This document shows positions 1 to 56,343 of a stretch of 56,343 bases of DNA, one piece after another (within the stretch, counting starts at the first letter, position 1; each line of letters opens with the position of its first letter). The stretch covers positions 1-56,343 of the IMG/VR virus record IMGVR_UViG_3300025396_000018; one strand, written 5' to 3'. The position numbers and the translations under genes were made by a program. The notes beneath the pieces are model-generated. The model did no database searches, had not been told where the DNA came from, and was given only the letters and a program-made list of their open reading frames with translations. The DNA is from a virus (Duplodnaviria > Caudoviricetes).

Positions 1-52
1 TCACGGCCATAATTTTACCACCTTCACCTACAAAAGTTGCTAAGTCTTTCAT
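1..52 (-). CDS. Hypothetical protein, 5' part only (MKDLATFVGEGGKIMAV...), runs off the window
   Basis: ATG at 52 overlaps the stop of the vWA gene (ATGA); frame is open to the window edge. Confidence 0.55.
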   Translation of the reverse strand, partial: MKDLATFVGEGGKIMAV

Positions 53-2199
53 GATATCAATCCTATAAAACGATTAAGTACAACACGGTTATTCAAACGA
101 TTACCAGCAAATTTACTAAATGCTGAAACCAAACCACGGGTAGTGGCATTTTCTTTTACTTCAAAAGTTACATCATCATCAGTATCAAGGCCTTCTGAAC
201 GGAGTAAATAATACTCATCAAAGCCGCCATTGGTAACTACTAATGATTTGTTTTTACGGAATTCGTATTTGATTTTATCGATGGTTTGATAACCAGCATT
301 AGGATAAAAATGATACAATTCACGGCCTAAGTTACGACCAGACAAAACATAGAAACCAACAATGTTACAATTAGTTCTCGCCTTCAATATCTTTATATAT
401 GATGCTGTCAAATCACGACCTTGAGCACGTTCAACCGATTCTTGATTTTTAGTAATTGGATCACGAATCACAAATTTGCGATGAGCTTTCCAATCAGTAC
501 CACCATAATCAAGTTCTTTGTTAGATGTGCCACTTGTTTTATTACCTGAATTATTGATATAGAAAACATCACGATTACTATGACCTTCACCATCAGTTAA
601 GAATACAGTATTTACAATTTGTAATTTGTATTGTTTTTGGAATTCAGGAATAATCTTCATGGCAGAAATAACTGCTTCATTCAAAGGTGTACCGCCTTTT
701 TGTAACCAATTTGGTTTCCAGCCATAACGATATGTGGACATTTGAACTAAAGCAGAACCAGCATAAGTGAATTCAGAAGCAGACATTTTGCTCGATAACA
801 AATTTAACAATTTGAAATTGTGCAATTCAATATCACCTTCTTTAAATTCTTGGCGATATGGTTCATCATATTCTTGACTGAAAGCATACACATCATAAGG
901 AATGTTTACCTTCTTACAAAACATTACTAGATTGATTAATTGCTTTACAGTATTTTCCATGTGGTCAGACATAGAACCTGACCAATCAAGGAACATAACG
1001 AGACCGTGCGATTTAGCACCAGGTACTACTGTCATCTTTTTGAAGATATCATCAGTCAATTGATAAGAATAAATCTTACTCATGTTCAAGTCACCAGTTT
1101 TGGCAATAGAAGCACGTTTCAATTGGTCGGCATTTTTACGCAACTCAAACTCTTTGGCAAGATAGCCAACAACTTTTTTGGAATCATTACGCAACTTCAT
1201 GAATTTCTTCATGTCAGTACCAGTAAAGTCATCTGAGCGATATCTTAAAGCATCAGCAGCAGATAATTTAAAACGTTTCCACAATGCTTTATGACCTACA
1301 ATAGCTTTACTCAAATCAACATCAGGAATATTGCCATAATAATAAGTGCTATTATCTTGTGCAAATAACTTACTTTCATTTTTACGATATGCTTCATCGG
1401 TAAATGATTTAGTTTCCTGGTCAATTGCATTAGGTTGTGAACCACCACCAGACATGGTTTTTTCGGATTCTAATTCATCATCAGTATCTTCTTCATCACC
1501 AGCTTCAGAATCATTTTTGCTTTTGCGAGTTTCGGTATCTTCATCATAATCATCAGAATCATCGTAACCTTCAGAATCAAATCCTTCATAATCACCATCT
1601 TCATCTTCTTCAAATTCTTCAGGATGATTTTTACGATGTTCTTCTGCTTCTTCTTTCAAATACTCTGCAACGAGGCGAGCAACCGCCATCACATCATCAT
1701 AGGTCTCGGTCCCTTCAATTTTGCGAACCAGCGATTGCTCATAGTCGGTAAATTTAATACCTTGTGATGCACCACCTTTGCTGTACATATTCACACGGTC
1801 AATAAAATTCAAATCATTTAAATCGGTACCATTTGTACCAAAGAAATCTTTATCAATCAATTCACGATACGCACGGATAAAGCTGGAACGAATACCAGGA
1901 TATTTGTTTTTGATTTTTTTCTCGATACGAACATCTTCCAATACATTCATAACCGACATTGGAATTTTTTCTTCGTGAGCACGATACATTCCTTCTAAAG
2001 GAGTATAGAGTGCGTGGCCGACCTCATGACCCATGAATAAGTCATAGAGGTAGCCAGAAATGTTTTTATCAAGCATGGGCACAGTAAGTGTCCGTGATTT
2101 GACATCGAAAGACGCAGTTGATACATTGCGCTGTTCGACAATAAGATTTTCAGTTGCCATTAATTTGGCAAGTAATGATTTAGATTGAATAAGTTCCAT
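49..2199 (-). CDS. Metallopeptidase-like (HEXXH) plus von Willebrand A domain protein (CobT-like, common in T4-like phages)
   Basis: HEVGH motif; acidic linker; MIDAS DWSGSM, GGTPL and FLTDGEG. Confidence 0.85.
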   Translation of the reverse strand: MELIQSKSLLAKLMATENLIVEQRNVSTASFDVKSRTLTVPMLDKNISGYLYDLFMGHEVGHALYTPLEGMYRAHEEKIPMSVMNVLEDVRIEKKIKNKYPGIRSSFIRAYRELIDKDFFGTNGTDLNDLNFIDRVNMYSKGGASQGIKFTDYEQSLVRKIEGTETYDDVMAVARLVAEYLKEEAEEHRKNHPEEFEEDEDGDYEGFDSEGYDDSDDYDEDTETRKSKNDSEAGDEEDTDDELESEKTMSGGGSQPNAIDQETKSFTDEAYRKNESKLFAQDNSTYYYGNIPDVDLSKAIVGHKALWKRFKLSAADALRYRSDDFTGTDMKKFMKLRNDSKKVVGYLAKEFELRKNADQLKRASIAKTGDLNMSKIYSYQLTDDIFKKMTVVPGAKSHGLVMFLDWSGSMSDHMENTVKQLINLVMFCKKVNIPYDVYAFSQEYDEPYRQEFKEGDIELHNFKLLNLLSSKMSASEFTYAGSALVQMSTYRYGWKPNWLQKGGTPLNEAVISAMKIIPEFQKQYKLQIVNTVFLTDGEGHSNRDVFYINNSGNKTSGTSNKELDYGGTDWKAHRKFVIRDPITKNQESVERAQGRDLTASYIKILKARTNCNIVGFYVLSGRNLGRELYHFYPNAGYQTIDKIKYEFRKNKSLVVTNGGFDEYYLLRSEGLDTDDDVTFEVKENATTRGLVSAFSKFAGNRLNNRVVLNRFIGLIS

Positions 2200-2222
2200 A
2201 TAATCTCCGAGTTAAGAGAACC

Positions 2223-2251
2223 ATTATACTACAAGGAAAGTCTACCGTCAA
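2223..2251 (-). promoter_or_regulatory. Sigma70-type promoter TTGACG-17-TATAAT
   Basis: Near-consensus hexamers with a 17-nt spacer upstream of the vWA gene. Confidence 0.8.
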
Positions 2252-2910
2252 CTTTTCTTTTTATATGTGTTGTACCGGGACAACACTTTGCGATATTGCT
2301 TCACCATGGGTAGAATGGTATCGTAATCCAGACCAAATCGTGTTACCAATTCTTTTTTGAGACTGGTACTCATATACGCTTGAACTTCATCACGCACAAC
2401 ATTTACACCATAACCCATTTCTTTAAGTTTATTTACAATCTTAACATATGAAGAACGGTATTGTTTGTGAAATGTATAATTTAAATCCAGCATTTCTTCT
2501 TTGTATTGTGGATTCATAAAATAAAGTGCATGAGCAATTTCATGGTCAATTACATTGATATCACCTTTAACACCGCCGATAACATAAAAGGGTTCATTCA
2601 TATTTAATTGAATAGCTACTTCTTCTGCTAGTGCAGTTTCCCATTTTGTCTTATCTGATGCGTGTTGATAAAACCATTCAGTAAAAACATTTCCTGGAAT
2701 GTTGAAACCCGACCATTCATGAAAATAATCGATTCGACCTTCTTTGTCCATGTAAGCATCAATAAAATCCTCTAGTGTAAGATACTTTCCATTTACTTTT
2801 GCTGGGCCTTCATAAAATTCTTCAACACGGCAAAATGACAAAGCTAACTCTTTTTGTGTTTTGTACTCTAAAAGTAAGCAATTTTTAATTGGTTGACTAG
2901 ATTTAAACAT
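2248..2910 (-). CDS. Hypothetical protein with HEXXH motif
   Basis: DHEIAHALY; start taken at MFKSSQ (2919 is possible). Confidence 0.65.
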   Translation of the reverse strand: MFKSSQPIKNCLLLEYKTQKELALSFCRVEEFYEGPAKVNGKYLTLEDFIDAYMDKEGRIDYFHEWSGFNIPGNVFTEWFYQHASDKTKWETALAEEVAIQLNMNEPFYVIGGVKGDINVIDHEIAHALYFMNPQYKEEMLDLNYTFHKQYRSSYVKIVNKLKEMGYGVNVVRDEVQAYMSTSLKKELVTRFGLDYDTILPMVKQYRKVLSRYNTYKKKS

Positions 2911-2911
2911 T

Positions 2912-3097
2912 TTACTCATACATTTCTTTCATTTTTTGATAATTTGCTGAATCTTTTTCAAATCCGCTCATGACTGCCCACTTGCGAGTAACGATATCGA
3001 GCGCTTTCCATGCAGGAATTTCTTCATCCGCTACTTTTGCTGACATCCACAAGTTGTATTCTTCTTCATACATGATTTTTTCCTTCGGTTTTTTCAA
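2912..3097 (-). CDS. Hypothetical protein
   Basis: ORF tiles with neighbours; start uncertain. Confidence 0.55.
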   Translation of the reverse strand: MKKPKEKIMYEEEYNLWMSAKVADEEIPAWKALDIVTRKWAVMSGFEKDSANYQKMKEMYE

Positions 3098-3254
3098 AAA
3101 AGTTGTGCTCGATAGCAGCGGCTAGCTCATCGGCAAGCTTCGGATTGAATTTTACGAGAAAATGTGCTACATCATCAACAGGCACATGACGTAAATTGAA
3201 CATAATTTCATCAATTCCTCTTAAAATTGCAGTTTCTTCGTGTTGTGATAACAT
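3066..3254 (-). CDS. Hypothetical protein
   Basis: ORF with AAGGTG SD. Confidence 0.65.
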   Translation of the reverse strand: MLSQHEETAILRGIDEIMFNLRHVPVDDVAHFLVKFNPKLADELAAAIEHNFFEKTEGKNHV

Positions 3255-3263
3255 TTTTTCACC

Positions 3264-3410
3264 TTACATATCATAAAAATGGTCAATTACTACAAAATTC
3301 TTGTTATTTGCTTTTGCTTTACCAATTGATTCAAGCCATTTCAACTCTTTTTGCAAATCTTCTTCATTCAAAGTGTCGAGGTAATCATAATAATCGTCAA
3401 ATTCGCTCAT
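3264..3410 (-). CDS. Small acidic hypothetical protein, 48 aa (MSEFDDYYDYLDTLNEEDLQKELKW...)
   Basis: Hand-translated; fills the gap; ATGA overlap with the upstream gene. Confidence 0.65.
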   Translation of the reverse strand: MSEFDDYYDYLDTLNEEDLQKELKWLESIGKAKANNKNFVVIDHFYDM

Positions 3411-3757
3411 CTTCGCATACTCGCAATGTCTTTTGCTTCGTTATCTGTAAAAATTGGTACAGCATTTGATTTGTGCATAGTACCAATGCCTTTGATTTTC
3501 TCACCTGTATAAGAATTTCCGAATTTCTTAACACAAGCAACAAAACCTGTATCCAAGGACGCAACTTCTGGAGTTTGTCTATGAAAAGAAGCCATAGGTT
3601 TTAATGGCAATTTCTTTTTTATAATGGGAGAATTGGAATACCGTTTTGACGATAATTTATTGATAGCAGCCAACCACTCTGCTTTTTGCTCTTGCTGAAC
3701 TTTAGATAATTTCTTAGGTTTGGATTTTGGAATGTAACCGTATATCATAATAAACAA
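3407..3757 (-). CDS. Conserved T4-like hypothetical protein
   Basis: C-terminal YTG...GIGTMHKSNAVPIF motif recognised from marine and freshwater T4-like phages; true start probably one of the ATGs a few codons in. Confidence 0.75.
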   Translation of the reverse strand: MFIMIYGYIPKSKPKKLSKVQQEQKAEWLAAINKLSSKRYSNSPIIKKKLPLKPMASFHRQTPEVASLDTGFVACVKKFGNSYTGEKIKGIGTMHKSNAVPIFTDNEAKDIASMRR

Positions 3758-3777
3758 TTCTCCGAGTTAGAGAACCA

Positions 3778-3806
3778 ATTATAATACAGGTAGAGCTGGA
3801 TGTCAA
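3778..3806 (-). promoter_or_regulatory. Sigma70-type promoter TTGACA-17-TATAAT
   Basis: Perfect consensus. Confidence 0.9.
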
Positions 3807-3875
3807 GCGGATCTGTTGTATGGAAACAACAATACCTTTTTATCAAAGGCGGACATACCTACTTATAAGAAAAAA

Positions 3876-4058
3876 TCACAAATTTCTATTTTCTTCTGGT
3901 AAACTTGCGTCATCCAAATGACTTAGTATTTCCTCTACATCACGATTCTTCATTTTTTTAATTTCAGAATGTTCATTGCGATGTTTTCGCTTTGGCATAT
4001 AACTGTAATCTTCATTATAATCTTGATTCTTTCGGAACTTACCTACAAACTTAGTCAC
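3876..4058 (-). CDS. Hypothetical protein
   Basis: GTG start with GGAG SD. Confidence 0.65.
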   Translation of the reverse strand: MTKFVGKFRKNQDYNEDYSYMPKRKHRNEHSEIKKMKNRDVEEILSHLDDASLPEENRNL

Positions 4059-4067
4059 TTACATCTC

Positions 4068-4439
4068 CTATTTCATGGTTTCAAAAGTAATGCCTCGAAT
4101 TTTAGTTTCTGGCATATTATGCATATCCTCAGGTGAGATATAAGTAATCTCGGCCCCAGGATAACAAATTTTTACAATTTTGAGTAGTTGGCAGACTGTG
4201 CCATCGGAATCATTGAATGTCATAACTTCGTCAACAAATTTTAAACTTTTTATAATTTCTCTGCGAGTGTCATAGTTTTGTACAAAGCCGCCTTCTGCCC
4301 ACATCATCCACCAATCACTATGTACGCCGACAATTAGCCAATCACCTTTATGGTGACATTTTTTAATGTAAAGCAAATCATCAGATGATAGTGGATCAAA
4401 AGTGCCACAGATGACAACTATTTTTTCTGGCTCTTGCAT
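4068..4439 (-). CDS. Cytidylyltransferase-like protein (TagD/RfaE type) with degenerate HXGH motif
   Basis: GTFDPL, GDWLIVGVHSD, R.EIIKSLKFVDEV; HXGH reads SSDD. Confidence 0.75.
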   Translation of the reverse strand: MQEPEKIVVICGTFDPLSSDDLLYIKKCHHKGDWLIVGVHSDWWMMWAEGGFVQNYDTRREIIKSLKFVDEVMTFNDSDGTVCQLLKIVKICYPGAEITYISPEDMHNMPETKIRGITFETMK

Positions 4440-4865
4440 TTATGGTAATAAGTTTGGAAATGCCTCTTTAACAAATTTATAATCTAAACCTTTAACGCCT
4501 TGATTTTTTTGGAAGATACCAATGATAACTTCCGCTTCACGGGGTTCTAGTGATTCTAAGAGCTGAATTAACAATTCATTTCTCTTTCTAGGTGTCAATC
4601 TTTCTGCTGCAGGATTACCTTTTTGAAATAAGTATAATTTTCTTAATTCAGAAGATAATTGTGTTACACCAAGACCCGGTAAATTATCGGAAGGAACCTT
4701 ATAGTTGTCTGGCATTTCTGTAATCAACCATTGAAATGCTGGATGATACGTCAATTTTAAAACTTCTACCAAAGTCGAATTAAGATTCTTACCAATTACA
4801 TCTAATCTTTCTTTTTTACCTGTTGCTTGTTCAAACTCATCAAATATTTCAAACATATTTTTCAT
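4440..4865 (-). CDS. Conserved T4-like hypothetical protein
   Basis: ELRKLYLF...IQLLESLEPREAE...VKEAFP pattern; downstream of rnh. Confidence 0.75.
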   Translation of the reverse strand: MKNMFEIFDEFEQATGKKERLDVIGKNLNSTLVEVLKLTYHPAFQWLITEMPDNYKVPSDNLPGLGVTQLSSELRKLYLFQKGNPAAERLTPRKRNELLIQLLESLEPREAEVIIGIFQKNQGVKGLDYKFVKEAFPNLLP

Positions 4866-5704
4866 CAGAATTCCTCTATCACTTCCATTAAGTTCTTTAG
4901 TTTATGCTCAATAAAATAATTTAGCAATTTGCCTTTAGCAGGCTTTGTTTCTTCATAGGTATTTATAATTTTAGTTTTGATGTCCTCGGGAATAAAAGAA
5001 AGGTCAATGAGTGTAGCATTACGAATAAAGTTCGCCTTGATGGTCTCCTCTTGTTCCAGGTAACTTTCCGCCAATAGTTTATCTAACACCTTTTGTGTGA
5101 TAGGTTTCTGTCTTAGGTCACGGACAAAACAATCGCCAGGAGAGAATACATTAGGAATACCATCACCTTTATCGCCACGAATAATCTTTTCTTTTAACTC
5201 CATAATTGGATTTTTAGATATCACATATTTCTTTTGTGATGGATTATATTGTTTAACATTGGGATAGTTTTGTAATTGTAGAAAGTCACCATCACTTGAT
5301 AAAATCAAAATCTTTTCATGTTTAGATTGACGTGGTACTAATGTGCCAATAATATCATCTGCTTCGGCGCCCTCAACATCCAATACTTTGTATGGGAAAT
5401 TATCTTTGAGTTCTTGTTTGAATTTACCAAGCATATCAAAGATTAAATGCCAATCTAAATCGGATTTATCACGGTTCTTTTTACGATTTGCTTTATAGAA
5501 TGGGAAATATTCTTTACGCCAGTATTTACGATTATCACAACACAATACCACTTCACCGTATTCTGCTTTAAAATTCTTTACATGATTACGGATAATATTT
5601 AATACCATGTGACGGATTAAATGTTCATCCAGCTTGCCTTTTTGATTGGCAATTTGTGCCATAAGGCCGGCAAGCAATACCTGATTTAAGTCAATAAGAA
5701 TCAT
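4865..5704 (-). CDS. rnh: T4-type RNase H (5'-3' exonuclease)
   Basis: ILIDLNQ, YWRK..FPFYKANR, EADDIIG, SSDGDFLQLQ, GDKGDGIPN. Confidence 0.95.
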   Translation of the reverse strand: MILIDLNQVLLAGLMAQIANQKGKLDEHLIRHMVLNIIRNHVKNFKAEYGEVVLCCDNRKYWRKEYFPFYKANRKKNRDKSDLDWHLIFDMLGKFKQELKDNFPYKVLDVEGAEADDIIGTLVPRQSKHEKILILSSDGDFLQLQNYPNVKQYNPSQKKYVISKNPIMELKEKIIRGDKGDGIPNVFSPGDCFVRDLRQKPITQKVLDKLLAESYLEQEETIKANFIRNATLIDLSFIPEDIKTKIINTYEETKPAKGKLLNYFIEHKLKNLMEVIEEF

Positions 5705-5732
5705 ACCAAACTTTCAATAGTTTCAAAACTCT

Positions 5733-5761
5733 ATTATATCACGCTTCTGTCATTTTGTCAA
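5733..5761 (-). promoter_or_regulatory. Sigma70-type promoter TTGACA-17-TATAAT
   Basis: Perfect consensus upstream of rnh. Confidence 0.85.
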
Positions 5762-6092
5762 ATATACGTTGTACAAAAGCACCAGAAGTGGTAGTCTTCC
5801 TAACAACCATACCAAACCAGTTCTGTGGTATCAAATTGGAGATGTATTCGTAAGGGTCTACAAATATTGCTTCAAATCGGTCAACCTCATATAACTTGTC
5901 GTTTTTGGTATCGTCTTTGAATAAGATTACTTCGTAGGTGTGGCCCATTTCATTACCACCAACAGGTTCACCTGGATTCTTTAATTGATTAGCCTCTATG
6001 TGGATTTCACCTTCTTTTTCAGTAGGCATAAAAAAGATGGCATCGAATGGTCCTTCAGGATCATTCTTTAATTTTTGAAGATAGTCTAGCAT
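5739..6092 (-). CDS. Hypothetical protein
   Basis: ORF with AAGGA SD. Confidence 0.7.
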   Translation of the reverse strand: MLDYLQKLKNDPEGPFDAIFFMPTEKEGEIHIEANQLKNPGEPVGGNEMGHTYEVILFKDDTKNDKLYEVDRFEAIFVDPYEYISNLIPQNWFGMVVRKTTTSGAFVQRIFDKMTEA

Positions 6093-6498
6093 TGTATTCC
6101 TTGATGTGTGATTTTCTCACTCGTACCATAATCCAAGTGTTGTAGTATTCATCCGTTTCCATAACGCCACGGACAAATTGCTCTTTTGCTTCGAGATAAC
6201 CACATTCGCCTTTGGACCGGCAAAGATGTAATATTTCACGGGTGAATTTGTCATGACCCAATGATAACACATCTTTGCTTAGTTCGGCACTACTTCCATA
6301 GTAAGTTTGCCAATCACTAAATGCTTTATACCGTTTTTTCTTACCTTTGACTTGTCTGGTTTTGGTAGAATAGAAAAATTTCTTACCTATGTACTTTTTG
6401 TTATTCGTTGTATTGATAATCAAGTATACGAATCCGTAATTATCACCAATCAAGTCTTCCGTAAAATCAGTATTATTATATTGCCAGTTTATTCCCAT
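6061..6498 (-). CDS. Small GIY-YIG family nuclease-like protein
   Basis: YGFVYLIIN...KKYIGKK; YYGSS; FTREIL. Confidence 0.75.
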   Translation of the reverse strand: MGINWQYNNTDFTEDLIGDNYGFVYLIINTTNNKKYIGKKFFYSTKTRQVKGKKKRYKAFSDWQTYYGSSAELSKDVLSLGHDKFTREILHLCRSKGECGYLEAKEQFVRGVMETDEYYNTWIMVRVRKSHIKEYNARLSSKIKE

Positions 6499-6674
6499 TC
6501 CTCATTATCCAAATCGTCATCATCCTCTATATAGTCCTCGGATAATTCATCGATTTGTTCGCCGCAGAATGGGCAATGCTCTGGTAAGTCTTGAGATACT
6601 AGTTCTTCCATAAATGCTATGCTATAAGATGATTCACAACTTAAGCATTCTCCTGATAATTGTTTTTGTGTCAT
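6489..6674 (-). CDS. Zinc-ribbon protein with acidic tail
   Basis: CLSC...HCPFCG. Confidence 0.75.
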   Translation of the reverse strand: MTQKQLSGECLSCESSYSIAFMEELVSQDLPEHCPFCGEQIDELSEDYIEDDDDLDNEEWE

Positions 6675-6683
6675 TGTAAACCT

Positions 6684-7670
6684 TTAGTGAGCCCAAACAT
6701 CACCCCAATCTCCAGACAAAGAACCTTTTGCATAATCGGTTGCTCTATTCTCAAAGAAGTTTGTGTGTGTTGGTGCGTTAATCATTTCTTCTACCCATGG
6801 TAAAGGATTTCTTTTCACTTTAAACTGACCTTTAAGACCGAGAGAAATCAATCTGCGGTCAGCGATATAACGAATATATTTTTTAACATCTTCTGATGTC
6901 AAATCTTCCATTGGTCCCATTTGAAATGCTAGGTCAATAAATTTATCTTCTAATTCAACCATTCTTTCAGCAATGGTGTATAAACGACCTTTGAGTTCAT
7001 CATTCCAAATCTCACGATTTTCTTCAATGTATGTACGGAACAATTTAATCATGTTTTCGGTATGTTGAGTTTCGTCAACGATAGACCAAGTAACAATTTG
7101 ACCCATGCCTTTCATTTTACCGTGGCGTGGAAAATTTAACAACATAATAAACGAACTAAACAGTTGCATACCTTCGGTGAAAGCAGAGAATGTTGCAATA
7201 TGTGTAGCCGTATTTTCTTTTGTTGTATTTTTAGAAGAAATGTCCATTACATAGTCGTGTTTCTCTTTCATTTCAGCATATTCCATAAACTCATTGTATG
7301 TTGTCTCTGGTAAACCAAGAGTTTCAATTAAATGAGAGTAGGCCGCAACGTGCAATGCTTCACGAGCAGCAAAGCCCAATAACATCATACGAATTTCAGG
7401 CTGTGGGAAATATGGAAGATAATTATTTACATAACCACCTGCCACATCAATATCGCCTTGAGTAAAGAAGCGGAAGATATGTGTTAGAAATTGTTTTTCT
7501 TCTTTGCTTAATTTCTTTTTCCAATCCTTAACATCTTCAAGCATTGGAACTTCTGAATGCAGCCAATGTGATTGTTCGTGCTTCAACCAGGCATCATATG
7601 CCCAAGGATAGTTGAATGGTTTGAGGTATGTTCGTTCATCTGTTAAATTTAATTCTGTTTTCTTAATCAT
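6684..7670 (-). CDS. nrdB: Ribonucleotide reductase class Ia beta subunit
   Basis: FFTQGDIDV, REALH..AY, EGMQLFSSF, DETQH, NFFE; start at MIKKT. Confidence 0.95.
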   Translation of the reverse strand: MIKKTELNLTDERTYLKPFNYPWAYDAWLKHEQSHWLHSEVPMLEDVKDWKKKLSKEEKQFLTHIFRFFTQGDIDVAGGYVNNYLPYFPQPEIRMMLLGFAAREALHVAAYSHLIETLGLPETTYNEFMEYAEMKEKHDYVMDISSKNTTKENTATHIATFSAFTEGMQLFSSFIMLLNFPRHGKMKGMGQIVTWSIVDETQHTENMIKLFRTYIEENREIWNDELKGRLYTIAERMVELEDKFIDLAFQMGPMEDLTSEDVKKYIRYIADRRLISLGLKGQFKVKRNPLPWVEEMINAPTHTNFFENRATDYAKGSLSGDWGDVWAH

Positions 7671-7671
7671 T

Positions 7672-9456
7672 TCATCCTTCGCAAGCAATACAGTCGTTAC
7701 CTTGAGCAATTTGTGTCATGTCAATTTCCTTAATAATTTCACGTTGAATTTTCTTAGACACTTTATCTGCTTTACCTATTTTTTCTGAACGGCAATAGTA
7801 TAGAGTTTTCAATCCTTTTTTCCATGCCATAAAATGAATAGCATGAATATATTTGATATGTACATCTGGTCTAAAGAACAGATTTAATGATTGCGCTTGG
7901 TCAATATACACTTGACGGTCTGCAGCAAGGTCAATAACCCATCTTTGGTCAATTTCCATAGAGGTTTTGAAAACGTCACGCTCTGCATCAGAGAGTATAT
8001 CGAGATGCTGACAACTACCATCATTGGCAATAATACTAGACCAAGCATCAGCGTAAGCTTGTTCATCTTTTAGTTTCTCCTTTAGAATTTTATCTAACCA
8101 ACGGTTTTTATTTAAAAATGATCCCGATAAAGTATCCTGACGATAAGCATTAGCACGATAGGGCTCAATAGATGGACTGGTATTACCCATAATGATGGAA
8201 GATGAGGCATTAGGAGCAATGGCCATAACATGACTGAACCTGCGGCCAGTGCCAGCAGCGTCAGGAGCTTCACCACGTTCTTTACCCAATTGAAGATTTG
8301 CAACATCTAGTCCTTCCCGAATTGTTTTAAAGATTTTATTGTTTGCAACTTTCGCCATGACGCCTTCGAAAGCAATTCCATTGCGTTGTAAGTAAGCATG
8401 AAACCCAAGAGCGCCAATACCAATGCTTCGCTCACGTTCAGCAGAATATTTTGCTCTTGCAATGGCATCAGGAGCGTTATCAATAAAATACTGAAGCACA
8501 TTATCGAGCATTTCAGCAACATCTTTAAGGAATTGCTTATTGTTTTTCCATTCATCATAAGTCTCCAAATTCAAACTAGAGAGGCAACATACTGCTGTTC
8601 TTTCCTCGTTAGTTGGTAAAATAATTTCAGAACATAAGTTTGATTGATGTACTTTCAAACCTTTATCTTTTAACCACTTTGGTAATTGATTGTTACTTGT
8701 ATCAATAAAATGTAAATATGGTTCACCCGTATGCATACGCAATTCGAGAATCATTTGCCATAACATTTTTGCTGATACAGTTTCACGAATTTCATTTGAT
8801 GCTGGGTCTACTAAATTCCAATCATCATTGGTTTCAGGATCCAACATACACTTCTCAATGATTTGCATGAACTCATCGGTGATGTTAATACCATGATGAA
8901 GATTTAGACATCGTTGATTTTGGTCGCCTGTTGGCTTCCGCATTTCGAGGAAAGAAATAATATCGGGATGGCTAATGTCAAGATAGGCAGCATAACTACC
9001 ACGCCGAGTACGACCTTGACGATAAGCAAGAGAACTCGCATCATAAATTTTAAGGTGAGGCATAACGCCAGTAGACTTATCATCGGCAGACCGAATACCA
9101 AAACCAATACCCACACCGCCCCCGAGCATAGAGAGCCAATTAGTTTCTGATAGATTGTCAACTAATCCCTCCGCAGTATCTTCGATATAATTGAGAAAAC
9201 AACTAATAGGCATTCCCCGCTTAGACCTACCAAAGCTAAGAATAGGAGTGCTATAGGATAACCAATGAGAACTGCTATAATCGTAAAGCCGTTGTGCGTG
9301 TTCAGGAGAGGAACTAAACGCCTTGGAGACGAATGCGAATCGATGTTGTGGACTTTCTTCATCTTCCCTCATGTAACTTTCTTTTAGTCTTTTTATGCCC
9401 AATTCATCAAAAAGTTTATCTCGTTTCAAATCAATCTTAATTCCTAGATATTCCAT
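7672..9456 (-). CDS. nrdA: Ribonucleotide reductase class Ia alpha subunit (no ATP cone)
   Basis: PISCFL, QSNLCSEI, AVCCLSS, IAPNASSS, LKTLYY, C-terminal CIACEG. Confidence 0.96.
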   Translation of the reverse strand: MEYLGIKIDLKRDKLFDELGIKRLKESYMREDEESPQHRFAFVSKAFSSSPEHAQRLYDYSSSHWLSYSTPILSFGRSKRGMPISCFLNYIEDTAEGLVDNLSETNWLSMLGGGVGIGFGIRSADDKSTGVMPHLKIYDASSLAYRQGRTRRGSYAAYLDISHPDIISFLEMRKPTGDQNQRCLNLHHGINITDEFMQIIEKCMLDPETNDDWNLVDPASNEIRETVSAKMLWQMILELRMHTGEPYLHFIDTSNNQLPKWLKDKGLKVHQSNLCSEIILPTNEERTAVCCLSSLNLETYDEWKNNKQFLKDVAEMLDNVLQYFIDNAPDAIARAKYSAERERSIGIGALGFHAYLQRNGIAFEGVMAKVANNKIFKTIREGLDVANLQLGKERGEAPDAAGTGRRFSHVMAIAPNASSSIIMGNTSPSIEPYRANAYRQDTLSGSFLNKNRWLDKILKEKLKDEQAYADAWSSIIANDGSCQHLDILSDAERDVFKTSMEIDQRWVIDLAADRQVYIDQAQSLNLFFRPDVHIKYIHAIHFMAWKKGLKTLYYCRSEKIGKADKVSKKIQREIIKEIDMTQIAQGNDCIACEG

Positions 9457-9477
9457 GCAAACTCACCTTTATTGTTA

Positions 9478-9942
9478 TTATTTTCCGTAATTCAAAATTT
9501 CTTTTTTATAATCTTCGTCCCAATAATCGTAGTAATTGGACTTCATCAACTTTTCTCTTGCTTCTTCCAACTTCTTTCTTGGATTAACTAGAATAGTAGG
9601 ATACTTTCCATTACTTGTATTAACGCCATTAATAAAACCAGGATTATCAGGATGGTCTTTTAAGAAAATCATATCGTTACGTTTTGACTGCAACTTAGCT
9701 ATGATACTCTTTAAATCTTCATCTGTCAAATCTTTTTTAAGATTATAAAAAACGATTATTTCAAAATCAGGTGTTGTCTCAATGTATCTTAGTATGTAGG
9801 CCACACATTCTTTGCCAATGTAAGACCAAAATACTTTTTTTTCTTCTAATGCAGACTTTGCATAAGGACAAACATTAAACCCACCAAGTTCATCCTTTTT
9901 CTCCGAAATCCTTTGTACCCAATTGATTAAATCTTTTTCCAA
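9478..9942 (-). CDS. Hypothetical protein (DUF1415-like N-terminus)
   Basis: WV...NVCPYAK motif. Confidence 0.65.
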   Translation of the reverse strand: MEKDLINWVQRISEKKDELGGFNVCPYAKSALEEKKVFWSYIGKECVAYILRYIETTPDFEIIVFYNLKKDLTDEDLKSIIAKLQSKRNDMIFLKDHPDNPGFINGVNTSNGKYPTILVNPRKKLEEAREKLMKSNYYDYWDEDYKKEILNYGK

Positions 9943-10937
9943 TTTACAAACTCCATTTTTGCACGCAAATTTACAAAGGTATTTTTACTTATAAAGTCTT
10001 GAATTTCGTCAGGTGAGAACCCATCTAACACCATTTCATTAATGTCTTTAGAATCAACGAATTCTGGCCAAATGACTACTTTGAAGTGATTATCAATAGC
10101 AGAATTTATTTTTGCTACGATTTCTTTGTTACGAGGTTCATTATCAAACACCAAAACAACTTTGGACTTGTCCACGCAATCGGCAATCGATTCTAAATTA
10201 GAGTCTGCTGTTGCCACTGCGTTCTTAATAAACATTGAATCAATTGGTCCTTCAACAACATATACATCTTGATTCAAATCAACTCTATCAAGGCCATAAA
10301 CCTTTTTAACATCGTCATGTAACTTTAATGTGATATACCGGAGTTTCGATTCACCCAACGAGCGACCCTGGACAGCCACGAGTTCCTTCTCTTTATTATA
10401 AAACGGTATGACGAGCCGTTTATCGTTCTTGTGAAGGCCTTCTTTTTCAATCCCAAGGCCTTGTATGAAGGTTGCGAAATCTTCCGCATAGTATAGTTGC
10501 GAATAGAAGGTCTCCGGAATCCGTCTTTGCGAAACATAGTTCTTAGCAAAATGCGCCTCTGGTAATGAGTCGATTGAAGGAAGTTCCAAGGCTTTCTTAA
10601 ATACTGGTTTTTCAGTTTTAAATTCATCAAAGCTAGGCGCTGGCGTATTTGCATTTGGTGTACCTTCTTTATATCTTTCTAATTGATATTCTCTAAGTAA
10701 TGATTCGTCAACTTGTTTCAGAAAATTATAAAACGTGGTTGATACACCACAATTATGACACATATAGAAGTAGTCATTCTTTTTACGGAATACAAAACCT
10801 CGGGCTTTAATTTTATTTTTCTGCGAGTCGCCACAGAGCGGACACCTGAAATTATATAAATCGGATTTTTTTTGAGAAAACCTTTGTAATTTAGGCGAAA
10901 CACGGAGCAGGAAAGTCCTGTCGATAAAAACACTCAT
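9927..10937 (-). CDS. 61: DNA primase (T4 gp61)
   Basis: NFRCPLCGDS...CHNC zinc finger; TOPRIM VVEGPIDS, FDNEPRN, KDINEM. Confidence 0.95.
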   Translation of the reverse strand: MSVFIDRTFLLRVSPKLQRFSQKKSDLYNFRCPLCGDSQKNKIKARGFVFRKKNDYFYMCHNCGVSTTFYNFLKQVDESLLREYQLERYKEGTPNANTPAPSFDEFKTEKPVFKKALELPSIDSLPEAHFAKNYVSQRRIPETFYSQLYYAEDFATFIQGLGIEKEGLHKNDKRLVIPFYNKEKELVAVQGRSLGESKLRYITLKLHDDVKKVYGLDRVDLNQDVYVVEGPIDSMFIKNAVATADSNLESIADCVDKSKVVLVFDNEPRNKEIVAKINSAIDNHFKVVIWPEFVDSKDINEMVLDGFSPDEIQDFISKNTFVNLRAKMEFVNWKKI

Positions 10938-10959
10938 AATATAATATTACCAAATTTGA

Positions 10960-11373
10960 TTAATGTATAGACTTGATTATTGTATCAATATTTCCATGGG
11001 AAATCAACCATGAGATAACAACAATACCACCAACAATTGTCCACTTCCATTGCAAAAGTTTATCTAACTGTTCTTTTTCAGCGGTATTGTGGTCAGTAAC
11101 ACACTTACGGAGACCTTTGATTTCTTCCATAATTCTTAATTCGGAAGCTTGCATTTTGTCCAAAACGGTATCAATACGGTCATGTATCTCTCTTACATCC
11201 GCATCTACCTCTACTCTACGATTATCCATGTCTGTGTAAACCTTTGCTATGTGTCGGTCGTGTTGTTCCACCAGTTTTTCGATAACCGCATCTAGTTTAT
11301 TACAAATTGCTGATAAAGTCAATACTTGTGTTTTTAAAACACCAACATCAACTTTTAGTTCCTCTTCCGCCAT
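10960..11373 (-). CDS. Coiled-coil protein with C-terminal transmembrane helix (lysis-cassette associated)
   Basis: Heptad pattern followed by WKWTIVGGIVVISWLI. Confidence 0.7.
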   Translation of the reverse strand: MAEEELKVDVGVLKTQVLTLSAICNKLDAVIEKLVEQHDRHIAKVYTDMDNRRVEVDADVREIHDRIDTVLDKMQASELRIMEEIKGLRKCVTDHNTAEKEQLDKLLQWKWTIVGGIVVISWLISHGNIDTIIKSIH

Positions 11374-11374
11374 T

Positions 11375-11548
11375 TTATTTTTTCTTTACGGGGATAGTTG
11401 TGGCATCAGCAATAGCTTGATGAATCTTTACAGTCTTGCATACCGAAACTGTCTTACCTTTTACCACTTTATCGTGGCAGATTTTTTTGGTTTCTGCTTG
11501 TACAGTTAAAGAAAACAAAGCTAATACGATTAGTAATGATTTTTTCAT
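11375..11548 (-). CDS. Small secreted basic peptide, 57 aa (MKKSLLIVLALFSLTVQA-ETKKICHDKVVKGKTVSVCK...)
   Basis: Hand-translated; GGAG SD; signal peptide ending VQA; two Cys. Confidence 0.7.
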   Translation of the reverse strand: MKKSLLIVLALFSLTVQAETKKICHDKVVKGKTVSVCKTVKIHQAIADATTIPVKKK

Positions 11549-11549
11549 C

Positions 11550-12050
11550 TTATCTCTCCGGCATATTCATAGCAGGACCTAGTGGTTTCAACATAGGTGC
11601 TGCAGGGGTTGTTGTAACAGTTTCAGATACAGTTGTAGTAGTTGAAGCTGGCATTGCAGTTGGTGACATTATTGGTGACATTGGCCTTGGTGCCATTGGC
11701 ATTGGTGAACCACCCATTGGTGATGGCATACCTGGTGTTGGTAAACCACCATTATTTGCGCCTGCCATCTTTTCTTGTGTTCTACCATAAGCAGCGATAC
11801 CAAGAACAGCACCCATAGCAAGATGAAACAAACCAGCACCTTGTAATGTTAATGGTTGCCATTGACTGGTAACTTGGCCATGATTAAGTGCTTGTAATAA
11901 ACTCCACAATACAGGCGCAAATAAGAAATCAAATAAACAAATAATCATATACATCCAACCCATCATTGGACGCCACTTACTGTTCATCCAATCTTCTTTT
12001 TTCTTCTCGCTATCGCTGAGTTGTTTATATTCTTTTTCTGTATCTGGCAT
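11550..12050 (-). CDS. Putative holin (GTA 3TM holin-like) with Pro/Met-rich tail
   Basis: WMNSKWRPMMGW, two hydrophobic helices, LGIAAYGRTQEK; adjacent to the endolysin. Confidence 0.75.
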   Translation of the reverse strand: MPDTEKEYKQLSDSEKKKEDWMNSKWRPMMGWMYMIICLFDFLFAPVLWSLLQALNHGQVTSQWQPLTLQGAGLFHLAMGAVLGIAAYGRTQEKMAGANNGGLPTPGMPSPMGGSPMPMAPRPMSPIMSPTAMPASTTTTVSETVTTTPAAPMLKPLGPAMNMPER

Positions 12051-12659
12051 TTAGGCACCAAGTACTTGTAATGCGTGCTGATAGTGTTGTTTTCTTTCTG
12101 CTTCACCTAAAGAACCACCATTGATGATGTGTGAAATTTGGTCAATATCACCATTATCTGCGTGAGCATTTAGATTGGCATTTTCCCAAAAATAACAAGC
12201 AGACTGTACGGCACCTTCAAATGTACCCATATAAGCAGGAACATCTTCTACTGACATTTGAATTGAATCAGCAAATGCTTGATAGTTGTCTTTACCAGTC
12301 AATTGAATTAGACCACGACCACAATATTTCCAACCATCACCAGAAGCCTCATCGCCGTTACCCATGCGACCAGCGTAAGCACGATTAGCGATTGCTTCTG
12401 GATTGTGTTGATATTGTTCAGCAATTTCTAATGTTTGAAAATGTGAAGGCCATGTTCTATGTAAAGATTCTGCCTTATAGTTCAGATTCTCTTGGATTGC
12501 GGTGAAATTAGCAGATTCAACACAGCACTCACCCATAAATGCAGCAACACGCAAAGGTGAAGTGATATCATATTGTGGCAAAATTTTATTTAATGCCTCA
12601 ACCCATTGTTCAGCGTATGGATTATTAGGTACAATTGCGTGAAATTCTTCTAAAGTCAT
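12051..12659 (-). CDS. Endolysin, glycoside hydrolase family 19
   Basis: ES..F...ENLNY, GDGWKYCGRGLIQLTGKDNY, IINGG. Confidence 0.92.
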   Translation of the reverse strand: MTLEEFHAIVPNNPYAEQWVEALNKILPQYDITSPLRVAAFMGECCVESANFTAIQENLNYKAESLHRTWPSHFQTLEIAEQYQHNPEAIANRAYAGRMGNGDEASGDGWKYCGRGLIQLTGKDNYQAFADSIQMSVEDVPAYMGTFEGAVQSACYFWENANLNAHADNGDIDQISHIINGGSLGEAERKQHYQHALQVLGA

Positions 12660-12668
12660 TTTTAATCC

Positions 12669-13028
12669 TTATGATGGTTGTGCTAATGTTGCTGGTGGCG
12701 CTTCTGGTGCTACTACAATTTGACTTGCTTGTGAGGCAGCAATAGTAGCATGAAGTTGTGCTTCTGCGGTTAAAGCCTGAACTTGTGCTGTGGCTTCATC
12801 GGCAGCTGCCTTAGCTGCATCTGATGCCTTCTGCGATAGTTCTGCTGCGTCTTTAATTGCTAACGCCAATTCAGATTTAAGTGTATCTACTTTTGCGTTT
12901 GCATTAGCCGCATCAATTTTGGCTTGTGCAAAAATGGAAGTTAAATCACTTTTGATTACAGATTCAAATTTCTGTACATCTTTTACCAATGTTTCTTTTT
13001 CTTTTTCAAACAAATTCAAAATACTCAT
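12669..13028 (-). CDS. Ala-rich coiled-coil hypothetical protein
   Basis: GAGGAG SD before MSILNLF. Confidence 0.7.
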   Translation of the reverse strand: MSILNLFEKEKETLVKDVQKFESVIKSDLTSIFAQAKIDAANANAKVDTLKSELALAIKDAAELSQKASDAAKAAADEATAQVQALTAEAQLHATIAASQASQIVVAPEAPPATLAQPS

Positions 13029-13038
13029 TTCAATCTCC

Positions 13039-13245
13039 TCAATAAATTGCACTTACGATTTGTACCACGTTTAACAAAACTGCTCTTGCTTCTTGGTCTA
13101 ATTCAAACTCATCAGCGTTTGCATCAATTTGACCTTGAATGTTTAAATCTTCTACCAATTCTTTAAAGTCTGCGGCAGAAAGTTGACCAGCATTATATTG
13201 GTTCTGATACTCTTGTGCCTGAATGGCAATATCTCTTATACTCAT
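13039..13245 (-). CDS. Hypothetical protein
   Basis: ATGA overlap with the lipoprotein gene. Confidence 0.7.
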   Translation of the reverse strand: MSIRDIAIQAQEYQNQYNAGQLSAADFKELVEDLNIQGQIDANADEFELDQEARAVLLNVVQIVSAIY

Positions 13246-13601
13246 CTTGGTTTACTCCCCGTAACTTGTTGAATTCGTTCGGCCGATTTAGCTATGATAT
13301 TTAGTTTTGCTTTACAATATGCTTCGCCTGGATTTTCTTTATTGTGTAATTCTTCTATTAATCTAAACAAGTCGGTAGTTAATTTAATTTCTGCTTCATT
13401 ATTTGGTAGATACTGGCTATAATTTTTTAATTCAGCACCATCCAAATATAACATTTCAATAATATTATGACCACAAGAATTTAGTTCAGCAATTGTTCTA
13501 ATTTGAGTTACCAAATAATATTCATTGGCATCGTAAGGCCCAATCATCAAAGAACAACCTGTTACTAGACAAAATAGCGAACTGACTAGTAATTTTTTCA
13601 T
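13242..13601 (-). CDS. Lipoprotein
   Basis: MKK plus hydrophobic core plus LVTGC lipobox. Confidence 0.75.
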   Translation of the reverse strand: MKKLLVSSLFCLVTGCSLMIGPYDANEYYLVTQIRTIAELNSCGHNIIEMLYLDGAELKNYSQYLPNNEAEIKLTTDLFRLIEELHNKENPGEAYCKAKLNIIAKSAERIQQVTGSKPR

Positions 13602-13882
13602 GGATTCAATTCTTTCTGTTGTTTAACCCAATTTTGTAATGCTTTTAATTGGTCTGCGGTTAAATGGTAAGTACCATAATTCTCTGCAATTATTTTTTCA
13701 GCATCTGATAACTCTACATTACTTTCCGGTAATACCTGTAAATCCGTTGGCGGTACCATCAGTTGATCCGGTGGAGTTGGGAACGGAATTCGTAGCGGCG
13801 TAGTTGTGCAAGCGGATAAAAGAACCAGGCAGCTTACACAAGCTATCATCTTTAGTTGTAATATACTTAATAATCGTTTCAT
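13598..13882 (-). CDS. o-spanin (Rz1-like lipoprotein)
   Basis: LLSAC lipobox; Pro-rich mature region; overlaps the 3' end of the i-spanin in another frame. Confidence 0.8.
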   Translation of the reverse strand: MKRLLSILQLKMIACVSCLVLLSACTTTPLRIPFPTPPDQLMVPPTDLQVLPESNVELSDAEKIIAENYGTYHLTADQLKALQNWVKQQKELNP

Positions 13883-14198
13883 TTTTCGCCTTTGTTGCTT
13901 CATGAGTTTTTATATAATCATCGAGCGCTTGTTTTGTAATATCTTTTTGGTCCGAAACAACTTGGTTGATTTTTGCTTCTTCATCCACTAAAACATCACG
14001 TCTTCCATCTATATAGAATCCCGAAGCAAACAAGATAACACCAAGTAATTCTATAACAATTACTGCAATAAACCTGTACATAACAGGAATTAAAAATTTA
14101 AAAAATTGGACCAGAACAAAAAGGGCAACACCGAAACCGATAATTGCCCATGGCATCCAACTTGGAATTAGTCCTAAGAACCAATTTATACTAAACAT
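13719..14198 (-). CDS. i-spanin (Rz-like)
   Basis: N-terminal TM helices, periplasmic coil, C-terminal CKLP..FIRLHN.AA. Confidence 0.8.
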   Translation of the reverse strand: MFSINWFLGLIPSWMPWAIIGFGVALFVLVQFFKFLIPVMYRFIAVIVIELLGVILFASGFYIDGRRDVLVDEEAKINQVVSDQKDITKQALDDYIKTHEATKAKNETIIKYITTKDDSLCKLPGSFIRLHNYAATNSVPNSTGSTDGTANGFTGITGK

Positions 14199-14400
14199 AT
14201 TCTACTTTTATCCATTCATAATCTGAAAACTGATAACTCATATGAGCTTTGTATTCAACTTTCAACTTATCAAATTTAAATTTAATCCATTCCGCTAATG
14301 AAGCACTATCAAGTCCACGGACTCTGATATATGTAACACCATCTTCTTTTTTTACTTCTGCTTTTAAGTGAAATGATTCCCAAATGGCTTCAACAATCAC
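14191..14400 (-). CDS. Hypothetical protein
   Basis: GTG start abutting the upstream stop, AAGGA SD. Confidence 0.6.
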   Translation of the reverse strand: MIVEAIWESFHLKAEVKKEDGVTYIRVRGLDSASLAEWIKFKFDKLKVEYKAHMSYQFSDYEWIKVEYV

Positions 14401-14694
14401 TTAAAAGTCCTTTCGTTTACCCATTCCCATTGGCAACCGTGGATCTGCGTGTTTCTTTTTGTGTTTTCTTAAATCAACACCAGGTTCGCCTTGTTTACCA
14501 ACACCGATACCTGCAACAGCACCACCGCCAGCAGTATTAGTTGGTCCGCCACCGCCTGCGGCGCCAGCACCCATTTCATTTAATTCATCTTCTTTAACGC
14601 AAGAACCTTTTGAGAATGCTGTTTTTCCTGGTACTGGTTTATAACCAGTCCAGCAGCGACCTTTTTCTTCTAAGTATTTTTTAAATGAAATCAT
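14401..14694 (-). CDS. Putative internal head protein
   Basis: MISFKKYLEE N-terminus; CWTGY...CVKE module; Gly-rich. Confidence 0.65.
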   Translation of the reverse strand: MISFKKYLEEKGRCWTGYKPVPGKTAFSKGSCVKEDELNEMGAGAAGGGGPTNTAGGGAVAGIGVGKQGEPGVDLRKHKKKHADPRLPMGMGKRKDF

Positions 14695-15077
14695 ATGTTC
14701 CTTAATATCTCTGCGATATTCATATCTACTGGTATATCAGCAGACCGAATGTTTTTACCATTTATACCCCAAATCATTTCAGGCATAATACCCAAATATG
14801 ATAGGAATGTTTTCAATATGTCATAGTCTCGTTCATCAATTCTATAAAATAATATTCTTGATGTGACTTCTGGACCAAAAACATTATTCAATAAAATGAT
14901 ATGGTTTAATATCAATCTTTCTTTGAGAGTTTTGGTGACCTTATATCTACGAAATAATCGTTTGAGATATTTGGTTCTTTTGATATCTCCCTCAAATTCA
15001 GACATAACACAATTAGGCGATTCATAACACTTCATTGCGTACATCATAAAATTATCTTCATTCAAATCATCAAACAT
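14691..15077 (-). CDS. Conserved T4-like hypothetical protein
   Basis: LNEDNF..YAMK.Y..P.C...EF..D.KR.KY.KRL; ERLILNHII.L.NVFG. Confidence 0.8.
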   Translation of the reverse strand: MFDDLNEDNFMMYAMKCYESPNCVMSEFEGDIKRTKYLKRLFRRYKVTKTLKERLILNHIILLNNVFGPEVTSRILFYRIDERDYDILKTFLSYLGIMPEMIWGINGKNIRSADIPVDMNIAEILRNI

Positions 15078-15078
15078 A

Positions 15079-15106
15079 ATTAAAATGGGTACCCGTAGGT
15101 ACCCAT
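15079..15106 (-). terminator. Hairpin ATGGGTACC-TACG-GGTACCCAT followed by a T-rich tract
   Basis: 9-bp perfect stem with cUACGg (UNCG) tetraloop. Confidence 0.75.
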
Positions 15107-15118
15107 CCCTATAATATA

Positions 15119-15763
15119 TTAAACGCCAGCAATAAAATTACCAAAACTTGTGTTTGCTGAACTTGTGTTTGATGCAGTAGCGTTAGCAAGTGCAACCAAA
15201 GTCTCTTTCAAATAACGCACTGTACCATCAGCGTTGACTTTCTTCTGTACATGAACCCAACCTTGAGTCATATTACCAACTTGAGCAGCAGTAATACCTG
15301 TTGGTAAATTGGTTGATGTATTAGCGCAACGAGTTGCAGTCATCAGAATGGTATCAGAATTATATGTGGTTTCTACTGTCTTATTTGAATTGTAAGCAAT
15401 TGCTTTATCAAATTCAACAGTCCAACCAGCATTTGCTGGACCAAACAAATTATTTGACAATGTGATAGTATTGCCGCTAATTGTAGAAATCTGAGTATTA
15501 GATTCAAAGAATCCTGGTGTACCGTTACCGGACAAACCACCAACGTTATTTGCACCTAATGTATAGAAGTAAACCCATTGACCAACAGCAGCACCAACGT
15601 TAGCTACGTTGTTCTGTGCACCATCGTTATAAGCAACTTGAATAACGTTGTTACCAGCTGTATTACCGGTACGAACCGTAAATTGTAATACTTCTCTTGT
15701 TTCACGTTCCACATCAAATTTTGGCTTTTGATTGTGGTTATCTGTATTTCCCCATGTTGGCAT
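15119..15763 (-). CDS. Putative virion structural protein
   Basis: MPTWGNTD start and GWV...R...ETLVA end typical of T4-like virion proteins; Asn/Thr/Gly-rich. Confidence 0.65.
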   Translation of the reverse strand: MPTWGNTDNHNQKPKFDVERETREVLQFTVRTGNTAGNNVIQVAYNDGAQNNVANVGAAVGQWVYFYTLGANNVGGLSGNGTPGFFESNTQISTISGNTITLSNNLFGPANAGWTVEFDKAIAYNSNKTVETTYNSDTILMTATRCANTSTNLPTGITAAQVGNMTQGWVHVQKKVNADGTVRYLKETLVALANATASNTSSANTSFGNFIAGV

Positions 15764-15795
15764 CTTATTCTCCTTGTAAGCCTTTGGTTATGTTT

Positions 15796-17073
15796 CTATT
15801 TATCTTTCTTCTTATCTTCTTTTTTCTTATCTTTATCATCTTTTTTCGTGACATCTGGTTGACCAGGACGGTTTCTCATCATTGGATCAATCTCTACATC
15901 GTCACGCTTCTCACCAGTTAGTGTAGTACCACCGGTCAATACTGCAGCGGCCTGTGGTTTCTTTTCACCATGACTGTCTTTTTCATCGGCTTTTTCATGC
16001 TTAGGTTTCTTACCATAAGTTGCAACCGATTTATCTTCTTTTTCGTGGTCGTACATATCTTCCTTGACCATACGCTTATTTTTGTATAATGCCTTAATCA
16101 TACGAGCAGATTTAGATAATTGTTTCTTTTTTTCAGACACAGGTTCTAATTGAGCATTAGGTAAACCATCGGCATTGGTGGCTGCCTTGGCGTCACCAAC
16201 ATCTTCTTTAGTAGAAATCAATTTTCCTTTTTTATGACCTTTTACAAATTTTTCAATATCTTTATCGTGTTTTTTATCTGCTTTTTTCTGTAAGGAATGT
16301 AACAAAGGTGAAACATCTTCTTTATTAACTTGTTTTTGTAAACGGTCAATAGCAGATGACATACCAGAACCATCTTTAGATTGCTTTTTTTCAATATCAG
16401 CGTGTTTCTTTTCACGTTCAGCTGATGCCTTACGAAACTTTTCTAATGCAGTATCTTTACTTGCCGCTTCGCCAAACAAAGTTTTTTTGATGACGCTAGC
16501 ACGACTAAGTTCTTGTAATTTGGCTTCTTCGACTTTACTTTTCATACTAGTTTCTGTAATTCCCAAATAAGACAATAATTGTTTCAATAAGAATCTATTG
16601 TTCCATGCTTTTGTCATTGGATCTTGTTTTTTTGTATCTTCCATAGTAACTTCTTCTGGTGTCAATTTAGTAGTTTGACTTGCTTCACCTTTAATAGGAT
16701 TTTGGTGAGGATGTGTCGTTACTGGTTTAATTGTATAATGTGAAGCCACTTTTTGTAAAGATTTTTGTCTACGCAATGTTGGTGAATGAATGTCTAAAGA
16801 ACGAGCATCGCCATCTTTTCTTTGAGTAGTCATATCTTCATTCATATGTCTTTCTTTCCATTTTAGAAAAGCATTAGACTTAGAATGAGCAATCTTAGTA
16901 TCTTTCGAAACATATTGTGGGTCGATACCTTTAGATTGTAGATATTGATTTAATGTAGCAGATTCAGCAACTTGATGCTTAGCTGAATACTGACCTAACT
17001 GGCTAGGGTTTGTAAAATTGGTGCCCCTAGCCGGTTCAGGATTCTTCTTAACGATATCTTTAAACTTTTTCAT
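15796..17073 (-). CDS. Charged low-complexity protein, putative internal head polyprotein
   Basis: Lys/Glu-rich; recurrent xxE/(D,A,S) junctions. Confidence 0.65.
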   Translation of the reverse strand: MKKFKDIVKKNPEPARGTNFTNPSQLGQYSAKHQVAESATLNQYLQSKGIDPQYVSKDTKIAHSKSNAFLKWKERHMNEDMTTQRKDGDARSLDIHSPTLRRQKSLQKVASHYTIKPVTTHPHQNPIKGEASQTTKLTPEEVTMEDTKKQDPMTKAWNNRFLLKQLLSYLGITETSMKSKVEEAKLQELSRASVIKKTLFGEAASKDTALEKFRKASAEREKKHADIEKKQSKDGSGMSSAIDRLQKQVNKEDVSPLLHSLQKKADKKHDKDIEKFVKGHKKGKLISTKEDVGDAKAATNADGLPNAQLEPVSEKKKQLSKSARMIKALYKNKRMVKEDMYDHEKEDKSVATYGKKPKHEKADEKDSHGEKKPQAAAVLTGGTTLTGEKRDDVEIDPMMRNRPGQPDVTKKDDKDKKKEDKKKDK

Positions 17074-17082
17074 ATGAGTCTC

Positions 17083-18615
17083 TTAGTTAGAAATCTTACC
17101 CATCATTGTTTCTTTTTTCAACTTCTTAAATGATTGGCGAGCCAAATCACGAGCACGGCTCATTGGTGTATGAACTGCACCAGATTTATCTTTAACATTC
17201 TTTGGCATCTTTTCCCAACCTGGACTACCAGCAATTACTTTCTCATCCATTTGAACTTCTTCATGAGTAATTTGGTGTTCGGAAGAAAAATGAGATTGTG
17301 GAGTTGGATGACCTAATTTGTCGTCAAGCTTGATATCTACGGCACCTGGATTTGTAGTAATCTTTTGTTTCTCTCTTGTATCTTCACCTTTTTCGATTTG
17401 CTTAGGTACTGGTTCTTCACCAGCAGTTTTCAAATCTACTTTATAGTTTTTGAAAGAATTGATTTTGCCGCCAGCAACACGACCTTTTAACATATCTGTG
17501 GTAACTTTATCACTAGATTTATCAACTTGTACTTCAACATCTTCTTTCATCTTCATTTTGATTGGCTCATGTTTTTCAACAGCAGACAATTTGTAATGAC
17601 GATAAGCATGAGTTCTCAATAAGTCTTTGGCTTGTTCCATTGCATCTTCATCATTCTTAGCAGTCAATAGAGCCATACTTGCCCATTTGCCAGTCTTTGG
17701 ATCATCAAAGTGAGCAGCATGAGTAATGTTTGCTTCTTCTAATGTTTCTTCTTTGATTTCTGGTTTGCCTTTAAGAAAACGACCAAGTTGTGTCATTGTA
17801 CCTTTAACAGTACCTGGTTTGTGTTTCAAATATGCCTTATCAGCAATATCAGTATTCTTTGCTGGAGATGCTTCATCCAATTCTTCACCTTCGTATTCAT
17901 CAGAAGAATCTTCTTTCATTGCTTGCTTAGTAGCAGTAGCATACATTACATTCTTCCAATTCTTACCATAACGTTGTTTGAAACCAGCTTCGCCTTTTTT
18001 CATAGACATAACAATCTTTTCACGCTTCTTCATTTGAGCGTCAGACATTTCTTCTTCACCAAGATTATTATCGGTGAAAATTTCATCTGTACCAGAACTT
18101 TTTGCTTCGTGAATTGCTAATAATTTTTCAGCAAAAGTAAGGCCTTCCATTTTAACTGTATTCTTTTGGCCTTTGTGCATAGTCACATTGTGGTGACCAA
18201 CTTCTTTTTTAGCAATCTTCTTTGCTTCTGGTTCAGTAATACAATCTTTAGATTCTTCTTTCATGTCCTTAGCTTTAGGACCTTTAACATCATCAACAGA
18301 ATGTTTAGTTTGGTCAGCACGAGCTTTCTTAGAATTACCGTAACTAGAACCATAAACTTTCATGCCTGTTGGTGTAGGTACTTTCTCAGCCGCTTCATCC
18401 ATTTCAATTGCTTCTGCATGAGACTTTGCTGTAACAGGATATTTTTTACCTTGAAACTCAAAATGAGATTGATTGGCTTTCTTGGCAGCATGAGCAGCTT
18501 TGTGAAAACCAGTTTCATCCATTTCTGCGTCAGTAATCATTTTCTTTTTATCTTCTTCCAAAACTTGATTAACTGCGTCAATCATAGATTGGGATACTAA
18601 GGTCTTTGCAAACAT
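17083..18615 (-). CDS. Charged low-complexity protein, putative internal head polyprotein
   Basis: Modules separated by MDEA, MKEE, LDEA, IKEE, LEEA, MKED. Confidence 0.65.
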   Translation of the reverse strand: MFAKTLVSQSMIDAVNQVLEEDKKKMITDAEMDETGFHKAAHAAKKANQSHFEFQGKKYPVTAKSHAEAIEMDEAAEKVPTPTGMKVYGSSYGNSKKARADQTKHSVDDVKGPKAKDMKEESKDCITEPEAKKIAKKEVGHHNVTMHKGQKNTVKMEGLTFAEKLLAIHEAKSSGTDEIFTDNNLGEEEMSDAQMKKREKIVMSMKKGEAGFKQRYGKNWKNVMYATATKQAMKEDSSDEYEGEELDEASPAKNTDIADKAYLKHKPGTVKGTMTQLGRFLKGKPEIKEETLEEANITHAAHFDDPKTGKWASMALLTAKNDEDAMEQAKDLLRTHAYRHYKLSAVEKHEPIKMKMKEDVEVQVDKSSDKVTTDMLKGRVAGGKINSFKNYKVDLKTAGEEPVPKQIEKGEDTREKQKITTNPGAVDIKLDDKLGHPTPQSHFSSEHQITHEEVQMDEKVIAGSPGWEKMPKNVKDKSGAVHTPMSRARDLARQSFKKLKKETMMGKISN

Positions 18616-18631
18616 TTTTATTCTCCTGTTT

Positions 18632-19153
18632 TTATCTGCATTTCCACTTGCGTAATGCTAGTGCTTTTCTTGTTGGTTCACCGTTTGGTTTCTTCATTGG
18701 TCCCTTCATGCCGCCCATGCGAGCACAAAATGACTTTCTACGTTTAGCTGCTTTACTACCGGCTTTTACTTTACCAGTTACAGCTCTTTTTAATTTAGAT
18801 CCTGGATTTTCTCTACGATAAGATGCAATACCTTTTGCATTTAAACCACCAGTAGGATTCTTGCCTTCTTTTCTACGCCAAGCAGCAGATTCGTATAATT
18901 CTTCGTCTGAAACATCTTCCAGTTCTTCCCAAATAGATTCAGGATCAACACCGTTTTGTTCTGCCATATCGTATACAACTTCTTCGAGTATGTCGAACAA
19001 TTCTTCTGGATTATATTCTTCAGGTACACAATTAGGTACTGTACGGCCATTTTTCTCTTTTGTACCAACAGCAGTATAACCTTTCCAACAGGCTTTCTTT
19101 AAAGCACCGGTAGGTTTTGCAACTTCATTTAAGTATTTTTTAAAAGATATCAT
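18632..19153 (-). CDS. DUF6321-like basic protein, putative internal head protein
   Basis: MISFKKYLNE; CWKGY...VPNCVPE; AWRRKEGKNPTGGLN...RRKSFCARM...ALRKWKC. Confidence 0.7.
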   Translation of the reverse strand: MISFKKYLNEVAKPTGALKKACWKGYTAVGTKEKNGRTVPNCVPEEYNPEELFDILEEVVYDMAEQNGVDPESIWEELEDVSDEELYESAAWRRKEGKNPTGGLNAKGIASYRRENPGSKLKRAVTGKVKAGSKAAKRRKSFCARMGGMKGPMKKPNGEPTRKALALRKWKCR

Positions 19154-21201
19154 TTCTTATCCTTAATCCATTTATCTGGAATCTTATCATGTTTCTTTTT
19201 AAAATCATCATGCAAATTTTTACCGGTAATACCGTGTTTACTTGCAATATTCTGCATCAATCTATCAATAGAATCATAACTATGACTATCTAATTTTTTC
19301 AAACCAGTTTCTAATTCTGAAACATGGTTTTCATTGAACTTCTTTTTCTTCTTCTTAACAATTTGTATACCAATATTACGGTTTGGGTCTTTGTAGGTAT
19401 CCATGCCTTCTTTGTTGCTGGCACCACCTAAAACACCGCCAAGTCCAGATTCGCCATCATTTTGAAAACCATTAAACTCTTTAAAAGTTAATTTTTTCTT
19501 CTTCTTCTCGGATAAAGGATTTGGTTCTACCTTAGCTCCAAGCATTGCTGTACCGTTCTGACTGGCATTACTATATTCTTGTGTTTCACCGTAAAGGTTC
19601 TGGCCAAGTCCGGCACCTGCTGCGGCACCTTGACCACCTGCTCTTGTATCGTATTCTCCGCTTACACCATCAGGTCTACCGACCCTTCCTGCACTTAACG
19701 ACTTATCGCCACGTTTTATTTTTTTGTTTTTGTCGTTGTCTTTTTGGAAGTTAGGTTCTTTGGGCGGGCCGCTGATTTTGAGCGTGGGCGCTGCTTCGTT
19801 GTAGGCGCCGTGCCATGCTCCGCCGGAGTGGCCTTGACCGTTCGGGTCTTTGCGTGGGCCTGTACCGCCTTTGATTTGGTCTCTGGAACCGACAAGACTT
19901 CCGGAGTTGTCTGGCTTGATGTCTGCTGGACCTTTGGCTCGGAAGAAGTTGTTGTATCTTCCGATGGTTTTTTGCTGAATAGATTTAGAATTTTTCTTAA
20001 CATTATCTTCTCCAAATAAACTTACATTTCTATTTAACCAATCGGTGGCGGACTCATTTGTTGCTCTGGAGTCCAAAAACTCTTTGGTGGACTGGTATAT
20101 ATTAGTTATATCCTCTTCCTTGGTATCTAGGTTTCCTGTGTTGTCAAAGGTTACTAAATTGCCATACATTTCACTAAATTGTGTAATGTTTTGTTGAGAT
20201 TTAACCCACTTATCATATCGTACAGATTCAGCCATCATTCTGGACAATAATGAATTTCTTTCCTGACTAGTTTCATTAGTAGTATGAACAAAAATCATCA
20301 TGGTATCGTAACCAAGTTCTTCTAATTCTTCTTTAATGTAGGATATCTTTTCATTGTCATCGGCGGGACCATTAATAATCAATGGACCACGAGCACGAAT
20401 TGCTTCTCTGCGGAAATCATTAGTTTTCTCAGATAATTTTTGTTTATCGGCCAAATAATCTCTAGCTTGAATAAAATTCAATTCTACAATCCTAGATTCA
20501 GCAATTGCTTCACGGATAACAACATCTTTACCAGAACCTGGACCACCAGTAACAAAAATTGCTTTAAATTGGCCATGGTTTACGGCTTCGTGTAATCCCA
20601 TGCCTTTACGAACATCGTGCATGAGTTCTTTTGCATGAGCATCAGATACATGATGTGGAACGCCTTGACGGAAAGAATGGAAGTCTTTATTCTTTGCGTG
20701 TTCTCTCATCTTAGTGCCAGACATACCTTCAGAACCTTCGGCATCAGGATCACGATGGCCAGCAGACTTAACTTCAATCTTTTTAAAGTTGTAATGACCA
20801 TGACGGCCTTTTACACCATTATACTTGTGTAACAAATCGTGCATTTCTTTAACACGGTCTGAACCAGCAATAACAGTTAATTTATCATGGCCTTTTGCGT
20901 GTAACTTGGCGGCATGATGTAGGATAGTTGGGTGTTCTTTATCGGAAGCCTCAAAATGTGTACCAGGAGAATAACGCTTAAGGTGTTTAAGTTTTTGTTC
21001 GCCTGATAGAGGGTTCTTTTTAGAATCCTGTGAGTGTGAAACGACAACAACGTGCTTAGCCTTCTGCTTCTCAGCTTCGTGCTTAACTTTATCGATGAGT
21101 TTAAGGTGACCAGTAGTAGGAGGATTCATGCGGCCAAAAGCCATTACTACGGGCTTATGTTCCGATTCTTTTTCTTCTACTAGTTCTAAAAATGACTTCA
21201 T
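19150..21201 (-). CDS. HIGH-family nucleotidyltransferase fused to a P-loop kinase-like domain and a low-complexity tail
   Basis: FGRMNPPTTGH, AGSDR, MSGTKMR; then FKAIFVTGGPGSGKD. Confidence 0.85.
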   Translation of the reverse strand: MKSFLELVEEKESEHKPVVMAFGRMNPPTTGHLKLIDKVKHEAEKQKAKHVVVVSHSQDSKKNPLSGEQKLKHLKRYSPGTHFEASDKEHPTILHHAAKLHAKGHDKLTVIAGSDRVKEMHDLLHKYNGVKGRHGHYNFKKIEVKSAGHRDPDAEGSEGMSGTKMREHAKNKDFHSFRQGVPHHVSDAHAKELMHDVRKGMGLHEAVNHGQFKAIFVTGGPGSGKDVVIREAIAESRIVELNFIQARDYLADKQKLSEKTNDFRREAIRARGPLIINGPADDNEKISYIKEELEELGYDTMMIFVHTTNETSQERNSLLSRMMAESVRYDKWVKSQQNITQFSEMYGNLVTFDNTGNLDTKEEDITNIYQSTKEFLDSRATNESATDWLNRNVSLFGEDNVKKNSKSIQQKTIGRYNNFFRAKGPADIKPDNSGSLVGSRDQIKGGTGPRKDPNGQGHSGGAWHGAYNEAAPTLKISGPPKEPNFQKDNDKNKKIKRGDKSLSAGRVGRPDGVSGEYDTRAGGQGAAAGAGLGQNLYGETQEYSNASQNGTAMLGAKVEPNPLSEKKKKKLTFKEFNGFQNDGESGLGGVLGGASNKEGMDTYKDPNRNIGIQIVKKKKKKFNENHVSELETGLKKLDSHSYDSIDRLMQNIASKHGITGKNLHDDFKKKHDKIPDKWIKDKK
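19716..20003 (-). CDS. Overprinted gene (+1 frame) encoding a 95-aa Thr/Pro/Lys-rich protein
   Basis: GGAGA SD 5 nt before ATG; local GC rise; host-frame wobble positions shift to C. Confidence 0.6.
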   Translation of the reverse strand: MLRKILNLFSKKPSEDTTTSSEPKVQQTSSQTTPEVLSVPETKSKAVQAHAKTRTVKATPAEHGTAPTTKQRPRSKSAARPKNLTSKKTTTKTKK

Positions 21202-22379
21202 TTTCTTACTTTCAATAAATTGGCTTTAGCAAACTCTTTACGGTTCACTAATTTGGTTGGTTCGCCTGCATGATGAACGACATATCCTTCTGGATCAGTT
21301 GCTTTACTATCTATGTGATGTTCCAAATCGCCTGTGTGTTGGTTTAGTGTATGAACCAATACATCTTTTGCTTTTTGTAGATGCTGATGCATCTTTAGTA
21401 AACTTTCATAGTCTTTCTTATGAGCATCAACGTGCTTCACATGAGTATTTAACTCAGCTTGTTTACGACCTTGTGATGCTGGAGTTTTTAACTTCTCAAT
21501 TGCTTTATTGTATTTGTCGGTAATATGTTTCTTCAAACCTTCAGCCGATGGTTTCTCATCGGTGCGAACTGTATGGTTGATGTATGTTGATAAGTGACCT
21601 GTTTCACCACCATGTGGTTCTGTGGTCTTATACATGGTCTTTTTATGTTCATTATGAATTTTCTGTGCGGCAGCGATATGTTTGTGAAACTCATCTTGGT
21701 CTGCTTCAGAATAATGTACATGACTTGTATCATGTTCAGGATGTTTTGTCCAAACATCTTTATGTGGATGGAAATTGTGTAAATCTGGATGTGGGTCTGC
21801 TTTTAATGAAGCAGCAGTTTTACCATGGTATTGCGTATGAACTACAACACCAATTTTAGAATCTTTAATTTTTTGTGCTTCTTCACCATGACCAGTATAG
21901 GTAATGGTATTTGGGGTAAACGATACCTTACCATTCTTATGGTGTTTTAAGTCATCGTGGGTATACATCAAATCCCCTTGATATACGCCTGTTTTAGGTG
22001 CAATCTTCTTGAGGTGATTCAAAGACGCATGGAGTTTATCCATGAGACCTGGTGCGTGTCCATGGTTCTTCTTGATATCTTCGTGAGTGTAATTAATCTT
22101 TGGATTCTTATTGAAGGCAGACTTAGATGCCACAAAGAACTTACCAGTTTCAGGATGATGTCCAAAAACGATAGCAGGACTACCATCATACTTCATTGTA
22201 AGATGAGTAGATTTACTACCAGACTTAATATGTTCGTGAGCTTGAGTTAATGCACCTTTTGCGTGTTCAAAACCTTTGGCGCCATGAAATAGTGGTCTGT
22301 CCTCAGCATGATGAATATGCTTGAGTTTGCCTTCATCGGCACCGGCTTCTTCTTTAAGAAAAGTTTTAAACGACTGCAT
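21198..22379 (-). CDS. DUF6267-like protein with ATP-dependent ligase (covalent nucleotidyltransferase) motifs, His-rich
   Basis: KYDG (motif I), QGDLM, EGYVV, KLVNR; start at MQSFKTFLKEE. Confidence 0.75.
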   Translation of the reverse strand: MQSFKTFLKEEAGADEGKLKHIHHAEDRPLFHGAKGFEHAKGALTQAHEHIKSGSKSTHLTMKYDGSPAIVFGHHPETGKFFVASKSAFNKNPKINYTHEDIKKNHGHAPGLMDKLHASLNHLKKIAPKTGVYQGDLMYTHDDLKHHKNGKVSFTPNTITYTGHGEEAQKIKDSKIGVVVHTQYHGKTAASLKADPHPDLHNFHPHKDVWTKHPEHDTSHVHYSEADQDEFHKHIAAAQKIHNEHKKTMYKTTEPHGGETGHLSTYINHTVRTDEKPSAEGLKKHITDKYNKAIEKLKTPASQGRKQAELNTHVKHVDAHKKDYESLLKMHQHLQKAKDVLVHTLNQHTGDLEHHIDSKATDPEGYVVHHAGEPTKLVNRKEFAKANLLKVRK

Positions 22380-22435
22380 TAAGATCCTTTTAAGATGTAG
22401 CACACTATGGCTACTAAAAAGAGTGAATTTGGTTG

Positions 22436-22443
22436 TATTTATC
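22436..22443 (-). promoter_or_regulatory. T4 late-like promoter (GATAAATA)
   Basis: 7/8 match to TATAAATA in the intergenic gap heading the putative head-protein operon. Confidence 0.5.
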
Positions 22444-22513
22444 CAACTTTTGAAATTCTACCTCCAAACACTAAAAACATTGGCTTAGATACATAGTGCC
22501 AAAATTGTTGGAT

Positions 22514-23233
22514 TTAGAATTGAGTTCTTTCAAAATCTAACCAATAAGTTGCCATTCTGCCTTTACCTTCTAACAAATAGAATGGTAAAGTATGTACCAA
22601 AGCCCTACTAGAGTTATAGTATAACATATCCTTAGGTCCCCTGTCAAGAGAAAAGGCAAAATGTGTTGTTCCTGTGTCACCACCGACAAAGATTTCCGCA
22701 GTCTGTATATGGTTGATATTTTCCATAAAATCGAAGCTATATTTGAACTGTACCGAAATCAATTCTTCATGTCCAAATGGATATTTACCGACACAGATAA
22801 GTTTTTCGTAATCATCATATTCCGGCGCACTGTATTTTTTACAGATAGTTTCAAGTAACTTTTGTGGCCAATTTCTGTAAGTATTGTATGGTGCATCAAA
22901 CAAAGGGAAAATAACAATCTTCTTTTCTATTTCTTTTTTGTTTGGTACTTTAACCATGTCACCACAAATATCACGGAAATCCCAAACATTAACATTACGC
23001 CATGGTAAAGTTTCTTGTCCTGGATGTGAAGAAAAATAATTTGTTTCAGTTAAAAGAAATATATGAAAATCTTGTACATATTTTTCTGTGCTGACGGCTT
23101 CTGTTTTCAAATAGAATCTGATGTATGGATTACTATTAATTTTTCTGATGTGTTCTATTACATTACAAACACCGAGTAAATCGCCATTGCGTAATGGTCC
23201 GCCAAATGTACCGGGTTCAATATTAATAATCAT
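22514..23233 (-). CDS. GT9 (heptosyltransferase)-like glycosyltransferase
   Basis: N-terminal GD motif; FVGGDTGTTHFA resembles GT9 GNDSGPMH. Confidence 0.6.
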   Translation of the reverse strand: MIINIEPGTFGGPLRNGDLLGVCNVIEHIRKINSNPYIRFYLKTEAVSTEKYVQDFHIFLLTETNYFSSHPGQETLPWRNVNVWDFRDICGDMVKVPNKKEIEKKIVIFPLFDAPYNTYRNWPQKLLETICKKYSAPEYDDYEKLICVGKYPFGHEELISVQFKYSFDFMENINHIQTAEIFVGGDTGTTHFAFSLDRGPKDMLYYNSSRALVHTLPFYLLEGKGRMATYWLDFERTQF

Positions 23234-23973
23234 AGTAATGTTTCTAAATCTTTCGCATGAACTAGTTTTGCTTGACGGTCAAGATAAAAATGTTTTTCAA
23301 ATACTTGTTGAATATCACGACCACCATCCCAACTAACATTATCACCAACACGGAACTCTGGCTTCCAATCTTCTGCTTTCCATACACAATATAATGGAAC
23401 ATTACACAAGTCAGCAAGCATACCAATACCAGTAAAGTTTGTAATAAATGGTTTCTTTAGATTGATTAGAATATAAGCATTCTCTAACATTGGTCGGTTA
23501 TAATCAATGAAGTTATATTTGTCCAAGTGTGATAGAATATGTGTCTCTCTGCGGTCATCAATGTTACCTACTGCCCATCGGTCACCAACATAATACTCAT
23601 CTTTAACTTCAATATCAAAATCTGGTGTTTCAACCACAAAGTTATCATCAACTTCAAATTGCAGTCCGTATTTGTCTTTTAACCAATTCTCATAACGACA
23701 AGTCTCAATTGGTCGGTTCGGATTCAATCTATCTTCACGACTTGGCCAAGAACTTAATTGTATAATCTCACCATAGACAAAAATATCAGAATCAAATTCA
23801 ACTGAACTAAACAATTCTTGATACATGAGAAATTCTTTTAGACCATTGAACTTCTTCATCTCTGTTCTAATGATTAAATCATACTTACCATAAGACTTAT
23901 TAAGACCTGACAATACAGGCATTGCATTTAGAAAATCGCCAAGGTTGGCAGTTCCATTAAGATACAGTTTCAT
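23230..23973 (-). CDS. Divergent GT9-like glycosyltransferase
   Basis: NLGDFLNAMPVLSGL; ITNFTGIGMLA; start at MKLYLNG. Confidence 0.55.
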   Translation of the reverse strand: MKLYLNGTANLGDFLNAMPVLSGLNKSYGKYDLIIRTEMKKFNGLKEFLMYQELFSSVEFDSDIFVYGEIIQLSSWPSREDRLNPNRPIETCRYENWLKDKYGLQFEVDDNFVVETPDFDIEVKDEYYVGDRWAVGNIDDRRETHILSHLDKYNFIDYNRPMLENAYILINLKKPFITNFTGIGMLADLCNVPLYCVWKAEDWKPEFRVGDNVSWDGGRDIQQVFEKHFYLDRQAKLVHAKDLETLL

Positions 23974-24766
23974 TATATTCCTTAAAAGCAATAAACCAAT
24001 CTTCTGCTGATACTTTATGTAACTCAAAAGCCTCACGAGCAAACAAATAAGACATCAATAACATAGTCTGGTCATCATCAATTAAATTGTTCTTCAATAA
24101 TTCTTGGATACTGTGATGTACCAATGCTTGTAATGTTGGCCATTTATTCTTATGAGCAACAATCATAGGTCCAGTAATATGTACATCATTGTTAGCAATA
24201 ACATCTTCAATGATTGTGCCTTCTTGCCAATCTTTGACATTAAAGAAATGAATCTTCTCTTTATCAAAAGGATAACTCCATGTCTCTACACCATTCAATG
24301 TAGATTCATCACGGCAATAACCAAAATCAAGCCAAGCGACTAATTCATTGTTGATGTAACCAGCTTTAATGGCTTCAACAACAAAACTAGACTTCATGGC
24401 ATTTACTACAACGTAGTCAGCGTTCCAATATTCTGGATTGCGTACTTGCATGGGATTTATTTTTGCTTGATAAGCAGGATCTTTTTGTACTGCGGTAACT
24501 TTCTCACGCAGTTCTACAAATGATGTTGGGAAGTCAATAGTCAGAATATGAGTTTGTTTACCTTCTCTTAACTCTTTAACTTTATCAACTAAATCGGCTG
24601 AAGTGTAAACAACCATTTCATTATTGAGTTTAGCCATGTTGGCAAATCGGTCAATATATGTTTGTGTTGTTCTTTGTAAATAATGTGGCAGACCTTTATC
24701 TGGTGTCCACTCACCACGGCCAATATCAAAGAAGGCTGTTACAATACTAATTTCATTCATACCCAA
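23957..24766 (-). CDS. HtrL/YibB (WlaTC) family protein
   Basis: SIVTAFFDIGRG.W, AWLDFGY, DDDQ. Confidence 0.8.
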   Translation of the reverse strand: MGMNEISIVTAFFDIGRGEWTPDKGLPHYLQRTTQTYIDRFANMAKLNNEMVVYTSADLVDKVKELREGKQTHILTIDFPTSFVELREKVTAVQKDPAYQAKINPMQVRNPEYWNADYVVVNAMKSSFVVEAIKAGYINNELVAWLDFGYCRDESTLNGVETWSYPFDKEKIHFFNVKDWQEGTIIEDVIANNDVHITGPMIVAHKNKWPTLQALVHHSIQELLKNNLIDDDQTMLLMSYLFAREAFELHKVSAEDWFIAFKEYNETVS

Positions 24767-25485
24767 TAATACCTTTTATAGTTATTAACAATTTCAATGT
24801 GTGCTGGAGTAGTTTCAACAAATTTATCATAATCATAACCATCATTTTTATGGTGATGTGTGTCTGTCAAATAAGGATTAACTGAATAATCTTTTCCACA
24901 TAACATATAAAACACCACCATATAACAATCCATAAAACCTAATGGTTCGTATTGCTTTTGAAAGTTATCATGATTTTGTTTGAACCATTCAATCACTTTA
25001 TCATAGTTATTCAGAAAGGTCGACACTCTAAAGATTGAACCGCCACCACAACCATATTGATTAGTGATTGGTCGTCTACCTGAAAACTCTGTAATACTAT
25101 CTATAATGTTTTCGGGAATGATATTGCCAACAGTAATGTTGTGGCCTGCCATTTCCCAAGAATCATTTATTGTAATTTCCTTTTTAATCCAAACATCGTC
25201 TTCCATCATCATTATATGTGAAGTCTCACATTTCTGGCAAGCGAGTTTAAATCGTTCAAACCATACTAACAGTTTTTCTAAATTGTAACTAGGATATCCA
25301 ACTTTAACCGAAAATGGAAAATAATCACAATTATTGGCAACACCAATATCTGATAAATCATCTGCGGCATCCGAACCTAGGAAATAATAAGCATCAGGAT
25401 AATACTTACGAATATTCTCTACCATCTTTTCAGTAGATACTTTTTTGCCTGCTGAGGCAAGATGACAAAAAGAAATATCAACCAT
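24757..25485 (-). CDS. Putative GT-A fold glycosyltransferase
   Basis: MMEDDVW metal-binding motif; YGCGGGSIF. Confidence 0.55.
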   Translation of the reverse strand: MVDISFCHLASAGKKVSTEKMVENIRKYYPDAYYFLGSDAADDLSDIGVANNCDYFPFSVKVGYPSYNLEKLLVWFERFKLACQKCETSHIMMMEDDVWIKKEITINDSWEMAGHNITVGNIIPENIIDSITEFSGRRPITNQYGCGGGSIFRVSTFLNNYDKVIEWFKQNHDNFQKQYEPLGFMDCYMVVFYMLCGKDYSVNPYLTDTHHHKNDGYDYDKFVETTPAHIEIVNNYKRYYWV

Positions 25486-26053
25486 TATTAGTCACACAAA
25501 AAATAATACTATCAGACATACCAGAAGGTTCTCTTAAATCAACCGTTCTGTAACTCATATCATTAGGTACCAACATCATATATTCAGATACCCATTCCAT
25601 GCTTGCAATATCTTCAATTACAAACATACCACCAGGTTTTAATTTTGGCAAATACAAATCTAATGATTGTAGGTGACTTTCTTTGGTGTGTGGACCATCA
25701 TCAATGATAATATCAAATGATGGAAGTGTATCAGCAAAGTCTTTACGATAACCATCCGCATAAGTGACTTTAACTCTTGGGTAAGGTTCACAGTTTTGTT
25801 TAGCACCAAAATCAAAAGCATCAAGACCATAGATATCAGCTTCAGGGAAATAATGATGCCATAAGGCCAAACTGCCGCCACGGTGAATACCAATTTCTAA
25901 CAAGCGAATAGGTTTATCTTTGTATGGTGCAAAGGCTTCATCATAAAAGCCACTACAATATTTGTGATTGAATTCTTTATCTGTACCAAATTCATAATGT
26001 GTATCATTACGCAAATTCTTCTCAATAATAATATCAACTAAAGTATTCATCAC
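25478..26053 (-). CDS. Class I SAM-dependent (sugar O-) methyltransferase
   Basis: TDK...H.Y, LLEIGI..GGSL, FDIIIDDGPH, LKPGGMFVIED. Confidence 0.85.
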   Translation of the reverse strand: MMNTLVDIIIEKNLRNDTHYEFGTDKEFNHKYCSGFYDEAFAPYKDKPIRLLEIGIHRGGSLALWHHYFPEADIYGLDAFDFGAKQNCEPYPRVKVTYADGYRKDFADTLPSFDIIIDDGPHTKESHLQSLDLYLPKLKPGGMFVIEDIASMEWVSEYMMLVPNDMSYRTVDLREPSGMSDSIIFCVTNNG

Positions 26054-27063
26054 ATCAACCTATCTTTCCATGTACGAGGTGTTTTATCAGAAATGATTTC
26101 AAGTGGATAAGTGTAATCAAAAGGTTTAGGTCCTTTTCGTTTAACATATGCCACAGTTTCTTGAATTGCTTTTCTTAAATCCGTTTTGGTTTCATAATCT
26201 AACAATTTACGAGCTTTGTCTGCGGTACAAGAAGCGTGTTTAACTTCTCTTGGTCGGTCAGGCATATGAATTGGTGGCCAAATAGTATCTTTTCTCATGT
26301 CACATTCGTCAGCAACTAATTCGGCTAACTTTGCAACAGTAATGGTACCCTCATCAGGACCAATGTTGATAATTTCACTCACAATATTTGGATCCAATGC
26401 CATCTTCTCTAAACAGTTGATACAGTCACCAACATATGAGAAGCAACGAGTTTGTAAACCATCACCATAGATAATTGCTGGCTTATTTTGTAGATTACGA
26501 TTAATCATAATACTCATTACATTACGGAACGGATCGTCATATCGTTGGCGTGGACCGACAATATTATGTGGCACAGCAATATTCCATTCCATGCCATGAG
26601 TTTCACACAATGCTTTTAATACATCTTCACCGGCAACTTTTGCAATACCGTATGGGTCTACTGGTTTAGGATCCATGCCTTCATGAAATGGTGCTTCTTG
26701 GTCACCATATCGTGCCATTGATGTGCAATAGACAAATCGTTTTACTTTATTTTGAATGGCAGCAGAGATTGTAGATACACTTGCCTCAAAGATGTTTTTT
26801 GTAATAAAACTAGGAGAGAATACAGATAGTCCTTCATGTGCTGTTGCAGCAGTATGAACAACGATATCACAACCTTGCATGATATACGCCATCTTATCGT
26901 TATCGCAACAATCAACAACATAGAGTTTGGCTTTCTTTGGAACATTATCACGATAACCACCAATCAAGGTATCATTACCAATTACTTCATGTCCTAATTC
27001 AATAAATCTATCAGCAAGGTGACTACCTAGAAATCCTGCTAATCCTGTAATAAAGATTTTCAT
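26050..27063 (-). CDS. NAD-dependent nucleotide-sugar epimerase/dehydratase
   Basis: ITGLAGFLGS Rossmann motif; YGIAK catalytic motif. Confidence 0.92.
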   Translation of the reverse strand: MKIFITGLAGFLGSHLADRFIELGHEVIGNDTLIGGYRDNVPKKAKLYVVDCCDNDKMAYIMQGCDIVVHTAATAHEGLSVFSPSFITKNIFEASVSTISAAIQNKVKRFVYCTSMARYGDQEAPFHEGMDPKPVDPYGIAKVAGEDVLKALCETHGMEWNIAVPHNIVGPRQRYDDPFRNVMSIMINRNLQNKPAIIYGDGLQTRCFSYVGDCINCLEKMALDPNIVSEIINIGPDEGTITVAKLAELVADECDMRKDTIWPPIHMPDRPREVKHASCTADKARKLLDYETKTDLRKAIQETVAYVKRKGPKPFDYTYPLEIISDKTPRTWKDRLM

Positions 27064-27590
27064 TATACTCTCTTAATCAAAGTCATACCATTGTTATTAG
27101 TTCTTCGTTCAACTAACTGCCATTGTGGATTAGCATCTAAGAATTCTTGAATTGCTTTCCAAACACCTTCTTCACCACCTTGACCACGTTCACCAAATAA
27201 TTCTGTATCATGGAATAATATATATTTGCTCACTTTATCAGCATGAAGTGCCAATTCACCTTTGACTTGTTCATATGAATGATAACTATCAACGAGCATA
27301 ATTTCTGTTGGTGCAATTTCAGTTTCTAATGTAGAACATACATGGAGTGTTGCATTACGACCGGATGCTTGTGCGTCAGCAAAGTATTGACGAGTTACAT
27401 CATACGGAGAAATTTCATAACTGTGCATTTCAATGTCGTGTCTCAGAAAACCTCTGGTACTCTGTGCATAGCCAACACCTAATTCAGTTGCGTGTTTACA
27501 CTCAGATGTTAATTCTGAAATCCATGGTAAATGTTCGTGCATATCTGTGTTTCTAACACAAGCGTCTTGATATTCTTGTTCAAAGTCCAT
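27063..27590 (-). CDS. Methyltransferase (Methyltransf_24-like)
   Basis: ELGV; VDSYHSY...ILFHDT...GVWKAI. Confidence 0.75.
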   Translation of the reverse strand: MDFEQEYQDACVRNTDMHEHLPWISELTSECKHATELGVGYAQSTRGFLRHDIEMHSYEISPYDVTRQYFADAQASGRNATLHVCSTLETEIAPTEIMLVDSYHSYEQVKGELALHADKVSKYILFHDTELFGERGQGGEEGVWKAIQEFLDANPQWQLVERRTNNNGMTLIKRV

Positions 27591-27591
27591 A

Positions 27592-28431
27592 TTAAGTCCT
27601 GTAAATAAATAATTCTGATTCATCTTCTTGTCCATACTTCTCTTGGACAAATTTCTTTAATTCTGGCACTCGGTCATACTGGTGTACAATAGGGTAAACA
27701 TGGCCAGTCCAGTCTTTCACTAAACCATCTTCAAATACAGGCTCAGGGAAAAGTAAATTGGGTCTGAATTGTTCAATCTTAGAAGGATCCATGATTGTAC
27801 CTAATTCAGCCGCCCATTGTGTACTTGTTTGTATCACATCTTTAAATGGTTGTGTGTTGATTAGTACATTGAATACAGCTTGGTCAACAATAGGAATAGG
27901 CCTGTTTGTTGCATTAGTGAAGATATTGAACACCATATCTTTTACATATTCAGATGTGCCTCCGAATGTTCCAACATTAAAGATTTCATTATCTTTGAAT
28001 TTTTCGTAAACATAAGGCCCATAAGTCTGATATAAATTTTCATTACCCCAAGGTTCATTTTTATACCTTAGACCTTCTGAAGCAACAACTAATTTACGGT
28101 CAACTAGAAATTTAAATGGGTCTACTTGAAAATAAACATCTTTGACATCTGTGGTAACCACATAATCATATTCTTGCCAATGTTTTTGTAAATAATCGTA
28201 GATTGATAAGAATCGTAATACATGAATAGGTACACCTTGAACATTAATCATAGGAACAACTTTTACATATTGTCCTTCTAACCATTCAATTGTTTCTTGT
28301 GTGGCATTACCTACAACTAAGACAACATCATTATCAATACCAGCAACTTCTTTTGCTGATAGAACCCAAGGTTTTAATTGATTGATGCCGTAATTTGTTG
28401 CACCACCAATGATTAAGTTTTTGTTCGCCAT
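27592..28431 (-). CDS. Putative GT-A fold glycosyltransferase
   Basis: TTDVKDVYFQ.DPF, DQAVFN, VHQYDR. Confidence 0.65.
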   Translation of the reverse strand: MANKNLIIGGATNYGINQLKPWVLSAKEVAGIDNDVVLVVGNATQETIEWLEGQYVKVVPMINVQGVPIHVLRFLSIYDYLQKHWQEYDYVVTTDVKDVYFQVDPFKFLVDRKLVVASEGLRYKNEPWGNENLYQTYGPYVYEKFKDNEIFNVGTFGGTSEYVKDMVFNIFTNATNRPIPIVDQAVFNVLINTQPFKDVIQTSTQWAAELGTIMDPSKIEQFRPNLLFPEPVFEDGLVKDWTGHVYPIVHQYDRVPELKKFVQEKYGQEDESELFIYRT

Positions 28432-29135
28432 GGATATTTCCCATCATATTTTTTCATCATTACTTCATTACCATTAATAAAGAAGTCTGCCGTGACAGAA
28501 CCTTTACCACCATCAACACGATAATGTGTTGTGTATTCGTTTGTGCAATCCCACTTTTGATAGTGTTGAGTTACGGCTTGTAAGAATACTCTATCTTGGC
28601 CCCAACCACCATGCCACGCAGAAGCCAATGATACAGCAACTGACGTTTTAAGGCAATAACTATTAGTATCAATATGGTGTACACCATGGTAAGTTTGCCA
28701 TTTACCTAATGATTCACAATCATCAAAGCAAACAAAGTTACCAGCTTTGTCGTGTACTTGTCTCAATGAATAACACCAGTCAAGATTTCGTCTTTGAATT
28801 GTTTCAACACAAGTTTGTACATGACGGTCTCCTAACCAATTATCTTGGTCAAGATACATCACATATTCAGTATCGACTAAATGGGTAAACGCTGCATAGA
28901 CACGGTGTCCATAAAAACCTTTGGCACCGACATTGATTGGTAAACCACACATTATAATATTTTTATAATTTGGATGTTTCTCAAATTGTTTAATATGATT
29001 CTTTACAGCATAAACATATTCAGGTCCATCACAAACAATATAACACTTGGTTTCGTATGTTTGATTTAATACAGATTTAATTGCTTCGTGTACTTCTGCT
29101 GCGCCAGTAGTTGGTATAATCACAGTTGCGGTCAT
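28413..29135 (-). CDS. Glycosyltransferase family 2
   Basis: TVIIPT, SVLNQTY, IVCDG, YLDQDN. Confidence 0.88.
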   Translation of the reverse strand: MTATVIIPTTGAAEVHEAIKSVLNQTYETKCYIVCDGPEYVYAVKNHIKQFEKHPNYKNIIMCGLPINVGAKGFYGHRVYAAFTHLVDTEYVMYLDQDNWLGDRHVQTCVETIQRRNLDWCYSLRQVHDKAGNFVCFDDCESLGKWQTYHGVHHIDTNSYCLKTSVAVSLASAWHGGWGQDRVFLQAVTQHYQKWDCTNEYTTHYRVDGGKGSVTADFFINGNEVMMKKYDGKYPWRTKT

Positions 29136-29137
29136 AA

Positions 29138-29416
29138 TTAATCTCTTGTCAGTTTTAAAATCTTTTCTATTTGTGCTTCAATTACGGGTTTACGATTTGG
29201 CCAATATATGTATTCTTTATCTCCAGTAGAATGTAATTTAGTCAAGAAAGGTACAATCATCTTTTCTAATTCATTCAATCTTGCTTTATAATCTTCTGCC
29301 GTTGCAGCAGTTTTATTAATTACTGAATTATATTCTTCTTCGGATACAGCAGAGAAACCAAAATCATTATCATCTGCGTATTGTTTAGCGAGTTTATCAA
29401 AATCAATTAATCCCAT
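29138..29416 (-). CDS. Conserved T4-like hypothetical protein
   Basis: DFGFSAV...PFL..L...KEYIYWPNR. Confidence 0.75.
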   Translation of the reverse strand: MGLIDFDKLAKQYADDNDFGFSAVSEEEYNSVINKTAATAEDYKARLNELEKMIVPFLTKLHSTGDKEYIYWPNRKPVIEAQIEKILKLTRD

Positions 29417-29425
29417 ATTTCACCT

Positions 29426-30511
29426 TTATCTATAACTATAATCACACATAATTCTTGTTGGGTATCCGTCACCGCCTTGTGTATCACGAATATTCACTTT
29501 TAGAATATACTTTTGCGTTTCTATTTCCATATCTATCCTTTTTCCCGTACCGGTTTTTCCACCGTAATATACTGTACAAGATAAAGGAGTTGCTGCTTTT
29601 TCCATGTATGGTTTATCAATCTCATACACTTTAATACTGCCGCCAATTTTGTGTACGATAGTATAACCATGGCCAATGCCAGACTTTAAGAAATCTTTAA
29701 GATTGGATTTCTGTGCTGGTGTCATTGTTTTAAATACATCTTCTGAATATCCTTGTTTCAATTTACCATTGTAGATATCACAAAACAATTCATTCTTAAT
29801 GTTAAACATTTCTAACAATTTTATTCCATTAGGATTTTCAATTTTACCGCTCTTGATTTCAGATGTCAGAAAAACCTGTTTAATGCCAGAATTAAAAAAT
29901 GTTACAGTACCAGAAGTTTTTAAACTTAAATAATATTCTTTCTTTTGACTAATTAAGGTTACATCACTAACAACTTGTCCTAAATTATTATCTCTAACGG
30001 GTATCTTAGATGAAATCAAAACTTTTGGTGTGTATACGATTGGTCGTCTATTGTTTAATTCACCAACAGTTTTAACTTCAATCTCTACCTTTAATTCTTT
30101 TAACTCTTTTAATTTATAGATTTCAGCAACATCTTCAACGGCTTTAGATAACTTCATATCTTGTTCTTCGCCAGCCCACCACTTTTCAATTGCTGTTGCA
30201 AAGATACCTTCAAAAGCATTACCTTGATTTTTTACACCTCGACCACCTGAAGAACCTTCACCAAATTTCATGGTGATTCTTTGTGCTTTTGCTTTAACTT
30301 TTAATTGTCTTAAATCAACTTCACCTGAAAGTCTACGGGTAACATTAATCTTACTCAATTTGAGTGGATCGATATTGATAGGTGATGTCTCTTTAGGGAA
30401 CATCTTTTTAAGTGTTCCAAATACACTAATGATTTCGCCTACACGGAGTTTATCTCCTCGTAGGGTCTTTTGTATTTCAGCAGCAGAAGTGGGAAAAAAT
30501 GTGTACGCCAT
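29426..30511 (-). CDS. Hypothetical basic protein, possible PD-(D/E)XK-type nuclease
   Basis: GNAFE...SDVTL...YLSLK; GGAG SD before MAYTFF. Confidence 0.55.
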   Translation of the reverse strand: MAYTFFPTSAAEIQKTLRGDKLRVGEIISVFGTLKKMFPKETSPINIDPLKLSKINVTRRLSGEVDLRQLKVKAKAQRITMKFGEGSSGGRGVKNQGNAFEGIFATAIEKWWAGEEQDMKLSKAVEDVAEIYKLKELKELKVEIEVKTVGELNNRRPIVYTPKVLISSKIPVRDNNLGQVVSDVTLISQKKEYYLSLKTSGTVTFFNSGIKQVFLTSEIKSGKIENPNGIKLLEMFNIKNELFCDIYNGKLKQGYSEDVFKTMTPAQKSNLKDFLKSGIGHGYTIVHKIGGSIKVYEIDKPYMEKAATPLSCTVYYGGKTGTGKRIDMEIETQKYILKVNIRDTQGGDGYPTRIMCDYSYR

Positions 30512-30535
30512 GTAAATCTCCATTTTGTTAAGGAG

Positions 30536-30568
30536 TATTTATTATACACACCTACCGGATGATGTCAA
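30536..30568 (-). promoter_or_regulatory. TTGACA-16-TATAAT promoter overlapped by a late-like AATAAATA
   Basis: Consensus hexamers at 30563-30568 and 30541-30546. Confidence 0.65.
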
Positions 30569-31661
30569 TGTTTGTATCATTAGTCCAGACTTCAACTGTT
30601 GTACGGAGGCGACCTTCTGCTTTAAGTGTTTCATATCGATTTGTTGCCTTCTGCTTCCACCACTCAACGATGTTGTTTAATTCATGTTTTTGATAGTTTT
30701 CACCTGGAATCAAAGTATCGGTTTTGCAATTCATGTAATCAACGGAATTCTTAAATCCATAATCTGAAGTATAATATCTTTTCTTTTCTGTCAACTTTTT
30801 GGCGTTCTCAATCGTTAAAGAGAATGCCTCCCCTTCAGGTGTACCTTTAAGTGCTGCTTTAGTTAAAGCAATAATTTTAGTAAAAGTTCTTAGTTTTCTA
30901 CTGGTAGTTGATGTATCACCTGCCAACAAATCTCCAGTAATATTCTCAACATAGTTCTTCAAATCATGGTATCTTTGACCGTGCATCATTGGTACGATAT
31001 CAGATTCAGTAAGACCACGAAAACGAATATATGGTTTCATGCCATCATATTGTGATACTGACTTGGTACTTCCGTATAGACTGGTAGTTTCAAATAGACA
31101 TACATTCATACCATATTTCTTATTGCACATTTCTCTTACAGTATGACTGGTACAAATGGCAGATAGAAGTTTACCACCTAGATAATTAAAACCGAATGGT
31201 TGACTTGGTACAATTACAAAACCCATAACACAAGCAGTATTGAATCGTTTGGCAGTATCCTCCTGCTGAATCCAGACCTGTCCTAAGAGTTCATTTCGAG
31301 GTTTCATATAGATTACTGGTGAACCTAACCGAATGAAACCTAGAATCTTTCCTGAGTTCTTCTCTTTGACAGCCAATTGTATATTCTTACCAACTGGTGC
31401 CTTATTGATGTGGGAACTGGTAATGGCAAGCAATGTTTCAAACTGAGCATTTGGTATTTCACAAACTTCAATATCCATATCTTTTGGATGTACCGAGAAA
31501 TCAGAAAACAAATCATCTTCTGGTGGAAACAATGAAGAAGGTAAATCTTCAAGGTTTTTTATCTTCTCATCACGCATATATTCTTCGGTACTTCCAATAT
31601 TACTAAAGTAATCGTGGAATACTTTGGAACAATGTAGTGCTTGTTCTCTAGTTAATATCAT
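30552..31661 (-). CDS. DUF4338 / DruA-like GNAT-related conserved protein
   Basis: LGFIRLGSP, IVPSQPFGFNYLGGKLL, ETTSLYG...SQYDG. Confidence 0.7.
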   Translation of the reverse strand: MILTREQALHCSKVFHDYFSNIGSTEEYMRDEKIKNLEDLPSSLFPPEDDLFSDFSVHPKDMDIEVCEIPNAQFETLLAITSSHINKAPVGKNIQLAVKEKNSGKILGFIRLGSPVIYMKPRNELLGQVWIQQEDTAKRFNTACVMGFVIVPSQPFGFNYLGGKLLSAICTSHTVREMCNKKYGMNVCLFETTSLYGSTKSVSQYDGMKPYIRFRGLTESDIVPMMHGQRYHDLKNYVENITGDLLAGDTSTTSRKLRTFTKIIALTKAALKGTPEGEAFSLTIENAKKLTEKKRYYTSDYGFKNSVDYMNCKTDTLIPGENYQKHELNNIVEWWKQKATNRYETLKAEGRLRTTVEVWTNDTNIDIIR

Positions 31662-33043
31662 ACTTTAAATCCGTCAAATGATTTTTTCTGTGGTTGAATT
31701 TTGTTAAATGCGCCAACAGGTGCAGTACCGGCATCAGCAATACCTTGTTGTGCAGATTGTTCCACATCATACAATTTCATTTTGGATCTATCGACACCAA
31801 TTGCAAATCGTTTGTAATAAGATGGATCATTGTATCGATTCTTCAATTGCTTTACCATAATCTGTCCGAGTTCTTCTAATTCTTCGGAAGAAATCAAAGC
31901 AAACATCAAATCGGCAGTAGCAGGAAGTCCAAAAGATTCAGAAGTATCTTCTAGTCCTGGATCGGATGATGTGAATCCGCTTCGTGTCGTTTGAGTTGCG
32001 GAAACAATTGGTACGTTATACTCGACTGCCAGTCCTCTAAGTTCTTCAGCAATCGATTTAACATATGTGTAGGAATTAATATTTGCACCAGCCTTGATAC
32101 GGCTAGAACAACAGATGTTAAGATAATCAACAAAGATGATATCAGGTACAAAACTGCGTTTAAGATTAAGTTCATTTAATAATGTCCTAAAATGAGTTAC
32201 AGAAGCCGATGCGGTTGGGTATTCTTTGATGATAAGTTTGCCTGTTGTCTTTTCTTTAACCCGAGCAACTTTCTTATCATACATATCTTTTGGTAAATCC
32301 ATCAAATCATCCAAAGATACATTCAAAAGATTTGCATCTATTCTTTCAGCAATCTTTTCTTCAGCCATTTCCAAAGTGATATACAATACGTTTTTACCAA
32401 GAACCATACAGCTAGAAGCAACATGGCACATGAACAAAGACTTCCCAACACCGGTGCCAGCAAGAGCAATATTAAGAGTCTTAGCAGGTAAACCACCTTT
32501 AGTGATTTTATTAAAATATTCCAAATCAAAGGGGATTCTTTCTTCTTTGCGATGATAGAACTCATATCGTTCATCGGAGTTTTCGAGATAATCGTGACCT
32601 ACTGTGGTATCGAATGAAACGGCCAAGGCGTCCGATAATATAGAGGGAATCGCACCTTTGTCCTGATTTTTATCTTTGCCATCGAGAATTGAAATAGCCC
32701 GTAGTACACCATTATAAATCGCCTTCTCTTGGCAGAACTTTTCGGTTTTGTCAACAAGCCATTGAACTTCGGTTTCTGCTTTGCTATTTGCCTCAATTTC
32801 TTTGAGATAAGTTTCGCATCCCTCAACTTCGTCAGATGTAAGAGTACTCTTTTCTTTGACGGCAATACTAATTGCCTCAACCGATGGTGGAGAATTGTAA
32901 GTTTCCGTGAATGATGTAATTTCATTGAATAATGTCCTCTCCGTTCTGTCGGAGAAATAATCAGATTTTAAAAACGGTAATACTTTTCTTAAATAATCTT
33001 CATTATAAATCAGATTCTTTAATATCGCTTGTTCCAGCTTCAT
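31658..33043 (-). CDS. 41: Replicative DNA helicase (T4 gp41)
   Basis: LAGTGVGKS, ITLEMAE, IFVDYLNI, SATQTTR, QLKNRY; start at MKLEQ. Confidence 0.96.
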   Translation of the reverse strand: MKLEQAILKNLIYNEDYLRKVLPFLKSDYFSDRTERTLFNEITSFTETYNSPPSVEAISIAVKEKSTLTSDEVEGCETYLKEIEANSKAETEVQWLVDKTEKFCQEKAIYNGVLRAISILDGKDKNQDKGAIPSILSDALAVSFDTTVGHDYLENSDERYEFYHRKEERIPFDLEYFNKITKGGLPAKTLNIALAGTGVGKSLFMCHVASSCMVLGKNVLYITLEMAEEKIAERIDANLLNVSLDDLMDLPKDMYDKKVARVKEKTTGKLIIKEYPTASASVTHFRTLLNELNLKRSFVPDIIFVDYLNICCSSRIKAGANINSYTYVKSIAEELRGLAVEYNVPIVSATQTTRSGFTSSDPGLEDTSESFGLPATADLMFALISSEELEELGQIMVKQLKNRYNDPSYYKRFAIGVDRSKMKLYDVEQSAQQGIADAGTAPVGAFNKIQPQKKSFDGFKV

Positions 33044-33323
33044 CGTATACTTCCTGTTCAATATTACTACTCATAATTTCTACCAATAAATCACCAATGT
33101 AATTCTTAAAGGTTTCATCCTTTTCTAACTTCTTTGGCTTATCGATTGGTGATTCTAACACATCGTAAGCAAAAAGTAAATGGACCTCATCACCTTTTTC
33201 TTCAAACTTAACTCTACCATATTTGTAAAGAGTGCCTTTGTACGGACCTTCTAAAAATTTAATGTGTACCGAAGCGGCATCTTCTTTTGGGTAAATATAA
33301 CAGTAATCAACGCCTTCAATCAT
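33003..33323 (-). CDS. Hypothetical protein at the T4 gp40 position
   Basis: Synteny uvsX-x-41. Confidence 0.6.
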   Translation of the reverse strand: MIEGVDYCYIYPKEDAASVHIKFLEGPYKGTLYKYGRVKFEEKGDEVHLLFAYDVLESPIDKPKKLEKDETFKNYIGDLLVEIMSSNIEQEVYDEAGTSDIKESDL

Positions 33324-34395
33324 CTTCTACTCCGTTAGTAGTCTCCACTTCAAATGCTTGTTCTACTTCTTCTCTGATAATACCACCTGTTGCAATTTGG
33401 TATTTGTCTTGTACATATTGTTGGAAAGATTTCTGTTTAAGAATTGGTAACCAGAATTCTGATGTATCAGTTTCTTTGATACGGTATTTCTTATCTTCTA
33501 TAACGCCAGATTCCGTATCCACCTTAGAGTACCAACCGTTGGATGGTTTGATGACATGACCTGAATCAAGAGCGATGTCAAGTAACCCACTCCAACGGCT
33601 AATACCACCATCATGACGAACGGTGACCGGAATCTTAGACTTCTCTTTAACATATCGAGACTTTTCGACATTAATGATAAAATTATATCCAACAATTTCT
33701 GTACCTTCTTTCTCTTGTTGACGACCAATAATAAAAATATTATCGGCAGAATAATATGAACCTGTACCACCACCAACGATATCTTTAGGGAACATTCCGA
33801 TTTCTTTGTAAGTATGATTGACAACAATCATTGGAATATCTTTAAGTGATAAGTGTGGTGTAATCATTCGGAATAATGATTTAACTTGTTTTGCTCTTGA
33901 CATATCGGCAACAGATTTGCCATCAAGTGCATCATCGACTTCTTTTTTTGATGCTAAATTACCAATTGAATCAATTACAATAATCAAATGTTCACCACGT
34001 TCAAGATTGGTGAGTTGTTGCATCACATCAAACTTTAATTGCTCAATATCAGTAAGAGGAGTGTGCAGAACACGATTAGTATCGATTCCAAAGGAATCAA
34101 AATAAGACTGAGGAGTACCAAACTCGCTATCATAAAATAATAAAGCAGCATCTTCGTATTTGTCCAAGTAAGATTTTGCCATCAAAAGTGAGAAAGCAGT
34201 CTTAAAGTGTTTTGATGGGCCTGCCCACATTGTAAGACCTGGTGTTAAACCGCCATCTAATTTACCAGAAAGTGCCACATTGATAATGGGCACCGAGGTT
34301 GGAATCATATCTTTGTTTGTAAAGAATTTTGATTTAGATAGAATAGCCGAATCTTTAATACTACTATTCTTTTTAATTTTGTCAAGTATACTCAT
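33316..34395 (-). CDS. uvsX: RecA-like recombinase UvsX
   Basis: AGPSKHFKT, FYDSEFG, IDSIGNLASKKE, VNHTY, GGGTG. Confidence 0.96.
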   Translation of the reverse strand: MSILDKIKKNSSIKDSAILSKSKFFTNKDMIPTSVPIINVALSGKLDGGLTPGLTMWAGPSKHFKTAFSLLMAKSYLDKYEDAALLFYDSEFGTPQSYFDSFGIDTNRVLHTPLTDIEQLKFDVMQQLTNLERGEHLIIVIDSIGNLASKKEVDDALDGKSVADMSRAKQVKSLFRMITPHLSLKDIPMIVVNHTYKEIGMFPKDIVGGGTGSYYSADNIFIIGRQQEKEGTEIVGYNFIINVEKSRYVKEKSKIPVTVRHDGGISRWSGLLDIALDSGHVIKPSNGWYSKVDTESGVIEDKKYRIKETDTSEFWLPILKQKSFQQYVQDKYQIATGGIIREEVEQAFEVETTNGVEDD

Positions 34396-35316
34396 TTATT
34401 TTCCTTTTTCACGAAATGCAAATTCAGCATTGTAATCATACTTAGGTTCTAAGACTTTAGTTCTAACTCCTGCTGATAATGGAGGCATAGTTTCACCTGA
34501 TGCTTCATCTAATACAATTGGCTGTGCCTTTTCAAACTCGGCAATGTTTTCTTTTTCAACTTCAATTTTATCGTCAGGTTTAGTTTCAGTAAATACTGGT
34601 ATGTCACTTGCCGTTAAACCAGTAATTTCACCATCTTTTACGATGGGTTTTCCAGGTGGTGGCTTCAATGACATATTTGCTGCTATCAATAATAACACAG
34701 CTAGCGGGTCAAATACAACCATAATCAACATGATTACCAAACGAACTGCTTTGTCTAAAGCATTATCGTCATCACTACCATATACCAAATCACCAACATA
34801 CTTAATAGGACCTACTTCTGCCACAAGTTTATTAGATTCTTTTAATAATGGTAATTTTTTCTTACTGATTTCGGTTAATTCTTTTTGAGTATCTTGAATT
34901 TGTTTATCAAGTCGATTGTTTGCCGTTGATGGATCTTTGGCTCGTGCCAACAAATAATCTAATCTATCTTTGGTAATTTTCTCTTGTTGATTTAATGTTT
35001 TGACTTCTACATTATTGGCGCCCGCATCAAGTGTGGAATCAATATGTGCTTTGGCCAAGAAACCAAAAATACCCATACTAGTAATCATCATCAAAACAAT
35101 CACTGCGGTTGTCAAGTATGTTTTCAATAAAAGTGGGCAGGTCTTCCAATTACGATATAACCATGATGCAGTAACCAGTTTACTGGCTTCAAGAACTCCG
35201 CCCATAAAGACGATTGGCCAAAACGCACCAGTAAAGATTGCTGCCAATCCGATTACCGAATAGTAGGCAGCAATACCAGATAATGCCAAGGCACATAAAA
35301 ATGTTAAGTAAATCAT
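34396..35316 (-). CDS. Multi-pass membrane protein with coiled coil
   Basis: Three N-terminal TM helices, coiled coil, VFDPLAVLLLIAAN; ATGA overlap with gp43. Confidence 0.75.
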   Translation of the reverse strand: MIYLTFLCALALSGIAAYYSVIGLAAIFTGAFWPIVFMGGVLEASKLVTASWLYRNWKTCPLLLKTYLTTAVIVLMMITSMGIFGFLAKAHIDSTLDAGANNVEVKTLNQQEKITKDRLDYLLARAKDPSTANNRLDKQIQDTQKELTEISKKKLPLLKESNKLVAEVGPIKYVGDLVYGSDDDNALDKAVRLVIMLIMVVFDPLAVLLLIAANMSLKPPPGKPIVKDGEITGLTASDIPVFTETKPDDKIEVEKENIAEFEKAQPIVLDEASGETMPPLSAGVRTKVLEPKYDYNAEFAFREKGK

Positions 35317-37853
35317 GAGAAGAAATCCTCCAGACTGCTTATTTTCTCTGTTGTCCAGCCCATACAATCAAGAATGACTTTGATGGGTTCAATAAATGAC
35401 TTTTCAAATTGTAAATCATAATCGATATAATTGTCAAGCCCAAACTCTTTTGGTAATCTACCAGGAAAAGAAATAACGGTATTCTTAAAATGATTTGGTG
35501 TTTTAAGATAACTATACTTTAACTTCTCACCTTCTTGAATCAAAGGATACTTTTTGGTTAGTCCTTTTTCTTTGAGATAATGATTATAAAGAATGGCACC
35601 CTTAACATGAATTGGAGTACCAAGTTTATACAATGTCACCGAATCATAATATTTAGCCAAACCATTACAGCCTCTTGGTGAAGAAATATCTTCTGGTGGT
35701 AATGCCTTGAATTCTTCTTTAAAGTCCTCAATAAATTTGTGTACATCATCTTCTGTACCGGTTACAAGAAGTTTAATCAAATCATACATCTTAACACGAA
35801 TGACAGATGGTGTTGAAGATTTAACCATTTCAAGACCCATGACTTTGAGTTGTGGTTCTTTGTATTGCACACCTTCATTATTATACACATTCAGAATATA
35901 TCTTTTCTTTGCAGTCCAAATTCCTACATTAGAAAGACCTTCACGTTTCATTTCCATCTTTTGAGCATATGCACAAACATACTCTGCAAGCTCCTGATAA
36001 CTTTTGTCAATAAAAGGTTGAATTTTATCTTCACATATACGGTCCATGATGGAGATAACTTTTGAAGTTTCAGTCTTTGTTTTAACAATGCTATCAACCA
36101 ATGGACCAAGGTTGAGATAAATCGAATCTGTATCTGACGCAATAACATAATCTTTCTCACTTTTTAATATCCTGTTCATCCACTCATTAAGTTTAGCTTC
36201 AATCCAACGAATACTTAACTGGCCAGCGGTCGTAACACCAAGAGCCATACGCAAATCATAAAATCTGAAATACTGAGAGCCAAGAGCGCCGTAAGCAGAA
36301 TTAAGTGATACTTTCTTTGCCAACTGGATGTTATTATATTTTGCAATACGTTTTTCAATTTCATACTTTTTAGATTCGTCAGTTTCATTTTCATATTCTT
36401 GCTTTGCGGCCAACATCATGTTCTTAAACTTCTTACGGTCTGTATACATTTCTTCCATCATCTTAGGTAAGAAACCTTGTTTGACAGTAGAAAAGAATTG
36501 GCCATTAGGAGTTAGTGTTGCACCTTTAAGTCTTGTTAAATCAACTTTCTTGGCCAACATCTTATTAACATCAACGCCTTGTTCCAGAATGTCACGCATT
36601 TCATCTGTGTAATCTTCAGGTTCAATCAGAGTTTCAGGACTAATATTATATTGCATCATCAAGTGAGGATACAAACTATTCAAGTCAAACGATGCCACCC
36701 AATCATGCTTGCCTACTTGAACCTCTTTAACATAAGCACCTTCAAACATACCATCTTTGTGTTTAGTGATACGAGGCGGTACAATGATATTCTTCTCATA
36801 CAAGTAAGCATAAGTCAAAGAATCCCACATACGAGTTTGAGCAAAGACATCTTCAAAGTTTGTCTTGGTGTCATAAGCAAGAGTTACTGCCAGTTCAAGC
36901 AGTTTCAACTTATCTTCTAATTTGATAATGAGTTCAACGTCTTTGATGTTATACTCAATAAACTTTTGAAAGTTCAAACGATACAATGCGTGTAGGTTAT
37001 CATATTCATCATAAGAGATTTTGCCTTCACCAAGTTCTACCTGTGCAATAGCATCAAGACGATAACTCTCTTGTGACTTACCGCCAGGAGCATACCATTT
37101 GTATAGTTCGATGTAGTCTAGTGATTCAACGCCAAGTAGACCATAAGCAATCATCTCTCGGCCATTGATTATAGTCTTTCTTTCAGAAATAAAATTCCAA
37201 GGTGACAACTTCTTAGTTTCTGGTTCGCCAAGAATTTTACGAAATCGATTGATGAGATAAGGTATATCAAAAAACTTTGTATTCCATCCTGTAATGATAT
37301 CAGGATACTTGTCTTTCCAAAATGCCATGAATTGTTTGCAAAGAGAATACTCATCTTTACAACGAACATAAACTTCATTACCTTGTACTTCATACTCACC
37401 ACAGGCAAATACAAAAGGAGTTTGATTTAGAAATTTGATACAGATAGCGGTGATTGGTTCGTTTGCTTTGTATGGGTCAGGAAATCCATTCTCTGAACCA
37501 ACCTCAATATCGATTACGGCAATCTGAACCTTATCATAATCATAGTCGACCATGCCACGATGTTGTTCAGCGATATAAGCATATTCAAATCGTGTTTGAC
37601 CATAGATTACTGGAGAACCTGGCACTCCATCAAATTGCTTGATGTAGTCTCTAGCAGCACGAAGGTCACCAAAGACTTTTTGGTCAAGTGGTAGACCATC
37701 TAATGAAGAATAAACACCTTGTGGGTTTTTACGAGAAGGAAGATATAATGAAGGAGAATAATCAACTTTCTCCCTCACTACCTGACCATCACGAATGCCT
37801 CGATAGAGAATACTGTTACCGAAACTTTGTACATTAGTATAGAAATTGCTCAA
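35313..37853 (-). CDS. 43: DNA polymerase family B (T4 gp43), uninterrupted
   Basis: DIEV exonuclease motif, SFDLNSLYP, K.SLNSAYG, ASDTDS, KKRY. Confidence 0.97.
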   Translation of the reverse strand: MSNFYTNVQSFGNSILYRGIRDGQVVREKVDYSPSLYLPSRKNPQGVYSSLDGLPLDQKVFGDLRAARDYIKQFDGVPGSPVIYGQTRFEYAYIAEQHRGMVDYDYDKVQIAVIDIEVGSENGFPDPYKANEPITAICIKFLNQTPFVFACGEYEVQGNEVYVRCKDEYSLCKQFMAFWKDKYPDIITGWNTKFFDIPYLINRFRKILGEPETKKLSPWNFISERKTIINGREMIAYGLLGVESLDYIELYKWYAPGGKSQESYRLDAIAQVELGEGKISYDEYDNLHALYRLNFQKFIEYNIKDVELIIKLEDKLKLLELAVTLAYDTKTNFEDVFAQTRMWDSLTYAYLYEKNIIVPPRITKHKDGMFEGAYVKEVQVGKHDWVASFDLNSLYPHLMMQYNISPETLIEPEDYTDEMRDILEQGVDVNKMLAKKVDLTRLKGATLTPNGQFFSTVKQGFLPKMMEEMYTDRKKFKNMMLAAKQEYENETDESKKYEIEKRIAKYNNIQLAKKVSLNSAYGALGSQYFRFYDLRMALGVTTAGQLSIRWIEAKLNEWMNRILKSEKDYVIASDTDSIYLNLGPLVDSIVKTKTETSKVISIMDRICEDKIQPFIDKSYQELAEYVCAYAQKMEMKREGLSNVGIWTAKKRYILNVYNNEGVQYKEPQLKVMGLEMVKSSTPSVIRVKMYDLIKLLVTGTEDDVHKFIEDFKEEFKALPPEDISSPRGCNGLAKYYDSVTLYKLGTPIHVKGAILYNHYLKEKGLTKKYPLIQEGEKLKYSYLKTPNHFKNTVISFPGRLPKEFGLDNYIDYDLQFEKSFIEPIKVILDCMGWTTEKISSLEDFFS

Positions 37854-37854
37854 T

Positions 37855-38166
37855 TTAGCCTGTAATCAATGATTTTTGTGGAGGAACGATAATACCAGCA
37901 CCAAAGATTTGTTTATAATTACTAATAAAATCTTCAGCAGGAACATAGGAGTATACTACACTACGCTTAGAAATGGCAATAGTGGCATCTTTCTTTTGTT
38001 CAGCATGAAGCGGGAATGGGGCCAGTCCAACACTAGGTTGACCATCTTTACCACGAACTACAGCAATACCAACTGGATTACTCAATACATATTCGGTCTC
38101 AGATTCCGATTCAATTTCACTCAAAACCTCTTCTCCGGTCGTTAATTTCAATACTTTAATGTCCAT
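37855..38166 (-). CDS. Small conserved T4-like protein (Sm-like pattern) upstream of gp43
   Basis: KVLKLTTGEEVL...Y.Q.FG.GIIVP; AGGAG SD. Confidence 0.75.
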   Translation of the reverse strand: MDIKVLKLTTGEEVLSEIESESETEYVLSNPVGIAVVRGKDGQPSVGLAPFPLHAEQKKDATIAISKRSVVYSYVPAEDFISNYKQIFGAGIIVPPQKSLITG

Positions 38167-38188
38167 TATTTTCTCCTAATAAAATTGG

Positions 38189-38196
38189 TATAAATA
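38189..38196 (+). promoter_or_regulatory. T4 late promoter TATAAATA heading the plus-strand island
   Basis: Exact gp55 consensus in the divergent intergenic gap. Confidence 0.65.
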
Positions 38197-38225
38197 TACT
38201 TGTTACTTATATTGATGCTTTGGTG

Positions 38226-38254
38226 ATTATATACGATTAACCAACGATTGTCAA
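38226..38254 (-). promoter_or_regulatory. Sigma70-type promoter TTGACA-17-TATAAT for the gp43 operon
   Basis: Perfect consensus. Confidence 0.88.
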
Positions 38255-38261
38255 TACAAAA

Positions 38262-38540
38262 ATGGATTTTTTTAAATTAGTTGCCGAACTTGGCTTTCCA
38301 ATTGCCGCAGCGATGGCTGCCGGTTATTTTGTATTCCTGACCTTGAAATTTATTCTGGCAGGAGTCACTTCTTCTGTGAAGTCTTTAAGTGGTATTATTA
38401 CTGCTTTAGACAATCGTGTTAAAACCATGAATCATGATGTTATCAGAATTGATACTCTAATGTCAAGCGCATTAGGAGTTAAACCTGACACCGACCGTAT
38501 TGCTCGTGCAGACGGCAAAAATGATGCTCGAAAGGACTAA
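38262..38540 (+). CDS. Single-TM membrane protein (GFPI motif, YvrJ-like), paralog A
   Basis: ELGFPIAAAMAAGYFVF followed by a coiled coil. Confidence 0.75.
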   Translation: MDFFKLVAELGFPIAAAMAAGYFVFLTLKFILAGVTSSVKSLSGIITALDNRVKTMNHDVIRIDTLMSSALGVKPDTDRIARADGKNDARKD

Positions 38541-38542
38541 TT

Positions 38543-38719
38543 ATGCCATTATATAAAGAATTGGATGATTTAGAAGATATCGCCATCAATTTTGATGATG
38601 CGGCTCGTTTGGCTGCCACTCAATTGCTCGATATCGATAGTGAGTTAGCATTACAAATTATGAAGTGTTCTTCTAGTTTTATGAAAATTGCTAAACAAAA
38701 ATACAAAGAAGAAGTATAA
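38543..38719 (+). CDS. Hypothetical protein, 58 aa (MPLYKELDDLEDIAINF...)
   Basis: Hand-translated; AAGGA SD; TAATG overlap with the next gene. Confidence 0.6.
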   Translation: MPLYKELDDLEDIAINFDDAARLAATQLLDIDSELALQIMKCSSSFMKIAKQKYKEEV

Positions 38720-39000
38720 TGGATCCAGTAGAATTAGTTAATAAGTATGGTTTTCCTATTGTTGCCGCAGGCGGCATGGGTTACCTTATATTTTATGTGT
38801 GGAAATGGGCAACACAAGAAATTAAGCCTGTTTTAAGTGAAGCAAGTAATGTTTTGATTGCTTTGATTGACCGTGTCAGGATGTTAGATAATGATTTGAT
38901 TAGATTGAATCAAAAGCTAAACATCGTATTGATGTTACGGGAAATTAAGGATGAAGATAAACAAGATACTAAAAAGTCTAGTTCTAGCGTTATTAAGTAG
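38719..39000 (+). CDS. Single-TM membrane protein (GFPI motif), paralog B
   Basis: KYGFPIVAAGGMGYLIF...IALIDRVRMLDNDLIR. Confidence 0.75.
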   Translation: MDPVELVNKYGFPIVAAGGMGYLIFYVWKWATQEIKPVLSEASNVLIALIDRVRMLDNDLIRLNQKLNIVLMLREIKDEDKQDTKKSSSSVIK

Positions 39001-39418
39001 TTCCGCTTTTGCTACAACTATTGCTGATTATCAGTTTAAGAGTCCTTCTTTAAATGGTAATGGGTACGGCGCATTTCAAATGGCATTGGAAAATGAGCAA
39101 TATGCTCGTTCACAGGCTATTCTTCAAGCTATGGAAGCTGCAAAGCAACAAGCAAAAGCAGATGCCGCCAATACACCAATCAATCAATTTCTAACAAACT
39201 TAGAATCCCGTATTTACGCTCAAATTTCACAGAACTTGGCAACTGCCATGTTTGCTGGTGGTTCATCTACTTCAGGTCAAATGAACTTTCAAGGTAACAC
39301 AATATTTTGGACTAATACAGGTACAAATATTCAATTACAAGTAACCGATAATGTCGGTAATATGACCACAATTAATGTGCCACTTGGCTCATTTAATATT
39401 ACAGGAAGTGGTCCATGA
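38951..39418 (+). CDS. csgF: Curli assembly protein CsgF-like
   Basis: Signal peptide ending AFA; YQFKSPSLNGNG resembles CsgF FQFRNPNFGGN; F..NLESRIY.Q; adjacent to csgG. Confidence 0.8.
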   Translation: MKINKILKSLVLALLSSSAFATTIADYQFKSPSLNGNGYGAFQMALENEQYARSQAILQAMEAAKQQAKADAANTPINQFLTNLESRIYAQISQNLATAMFAGGSSTSGQMNFQGNTIFWTNTGTNIQLQVTDNVGNMTTINVPLGSFNITGSGP

Positions 39419-40386
39419 AAAAATTATTGTTAATACTATCAGTTCTTATTCTTTCTGGTTGTGCTATTTCACAAAAAGCCGGCCAAATGGTTGGCGTTGA
39501 ACATGAGCCAAAAGTATTAGAGAACAAATTACAAAAAGAGTTCGATGAAATTCCACCACCATCTAAAGGCAGATTGGTTGTAGCAGTTTATCAATTCACA
39601 GATAAAACAGGACAACGTAAAGCTATTCCTGGTATCGCATCATTTAGTACCGCAGTTACACAAGGTGCTGATGCCTTATTGATTCGTTCATTACAAGATG
39701 TTGGTCATGGTAGATGGTTTGATGTAGTTGAGCGTGGTAACATTGATGCTCTTACTAAAGAACGTTTAATCATTACACAGATGCGACAAGCATATGAAGG
39801 TCCGCAAGCACAAAAATTAATGCCTTTAACTTTTGCTGGTATTATACTTGAAGGTGGTATTATTGGTTACGATACAGGTTTAGAATCAGGCGGATTAGGT
39901 TATAACTTTTTAGGTATTGGTCCAACAACACAATACAGTAAAGATATTATTACTGTTAGTTTAAGAGCAATATCAGTTAATACAGGTAAAGTATTGGCAA
40001 CTGTAACAGTTACAAAGATTGTTTATAGTACAGCAGATGCTATAGCAATTTTTAAAAGTATCGAACCAGGTGGAATAGGAAGTATGATATCACAGATTGG
40101 TGCACCCAACAATGGGTCGGTAAGTCCAACTGCGGCCATCTTTCAGTTTGAATCTGGTTTGACAATCAATGAGGCAACAACTATAGCATTAAAGACAACA
40201 ATTGAAGCAAGTGTGGTTGAATTAATTAAAGAAGGACAAAGAAAAGGTGTTTGGGATTATGGTACAATCATGGAAGCACAACCTAATCCAACCATCTCAG
40301 CAACGCCGAGTATTCCATTGGGTATGTCTAGTAAAAAAGACACGCCAGCGGATGTGGCAGCCAAGATGGGAGTAGTAAAACAATAA
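39415..40386 (+). CDS. csgG: Curli secretion channel CsgG-like lipoprotein
   Basis: ILSGC lipobox; VAVYQFTDKTGQRK, FSTAVTQGA, WFDVVER..L..ER..I, EGGIIGYD. Confidence 0.92.
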   Translation: MKKLLLILSVLILSGCAISQKAGQMVGVEHEPKVLENKLQKEFDEIPPPSKGRLVVAVYQFTDKTGQRKAIPGIASFSTAVTQGADALLIRSLQDVGHGRWFDVVERGNIDALTKERLIITQMRQAYEGPQAQKLMPLTFAGIILEGGIIGYDTGLESGGLGYNFLGIGPTTQYSKDIITVSLRAISVNTGKVLATVTVTKIVYSTADAIAIFKSIEPGGIGSMISQIGAPNNGSVSPTAAIFQFESGLTINEATTIALKTTIEASVVELIKEGQRKGVWDYGTIMEAQPNPTISATPSIPLGMSSKKDTPADVAAKMGVVKQ

Positions 40387-40395
40387 GGAAAAGAA

Positions 40396-41334
40396 ATGAA
40401 AAAGAGCTTAAAAGGCGCTGGCGGATTGTCGAGAAAATTATCCGCAATTCTAATGACAGCTGTAATGCTGTTGTCGGGACTGGCAGTAGCCGGAGATAAT
40501 ACCATTTATATCAATCAGTCAGGAAGCAATTCGACTATTGGTGTAACACAAAATGGTGCAGGTAATGCCGTAGAAGGAGTTCAGACTACTGGTTCAAGTG
40601 CAACTACGCCGGCAGTAATCAATGGCAATAGCAATCAAGTTACTGTTAATCAAGTTGGTACAGGTGATACTTTACAACTAGGTATTCAGACTACTGTTGC
40701 GAATGGTATTTCAAATGGTAACAATTATAGTTATTCTATTACAGGTAGCAACTCTACTGCTGTCATCAATAGTAACAATGATGGTTCTGGAACAAGTGCA
40801 AGCAACAATGTTAATGTAACTCAAACAGGTAACAACTCTAATTTGAATGTGAATATTTTAGGAACAGGAAACAATCTAACTGCAACAACTGCTGGCGGCA
40901 CAAACAATAGTGTGGTTGCAACTGTTAATGGTACAGGCAATAATGATACTGTTAATATGAATGGTGGCGGTTCAAATAGTTTTACTTTGAATCAAGGTAA
41001 TTCTACAACTGCTTCTACCACAAGTTCTGTTACATTGAATTCTACTGGTGCAAGCAACACATTTGGTATTACACAAAATGGTGGCACCAATGGCAATACT
41101 GTTACTGTTGGAGGTTATAGTGGATCTACTACAACACCAAGTGGTTCGTTAAATGGTTCTAGTAACTCTGTAACTGTTTCACAAACAGGTAATGCTGATA
41201 ATACATTTATTCTTGGTTTGACAGGAAGTACTAATACATTTAATGTTACACAAGGTGCTGCAACAGGTAATAACACCACAAATATCCAAAGTAGTGGCAG
41301 TAACAACACTTGGACTATTCATCAAACACATTGA
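40396..41334 (+). CDS. Secreted curlin-repeat (CsgA/CsgB-like) protein
   Basis: Signal peptide ending AVA; many N-x-x-x-[IV]-x-Q-x-G-x-x-N repeats; Asn/Gly/Thr/Ser-rich. Confidence 0.8.
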   Translation: MKKSLKGAGGLSRKLSAILMTAVMLLSGLAVAGDNTIYINQSGSNSTIGVTQNGAGNAVEGVQTTGSSATTPAVINGNSNQVTVNQVGTGDTLQLGIQTTVANGISNGNNYSYSITGSNSTAVINSNNDGSGTSASNNVNVTQTGNNSNLNVNILGTGNNLTATTAGGTNNSVVATVNGTGNNDTVNMNGGGSNSFTLNQGNSTTASTTSSVTLNSTGASNTFGITQNGGTNGNTVTVGGYSGSTTTPSGSLNGSSNSVTVSQTGNADNTFILGLTGSTNTFNVTQGAATGNNTTNIQSSGSNNTWTIHQTH

Positions 41335-41376
41335 TTGGAAAAACTATGATTACGCTCAAAGAACTGATTAAAGAAT

Positions 41377-42513
41377 ATGAAGAAAAGAATCCTGATAATA
41401 CTGAGTTTCTTGATTTTGCTGACTTGCTCAGTCCCCACATTAGCAGCGGTGGGGACAATAACGGAGCAAGTGAATACACCAGCATCAATACAAAGAGCTA
41501 AAACAACTTTAACCGGCACCAAAGGTACTGGTGTCGAAATGGAAGATGCCATCAATACCAAACAAGGTAAGGTTGGCATCATTTTTGCCGATAATACAAA
41601 AGTACAAGTAAATGAAAATTCTAAATTGGTCATTGATGAGTTCGTTTATGATCCAAAAAATAAAGGTGCTGGAAAACTGGCTCTCAATATGGCGGCCGGC
41701 ACGGTCCGTTATGCCAGCGGCGCCATCGCTCACGACAATCCTAATAAAGTTGCTATCAACACTCCTACCGCTACTGTGGCTGTCCGTGGTACTGATTTCA
41801 CAGCTACGGTTGATGAACTAGGTGCCAGTACAGTAATTTTATTACCTAGTTGTCCTACAAAAAATCCAATAGATGTTGAACATGAATGTAAAACAGGTAA
41901 GATTGAAGTAATCAATGATGGCGGTTCAGTTACATTAGACCAACCATTTCAAGCCACTAAAGTTACAGCTAGAAATGTGGCGCCCACAAAACCTGTTACA
42001 ATAAAATTAAATGAAGATAGTATTAATAATATGTTGATTCTTGCACCACCACAAGAAATTAAAAATGCTATTAAACAACGTGAAGATGAAAAACAAGGTG
42101 TGGTGACAGCGTTAAGCCAAAACTTCTTACAAGGTGTGGATTTAAGTAGTGTCTTGGCAGCAGAAAATTCTCAAATTTATACCAATGCTTTACAACGTAA
42201 TTTTTTAGACCAAGACTTTCTTGCAAATGTTTTACAATTATTGAATGAAGAACTATCACAAGAATTTGGCAATTTATTGGCACCACAAAAGAATAGTTTA
42301 TTGCCAGACTATAATTCTAAAACAGGTGTAGTGGCCACAGTCGATGCTATATCAGTTCAGTTGTGTCGGTCGGATGCAGGTAGTAATACTTCTTGTATCA
42401 CAACACCAAAAACACAAAACGCAACAGTAAGTCAAACACAATCAGGTAATGTAACTATTACTAACCGCATTAATGCCGGTGGTAATACTTTCATAACCAC
42501 CAAACAAAACTAA
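41377..42513 (+). CDS. Exported FecR-domain protein
   Basis: Signal peptide; F.DNTKVQVNENSKLVIDEFVYDP, TPTATVAVRGTDF. Confidence 0.85.
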   Translation: MKKRILIILSFLILLTCSVPTLAAVGTITEQVNTPASIQRAKTTLTGTKGTGVEMEDAINTKQGKVGIIFADNTKVQVNENSKLVIDEFVYDPKNKGAGKLALNMAAGTVRYASGAIAHDNPNKVAINTPTATVAVRGTDFTATVDELGASTVILLPSCPTKNPIDVEHECKTGKIEVINDGGSVTLDQPFQATKVTARNVAPTKPVTIKLNEDSINNMLILAPPQEIKNAIKQREDEKQGVVTALSQNFLQGVDLSSVLAAENSQIYTNALQRNFLDQDFLANVLQLLNEELSQEFGNLLAPQKNSLLPDYNSKTGVVATVDAISVQLCRSDAGSNTSCITTPKTQNATVSQTQSGNVTITNRINAGGNTFITTKQN

Positions 42514-43841
42514 TGAAAATATTATTCACATTTCTTCTTGCTGGATTATTAGGATTTTGTGCACCAAAATCTTATTCACAAACATCAGGATTAAATTATG
42601 TAACTTATGCTGGTACTGGTGCCACGCCAAATTATACAAACTTGGCATATCCAAATCCATTGAGTTCAGGTATAGTAAGTAATATTAATTACAATTGGGG
42701 TAGTGGTTATGTTTTAACATCAGGTCGTGTTGACCAAGTTATTATTCATTTTACTGGATACATCAATATACCTACTGCCGGAACATATACATTCGGGGGT
42801 AATGCAGATGACGGATTAGTTATAAGCATTAATAATACTACTATAATTAATAGTTGGCAAGAAGATGGTGGTAGTTTCAGACAAGGCAGTATTAATTTAC
42901 CTGCTGGCGCTGTTCCAATTAGTGTTTGGTATTATGAAAACGGTGGCGGTGCATTAGTCAATTTTCAATGGTATCAAAATAATAGTTGGCAGGTTGTTCC
43001 TTCCACAAGTTTGTATACCAGTATGCCGGCACCACAGTATACTAGTTCAATTACCGGCGGCCAGTCGGCTCAAGTTTCTTCAGTAGTCACTAGAATGTCC
43101 GGTGTTACTACTGCTTCATCAAATAGTATTTACATTAATCAAACAGGAAACGGTGATGTTATTAACATTACACAAGTTGGTTATGCTAACAAAATTGATG
43201 GTGCAAATTATAATAGTTCTACTGGAGTAGCAGGTTATCAACAGTCAGCACCTATTACTGGTGGTAGTAATAATATTACCATACGACAAGGTGATCCTAT
43301 GGCAAAAACAGGAAATAATTTAATAGATTTAGCTGCAATTGGTGGAAACAACACACTTAATTTAAATCAAGGTACAGATGTTAATGGAAATTATACAGGA
43401 TTAGACCAAGGCGGACACTATCAATTTGATTATATCAATGGCAGTTATAATAATATTACAGTAGTACAAGAAAATACTGGCGTATCAGGTAATCAATTTT
43501 CTAGTTTAGTAGTTATTGGTAATTTGAATACTGTTGGCATCACACAAACGGGTAATGCACAAAAACAATTATTTGCTAGTGTGACCGGTAATAGTAATAC
43601 AGTTACTACTAGTCAAACAGGAACAAGTAAAGATTATCTTAGTATAACCACCACAGGTAATGGTAACTCAGCAGTAGTTACTCAAAACAACAGTAGTGCT
43701 TCTGGTGCTAACGCTGCCACAATAGTTCTAAATAATGCAGGTGCACCAGCTTCAGTAAACGTAACACAAACTGGTGGACAAACATATAACATCACTCAAA
43801 CTTGTGTAACTACTTGTGGAACAGTAACGGTACGCCAATGA
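42513..43841 (+). CDS. Secreted PA14-domain plus curlin-repeat protein
   Basis: INYNWGSG...FTGYINIPTAGTYTF...ADDG...WYYENGGGA (PA14); C-terminal Q-x-G-x-x-N repeats. Confidence 0.82.
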   Translation: MKILFTFLLAGLLGFCAPKSYSQTSGLNYVTYAGTGATPNYTNLAYPNPLSSGIVSNINYNWGSGYVLTSGRVDQVIIHFTGYINIPTAGTYTFGGNADDGLVISINNTTIINSWQEDGGSFRQGSINLPAGAVPISVWYYENGGGALVNFQWYQNNSWQVVPSTSLYTSMPAPQYTSSITGGQSAQVSSVVTRMSGVTTASSNSIYINQTGNGDVINITQVGYANKIDGANYNSSTGVAGYQQSAPITGGSNNITIRQGDPMAKTGNNLIDLAAIGGNNTLNLNQGTDVNGNYTGLDQGGHYQFDYINGSYNNITVVQENTGVSGNQFSSLVVIGNLNTVGITQTGNAQKQLFASVTGNSNTVTTSQTGTSKDYLSITTTGNGNSAVVTQNNSSASGANAATIVLNNAGAPASVNVTQTGGQTYNITQTCVTTCGTVTVRQ

Positions 43842-43975
43842 TTATAGTTCAACTTCTTGGTGGAGTATTTGGTTGGTGCCTTGTATGGGCAATAGTATAT
43901 GTTTGCGATAAAAGAGAAGAATTAAAATTAGAGCGTGATTTGAAAAATATACGAAAACAATATGAAAAAAATTAG
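43838..43975 (+). CDS. Small membrane protein, 45 aa
   Basis: Hand-translated MIIVQLLGGVFGWCLVWAIVYVC plus charged tail; ATGA overlap. Confidence 0.55.
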   Translation: MIIVQLLGGVFGWCLVWAIVYVCDKREELKLERDLKNIRKQYEKN

Positions 43976-45974
43976 AAAGTTATTATTATCTCCGTTGACA
44001 GCTTTATTGACAATGGCATTATGTATTTGTGTTTTTGTTGATAAACCTGCTTTTGTTGAATCGGTAAAATACAGATATCTTGATACTGTAATTACTAGTA
44101 AACCAGTAACACAATCTAAAGATGTGGTGATTGTTAATATTGATGATGAAACTTTAAAACAAAAAGGTCAATTTCCTTTTCCAAGGGGCGAATATGCCAA
44201 AATTATCCGAGATTTGTATCAACGTGGTGCTGGGCTTGTTGTGTTTAATGTTTATATGCCTGATAACGATAGGTTTTTTCAGGATGATGCTTTGGCTAAC
44301 ACATTCAGGAAGTATCCAGTAATCCTTCCACAAGCTGGTTCTAATGACAAACAAGGTAGTGTTATTCCATTTAGACCTGGTGTTTCAGTAATTGGTGAAG
44401 GTTTTGCCGGAGTAGATTATAATTCAATTCAACCAAATGTAAAGGCCTTAAATGAAACAGCTGCTGGCATTGGTATTGTTAATACTTTCCCCGAAATTGA
44501 TGGCGTCACACGTCGTGTGCCAATGGTCGTACAGTCCCAAGGATTGTTATACCCTTCAATTAGTCTTGAAACCCTCAGAGTTGCATCAGGCGACCCAAGC
44601 TTCCAAGTTAAAATTGGCGAATACGGAATACAAGCGGTCAGAATTCCTAAATTTGGAAAAATCACCACAGATGCAGTCGGTAGAATTTGGGTCGATTGGT
44701 CAAGCAAACCAACAGAATATTCTTTATCAAAATTACCAGAGAACTTTAATAATTCCATCGTCATTGTCGGTCTCACAGCCAAAGGACTTAATAACCCCGT
44801 TGCAACAGCTACCGGTGCAGTCTATCCACATAATCTTCAAGCAGCAGTACTAAGTACTCTCATTTCAGGAACAAACATCTCCAGGCCTGATTGGGCTGAT
44901 GGAGGAGAGTTATTATACACAATTGCATTATGCTTAATAACTTTATTTTTTACAAGGTACACACATGGTTACATCGCAATCTTCTTTGTGGCAGGAATCA
45001 CCTATTTCGGAAGTCATGAACTATTTGATAGATACCAATACCTCATTGATATTACTTTCCCACTTTTCACCATATTTTTTACCTTCACACATGGATATGT
45101 TGTCAAATTTGTGTCTGAATGGTATCAAAAACAACAAATCAAAAAACAATTCGGAACATACCTCAGTCCCGCATTGGTCGAAAAACTCCAGAAAAATCCT
45201 GAACTTCTTACTCTCGGCGGAGAATCAAAAGAATTATCCATTATGTTCACCGATGTTAGAGGTTTCACTACAATCTCTGAGCATTATGGAAAAGATGTTC
45301 AAGGATTAACTAAGATTATGAATCGTTATATGACTGCTATGACGAAAAAGATTTTAGAAAACAATGGTACATTAGACAAATATATTGGTGACGCACAGAT
45401 GGCATTTTGGAATGCTCCTGTTGATGAACCTAATCATGCAAAGATGGCGGTTAAAACTGCATTACAAATGATGGAGAGTTTAGATGAATTCAATACTGAA
45501 ATTACTAAAGAAGGCATTCCACCTTTTGGTATGGGTTTGGGTATTAACACCGGGGTCGTTGTTGTGGGTAATATGGGGTCTGAGCAACGTTTTGACTATA
45601 CCTGCCTCGGTGATACAGTCAATCTCGCATCTCGTCTTGAAGGTCAATCAAAGCCTTATGGAGTTCGCATTGTCCTTGGTACATTAACCGCAGAACAAGT
45701 GAGGGACGAATATCCTGTTGTTGAATTGGATTGTATTGCTGTTAAGGGTAAAACAGAAGGTGTAAAGATATTTACTTTAGGTAAACCTAATTATAAACAT
45801 CAAACGTACTTAGATTGTTACTACTCTGGTGACTGGACTAAAGCAAAGAAACTCTGTAAAGAATTGATTGAAGAAAACAATGAATTGAATCAATACTACA
45901 AGAATATGTTAGAAAGGCTGGAAGAAGGTCTTCCAGCCAATTGGGATGGTACTTATCGTGCTACTTCTAAGTAA
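43962..45974 (+). CDS. CHASE2-domain class III adenylate cyclase
   Basis: TM-CHASE2 (VIVNIDDETL...FPFPR, DGVTRRVP)-TMs-cyclase (FTDVRGFT, DKYIGDA, DYTCLGDTVNLASRLE). Confidence 0.93.
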   Translation: MKKIRKLLLSPLTALLTMALCICVFVDKPAFVESVKYRYLDTVITSKPVTQSKDVVIVNIDDETLKQKGQFPFPRGEYAKIIRDLYQRGAGLVVFNVYMPDNDRFFQDDALANTFRKYPVILPQAGSNDKQGSVIPFRPGVSVIGEGFAGVDYNSIQPNVKALNETAAGIGIVNTFPEIDGVTRRVPMVVQSQGLLYPSISLETLRVASGDPSFQVKIGEYGIQAVRIPKFGKITTDAVGRIWVDWSSKPTEYSLSKLPENFNNSIVIVGLTAKGLNNPVATATGAVYPHNLQAAVLSTLISGTNISRPDWADGGELLYTIALCLITLFFTRYTHGYIAIFFVAGITYFGSHELFDRYQYLIDITFPLFTIFFTFTHGYVVKFVSEWYQKQQIKKQFGTYLSPALVEKLQKNPELLTLGGESKELSIMFTDVRGFTTISEHYGKDVQGLTKIMNRYMTAMTKKILENNGTLDKYIGDAQMAFWNAPVDEPNHAKMAVKTALQMMESLDEFNTEITKEGIPPFGMGLGINTGVVVVGNMGSEQRFDYTCLGDTVNLASRLEGQSKPYGVRIVLGTLTAEQVRDEYPVVELDCIAVKGKTEGVKIFTLGKPNYKHQTYLDCYYSGDWTKAKKLCKELIEENNELNQYYKNMLERLEEGLPANWDGTYRATSK

Positions 45975-46172
45975 TTAAGCGTAAGTTGCTGGATCTTCAA
46001 CTGCACCAGCGGTGTGAACTAATTCTTCGTTATGGTCATAAACTTTAATAGCATGGCAGTTTAAGCTTCTAGCAAAGTTCATGGCTTGCTCAAAATTAGC
46101 AAAAGAATTGATGAAAGACTTTAATTGACCATCATTCCAGATGTGAGATACGACTTTATGAATTGTGTGCAT
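45975..46172 (-). CDS. Hypothetical protein
   Basis: AAGGA SD; convergent with the cyclase. Confidence 0.65.
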   Translation of the reverse strand: MHTIHKVVSHIWNDGQLKSFINSFANFEQAMNFARSLNCHAIKVYDHNEELVHTAGAVEDPATYA

Positions 46173-46183
46173 TTGGTTTTCCT

Positions 46184-47203
46184 TTAAAGGAAGTATTTAT
46201 TCCAAATCTTTTTTGTCTTATTTGTGTAACGTTTCAGATGGTACTGATTCCTAAAGACATTTAACTGTGGATGTTTATAGGCTTTCATTAGAGCTCTGCA
46301 AATATCTTCACTATTTGTTGGGTCGGCATTGTTGAAATAACTAGACCATGGAATCTCAGAAGAACCAATCAAAGGTATTCCTTGAGAGGTCAAATCAGCA
46401 CCAACAATATTAAATGTTTCAGAAAAACTACATTGTAATCCAATGTCCATCTGTGAACACAATTCTAAGAATTCTTCTCTTGGTGTCCATTGATGATTGA
46501 TTAATTTATGACCTTTTTCGTGTAGATGCTGAAAGAGACCTTTGAGATTATTTTGAACTGGACTACCATTCATTTCGATACGACCAGCATTGATATGGAA
46601 TTTTAGTTGTTTACCTAATTTCTCGGCAAATTCAATGGCAGCAAATGCTTGTACCATATGATTCTTTAATGGCCGCACGGCACCAAAACAACAAATATCA
46701 ATCCAATACTTGTCAGTATCTAGTTCTTTCTTTTTGTATGCTTGTGGATAAAAATTAGGCAAATAAATTACTTTGTTTTTACCCAAGTATAATTGAACTT
46801 CTCTCAACATTCTAGGTGCATTACAAGCAACTACGATATTCTTAAACTTAGCATAATCACCAAGCCAATCCATTGCCATTCCTTCTCCTGCCATAAAAGG
46901 CATTTCAGAATGTAAACGAATAATCCATTTAACTTTTGGATGTAATTTTTGTAATACGGAAAATTTTGTTGGAACAACCCATAAGGCTTCAATGATTACA
47001 TGAGTTGGATTATGTTGTTGGACTAATCTATCAATACAATTATTATCGATAGCAACTTCCAAAACAGAATCAATGCCACAACCAAGTAACATATCATTCA
47101 TAAACTTGGCTGAATTATATAAGCCAGTACTTAATCCTAATTTGTTATGTACCTTCGCATTGAAATCTTCTCTGCGCTTGAGAATGAATAATATTTTTGT
47201 CAC
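46184..47203 (-). CDS. GT-B fold glycosyltransferase (GT4-like)
   Basis: FGAVRPLKN; SFSETFNIVGAD...GIPLIGS. Confidence 0.75.
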   Translation of the reverse strand: MTKILFILKRREDFNAKVHNKLGLSTGLYNSAKFMNDMLLGCGIDSVLEVAIDNNCIDRLVQQHNPTHVIIEALWVVPTKFSVLQKLHPKVKWIIRLHSEMPFMAGEGMAMDWLGDYAKFKNIVVACNAPRMLREVQLYLGKNKVIYLPNFYPQAYKKKELDTDKYWIDICCFGAVRPLKNHMVQAFAAIEFAEKLGKQLKFHINAGRIEMNGSPVQNNLKGLFQHLHEKGHKLINHQWTPREEFLELCSQMDIGLQCSFSETFNIVGADLTSQGIPLIGSSEIPWSSYFNNADPTNSEDICRALMKAYKHPQLNVFRNQYHLKRYTNKTKKIWNKYFL

Positions 47204-47242
47204 AATTTAATTACCTAGTCAATATATTAAATGTTTATTTAG

Positions 47243-47389
47243 TTATCTTCCCCTTCCACTCCTTCGCATTGGAGCGGAAGATTTTGGTGCTACAGGACCT
47301 TTATTTTTAATATTAGGAATATTCTTACGGCCTTCTACCATTGGTACTCGTTTGGTGCTTGGTTTTACCGGTTTAATTTCTTTAGTCAT
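47243..47389 (-). CDS. Small basic Pro/Lys/Arg-rich peptide, 48 aa, ending RRSGRGR
   Basis: Hand-translated; AAGGAGA SD directly after the tRNA-Met CCA. Confidence 0.65.
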   Translation of the reverse strand: MTKEIKPVKPSTKRVPMVEGRKNIPNIKNKGPVAPKSSAPMRRSGRGR

Positions 47390-47402
47390 AATATCTCCTT
47401 AT

Positions 47403-47477
47403 TGGTTGCGGAGGATGGAATCGAACCAACGCCCCCTGGATTATGAGTCCAATGCTCTACCTCTGAGCTACTCCGCT
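47403..47477 (-). tRNA. tRNA-Met(CAT), subtype ambiguous
   Basis: Cloverleaf; CT-CAT-AA loop; GTTCGATTC T-loop; encoded CCA. Confidence 0.9.
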
Positions 47478-47487
47478 ATACCTTTAC

Positions 47488-47616
47488 TTATTCTTTCACC
47501 AACTCATAGTCCCACTTACTAACACCACATTCAGGACAAGGCACTTCATCAGGCAAACTATTCCAATCTTCTACGGATAAAATGTGGCCGCAGACCACGC
47601 AACGATAATATTCCAT
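47488..47616 (-). CDS. Short rubredoxin, 42 aa
   Basis: Hand-translated MEYYRCVVCGH...LPDEVPCPECGVSKWDY; TAATG coupling to rubrerythrin. Confidence 0.85.
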   Translation of the reverse strand: MEYYRCVVCGHILSVEDWNSLPDEVPCPECGVSKWDYELVKE

Positions 47617-48074
47617 TATAGTGTCTCCAAAATTTGTTTATAGGCATTAGCGTGACGTTCTTCAACACCTTTAAGTGCCTTGAAACGCTTCTCTGCTTTT
47701 TCTAATACTGCCAATTTTGCTTTGAATTGTTCAGCGTGTTCTTTTGATTCAGAAATTTGTTCAACGAATTCAGTAGATGCTTGAGCATTCTTTTCGCTGA
47801 TAGCATTTTCTAAGAACTGAGGATACATTGTAGTGAACTCATATGTTTCGCCTTCAATGGCTTTTTTTAAACATTCTTTTGTAGATGGTTTACCGATGAG
47901 TAATTCGAGGTGACCCCAAGCGTGTAGAATCTCTTGGTTTGCTGTATGTTCAAAATGTTTGGCAACTTCTTCAAAGCCTTCTTCACGAGCAATTTTAGCA
48001 AAATAACGATACTTGATATGAGCCATTGATTCGCCAGCCAATGCACTCTCAAGGTTTTGTAATGTAATAGACAT
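47616..48074 (-). CDS. rbr: Rubrerythrin (di-iron ferritin-like domain)
   Basis: NLESALAGESMA..KY..FA, QEILHA, GETYE..TMYP.F, ESKEHA. Confidence 0.9.
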   Translation of the reverse strand: MSITLQNLESALAGESMAHIKYRYFAKIAREEGFEEVAKHFEHTANQEILHAWGHLELLIGKPSTKECLKKAIEGETYEFTTMYPQFLENAISEKNAQASTEFVEQISESKEHAEQFKAKLAVLEKAEKRFKALKGVEERHANAYKQILETL

Positions 48075-48114
48075 ATTTACTCCATAGTTAAAATATTATG
48101 TATATCTCAAATCA

Positions 48115-48173
48115 ATAAATTTTAGTTATTGCCTTTATGATATGTTTTGATGATTGTTATTAAGAAAATCAAT
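48115..48173. promoter_or_regulatory. OxyR/LysR-like phased operator
   Basis: ATAA-N7-TTAT-N7-ATGA-N7-TGAT-N7-ATTA-N7-CAAT upstream of rubrerythrin. Confidence 0.4.
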
Positions 48174-48383
48174 TATTGAGGATACTGTCGTGTGTTTAAT
48201 AGGCGTGTCGTAGATTAAGCGTTTAAGGCCATTCTTTCGAACTCTACCACCGCCTACCCCAGCTTACAGCTTCCTTCCGTTCTCAGCATACGGAAAATCT
48301 CCAGATATTGGATCATACCGCCGGGGTGTTGATGTTCCTTGACAGTTAGGATTGCTTATCCTTTACCGCACATCCTCAATAAT
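48171..48383 (-). ncRNA. Structured RNA of about 210 nt, family unknown
   Basis: 13-bp terminal inverted repeat plus several internal helices and a GAAA tetraloop. Confidence 0.6.
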
Positions 48384-48459
48384 TGGCTCCAAAGGCTGGG
48401 CTCGAACCAGCGACCAAATGATTAACAGTCATCTACTCTACCAACTGAGCTACTTCGGA
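48384..48459 (-). tRNA. tRNA-Asn(GTT)
   Basis: 76-nt cloverleaf; CT-GTT-AA; encoded CCA. Confidence 0.95.
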
Positions 48460-48466
48460 ATAAAAC

Positions 48467-48540
48467 TGGAGCGGGATATTGGAATCGAACCAATGTTATC
48501 AGTTTGGAAAACTGAAGTCCTACCATTAAACGAATCCCGC
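48467..48540 (-). tRNA. tRNA-Gly(TCC)
   Basis: 74-nt cloverleaf; TT-TCC-AA; U73-CCA. Confidence 0.95.
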
Positions 48541-48541
48541 A

Positions 48542-48608
48542 TGGAGCGGAGTGATGCTTTGCTCACCTAACAAAAGATGGTATCTTTTATCGTACTATTA
48601 CTCTCCGC
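48542..48608 (-). ncRNA. 67-nt tRNA-Gly-like RNA with non-canonical D and T arms and ACC at the hairpin apex
   Basis: GCGGAG/CTCCGC-T-CCA acceptor; 10-bp central hairpin. Confidence 0.65.
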
Positions 48609-48617
48609 ATATGTAAT

Positions 48618-48646
48618 ACTATAACATCTTAATTATAAGAAGTCAA
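48618..48646 (-). promoter_or_regulatory. Sigma70-type promoter TTGACT-17-TATAGT
   Basis: Directly upstream of the tRNA-like RNA / Gly / Asn block. Confidence 0.8.
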
Positions 48647-48668
48647 TACAAAAGTTTGGTATATTTGA

Positions 48669-48742
48669 TGGTGCCCCAGCACAGAATCGAACTGCGAATT
48701 GATGATTACAAATCAACTGTTATACCATTTAACTACAAGGGC
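48669..48742 (-). tRNA. tRNA-Thr(TGT)
   Basis: 74-nt cloverleaf; TT-TGT-AA; encoded CCA. Confidence 0.92.
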
Positions 48743-48856
48743 TGGGTGATTGTGTTTGGTGCTTGAATCCACGGTGACCCCGCTCTTCATGGCCGGTTCT
48801 TGCTTTGGTCGACATTAACAAGTTTTCGGTGTTCCATTGTAGTCACTACACAATCA
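48743..48856 (-). ncRNA. 114-nt structured RNA ending in a stem plus C-CCA
   Basis: TGATTGTGT/ACACAATCA 9-bp closing stem then CCCA abutting tRNA-Thr +1. Confidence 0.55.
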
Positions 48857-48859
48857 AAA

Positions 48860-49363
48860 CTATTTCCAGCCTAATGGCTCCATTTCAATAGGAGAATCAG
48901 GATTAACTACACCAGTAAATACATTCCACAGTTTTTCTTCTGTGGCAAATTTGGTAAATAGTCCAGATTCCATTCCATGAGCTTCGATTTCCCATGGTTG
49001 AACCCAATAGTCTGTATTATCAGGATCGATCCTGAGACCTTTCCAACGAGTTAAGGTCTCGTTTGTTTCATGATAAGCATACTGTTTAATATGCGTCATT
49101 TCATGTGCCAGAGTCTTTAGGATCTCAGTAGCACCAATACCAGGATGAATCTCTATTTCAAATTCTCTAGCCTTACGAGAATCGTTATACTCCAGAATAG
49201 AAGCATAACCATAGGCCTCTATTTTTGGATTAAATTTAATCCGTAAGTATATGTTTTCCAACAATTTTTGCGAGATAAGTTGTTCCGCATAGAACAATAC
49301 GGCACGTTTTACATAGGGTCTGAACCGCTTTTTATCGGGACAACCAACTATACTTAGCTGCAT
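48860..49363 (-). CDS. HEXXH metallopeptidase-like protein
   Basis: TLAHEMTHIKQY...YWVQPWEIEA. Confidence 0.8.
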   Translation of the reverse strand: MQLSIVGCPDKKRFRPYVKRAVLFYAEQLISQKLLENIYLRIKFNPKIEAYGYASILEYNDSRKAREFEIEIHPGIGATEILKTLAHEMTHIKQYAYHETNETLTRWKGLRIDPDNTDYWVQPWEIEAHGMESGLFTKFATEEKLWNVFTGVVNPDSPIEMEPLGWK

Positions 49364-49429
49364 TTAGGTCACTCCTTAGTAAATTGACCCAATAACTAGC
49401 ATAACCTATAACTTCTCACTCAAGCGTAT

Positions 49430-49792
49430 TTATCGCCTTGCATCTCTTGTAATAATATTATAATAAATCTTTTCAGGAGAAAAGAAAGATTGTAGACAAT
49501 CCGTAACCCTTTGATTTTCAAAGTCTTTACAACTGAATACATCAAGGTAGAGGTCTCCATTATGGTCCAAGAAGTGTGCCATAATATTGGAAGTCTCAAT
49601 TAACTGTATGGCCGTGAAGCCTGCTTTTTCTGTATTATCTGCAAAGTGTACCACTTGTGGTTCACCAAAAGGTACCATTTCAATCTGTGTTACCAGTTCT
49701 TTAATAAAATGCCTGATGTATTCAGGATCTCTGGCTCGGTCTAATTGGCACCCTTTGGCATCAACGACCATATGTTTACCCCAACCTTGCAT
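49430..49792 (-). CDS. speD: S-adenosylmethionine decarboxylase proenzyme (SpeD-like)
   Basis: WGKHMVVD..GC, QLIETSNI.AHF, YLDVFSCK; start at MQGWG. Confidence 0.8.
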   Translation of the reverse strand: MQGWGKHMVVDAKGCQLDRARDPEYIRHFIKELVTQIEMVPFGEPQVVHFADNTEKAGFTAIQLIETSNIMAHFLDHNGDLYLDVFSCKDFENQRVTDCLQSFFSPEKIYYNIITRDARR

Positions 49793-49962
49793 TACCATTC
49801 TCCATTGTCGAACCAAACACGGATAGTGATTGGTAATAATTCAATCAACAAAGCATCTTGTTCCCAAACCTCATTGGTTTTATTGTATTTGAATGAGATT
49901 CTCCAATGAAACGGATTTAATTTCAAGGTAATATTACAACCAGAGTACATTAGCCAATCCAT
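49792..49962 (-). CDS. Hypothetical Trp-rich protein, 56 aa (MDWLMYSGCNITLKLNPFHWR...)
   Basis: Hand-translated; TAATG overlaps at both ends. Confidence 0.65.
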   Translation of the reverse strand: MDWLMYSGCNITLKLNPFHWRISFKYNKTNEVWEQDALLIELLPITIRVWFDNGEW

Positions 49963-50165
49963 TACAATCCTTTCAAAGTATACTTTGTGATTTTATCTTT
50001 TAACATTGAAGGTATATCTAGGTAAGGCCATTCCAAGTAGAAAGGACAACCATCATTACCCCATTTATTGTCATGTAGATATTTTCTAACAAGTTTTAAA
50101 TCTTCTTTGCTGCTAGGTTCAAACAATCTGCGTTGATTAATATTCCAAATTTCAATACGATTCAT
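49962..50165 (-). CDS. Hypothetical protein
   Basis: F.PS.KED...W...GCPFYLEWPY. Confidence 0.7.
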   Translation of the reverse strand: MNRIEIWNINQRRLFEPSSKEDLKLVRKYLHDNKWGNDGCPFYLEWPYLDIPSMLKDKITKYTLKGL

Positions 50166-50380
50166 TTCACATACTCCATATTATCTTTACGCATATAATG
50201 TACCACCTGATTTTTCTTTGGGTCAGGTATTTCTCTTACGACAGGAAGAAAAGTTACACCGTCAATCTCATTGGTTGCCCAATTTGAATAGGTATAGAAG
50301 ATATCCGTACCATTTTTGGCACGAACTTTTTTAAGTATGGCTTTGGTGCCTGTATGACCAGGTCTAAGATTCTTTTTCAT
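50162..50380 (-). CDS. Hypothetical protein, probably leaderless
   Basis: ATG (MKKNLRP) lies 7 nt downstream of a TATAAT box. Confidence 0.65.
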   Translation of the reverse strand: MKKNLRPGHTGTKAILKKVRAKNGTDIFYTYSNWATNEIDGVTFLPVVREIPDPKKNQVVHYMRKDNMEYVK

Positions 50381-50386
50381 GATATA

Positions 50387-50415
50387 ATTATAACTCAAAA
50401 ATGGGGGTCAGTCAA
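50387..50415 (-). promoter_or_regulatory. Sigma70-type promoter TTGACT-17-TATAAT
   Basis: The -35 hexamer forms the loop of the terminator hairpin. Confidence 0.8.
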
Positions 50416-50422
50416 GACCCCC
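50397..50422 (-). terminator. Intrinsic terminator GGGGGTC-TTGACT-GACCCCC-ATTTTT
   Basis: 7-bp GC-rich stem plus T tract after hsp20 and the micro-ORF. Confidence 0.8.
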
Positions 50423-50426
50423 TATA

Positions 50427-50492
50427 TTATTTGCCAACCGGATAATTTAACTGTTCCCATTCCTCATCGGTAACGGGCCACCAGTTATTCAT
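50427..50492 (-). CDS. 21-aa micro-ORF MNNWWPVTDEEWEQLNYPVGK
   Basis: Overlaps the hsp20 stop and ends just before the terminator. Confidence 0.45.
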   Translation of the reverse strand: MNNWWPVTDEEWEQLNYPVGK

Positions 50493-50952
50493 CTTTGGAT
50501 TTTACGGCAATCTTCTTCACCATATCCTGTGCTTTTACCATATTTTCTAGCCAGACTTTAAGCATACCATTTGCAATTTCGGCATCTTTAATCTCTACCT
50601 TATCGGCAAGAGTAAAGGTACGATTGAAACTGCGATTAGCAATGCCTTTATAAATGAAACTAGATGGATCTTCATCACTTTCAACAGCTGCACCACGGAT
50701 AACCAACTTATTACCTTCTAAGGTAACTTCAATGTCCGTCTTAGCAAAACCAGCAACTGCCATTTCAATGACATACTTGTTTTCTTTGACTTGTTTGATG
50801 TTATATGGAGGGTAACCAGGTGTTGCCTTGGCGACTGTCTCAGAGATATCACGGATTTGGTCTAATACATCATCAAAACCAACTGTGAATGGATCCAAAG
50901 ACTTATGGAGGGAAGCCCATTGTGGGAATAAAGATAAAGTTGCGCTTGTCAT
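50485..50952 (-). CDS. hsp20: Small heat shock protein (Hsp20, IbpA-like)
   Basis: GYPPYNI, IEMAVAGF, YKGIA.RSF.R.FTLA, NGML. Confidence 0.93.
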   Translation of the reverse strand: MTSATLSLFPQWASLHKSLDPFTVGFDDVLDQIRDISETVAKATPGYPPYNIKQVKENKYVIEMAVAGFAKTDIEVTLEGNKLVIRGAAVESDEDPSSFIYKGIANRSFNRTFTLADKVEIKDAEIANGMLKVWLENMVKAQDMVKKIAVKSKDE

Positions 50953-51010
50953 ATTTTCTCCTTAATTTAAGCGAGGTTATCAAAACTGCCGCCTCAAATG
51001 AGCACGGCAC
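50953..51010 (-). promoter_or_regulatory. ROSE-like RNA thermometer in the hsp20 5' UTR
   Basis: CTCGCTT pairs with SD AAGGAG leaving a bulged G; upstream hairpin TGCCG...CGGCA. Confidence 0.65.
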
Positions 51011-51013
51011 ATA

Positions 51014-51043
51014 ATTGTATCAGTATTTATACTACTTTGTCAA
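51014..51043 (-). promoter_or_regulatory. TTGACA-18-TACAAT promoter with nested late TATAAATA (51024-51031)
   Basis: Both motifs read directly; TG-extended -10. Confidence 0.65.
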
Positions 51044-51447
51044 TAAGAACCTGGTTTCTTACCAATATTGTATTTTGGTGTCAATTCCCAACCATCCTTC
51101 TCTTTATGAGACAGGATCTTAATTTGGGAAAGAAAGATTGGTGCTGGTGTTTCAATCTGTTTTTGATTTACCACTTTTACCAATCCCCAATCTTGTAACA
51201 ACTTGGCAATGGCATTCCTGCGAGACAAGTCATTTTCTGAGATATCAGTAGGTTTACCATCTAAAGCAAACAGTTCTTTAAAGTGTACGATGTAATACTT
51301 ACCTTGCTTGTGCAAGATATGGCATGATTGGTACAGGATTCTGTCTTTTTTGGAAGCTACACCGATGCGTGTAAGAGTTTCACGAACCTTCAAGAAATCA
51401 TCTTTTTCACCTAATGTAACTTCAACTAAATCTATAATTGAAATCAT
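51040..51447 (-). CDS. regA: Translational repressor RegA
   Basis: DDFLKVRETLTRIGVAS, LYQSCHILHKQGKYYIVHFKELF.LDG. Confidence 0.96.
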   Translation of the reverse strand: MISIIDLVEVTLGEKDDFLKVRETLTRIGVASKKDRILYQSCHILHKQGKYYIVHFKELFALDGKPTDISENDLSRRNAIAKLLQDWGLVKVVNQKQIETPAPIFLSQIKILSHKEKDGWELTPKYNIGKKPGSY

Positions 51448-51836
51448 TACTTGGTCACTCCGCCTTTTTCTGTAATTGTTCTTATTTCAGCGATTTGGTC
51501 ATCATTTAGAATACGCAAAGCTTCTTTGGCCTTTTGACTATTATATCCAAAGTATTTTTTAACGGCTTCTATATCTTTGTCGGCCAATGTTTTCTGCCAC
51601 GGTTGGAATTTCCGTTTCATTGACCTGATAGTATTTAGATAAAACAAATACTGCATATCTTTATCCAACGCTGGATTGATGTTCATCTCGTTGGCATATA
51701 GAACACAGTCTTGGTGAAATGACAAGGCTCGATTGACTACAAAAGGTACATAATCTTTATAATCATGTTCATCTTGGAATGGATTTTTCTTAGTTTGTAA
51801 GATTGAAGGTACAATCTCTTTGAATAAATCTGGCAT
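51447..51836 (-). CDS. 62: Clamp loader small subunit (gp62)
   Basis: YVPFVVNRALS, MQY.FY, YFGYN..KAKEAL; synteny. Confidence 0.92.
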   Translation of the reverse strand: MPDLFKEIVPSILQTKKNPFQDEHDYKDYVPFVVNRALSFHQDCVLYANEMNINPALDKDMQYLFYLNTIRSMKRKFQPWQKTLADKDIEAVKKYFGYNSQKAKEALRILNDDQIAEIRTITEKGGVTK

Positions 51837-52771
51837 TATTTGAACTCACAGTCCACCATAATTTCTGTGAGGCAAGCCACCATATTCAGTTCGTGGTCTG
51901 GAACAAATGCTGCTTGATATTGATATTTTGCCAAATGAAGTACCAATTGTGGCACAGAATTTGGTTTTAAAGATTCATAAAGACTTTCATATAACTTACG
52001 ATAAATTTTAACAGGATCATTATCTAAATTATTTGTAACCCATTTACGAACAGAACCAAAATCTTTTTCTTTTAACGATGTAACCAACTCGCTAAGTTGT
52101 ATATCAGCAACAGAGGAAAGAATACCAGTATCGATACTTCCAGAAACGGCATATCTTTGAAGTTCATTAAGAACCCTACGATTGTCCGGAAAATGTTTTG
52201 TAACGACTGCGGCGACAACAGATTTGTCATAAGGAACTTTTTCTTGTTCCAAAATCCATTCAACTCTTTTAAAGAATGCTGCAGCCATCTTTTGTTTAGA
52301 ACCGTTGATTTTAAAATCGATAACAGAACAACGAGAGTGGATCGGATCGATAATACGATTTTTAAAATTACAGGTAAAGATAAACGAACAGTTGGAAGAA
52401 TATTCTTCAATTGCACCTCGCAACGCTGGTTGAGTTGAATTAGGATTAAGATAGTCTGCCTCATCTATGATGATGACTTTGCGACCACCCATGAGAGAAA
52501 CCGATGAAGCATAACTTTTGATTTTAGTACGAAGAACATCAATACCAGACTCATCAGAACCATTGATAACAATATAGTCGCAACCAATTTCTTCACAGAG
52601 GGCTTTTGCAATCGTAGTCTTGCCAACGCCGGCAGAACCCGATAATAGTAGGTTTGGTATTTCTTTTCGATTGACATACTCTTGAAAGGTGGATTTAATT
52701 GCATCTGGCAAGATACAGTCTTCCACCCGTTGTGGCCTATACTTCTCCACCCATAATAAATGCTCGCTCAT
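51836..52771 (-). CDS. 44: Clamp loader large subunit (gp44)
   Basis: WVEKYRP, GVGKTT, IIDEAD, SRC. Confidence 0.96.
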   Translation of the reverse strand: MSEHLLWVEKYRPQRVEDCILPDAIKSTFQEYVNRKEIPNLLLSGSAGVGKTTIAKALCEEIGCDYIVINGSDESGIDVLRTKIKSYASSVSLMGGRKVIIIDEADYLNPNSTQPALRGAIEEYSSNCSFIFTCNFKNRIIDPIHSRCSVIDFKINGSKQKMAAAFFKRVEWILEQEKVPYDKSVVAAVVTKHFPDNRRVLNELQRYAVSGSIDTGILSSVADIQLSELVTSLKEKDFGSVRKWVTNNLDNDPVKIYRKLYESLYESLKPNSVPQLVLHLAKYQYQAAFVPDHELNMVACLTEIMVDCEFK

Positions 52772-52791
52772 TCAAAACTCCCATAATATAA

Positions 52792-53391
52792 TTAAGATAA
52801 AACACAATTTACTACCATTCTATAATCTGAATTCTTTGGACAATTTCCTCCGTGAATTAGATTTGAATCAAATATAACTGCTCTGCCTTTCTTTGGTGTA
52901 ACTCTCGAATGTTCTTTTATAAGACCAAGAGGTTCACCTAGAAAATACTTATCATAAAAGATTGTATCACCATCTGCATCATTTACATAGTACAATAATG
53001 TTTTTCTGCCAACACTATTATAAACACCATCAAGCAGACGCATACCATCAGTATGAGGTTGTTGTCTTGTTGGTCCTGCTTGTGGTAGTAAAAGATTGGC
53101 TTTGATTCTTTGTAGGAAAGTATCCGTCTCTCCCATTCTTTGTTGATACTCAGCAATTAGAGGTGCAATGTATTGAAAGAATTTACTTTCAATTTCACCA
53201 TCACGAGCAAACATATGACGGAACTGAATATGCTCTTTGAATGGTTCATCAATATAATAATGTTCATCCAAAGGATATTCACTTACAGACCAAGGAAAGA
53301 AAGTCCAAGGAAACTCATGACTAGTTAATAATCTTACGATGGAATCTTGAAATTCCACCGGAAGAAAATCATCAATAACTAAAGGTTCCAT
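52792..53391 (-). CDS. 2OG-Fe(II) oxygenase
   Basis: PHTD, YYVND.DGDT, FDSNLIH, R.VVN. Confidence 0.85.
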   Translation of the reverse strand: MEPLVIDDFLPVEFQDSIVRLLTSHEFPWTFFPWSVSEYPLDEHYYIDEPFKEHIQFRHMFARDGEIESKFFQYIAPLIAEYQQRMGETDTFLQRIKANLLLPQAGPTRQQPHTDGMRLLDGVYNSVGRKTLLYYVNDADGDTIFYDKYFLGEPLGLIKEHSRVTPKKGRAVIFDSNLIHGGNCPKNSDYRMVVNCVLS

Positions 53392-54065
53392 TAGGCAGGT
53401 ACTACTGTGCCTTTTTTCTCATTTGCGATCCAATACTGAATCTTATCTTTTGTATTGGTGAAATGGGTTAGACCTTTGAAGGAGATTACGGCAGAATAAG
53501 TGCCAGGAATCATTTTGAAATTGTCTGTGTTATAAACAATCTTATACTTCTTGCCATCGCCTGTGCCAATTTCAAGTGAATTGGTATGTGCAGCATCATT
53601 GTCTTGGTCAAAAGTAACGATTTGAATTTTATCGCCATCAGATTCAACGGCAATATTAGGAGACTTCAATACTGAACAAGTCTTTAGAATCCACTCGTAA
53701 TCTTCTGCTGTCAATGTAAACTCAACATCCTTAGTAGGAAGATTTAAAGTTTTTTCTGGTGCAACAGTAATCATTGAATCGGCAGTTTTACGATACTTAA
53801 TTTTCTGACGACCATTTTGAAAGTTGATATTCTTCTCATCAAATACCAATTCTGCTTTGTCTTTAAACAAAGAATGTACTGATAAGAATTCATTCAAATC
53901 TTCAACACAAAACTCATCATCAAAAGCATCTTTGATTTCTGCTTCGGCCATAACATTCTTAGAACCAGAAATGGTTTTTAGTGTATTGCCTTTTTTAAAC
54001 TTTAAACCTTGATTGATTGTAGCAAAGTTTTTAAGTACTACGAGGGTTTCATTTGACAGCTTCAT
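53391..54065 (-). CDS. 45: Sliding clamp (gp45)
   Basis: MKLS.ETL.VLKNFATINQ, DLNEFLS, FKMIPG.Y, YWIA.E. Confidence 0.94.
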   Translation of the reverse strand: MKLSNETLVVLKNFATINQGLKFKKGNTLKTISGSKNVMAEAEIKDAFDDEFCVEDLNEFLSVHSLFKDKAELVFDEKNINFQNGRQKIKYRKTADSMITVAPEKTLNLPTKDVEFTLTAEDYEWILKTCSVLKSPNIAVESDGDKIQIVTFDQDNDAAHTNSLEIGTGDGKKYKIVYNTDNFKMIPGTYSAVISFKGLTHFTNTKDKIQYWIANEKKGTVVPA

Positions 54066-54615
54066 TTACTTCTCCATTATCTAAAAAATTAATTGTATCA
54101 TGTTCGTACAAAAACATCAAGCAGCACAGCGCATGTGCCAAGTGATTCTTACCAGTTTCTTGGTCATTTTGTTCACCAGATTTCCAAGCCCACAGATGCC
54201 GTTGTGCAGCATCAAAATATCTACGCTTGGAATCTGGTACTTTTTTCCAATTATCCGGTTCATACTTCTCTGCACCAAAAGTTAAAATCTCTACTGTTGC
54301 TTTAAGTGCATTTGGTGGCACTAAACCATACTGCAATTTACCGCCATCAAATTTACGACCACCTGTGGTTGCAATCTGTGATGCCTTTACTTTATCAACA
54401 GAAGAATGTTCAAATTGATAATCTGCCGGACCATAAGATGTTTTTACTGAATTATCATGTAATCTTAATGTATAAGGTTCATTGGTGACAGTATTCTTTT
54501 CATAATCATATCTCCATGTAGTATTAGCCATTGTTTTAAAATTACTTTCTAAATGTTGTTTCATCCAATCTTCTGGCGGCTCATGCACAGTATTTTTACC
54601 ATCAAGTGTTCTCAT
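54049..54615 (-). CDS. dATP/dGTP diphosphohydrolase-domain (DUF5664) protein with N-terminal extension
   Basis: GRKFDGGK, FGAEKY..DNWKK, RY..AA.RH, D.ETG.NHLAHA.CCL. Confidence 0.8.
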   Translation of the reverse strand: MRTLDGKNTVHEPPEDWMKQHLESNFKTMANTTWRYDYEKNTVTNEPYTLRLHDNSVKTSYGPADYQFEHSSVDKVKASQIATTGGRKFDGGKLQYGLVPPNALKATVEILTFGAEKYEPDNWKKVPDSKRRYFDAAQRHLWAWKSGEQNDQETGKNHLAHALCCLMFLYEHDTINFLDNGEVNEAVK

Positions 54616-54731
54616 TACTTTTCCTTACGATATAAATCTCGAATTGTTTCAATACTAGAAACAGTATTTGCTGGAATTGCACGATAAGGAATCTTACGCA
54701 ACAATTCTCTTAGTTTTTCAATGTTATACAT
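54615..54731 (-). CDS. Hypothetical protein, 38 aa (MYNIEKLRELLRKIPY...)
   Basis: Hand-translated; TAATG overlaps at both ends. Confidence 0.55.
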   Translation of the reverse strand: MYNIEKLRELLRKIPYRAIPANTVSSIETIRDLYRKEK

Positions 54732-55549
54732 TACATTTCTCCGACATAATTAGCAACAGCCGGCATATCTCCTTGGAAGTGATAAGTTCCAATATGAGAT
54801 GTTCTCATCCATGGACAGAGATGGATTGTACCACCGATTTTACGCCACATCTGACAGAACATATAATCTTCTGATAAGTAACGGTCTGAACCTCCGCCTG
54901 TAATAGAATCTTTGGAATCAATTACAGTATCAAAGAAGGCATGAATGTAACGAGAACCATCAAAGTGTGCCTGACCAACGTGGTCTGGTTTGTATCGAAT
55001 CATTGGATATGCTTCTTGCATTTTAGCAAATACTTCACGCTTAATCATCATGAAGCCAGTACCAATTTCTAATACTTCAAGTGGTTCAGACACAGTAAAT
55101 TGTGCCGTACCTTTAACAGGATTGAAAACATAATCCCCTGTTACTTTTGCCAAAAGGTCAGCATCAATATCAGGATTCTTTTTGATTGCTGTCTTAACAG
55201 ATTTCCACTTAATTGCTTTCTTAGGATAAGGACCGCCTGATACGTCTTTGTCCATAGCCAATAAAGCGATTACATCTTGTGGATTGAAATGAATATCAGA
55301 ATCGATAAACAACATATGAGTGCAATCGGAACGATGGATAAATTCGTCAACAAGATAGTTTCTTGCTCGTGTAATTAGGGACTCATTGAATAAGAATGAG
55401 AATTTGATTTGTACGCCATACTGCATACACATACCTTGTAAATCAAGGCAGGCTTTCATATAGAGACCGTGATTTTGGCCGCCATACATTGGGGTTGCTA
55501 CAAACAGACTCTTTGTTTGTAAATCTTCTTTTTTAATTGAAATTTCCAT
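54731..55549 (-). CDS. GT-A fold glycosyltransferase-like protein
   Basis: LFVATPMYGG, ESLITRARN, FIDSDI, GTGFMMI, YLSEDY.FC. Confidence 0.75.
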   Translation of the reverse strand: MEISIKKEDLQTKSLFVATPMYGGQNHGLYMKACLDLQGMCMQYGVQIKFSFLFNESLITRARNYLVDEFIHRSDCTHMLFIDSDIHFNPQDVIALLAMDKDVSGGPYPKKAIKWKSVKTAIKKNPDIDADLLAKVTGDYVFNPVKGTAQFTVSEPLEVLEIGTGFMMIKREVFAKMQEAYPMIRYKPDHVGQAHFDGSRYIHAFFDTVIDSKDSITGGGSDRYLSEDYMFCQMWRKIGGTIHLCPWMRTSHIGTYHFQGDMPAVANYVGEM

Positions 55550-55566
55550 TTGTGCTCCGATAATTT

Positions 55567-55590
55567 AAAAAAGGGGGACCGAAGTCCCCC
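55567..55590 (-). terminator. Intrinsic terminator GGGGGAC-TTCG-GTCCCCC-T6
   Basis: cUUCGg tetraloop, 7-bp stem, T tract. Confidence 0.92.
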
Positions 55591-55600
55591 AACACACAGA

Positions 55601-55864
55601 TTAAGCTAATGAATAACCAGCTTTGAGTGCAGCCTTAACTAAACCCTTAGTTGGCTTACCCATACGATAGAAAGCAACTTTCTTACCATCAACAGTTTTC
55701 TTGTTGGTGTAGATTACATGACCTTCTTGACGGAGTTCGTCAATGCGGGCGGTAACATTGGTAATGCCGAAACGGCGTTGTGCTTGTTTGACAGTAAAAG
55801 TGTTGTAACCAGAAGGTTGTTGTAAAGCGTTCAACATCTTTTCTTTAGCAGATAAATTGCTCAT
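55601..55864 (-). CDS. Small winged-helix/HTH DNA-binding protein
   Basis: TVKQAQRRFGI.NV.ARI.ELRQEG..I. Confidence 0.7.
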   Translation of the reverse strand: MSNLSAKEKMLNALQQPSGYNTFTVKQAQRRFGITNVTARIDELRQEGHVIYTNKKTVDGKKVAFYRMGKPTKGLVKAALKAGYSLA

Positions 55865-55916
55865 AGTAATACTCCATAGTAAAGTTAAAAAATCCTTGCG
55901 TGTTGCAAGTTCTCAC

Positions 55917-55946
55917 ATCATATCATTATGTATGTGTGTTTGTCAA
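55917..55946 (-). promoter_or_regulatory. TTGACA-18-TATGAT promoter with extended -10
   Basis: Upstream of the HTH gene. Confidence 0.65.
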
Positions 55947-55950
55947 GCAT

Positions 55951-56343
55951 TTATCGACCAACTTGTGGTAAATATTTTGCTTTGGTTTCTTCCCATGATA
56001 GGTAAATCAAATCATCATAGAAAAGAGTTTCATATGAAACATTGCCTTTTTTCTGTAATTGCCGAATACGACCTTTGGCATACTTTGTTTTCCAAATGGT
56101 AGACAATGCTTCTTCACTGGTATCAAACGACTTTACCAAATCTTTATCTGTAATTTCTTTACGGAGAAATTCATTGGTATTATTATAAAGTGGACTAAAG
56201 TAAATACCACGTTGGTGTTCGGTACGAATCAATTCTTTTGGTATTTTTAGTTGTGAATAAGCAAAGTTTAAAGACCTATTCTTATGGTCACGTTTTAATG
56301 GAAGTCCTTGTGGATTTTTTGCTTCCCACCATTGAAAATATTT
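55951..56343 (-). CDS. C-terminal part of a conserved protein (possibly a second DUF4338-like gene); starts outside the window
   Basis: Frame open to the window edge (KYFQWWEAKNPQGLPLKRDHKNRSL...HQRGIYFSPLY). Confidence 0.65.
   Translation of the reverse strand, partial: KYFQWWEAKNPQGLPLKRDHKNRSLNFAYSQLKIPKELIRTEHQRGIYFSPLYNNTNEFLRKEITDKDLVKSFDTSEEALSTIWKTKYAKGRIRQLQKKGNVSYETLFYDDLIYLSWEETKAKYLPQVGR

Follow-up and report, generated by a model that had tools for sequence, protein, structure and literature searches.

The plus-strand gene block at positions 38262–45974 of the window (the whole 56,343-nt stretch of viral DNA analyzed here) is one that Wittmers et al. 2022 (PMC9599517) have already described, namely the viral T8SS (curli) region that carries FecR and adenylate cyclase. 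That paper counts FecR, the small membrane proteins (termed HK), and the cyclase in the viral T8SS region, so the system is not a new discovery; partial reports of the viral curli region came earlier from Zaragoza-Solas et al. 2020 (PMC7029224) and Buchholz et al. 2022 (PMC9004378). An earlier note on this DNA presented phage csgF and csgG as known mainly for a pore, with no signaling output, which misses the FecR and cyclase of PMC9599517. The best explanation of the whole, mechanism included, is that a T4-like lake-water phage carries a freshwater version of the viral T8SS (curli)–FecR–adenylate cyclase module already in the literature, and we consider this reading probable. None of the module's parts is disrupted, all evolve under purifying selection, and hundreds of viral contigs show them in tight linkage. 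That the block is the known module and is functional, taken apart from mechanism, is highly probable.

The genes named in the earlier note all lie where it placed them on the plus strand, as confirmed by ORF translations and by Pfam and PHROG matches. Pfam returned CsgF, CsgG, FecR, PA14, CHASE2, and Guanylate_cyc, with Curlin_rpt falling just below the cut-off in the window's 312-aa protein. The description of the block as the only one on the plus strand is essentially right: of the 77 non-overlapped ORFs that encode 60 aa or more, 10 are on that strand, and eight of those 10 are the cassette. The other two encode 72 to 80 aa, one of them lying over tRNA genes of the minus strand. Placement of the block between hsp20/regA and gp43 holds on the gp43 side, where a 103-aa gene alone separates gp43 (35313–37853, minus strand) from the block, but is loose on the other, where hsp20 (50488–50952) and, beyond it, regA (51043–51447) are 4.5 to 5 kb off. 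The intervening stretch holds a 65-aa ORF, a glycosyltransferase-like gene, tRNAs, and genes for rubrerythrin and AdoMet decarboxylase. The gene order of the block (small membrane pair, csgF, csgG, curlin, fecR, second curlin, and CHASE2 cyclase) is syntenic in the T4-like pelagiphages HTVC008M (KC465899) and Melnitz (MZ577097), and it also agrees with the order given by Wittmers et al. (PMC9599517). The pelagiphage region lacks CsgE, CsgC, and CsgD; in the present window the search covered CsgE and gave no match at E ≤ 0.1, with the E. coli CsgE control detected. The window differs from these phages in its cyclase, which is just 37 to 38% identical to theirs, in its habitat (freshwater/lake rather than ocean), and in the position of the block, which adjoins gp43 whereas theirs follows gp32. 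In the freshwater fonsimyophages that Zaragoza-Solas et al. report (PMC7029224), the curli operon was not found.

The cassette opens with the two paralogous membrane proteins that the earlier note described. Both tmA (38262–38540, plus strand; 92 aa, with a single hydrophobic segment at the N terminus and a conserved C-terminal helix) and tmB (38719–39000, plus strand; 93 aa) match phrog_18771, at 1.3e-36 and 1.2e-33, respectively, and are therefore paralogs. The acidic 58-aa ORF between them (38543–38719, plus strand) had no match in Pfam and PHROG searches and has homologs in some relatives only (L011, L012, L039, L084, L085, L112, and seven further loci). tmA is the most conserved cassette protein (median 77% identity to the window over 53 loci; 83–99% among its best 80 viral matches), and its matches in the ESM Atlas were unnamed viral clusters only. 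tmB is present with tmA in nearly all loci, and the distance matrices of the two correlate at r = 0.77. The T4-type late-promoter motif TATAAATA occupies 38189–38196 on the plus strand, 66 nt upstream of tmA, its first base being the start of the region marked in the earlier note. Three matches to the motif in the window are, alone, not above chance. Among distinct relatives, it occurs within 150 nt upstream of tmA in 23 of 67, against a background of 0.008 per 150 nt, and upstream of tmB, csgG, curlin, or fecR in none of 65 to 80 distinct regions each. Buchholz et al. used TATAAAT as the T4-like late promoter (PMC9004378). This DNA was present in none of the RNA runs.

The same authors proposed a role in lysis timing for Melnitz (PMC9004378). 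In such a scheme a pore of CsgG or CsgGF, possibly helped by the tm pair as holin/antiholin, would depolarize or open the envelope late in infection, with the cyclase and FecR tuning the timing. The late-promoter motif before the tm pair, the high conservation of tmA and tmB relative to the rest of the cassette, their holin-like size, and the one Gly/Ala-rich hydrophobic segment in each are consistent with it. However, an outer-membrane pore cannot depolarize the inner membrane, and a mere hole would not need two fiber genes, CsgF, and a lectin head, all of them under purifying selection. Furthermore, no holin family in Pfam matches either tmA or tmB at E ≤ 1, and for tmA this holds for every Pfam family. 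We regard lysis timing as improbable.

The secretion genes are clear homologs of their bacterial counterparts. The CsgF homolog (38951–39418, plus strand; signal peptide; Pfam CsgF 4.3e-15) belongs to a family whose profile aligns with E. coli CsgF (6l7a_J) at 1.4e-9 over the full length, including the N-terminal Phe/Pro/Gly-rich motif. CsgG (39415–40386, plus strand; Pfam CsgG 2.2e-39) matched E. coli CsgG (3x2r_D) by phmmer at 1.4e-38 over residues 1 to 289, relative to which it has an insertion and a C-terminal tail; it is a lipoprotein, and the lipobox noted earlier appears as a lipobox-like L-S-G-C at residues 13 to 16. The first curlin-repeat protein (40396–41334, plus strand; 312 aa, exported) scores 19.6 bits for Curlin_rpt (cut-off 20.7), and 26 of 27 members of its family match at E ≤ 0.01, the best at 4.4e-14. 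Its AlphaFold2 model (pLDDT 78.5) has 22 short regular strands in a solenoid-like pattern; against the PDB the model had no match at E ≤ 0.001, and the weak matches were all beta-helix proteins. The second (42513–43841, plus strand; 442 aa, exported) carries a PA14 head at about residues 25 to 160 (Pfam PA14 1.7e-11) followed by curlin-like repeats. Among 16 second-curlin proteins from relatives, five score above the PA14 cut-off, that of HTVC008M included; the word "PA14" is absent from the main text of PMC9599517. Compared with locus L004, whose cassette is otherwise 95 to 100% identical, the head is 36% identical (53/149) and the repeats 82% (218/265), so far as sequence goes a hypervariable head.

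Phage CsgG and CsgF are thus homologous to the solved proteins of the E. coli csgBAC/csgDEFG system, and sequence matches identify the substrates, as in bacteria, as curlin-repeat proteins; the phage system differs in giving no CsgE match in the window and in having a lectin head on one substrate. The nearest cellular CsgG proteins that we found are 40 to 49% identical and occur in 7 of 401 genomes of the class of a Bradyrhizobium genome. All seven genes adjoin csgF and curlin-like genes; unlike the phage block, none of the seven loci holds FecR, the cyclase, or the tm pair. Taken by itself, export of fibers by the phage T8SS is rather likely.

The exported FecR-fold protein (41377–42513, plus strand; 378 aa; Pfam FecR 8.5e-11) is modeled as an N-terminal beta domain, a helical linker, and a small C-terminal beta domain (pLDDT 82.8). 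Residues 54 to 220 superpose on the C-terminal cell-surface signaling domain of PupR (6ovk_R; Z 15.6, rmsd 2.9, 137 aligned; Foldseek E 1e-4) and on the anti-sigma protein BDI_1681 (4m0n; Z 14.6). According to its entry title, the 6ovk crystal pairs the PupR signaling domain with the periplasmic domain of an outer-membrane transducer. The phage protein shares this periplasmic fold with the anti-sigma regulators of FecIRA and PupIRB, but consists of a signal peptide and the periplasmic fold only, without the cytoplasmic anti-sigma domain or the membrane anchor, and ORF translations and Pfam show the block to be free of TonB-dependent transducers, ECF sigma factors, and transporters. It is at most a periplasmic adaptor in their manner, not a member of that regulatory system. 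These same features count against an idea raised by Zaragoza-Solas 2020 (PMC7029224) and Wittmers 2022 (PMC9599517), in which CsgG/CsgF would be an ungated pore admitting larger nutrients or cofactors to the periplasm, FecR having a siderophore-like import role. Although the lack of a match to CsgE, the gate, fits such a pore, the curlin and PA14 genes would be left unexplained, and we judge this very improbable.

The last gene encodes a membrane CHASE2 receptor joined to a class III adenylate cyclase with a conserved C-terminal tail (43962–45974, plus strand; Pfam CHASE2 3.1e-39, Guanylate_cyc 7.2e-23). A 57-aa ORF just before it (43802–43975, plus strand) lacks a homolog even where the locus is 97% identical (L004) and is unlikely to be a real gene. 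The best solved relatives of the cyclase are adenylate cyclases (6fht, 2.1e-60; Pseudomonas aeruginosa CyaB 3r5g, 5.9e-57). All 11 viral sequences compared share D431, K473, D477, N554, and R558, while eight have Thr and three Ser at position 547. The invariant positions include the predicted catalytic Asp, Lys, Asn, and Arg of class III cyclases, which are thus intact. At full length, tail included, the cyclase is 31 to 39% identical to mostly alphaproteobacterial proteins. Of the 80 bacterial cyclase loci nearest to it, 26 contain an ORF with a FecR domain, in 10 of them within 300 nt of the cyclase; where 8 kb is available on either side, the count is 23 of 51. None of the 80 has csgG, csgF, curlin, or the tm pair. 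The FecR domain lies near the N terminus in all 14 of the bacterial neighbors tested, which are often giant and, unlike the phage protein, carry extra C-terminal modules in 6 of 14 (TPR, cadherin/laminin-G, RTX, FG-GAP, NIDO, DUF4114). Comparable arrangements have been described: a LysM-FecR protein with a CHASE2 kinase in Burkholderia ("BiofilmReg"; PMC5192318); a CHASE2 cyclase with a FecR outer-membrane protein, TPR protein, and phosphodiesterase in Campylobacterota (PMC9239204); and SMc02177 near cyaD1 in Sinorhizobium meliloti (PMC5498481). In Sinorhizobium, perception of an external protein signal by CHASE2 cyclases depends on an outer-membrane protein (PMC7529298, PMC13001267), NsrA being named with CyaK/CyaD1/D2 (PMC7529298). 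These data support FecR-domain proteins beside CHASE2 receptors as a recurrent bacterial pairing.

The earlier note had let its proposal hang on whether cyclase and FecR accompany csgF/csgG in related phages, and they do, as one conserved, coinherited cassette. In viral contigs, csgG, csgF, fecR, and both tm genes are present in 39 of the 41 cyclase-seeded loci that extend 7 kb or more upstream; csgG-seeded loci hold fecR in 35 of 35 and, given enough flank, the cyclase in 23 of 23; and 26 of 27 tmA-seeded loci contain cassette genes. All cassette genes are under purifying selection (dN/dS 0.04–0.16 for seven genes and 0.33–0.35 for the PA14 gene). The sole plus-strand run in the window could suggest a chimeric assembly or bacterial DNA captured recently and now decaying, as the earlier note had allowed. 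This is refuted: both junctions are bridged by contigs of four independent lake runs, the same flanks recur in 26 IMG/VR loci (repeated in L004–L009), and the ORFs are intact with dN/dS of 0.04 to 0.35 throughout. Moreover, the G+C content (0.34–0.39) is like that of the flanks, and the combination is in no examined bacterial locus (0/80 and 0/7). The lineage is freshwater.

Within this linked cassette, the genes have different histories. The FecR distance matrix correlates with those of CsgF, CsgG, and curlin (r 0.82–0.93) and poorly with that of CHASE2 (r 0.33). The csg clade appears with support of 99.9 when FecR is analyzed by itself, and FecR rejects the clade of the cyclase (p-AU 3.7e-36); the cyclase in turn rejects the csg clade (p-AU 2e-39). 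Gene-by-gene identities show that the stretch from csgF to fecR was swapped as a unit, whereas tmA and the cyclase remained with the gp43 backbone. That FecR shares the history of csgF/csgG, and not that of the cyclase, is one result that cuts against a tight FecR–cyclase pairing. In the podophage modules described by Wittmers et al. (PMC9599517), FecR is present without the cyclase, which implies a role independent of it. All of this favors two independent devices, with FecR a periplasmic T8SS accessory and the CHASE2 cyclase sensing something else and reprogramming host cAMP, and no signal passing from fiber or pore to cyclase. FecR could, for example, substitute for the missing CsgE adaptor/gate by docking on CsgG or holding curlin subunits. 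The absence of a CsgE match in the window agrees with this, as does an alignment of the last 30 residues of FecR with one curlin repeat, although that similarity is weak and not significant (hhalign P 0.0014–0.003, probability 10–17%). However, the seven alphaproteobacterial csg loci lack CsgE and FecR alike, so a T8SS does not need FecR. Frequent FecR-domain genes beside the closest bacterial CHASE2 cyclases (26/80), and the cyclase in every T4-like phage with enough flank (23/23), likewise speak against separate devices, which we consider unlikely, though less so than lysis timing or uptake. Coupling of the T8SS to the cyclase by FecR is itself doubtful, if a real possibility.

In the reading we prefer, a member of the published module with its mechanism, the block would be transcribed late from the T4-type promoter, and the CsgG lipoprotein with CsgF would form an outer-membrane pore in a host having none. 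Both curlin-repeat proteins would be exported through it and polymerize on the infected cell, where the fast-changing PA14 lectin head of the second may bind some glycan. The periplasmic FecR-fold protein would work physically with the products of the pore or fiber genes, its coevolving partners, and may also be a co-sensor of the CHASE2 cyclase, so that secretion or surface status would be converted to cAMP. A cNMP-binding domain was not found in the window or in the records of five relatives (three of them at least 96% complete), and the cAMP would have to act on host receptors. The module joins two bacterial systems that are kept apart in bacteria, an alphaproteobacterial-type csgF–csgG–curlin locus and a FecR-domain/CHASE2-cyclase sensor pair. 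Our analysis adds to the known module this separation of its two halves in the examined bacterial loci, a FecR phylogeny that goes with csgF/csgG and against the cyclase tree, a hypervariable PA14 head as judged from aligned proteins, and a freshwater lineage.

The cassette, roughly 7.7 kb long, occupies 38262-45974 on the plus strand, and the genes named for it in the earlier note are confirmed there. It opens with tmA (92 aa), followed by a 58-aa ORF and by tmB (93 aa); both small membrane proteins match phrog_18771. These are succeeded by CsgF (155 aa), CsgG (323 aa; Pfam 2.2e-39), a first curlin-repeat protein (312 aa; Curlin_rpt 19.6 bits, cut-off 20.7), a FecR-domain protein (378 aa; 41377-42513; Pfam FecR 8.5e-11), a PA14-plus-curlin protein (442 aa; 42513-43841) and a CHASE2/class III cyclase (670 aa; 43962-45974; Pfam CHASE2 3.1e-39, with Guanylate_cyc). 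In Pfam, the CsgF, CsgG, FecR, PA14, CHASE2 and Guanylate_cyc domains of these proteins are all well over their cut-offs, and the first curlin protein is recognized through its family. A 57-aa ORF at 43802-43975 was treated as a non-gene because it has no homologue at any locus compared. The window has 77 non-overlapped ORFs of 60 aa or more, 67 on the minus strand and 10 on the plus strand; the cassette supplies eight of those ten.

The phage context of the cassette is T4-like, with gp43 (35313-37853, minus strand), UvsX, a gp41-like helicase, regA and the clamp loader all in the window, a 56-kb fragment with an estimated completeness of 34%. A small DUF6561-like gene adjoins gp43 on the cassette side. 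The other flank carries a 65-aa ORF, a glycosyltransferase-like gene, four tRNAs, rubrerythrin, AdoMet decarboxylase, hsp20, regA and clamp-loader genes. The tRNA genes (Met, Asn, Gly and Thr) lie at 47403-48742 on the minus strand, rubrerythrin (47616-48074) lies within the group and AdoMet decarboxylase (49433-49816) a little past it, and these genes could aid a guess at the host. Separately, a 369-aa protein encoded at 30555-31661 (minus strand), with the gp41-like helicase on one side and upstream genes on the other, has a match to the Druantia protein DruA in Pfam (8.6e-9), placing a defense-system domain inside the phage replication module.

The system in the window is a freshwater member of an already published viral T8SS-FecR-adenylate cyclase module (Wittmers et al. 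2022, PMC9599517). The passages of that paper on the full region list HK, CsgF, CsgG, CsgA/B, FecR, another CsgA/B and adenylate cyclase; csgF is preceded by one or two small "histidine kinase" genes, and a second curlin gene plus adenylate cyclase after fecR is frequent, not universal. According to the same passages, the region occurs in podophages and myophages, is of inferred alphaproteobacterial origin and is represented by transcripts in ocean metatranscriptome data, and FecR, HK and cyclase do not belong to bacterial T8SS operons. As in that module, the window combines csgF, csgG and a curlin-repeat gene in one phage genome, has fecR directly after the first curlin gene, and continues with the second curlin gene and the cyclase. 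With the cyclase as query, tblastn found Methylophilales phage Melnitz (four records; 37.6% identity, 96% cover) and Pelagibacter phage HTVC008M (two records), and in the annotation of both phages the gene order is that of the window. Portions of earlier papers describe pelagimyophage csgF/csgG with their neighbors, for which "sibling capture" was proposed (Zaragoza-Solas et al. 2020, PMC7029224), and suggest a lysis-timing pore (Buchholz et al. 2022, PMC9004378); the main text of the latter contains neither the word FecR nor the word cyclase. Our literature search found no paper joining CHASE2, adenylate cyclase, phage and curli.

The tm pair stands where the published module has its "HK" genes. 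Neither protein matched any Pfam family at E ≤ 1, and a kinase identity is therefore unsupported by Pfam. In the ESM Atlas, tmA and tmB fall in unnamed viral clusters only; the nearest named cluster is YvrJ at 0.89, a lead at most.

To survey the module among viruses, IMG/VR was scanned with the cyclase (at least 594 viral stretches confirmed; best 80 kept), with CsgG (55 loci) and with tmA (at least 580 stretches confirmed, the best 80 being 83-99% identical), and gene content was called by phmmer with the window's proteins. The numbers of cyclase-scan and tmA-scan stretches indicate that the module is abundant among viruses. Within the best 80 of the at least 594 cyclase stretches, 39/41 of those whose upstream flank reaches 7 kb or more contain csgG, csgF, fecR, tmA and tmB. 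The exceptions are L058 and L061, each with less than 1.3 kb downstream, for which a convergent arrangement is probable, as for L063 and L081. Loci found with CsgG contain fecR, with order also kept, in 35/35 cases with at least 2.5 kb downstream, and the cyclase in 23/23 with at least 9 kb downstream. Cassette genes likewise accompany 26 of the 27 tmA-seeded loci flanked by 8 kb on each side (best 80 of at least 580; the miss is L257), with the tm pair either ahead of csgF or convergent and behind the cyclase. Exceptions to linkage are rare: L257 and L255 have the tm pair without the cassette within about 9 kb, and L074 has the cyclase with no cassette in the 3.3 kb before it or the 10 kb after it. 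Other features of these loci are about 1.9-2.5 kb of unidentified sequence between csgF and csgG (L010, L015, L027, L028, L062, L065 and L066) and a gp43 homologue in two matches separated by about 570-730 nt (L051, 2376-5584; L056, 1-2477), where the split may reflect an intron, intein or homing-endonuclease insertion.

Relative to the viral loci L004 and L009, seven cassette genes have a dN/dS of 0.04-0.16 and the PA14 gene has one of 0.33-0.35, values that speak against a recent decaying capture. Contigs of four independent lake/freshwater runs, none flagged as a possible source of the window, bridge both cassette junctions (among them records 18 and 22 of X5 and 26 and 31 of X6), and the gp43-DUF6561 flank is repeated in 26 IMG/VR loci, so the block is not a chimeric assembly. 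Together, the linkage, dN/dS, bridged junctions and repeated flank therefore dispose of the three objections that the earlier note had raised against itself: failure of these genes to co-occur in related phages, recent decaying capture and chimerism.

CsgG aligned with E. coli CsgG (3x2r_D) over residues 1-289 at 1.4e-38, and the lipobox read in its sequence supplies the outer-membrane lipoprotein feature. In the solved complex, the N-terminal segment of CsgF sits in the CsgG barrel. The CsgF family profile matched E. coli CsgF (6l7a_J) at 1.4e-9, aligned from residue 5 with the N-terminal motif included, although the single sequence had no PDB match at E ≤ 1. The window thus has the CsgG and CsgF features of the curli T8SS, whereas the CsgE gate/adaptor is absent from it: CsgE (PF10627) gave no matches at E ≤ 0.1 in this 34%-complete window, and the E. 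coli control matched. Curlin_rpt was matched by 26/27 members of the first curlin family; the window's own member scores just under the cut-off. A model of this protein (pLDDT 78.5) predicts a regular, solenoid-like series of 22 short strands, with no Foldseek match in the PDB at E ≤ 0.001.

The PA14 domain of the second curlin protein spans residues 25-156 (44.5 bits; cut-off 24). Between L004 and the window, tmA, tmB, CsgF, CsgG, curlin, FecR and cyclase are 95-100% identical and the PA14 protein is 63% identical; the difference is concentrated in the head (53/149 residues identical, versus 218/265 in the repeats). PA14 was above its cut-off in 5/16 second-curlin proteins of relatives. The word PA14 is absent from the main text of PMC9599517, and a literature search found no paper joining the PA14 domain, curli, phage and CsgG. 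Judging by sequence, the PA14 head is a putative lectin, presumed to be surface exposed, and would be the fastest-turning part of the module.

The model of the FecR-domain protein (pLDDT 82.8) predicts two beta domains, one N-terminal and the other small and C-terminal, joined by a helical linker of low confidence. Structures that superpose on the N-terminal one are the cell-surface signaling domain of PupR (6ovk_R; Z 15.6) and a Bacteroidetes anti-sigma factor (Z 14.6). A signal-peptide-like helix (residues 2-16) at the start of the protein leads directly into the first beta domain; neither sequence nor model contains a cytoplasmic anti-sigma domain or a membrane anchor. It shares the periplasmic FecR/PupR-like domain with the anti-sigma factors of FecIRA systems, but their other parts are missing, including any ECF sigma factor or TonB-dependent transducer among the cassette ORFs. 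Because of this start and the lack of an anti-sigma domain or anchor, the modeled protein is best described as having a FecR fold without being a FecR-type regulator. Two further resemblances were set aside. A curlin repeat at the C-terminus was too weak to claim (hhalign P 0.0014-0.003, probability 10-17%), and the "cell surface anchoring domain" 5ix9 (Foldseek rank 5) was dropped because VIA-align placed it on residues 23-118 with a Z of 7.1, in the range of common arrangements. A complex prediction with CHASE2 (28-318) and the FecR N-domain (24-215), both given as alignments, scored 0.00, a "no answer" that has no bearing either way.

The CHASE2 domain of the cyclase comprises residues 21-327, with hydrophobic segments read from the sequence at about 10-27 and 316-381, and the best solved relatives of the protein are adenylate cyclases. 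D431, K473, D477, N554 and R558 are invariant in 11/11 viral cyclases, in which position 547 is Thr or Ser; D431, K473, D477 and R558 are also invariant after addition of 10 bacterial sequences. We take D431 and D477 to be the metal aspartates, K473 the adenine lysine with Thr/Ser 547 as its partner, and N554 and R558 the transition-state residues. The window cyclase is thus predicted to carry the complete adenylate cyclase catalytic set, with Lys for adenine. Its tail (45800-45974) is conserved to the last residue in phages and bacterial homologues alike, with Trp-Asp-Gly followed by Tyr/Arg-Ala-Thr-Ser-Lys, and K670 is nearly invariant in 40 sequences. No cNMP-binding domain (PF00027) was found in the window or in the records of five relatives, three of which are at least 96% complete.

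Gene-by-gene comparison divides the module. Across 53 loci with all seven proteins, median identity to the window is 77% for tmA, 73% for tmB, 66% for the cyclase, 47% for FecR, 43% for CsgG, 43% for CsgF and 32% for curlin. Distance matrices from 37 non-redundant loci plus the window are mutually correlated at 0.82-0.93 for CsgF, CsgG, curlin and both FecR halves; CHASE2 correlates with these proteins at only 0.24-0.33, and tmA and tmB correlate with each other at 0.77 and with the rest at below 0.35. In "quick" trees with no mixture model, a nine-row clade (window, L004, L009, L089, L094, L096, L091, L092 and L119) has support of 100 from CsgF+CsgG and 99.9 from FecR. This clade, named from the csg/FecR tree before the cyclase tree was seen, is rejected by the cyclase data (p-AU 2e-39). 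Conversely, a clade taken from the cyclase tree (window, L004, L007, L008 and L009) is rejected by FecR (p-AU 3.7e-36) and by CsgF+CsgG (p 1.4e-4).

The contrast is visible in individual loci. L007 and L008 have the window's backbone (gp43 77% identical in L008; tmA 91-92% and cyclase 80-83% in both) with CsgG at 64% and FecR at 55%, whereas L089 and L094 have tmA at 70-71% and cyclase at 44-46% with CsgG at 75-78% and FecR at 76-79%. Because identities contrast in this way, csgF-to-fecR was swapped as a single piece, in agreement with the podophage modules that passages of PMC9599517 describe as having FecR without cyclase. FecR is closer in evolution to the secretion genes than to the cyclase. 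The exchange therefore makes it less likely that FecR is mainly the partner of the cyclase; such a partnership is still compatible with the data because a conserved interface would permit mixing. On the sequence comparisons, the module consists of three units of separate history, namely the tm pair, csgF-to-fecR and the cyclase. Contigs of several lake runs end or turn unlike the window near 38.9 kb (tmB/csgF border), 40.4 kb (csgG/curlin border), 42.6 kb (start of the PA14 head) and 43.5-43.7 kb (PA14-gene/cyclase border); such breaks are expected if co-occurring strains differ at block boundaries, and the contigs are no proof of this.

Bacterial relatives carry the two halves separately. The viral cyclase alignment retrieved 598 related stretches from the genome collection. 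The best 80 carry full-length cyclases of 31-39% identity, most of them alphaproteobacterial, and HMMs of the viral families found csgG, csgF, curlin and the tm pair in 0/80 of these loci. FecR-domain ORFs are present in 26/80 (23/51 where 8 kb is available on either side) and lie within 300 nt of the cyclase in 10 of the best 80. In 14/14 such neighbors examined with Pfam the FecR domain is near the N-terminus, and 6/14 have C-terminal extras (TPR, cadherin/laminin-G, RTX, FG-GAP, NIDO and DUF4114). One alphaproteobacterial MAG locus, L154, encodes a 202-aa PA14-domain protein (7626-8231; 6.4e-11) about 1.9 kb upstream of the CHASE2-cyclase homologue, the sole match to the phage PA14-curlin family among these 80 loci (best 80 of 598). 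A CsgG query found none in five genomes with close cyclase homologues. In the class to which a Bradyrhizobium genome belongs, 7/401 genomes have a CsgG at 40-49% identity; csgF and curlin-like genes accompany it in 7/7, and fecR, cyclase and the tm pair in 0/7 within about 10 kb. Because no cyclase locus has csg genes (0/80) and no csg locus has fecR or cyclase (0/7), the combination is phage-only within the genomes searched, in agreement with the relevant passages of Wittmers et al. (PMC9599517). Pairing of FecR with CHASE2 is itself known, according to parts of the papers on Burkholderia (PMC5192318), Campylobacterota (PMC9239204) and Sinorhizobium (PMC5498481), and S. meliloti CHASE2 cyclases are described in portions of two reports as requiring the outer-membrane protein NsrA to sense external protein (PMC7529298, PMC13001267).

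A T4-type late-promoter motif, TATAAATA, lies 66 nt upstream of tmA; taken alone, its occurrence in the window does not exceed chance. The motif precedes tmA in 23/67 distinct relatives, whichever strand the tm pair is on, and among relatives none was found before tmB, csgG, curlin or fecR. The same 95-nt gap contains a perfect sigma-70 consensus (TTGACA, 17 nt, TATAAT; 38226-38254, minus strand) facing the DUF6561-like gene and gp43. Lying opposite the late motif, it would make the gap a candidate divergent early/late promoter region.

Window DNA was found, at 72-99% of sampled words, in 20 freshwater/lake water metagenome runs, including four possible sources, and the count for RNA runs was 0/20. 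The module is thus shown also in lake T4-like phages. Infected cells would gain from it a secretion system and a second-messenger enzyme, both reportedly missing in their hosts. The lake habitat, the three-unit build and the fast PA14 head make a modest but concrete contribution, as a guide to the parts to swap or delete first.

We infer, as did the earlier note, a possible relay from a surface fiber or lectin through the pore and FecR to CHASE2 and cAMP. A bolder proposal, which we consider unlikely, is that the phage installs a trans-envelope sensory organ that bacteria do not assemble, with a swappable outer unit plugging into a conserved inner unit. The rapidly swappable outer unit would consist of the CsgF/CsgG pore, a curlin fiber with an interchangeable PA14 lectin head and the FecR-fold adaptor; the conserved inner unit would be the CHASE2 adenylate cyclase and the tmA/tmB pair. 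Late in infection, the fiber or lectin would touch neighboring cells, particles or other phages, and cAMP would report that contact; the cAMP would in turn adjust lysis timing or host physiology. If this is true, block exchange would be a way for such phages to retune what they sense.

Follow-up and report, generated by a model that had tools for sequence, protein, structure and literature searches.

Phage tRNA genes are usually explained by codon supply and, more recently, by the replacement of tRNAs cleaved by host defences. In Staphylococcus, non-proteinogenic tRNA-Gly species serve as glycine donors for FemXAB; these full-size canonical cloverleaves of a Gram-positive organism with Fem transferases are charged by GlyRS, and their altered D loop and T arm keep them off EF-Tu and the ribosome. 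Phage T4 carries rnaC and rnaD (species 1 and 2; 139 and 119 nt), small stable non-tRNA RNAs inside its tRNA cluster for which we know of no function.

Reduced tRNAs have also been described. tRNAPyl (especially that of M. alvus) and mammalian mt-tRNA-Ser(UCN) combine an elongated, 6-bp anticodon stem, a 0-1-nt acceptor-D linker, a 4-5-nt D loop without G18G19, a non-canonical T loop and a very short variable region, and these compact-core features together still yield an L shape; with a 7/5 acceptor/T helix, U33 and A37, such tRNAs decode on ribosomes (PMC7609411). For tRNA-Gly, the literature gives the bacterial identity set as U73, G1-C72, C2-G71, C35, and C36 (PMC9976931) and describes several further proteins that read its acceptor end. 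FaRel2, a toxSAS enzyme linked to antiphage immunity, picks tRNA-Gly and tRNA-Thr via acceptor pairs 1, 2, 4, and 5, requires a purine-pyrimidine pair at 5-68, and finds a minihelix a sufficient substrate, and toxSAS enzymes modify uncharged CCA ends (PMC11559606). The GNAT toxin TacT reads U73 and G71 (PMC9976931), and Mom of phage Mu uses Gly-tRNA-Gly as its donor and probably reads the acceptor end (PMC13219725). Non-ribosomal use of aminoacyl-tRNA in cell-wall synthesis is mentioned as well (PMC9976931, PMC13219725).

Here we show that an uncultured clade of T4-like freshwater phages carries, in single copy, a genuine gene for a 67-nt RNA, which in the phage analysed lies in a tRNA cluster. 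Its homologues strongly support the view that the gene is a look-alike of tRNA-Gly remodelled under selection rather than a pseudogene in decay. By linking base-pair covariation, conserved bases, and genomic context, we weigh what such an RNA might do.

Location, fold and neighbours

The window, i.e. the whole 56,343-nt stretch of DNA that was analysed (positions 1 to 56,343 of IMG/VR record IMGVR_UViG_3300025396_000018), carries the gene at 48608..48542 on the minus strand, where it matches exactly the sequence quoted in a preliminary description made from the letters alone. The features of the locus are as follows.

48542..48608, minus strand: whole tRNA-Gly-like RNA gene, class 1, 67 nt (minimum free energy cloverleaf; covariation in 60 homologues)
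48618..48646, minus strand: sigma-70-type promoter TTGACT-17-TGnTATAGT (10/12 matches; -10 hexamer ends 9 nt before G1)
48603..48608, minus strand: acceptor stem, 5' strand, positions 1-6, GCGGAG (pairs with 48546-48551)
48546..48551, minus strand: acceptor stem, 3' strand, CTCCGC (homologue alignment and pair covariation)
48592..48601, minus strand: mini D hairpin, 3-bp stem, loop AUAG (no linker to the acceptor stem)
48569..48591, minus strand: long 'anticodon' hairpin, G18·U40 plus 7-bp stem plus 32-38 pair plus loop (covariation; RNAalifold)
48579..48581, minus strand: ACC, anticodon positions 34-36 (C35/C36 invariant; 34 variable)
48553..48567, minus strand: T-like hairpin, 4-bp stem, 7-nt loop AGCAAAG, no T-Psi-C (covariation)
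48542..48545, minus strand: discriminator U plus encoded CCA (U-CCA in 60/60 class-1 and 20/20 class-2 variants)
48467..48540, minus strand: canonical tRNA-Gly(UCC) (ARAGORN; Rfam tRNA, 63 bits)
48384..48459, minus strand: canonical tRNA-Asn(GUU), next in the cluster (ARAGORN, Rfam)
48669..48742, minus strand: canonical tRNA-Thr(UGU), upstream of the promoter (ARAGORN, Rfam)

The single-sequence minimum free energy fold of 48608..48542 is a cloverleaf (-18 kcal/mol, z = -2.98; 1 of 200 shuffled sequences folds equally well), with a 6-bp acceptor stem (G1-C, C2-G, G3-C) followed by U and CCA, a 3-bp D hairpin with the loop AUAG, a 10-bp hairpin topped by an ACC triloop, and a 4-bp T hairpin. 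Since the loop of the latter is AGCAAAG, the element has no TTCG in the window. The fold is the cloverleaf drawn in the preliminary description (acceptor stem, D hairpin, 10-bp ACC hairpin, T arm without TTCG). The covariance model of the family, R1, scores the element at 84.2 bits (E = 2.7e-21).

We infer that transcription starts at the promoter upstream. The spacer to the downstream tRNA-Gly(UCC) is 1 nt, and the two are probably co-transcribed on the same transcript. Two contigs (not reads) of a metatranscriptome run with a 0.06 share of words matched the window; one of them spans 48589-48742, running through tRNA-Thr and the promoter and breaking off 20 nt into the element. Being assembled contigs, they do not weigh for or against expression.

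Homologues and covariation

Phage contigs of IMG/VR yielded 60 distinct homologues of the same design (class 1; alignment A1), and the element is present in at least 117 IMG/VR contigs. In A1, 98.8% of pair cells are paired and 11 of the 20 pairs show double (compensatory) changes, spread across all four helices. Double-changed cells number 146, as opposed to 39.4 ± 4.6 in shuffles, none of which reached the observed value (0/500), and slid-alignment controls were 26-61% paired. RNAalifold applied to A1 independently recovers the same fold, long helix included. It is because of this conservation and these compensatory changes, and not because of fold energy alone, that the element stands beyond chance. 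Absence of homologues with compensatory changes had been named at the outset as the finding that would speak for a pseudo-tRNA; such homologues exist, and that test therefore fails to refute the original proposal.

Variation is distributed unevenly along the helices. In the acceptor stem only pair 5 covaries (U-A 51, A-U 8, U-G 1; n = 60), pairs 1-4 and 6 being the same in all variants, and position 7 (48602) is paired with position 57 (48552) in only 11/60 variants. The D-stem pair 10-15 covaries (A-U 36, G-C 24; n = 60), all seven stem pairs of the long hairpin show double changes, and two T-stem pairs covary in class 1. The loops of the D and T hairpins are conserved in forms that are not canonical: both classes share an invariant AUAG in the D loop and an invariant G-C-A in the T loop, for which the class-1 consensus is AGCAWAG. 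A possible pair between the G of the D loop and the C of the T loop would be the only elbow contact left; both bases are invariant, so there is no covariation by which to test their pairing.

Class 2, a 70-nt sister represented by 20 variants, is 91% paired and has three covarying T-stem pairs. It occupies the genomic slot of class 1, with the same promoter before it and the same downstream genes after it.

Exactly one copy of the element is found in each of the five large relatives, and a family member is present in 65 of the 79 loci recovered via the neighbouring protein; in 13 of the 14 remaining loci, the downstream flank is shorter than 1.8 kb. Together with compensatory changes in all four helices, the single copies (5/5) and the 65/79 loci bear out the earlier suggestion of a selected mimic rather than decay.

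Glycine identity set and anticodon loop

GCGG/CCGC, U73, CCA, C35, and C36 are invariant in all class-1 (60/60) and all class-2 (20/20) variants, which fits the glycine-identity reading of the preliminary description. The same bases are invariant in 25/25 distinct variants found by blastn in the protein-anchored loci, where no sequence pattern was imposed, and the regular expression used to locate element ends accepted any discriminator base. On sequence, the element thus carries the determinants that GlyRS uses (U73, G1-C72, C2-G71, G3-C70, plus C35/C36), and the invariant parts, as judged from the alignments, are exactly those used by bacterial GlyRS and by other tRNA-Gly-specific readers of the acceptor end.

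The remainder of the anticodon region behaves differently from that of canonical tRNAs. Position 34 is variable (A 45, U 12, C 2, G 1 among the 60 class-1 variants). Position 37 is C in 58/60 class-1 variants, with A37 in only 2/60. At position 33, class 1 has U (50), C (9), or A (1), and class 2 has G throughout (20/20). The 32-38 pair is always Watson-Crick (A-U 51/60, G-C 9/60) and G18·U40 is invariant. In the family, the long hairpin consists of a 7-bp stem plus the invariant G·U and the always-complementary 32-38, closing the loop N33-N34-C35-C36-N37. The 10-bp hairpin with an ACC apex is therefore correctly described for the window, where it is a special case within the family; as a conserved feature it does not hold. 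As 32-38 is always Watson-Crick and covaries between A-U and G-C, it implies a closed 5-nt loop, and C35/C36 probably sit in this loop atop a 9-layer helix. The class-2 loop is GUCCA, not CCC, so the two classes share only CC, precisely the bases of a Gly anticodon.

As a control, we compared 385 distinct canonical tRNAs from the same loci: 383 of them carry U33, 378 carry a purine at position 37, and neither A-U nor G-C ever occurs at 32-38. Judged against such tRNAs, the features that ribosomal decoding normally needs (U33, purine 37, a 7-nt open loop, a 5-bp anticodon stem, G18G19, and T-Psi-C) are lost or variable in the aligned variants.

Genomic context across relatives

Canonical tRNA-Gly(GCC), canonical tRNA-Gly(UCC), and the element occur together in four of the five large relatives (G001, G002, G003, and G005), and element variants with UCC share their locus with canonical tRNA-Gly(UCC). 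GGT is the main Gly codon, with a share of 61% of Gly codons in the window and 56% in relative G004. A -10 hexamer lies 8-9 nt before G1 in 61 of 90 distinct contexts; at other loci the element follows an ORF or a class-2 copy and has no promoter of its own. What follows the element differs between loci (tRNA-Gly, a small basic ORF, a GroES-like ORF, or rubrerythrin), and spacers between the element and a following tRNA measure 1-9 nt. In relative G003, well away from the tRNA clusters, the element stands alone after an ORF, with a 13-bp intrinsic terminator directly behind it. The position noted in the preliminary description, first behind its own promoter and 1 nt from tRNA-Gly, is accurate for the window and does not extend to a rule for the family.

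Three neighbouring ORFs were considered as linked genes or partners and rejected. The upstream 167-aa HExxH ORF, which matches only PHROGs of unknown function, lies 52 nt to 5.5 kb from the element and is absent near it in G003. The small basic ORF, for which PHROG gave no match, lies downstream in 34/91 contexts, but the window lacks it. A DruA-like ORF adjoins the element in G003 only and is 10-16 kb away in other relatives. Inspection by eye gave no convincing complementarity of the loop to downstream Shine-Dalgarno sequences or leaders.

Detection by tools, databases and literature

ARAGORN did not call the element in bacterial, relaxed (-ps), or metazoan-mitochondrial modes, and Rfam gave no match to RF00005 or any other family at E<=10, either in 4 kb or with 81 nt alone; class 2 likewise has no Rfam RF00005 match. 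An ARAGORN tmRNA search returned none in the window or G004, and at only 67 nt the element was rejected as a tmRNA candidate. Since neither ARAGORN nor the Rfam tRNA model picks up the family, censuses of phage tRNAs overlook it; with the covariance model R1 it can be found. No homologue was detected among 50,697 GenBank phage records (blastn with the window region and the commonest variant at E<=1), in which the nearest isolates by PolB are T4-like cyanophages at approximately 51% identity. In prokaryote genomes, 61 pattern matches were obtained, of which none holds the full element, and these were taken as chance matches. The literature searched contained no account of the RNA. One study predicted 8,495 candidate structured RNAs from IMG/VR, 'tRNA-like' ones included (PMC10690425), and its supplementary tables could list the motif.

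Comparison with known RNAs

The element shares with canonical tRNA-Gly (RF00005; the neighbouring tRNA-Gly(UCC) and T4 tRNA-Gly) the four-helix cloverleaf, a location in phage tRNA clusters, G1-C72, C2-G71, G3-C70, G4-C69, U73, an encoded CCA, and NCC at 34-36. R1 matches canonical tRNA-Gly weakly, at 21-23 bits in four loci and 13.7 bits for T4 tRNA-Gly. In contrast to its canonical counterpart, the element is 67 nt rather than 74 nt long, lacks the U8/N9 linker, and has a 2-nt variable region; its D arm is 3 bp plus 4 nt without G18G19, its anticodon stem is 7 bp plus Watson-Crick 32-38 with C37, its T stem is 4 bp with AGCAWAG replacing T-Psi-C-R-A, and its seventh acceptor pair is usually mismatched.

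Set beside tRNAPyl and mt-tRNA-Ser(UCN), the element shares the elongated anticodon stem, the minimal acceptor-D linker, the short D loop without G18G19, the non-canonical T loop, and the very short variable region; its own values are a 7-bp anticodon stem, a 0-nt linker, a 4-nt D loop, and a 2-nt variable region. This likeness is one of architecture by description, and no sequence relationship is claimed. The element differs in having 7(+1) bp in the anticodon stem, a 6(+mismatch)/4 arrangement of acceptor and T helices, a closed loop with C37, and Gly identity, and in being encoded by a phage. Moreover, tRNAs of the compact type have their own synthetase and anticodon (PylRS with CUA; SerRS), whereas the element combines NCC with Gly acceptor identity, and a search for aaRS-like genes in the phage found none (class II aaRS core 0/5 and GlyQ 0/5 in four complete relatives plus the window).

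With the Staphylococcus donors, the shared idea is a GlyRS-charged RNA held off the ribosome, but the element is far more reduced than those full-size cloverleaves, and FemAB (PF02388) was found in 0/5 records (four complete relatives plus the window), as was Acetyltransf_6 (PF13480; 0/5 of the same records), with the controls detected in both cases. T4 rnaC and rnaD share with the element only a place as small RNAs in a T4-type tRNA cluster; they lack the Gly identity set, and R1 run with filters off at E<=10 over T4 69000-75000 had no match at rnaC/rnaD, hitting tRNA-Gly only (13.7 bits). By this test, the element is not homologous to either. FaRel2, TacT, AtaT2, and Mom are proteins, and hence possible partners, not relatives; what they recognise are invariant parts of the element, i.e. 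CCA, U73, G71, and the top acceptor pairs (PMC11559606, PMC9976931, PMC13219725).

A proposed non-decoding tRNA-Gly mimic and its rivals

We favour, with a probability of roughly 45%, a tRNA-Gly-derived, glycine-accepting mimic that would act in trans outside ordinary decoding, as a decoy or as a glycine donor. The host RNA polymerase would make the RNA early from the consensus promoter, starting at or within ~2 nt of G1. Processing would resemble that of a tRNA: the encoded CCA would be exposed either by RNase P, cutting where the next tRNA begins, or by trimming from the 3' side, and host GlyRS would then load glycine onto the RNA. The charged RNA would act in trans outside ordinary decoding, presenting an acceptor end of the tRNA-Gly type that is set apart from the pool engaged in translation. 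Action in trans would fit the single copies in all five large relatives and the stand-alone gene of G003.

The most likely role for such a mimic would be that of a decoy or competitive substrate for host toxins that choose tRNA-Gly by its acceptor stem, by analogy with the toxSAS enzyme FaRel2 and the GNAT toxins TacT and AtaT2. The alternative role is that of a dedicated glycine donor for an aminoacyl-tRNA-dependent transferase of a yet-unrecognised kind. A more specific version, in which the element is an RNA counter-defence gene (a mini tRNA-Gly, GlyRS-charged or acceptor-mimicking, kept off translation, absorbing or blocking toxSAS and GNAT immune toxins, with the 67- and 70-nt designs as the trace of an arms race), is speculative and on balance improbable. 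A substrate does not easily titrate a catalytic toxin, which counts against a decoy, and since pair 5 is U-A in 51/60 variants, FaRel2 itself would fit only a minority of the family, the window included. Candidate partners within the phage genomes were sought among protein families. For the candidate roles named in the preliminary description (nuclease decoy, glycyl donor, and synthetase sponge), the genomes searched yielded no Fem-, Mom-, or GlyRS-type partner encoded by the phage. GNAT (PF00583) is present in only 2/5 records and so is not a consistent partner. A Mom-type partner (PF25680, an identifier taken from Mu's own Mom gene) was dropped as far as it depends on PF25680, which was found in 0/5 relatives (four complete) and not in the window, with a control set that held no true positive and hence did not demonstrate sensitivity.

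Alternatively, the element might decode. GGT, the main Gly codon, pairs with the majority anticodon ACC, which speaks for decoding and against the mimic, and compact tRNAs such as tRNAPyl offer an analogy, as they function on normal ribosomes (PMC7609411). On this alternative, the element would be a compact-core decoding tRNA-Gly, a 'stealth' isoacceptor in which whatever glycylation and GGN reading do not require has been altered, so that it evades host tRNA-targeting defences, and which reads GGN mostly by two strong G-C pairs; phage tRNAs are reported to escape anticodon nucleases through anticodon-loop changes (PMC10264068). The intact Gly identity set with C35/C36, the location among tRNA genes with CCA encoded as in the neighbours and 1-9 nt to the next tRNA, the GGT share of 56-61% with ACC as the commonest form, and the architectural parallel with L-shaped tRNAs used by standard translation all agree with such a role. 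Two-out-of-three reading, if applicable, would tolerate free variation at position 34. However, the loop breaks the rules of the 385 canonical tRNAs (C37 in 58/60; C or A at 33 in 10/60, and G in 20/20 class-2 variants), the covarying 32-38 pair implies that it is closed to 5 nt, and the 4-bp T stem, the usually mismatched seventh acceptor pair, and the lack of T54-Psi55 depart further from a decoding tRNA. A decoder would also be redundant with canonical Gly(GCC) and Gly(UCC) in 4/5 large genomes, the UCC variants even sitting beside tRNA-Gly(UCC), and we consider it unlikely. Decay of a tRNA-Gly or a chance fold would account for rejection by tRNA finders and Rfam, but 11-12 pairs with compensatory changes, covariation matched by 0/500 shuffles, one copy in each of 5/5 genomes, and presence in at least 117 IMG/VR contigs already refute it, and we give it practically no weight.

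The shape might instead serve an RNA that is never charged, in which the tRNA form supplies a scaffold with RNase P and CCA signals while the pentaloop or elbow binds a protein or a G-rich RNA, or titrates a CCA-reading enzyme. Such a small RNA would explain why an N-N-C-C-C loop is kept atop a long helix, why AUAG and the T-loop G-C-A are invariant in both classes though non-canonical, why the gene can stand alone with its own terminator, and why a strong early-type promoter is common; the use of uncharged CCA ends and minihelices by toxSAS enzymes points the same way (PMC11559606). Yet G1-C72, C2-G71, G3-C70, and U73, which never vary although pair 5 and most other stem pairs do, are dispensable for RNase P and for generic readers of CCA; the class-2 loop leaves CC alone as common ground, and no complementary target was spotted by eye in downstream leaders. 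An uncharged RNA is accordingly doubtful in our view. Still less credible is a cis-acting module, i.e. a tRNA-like 5' leader or punctuation that sets transcript ends, or stabilises or helps process the downstream tRNA or mRNA. The start 8-9 nt after a -10 hexamer in 61/90 contexts and the differing cargo between loci would suit it, but G003-type genomes have a terminator directly behind the element and no cargo, which already disfavours it; some loci lack their own promoter, and the Gly-specific base and loop conservation would be left unexplained.

Conclusions

What this conserved phage gene, present in single copy, retains of a tRNA is just the glycine-identity portion; the decoding portion has been dropped, and the gene persists next to a full canonical set of Gly tRNAs. 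If the RNA decodes after all, bacterial ribosomes can work with a tRNA of 67 nt that has C37 and an anticodon stem of 7 bp, a result that would be of relevance for minimal tRNA design and orthogonal translation. If, as we favour, it is charged but non-decoding, it would be the first phage-encoded non-translational aminoacyl-RNA, whether decoy or donor, and would provide direct access to the host toxins and enzymes by which the acceptor end of tRNA-Gly is read.

The element and its surroundings in the window

The window is a fragment of a T4-like phage, comprising 56 kb or about 34% of the genome (CheckV), and encodes a PolB about 51% identical to that of T4-like cyanophages, a gp44-type clamp loader, RNase H, ribonucleotide reductase, rubrerythrin, SpeD, and Hsp20. 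Features considered here are:

48608..48542 (-): the element, a 67-nt tRNA-Gly-like RNA gene
48172-48383 (-): stretch (about 212 nt) in the spacer that separates tRNA-Asn from rubrerythrin, G+C-richer, with a 12-bp closing helix
39415-45974 (+): opposite-strand block encoding FecR-like, PA14, and CHASE2-adenylate/guanylate cyclase proteins
30552-31661 (-): smaller ORF matching the Druantia DruA family (PF14236)
55951-56343 (-): C-terminal end of the larger DruA-family ORF

The 67 nt quoted in the preliminary description correspond to the minus strand, and single-sequence folding returns the cloverleaf proposed there, with an energy of -18 kcal/mol (z = -2.98; 1 of 200 shuffles as good). In this fold the acceptor stem has 6 bp and leads into U and CCA, and the three hairpins that it encloses have, in order, 3 bp with an AUAG loop, 10 bp with an ACC triloop, and 4 bp with an AGCAAAG loop. 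A promoter-like site (TTGACT-17-TGnTATAGT, 10/12 matches) ends 9 nt upstream of G1, and a spacer of 1 nt separates the CCA from tRNA-Gly(UCC); the promoter of its own and the 1-nt spacing claimed earlier are thus both present in the window. ARAGORN calls tRNA-Thr, tRNA-Gly(UCC), tRNA-Asn, and tRNA-Met around the element, which itself is uncalled, relaxed and mitochondrial modes included, and has no Rfam match at E ≤ 10, either in a 4-kb search or as 81 nt alone.

Parts of the 48172-48383 stretch recur in about 70 related loci (blastn), Rfam gives it no match at E ≤ 10, and the whole 309-nt tRNA-Asn/rubrerythrin spacer has a minimum free energy of -73.9 kcal/mol; the stretch may be another structured RNA of the tRNA cluster. 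The FecR-like/PA14/CHASE2-cyclase block is unusual cargo for a T4-like phage. Two DruA-family ORFs, one of about 420-450 aa (68-77 bits) and one of about 370 aa (33-38 bits), occur in every relative searched (the five large relatives G001-G005; locus L359:1522-2862).

Homologues and covariation

Because exact 16-17-mers of the element retrieved only identical copies from IMG/VR, the search was anchored on a 167-aa ORF upstream, through which 80 related loci were gathered. Full-length homologues were found by blastn in 45 of these, representing 25 distinct, nearly indel-free sequences of 70-100% identity. An 18-letter degenerate pattern of the element matched at least 117 IMG/VR contigs; over all loci there were 155 instances, one of which had no 3' end and was dropped, and the remaining 154 collapse to 60 distinct class-1 sequences, aligned as A1. 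This set was assembled in part by sequence pattern, its sequences, like all others here, come from metagenome contigs, and invariance at the first 18 positions is partly imposed, since the pattern fixed 14 of them. The 25 blastn variants, obtained without the pattern, have the same invariant ends, and at pair 10-15 the pattern permitted mismatched combinations, yet none were seen.

When A1 is set against the cloverleaf, standard pairs fill 98.8% of its 1,200 pair cells, and every helix holds at least one covarying pair. Double-changed cells number 146 versus 39.4 ± 4.6 in shuffles, cell counts being inflated by kinship, to which pair-level and type-level measures and slid controls are less subject. 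Moving the 3' partners by 1-3 columns lowers pairing to 26-61%, and RNAalifold, unaided, recovers the same cloverleaf. The preliminary description had named a lack of homologues with compensatory changes, together with that of a stable transcript, as what would point to a pseudo-tRNA, and such homologues were found: 60 distinct sequences, both-sided changes in 11 of 20 pairs, and a double-change count that 0 of 500 shuffles reach. The element is a conserved gene family.

Covariation in A1 (60 class-1 sequences)
Acceptor pair 5 (n = 60): U-A 51, A-U 8, U-G 1
D pair 10-15 (n = 60): A-U 36, G-C 24
Long stem: 7 of 7 pairs covary
T stem: two pairs covary

Consensus anatomy

The class-1 acceptor stem has 6 bp, a seventh position being paired in only 11 of 60 variants, and is joined without linker to a 3-bp D hairpin that closes an AUAG loop. 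In the long hairpin, an invariant G18.U40 pair lies beside a 7-bp stem, and positions 32 and 38 are complementary in every variant and covary (A-U 51, G-C 9), leaving the loop N33-N34-C35-C36-N37. Two linker bases, UA, lead to a 4-bp T hairpin whose loop reads AGCAWAG. Across the 60 variants C35 and C36 never change. Position 34 takes all four bases (45 A, 12 U, 2 C, 1 G), position 33 three (50 U, 9 C, 1 A), and position 37 two (58 C, 2 A), the window being one of the two variants with A37. The 10-bp hairpin with an ACC apex described earlier is therefore a local special case, correct for the window but not for the family, whose consensus is a 9-layer helix with a 5-nt loop and a variable position 34.

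A 70-nt sister RNA

The covariance-model check in phage loci that had been proposed was run with R1, a model made from A1, over 79 protein-anchored loci and the window, and gave 72 matches at E ≤ 1.

R1 matches at E ≤ 1
47 class-1 elements: 84-95 bits
21 weaker matches of 67-70 nt: 23-49 bits
4 canonical tRNA-Gly genes: 21-23 bits

A second class, of 70 nt, has the class-1 ends (GCGG...CCGC-U-CCA) and D loop (AUAG), a 7-bp stem with loop UGUCCAA (G33, UCC, U32-A38), and a T arm whose 5-bp stem carries the loop UGCRAAU; it likewise has neither an ARAGORN call nor an Rfam match. A class-2 15-mer scan reached 80 contigs, and 68 full instances over all loci reduce to 20 distinct sequences, 91% paired, with covariation in three T-stem pairs. 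Double-changed cells and covariation score exceed 500 of 500 shuffles; the number of pair types is unexceptional (460 of 500 shuffles as high) because the 20-sequence set is shallow. Class 2 occupies the class-1 slot, with the same promoter upstream and the same genes downstream, stands in tandem with class 1 at three loci (L061:5916-6058, L082:6811-6954, L178; 6-8 nt apart, after one promoter or one ORF end), and is linked to it by apparent intermediates (L052:11977-12046, L086:7074-7140). The features that matter are therefore those common to both classes: at the termini the top of the acceptor stem with U73 and CCA, and in the interior a long closed stem, CC at 35-36, the D loop AUAG, and G-C-A in the T loop.

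Genomic behaviour

A TTGMCN-16..18-TANNNT promoter precedes the element in 61 of 90 distinct contexts, ending 8 nt (12 contexts) or 9 nt (49) before G1, from which we infer that the first nucleotide of the RNA would lie no more than about 2 nt from the transcription start. At L036, L049, L211, L052, and L050 the promoter's place, the roughly 50 nt upstream, holds a recurrent G+C-rich motif terminating in ...GTAACCGGTAAGCAGGA, which directly abuts the element and may represent the 3' terminus of a different structured RNA or of a mobile element.

Genes after the element vary, and include tRNA-Gly(UCC) at 1-9 nt, a GroES-like ORF, rubrerythrin, a 460-aa ORF, and, in 34 of 91 distinct contexts (e.g. 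L063:7531-7692, L034, L036, L083), a small, very basic ORF of 46-84 aa with the conserved core NPMLTK.GKPRLGPLN. The latter starts about 20-30 nt past the element (farther in a few loci), has no PHROG match, and is absent from the window.

A family member is present in 65 of the 79 protein-anchored loci, and in 13 of the other 14 the downstream flank is under 1.8 kb. All five large relatives (four complete by CheckV) carry exactly one copy, while canonical tRNA load differs among close relatives from 6-7 in G004 to 34 in G003. The element of G003 is some 74 kb distant from the main tRNA cluster, begins 20 nt past an ORF end, and is directly followed by a 13-bp hairpin with a T run and then a new promoter; it is, as judged from its flanks, a stand-alone, trans-acting RNA gene and not a leader. 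The larger DruA-family ORF ends 20 nt before the element in G003 and is 10-16 kb off in other relatives. The element was not found among 50,697 GenBank phage records, and 0 of 61 pattern matches in a prokaryote genome collection contain it.

Comparison with known RNAs and the decoding question

The element is a descendant of tRNA-Gly. It differs from canonical tRNAs in model score, loop rules, and elbow motifs, resembles compact-core tRNAs in architecture without being a member, and is unrelated to T4 stable RNAs C and D (model test). A tmRNA identity was considered and rejected. No description of it was found in the literature searched or in Rfam 15; supplements of the 2023 IMG/VR structured-RNA catalogue may contain it.

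Several features favour ordinary decoding: the element sits among tRNA genes with CCA encoded like theirs, glycine is chiefly encoded by GGT (61% of Gly codons in the window and 56% in G004), and ACC is the chief element form. The layout also parallels tRNAPyl and mt-tRNA-Ser(UCN), which one account describes as L-shaped and serving normal translation with 0-1 linker base, a D loop of 4-5 nt without GG, a 6-bp anticodon stem, and a 3-nt variable region (PMC7609411). However, among 385 distinct canonical tRNAs encoded at the same loci in these phages, U33 is present in 383, a purine at 37 in 378, and an A-U or G-C 32-38 pair in none, and the element violates all three rules; the covariation between A-U and G-C at 32-38 speaks for a genuine pair that closes the loop to 5 nt. 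G001, G002, G003, and G005 retain the element despite 25-34 canonical tRNAs including Gly(GCC) and Gly(UCC), UCC-type elements share their locus with canonical tRNA-Gly(UCC), in several loci directly ahead of it, and all four bases occur at position 34. Since loop rules are broken, canonical Gly tRNAs are present, and position 34 drifts, we regard simple decoding as unlikely. We class the element, with its two sub-classes, among non-canonical tRNAs and mimics derived from tRNA.

Implications of the conserved positions

The experimentally defined bacterial glycine identity set is reported as U73, G1-C72, C2-G71, C35, and C36 (PMC9976931). Every one of these GlyRS identity elements, as they had been named in the preliminary description, is invariant in the family, while pair 5 and most other stem pairs vary. 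To our knowledge, these bases are dispensable for RNase P and other generic tRNA enzymes, and their constancy is most simply explained if GlyRS, or another protein specific for the tRNA-Gly acceptor end, has to recognise the RNA.

Several such readers have been described. [quoted passage not shown] Against a fit to FaRel2, 51 of 60 variants have U-A at 5-68, where that toxin follows a purine-pyrimidine rule. Searches of the relatives found no Mom, FemAB, Acetyltransf_6, or aaRS gene, and a GNAT (PF00583) gene occurs in only 2 of 5 records. In G004 a GNAT ORF (84043-84258, L356; PF00583, 39 bits) lies about 1.3 kb ahead of the tRNA cluster. With the tRNA-Gly acceptor end and GlyRS handles kept in a molecule that would be unfit for the ribosome, we infer that the element could be a decoy or sink for toxins that read the tRNA-Gly acceptor end, or a private glycine donor.
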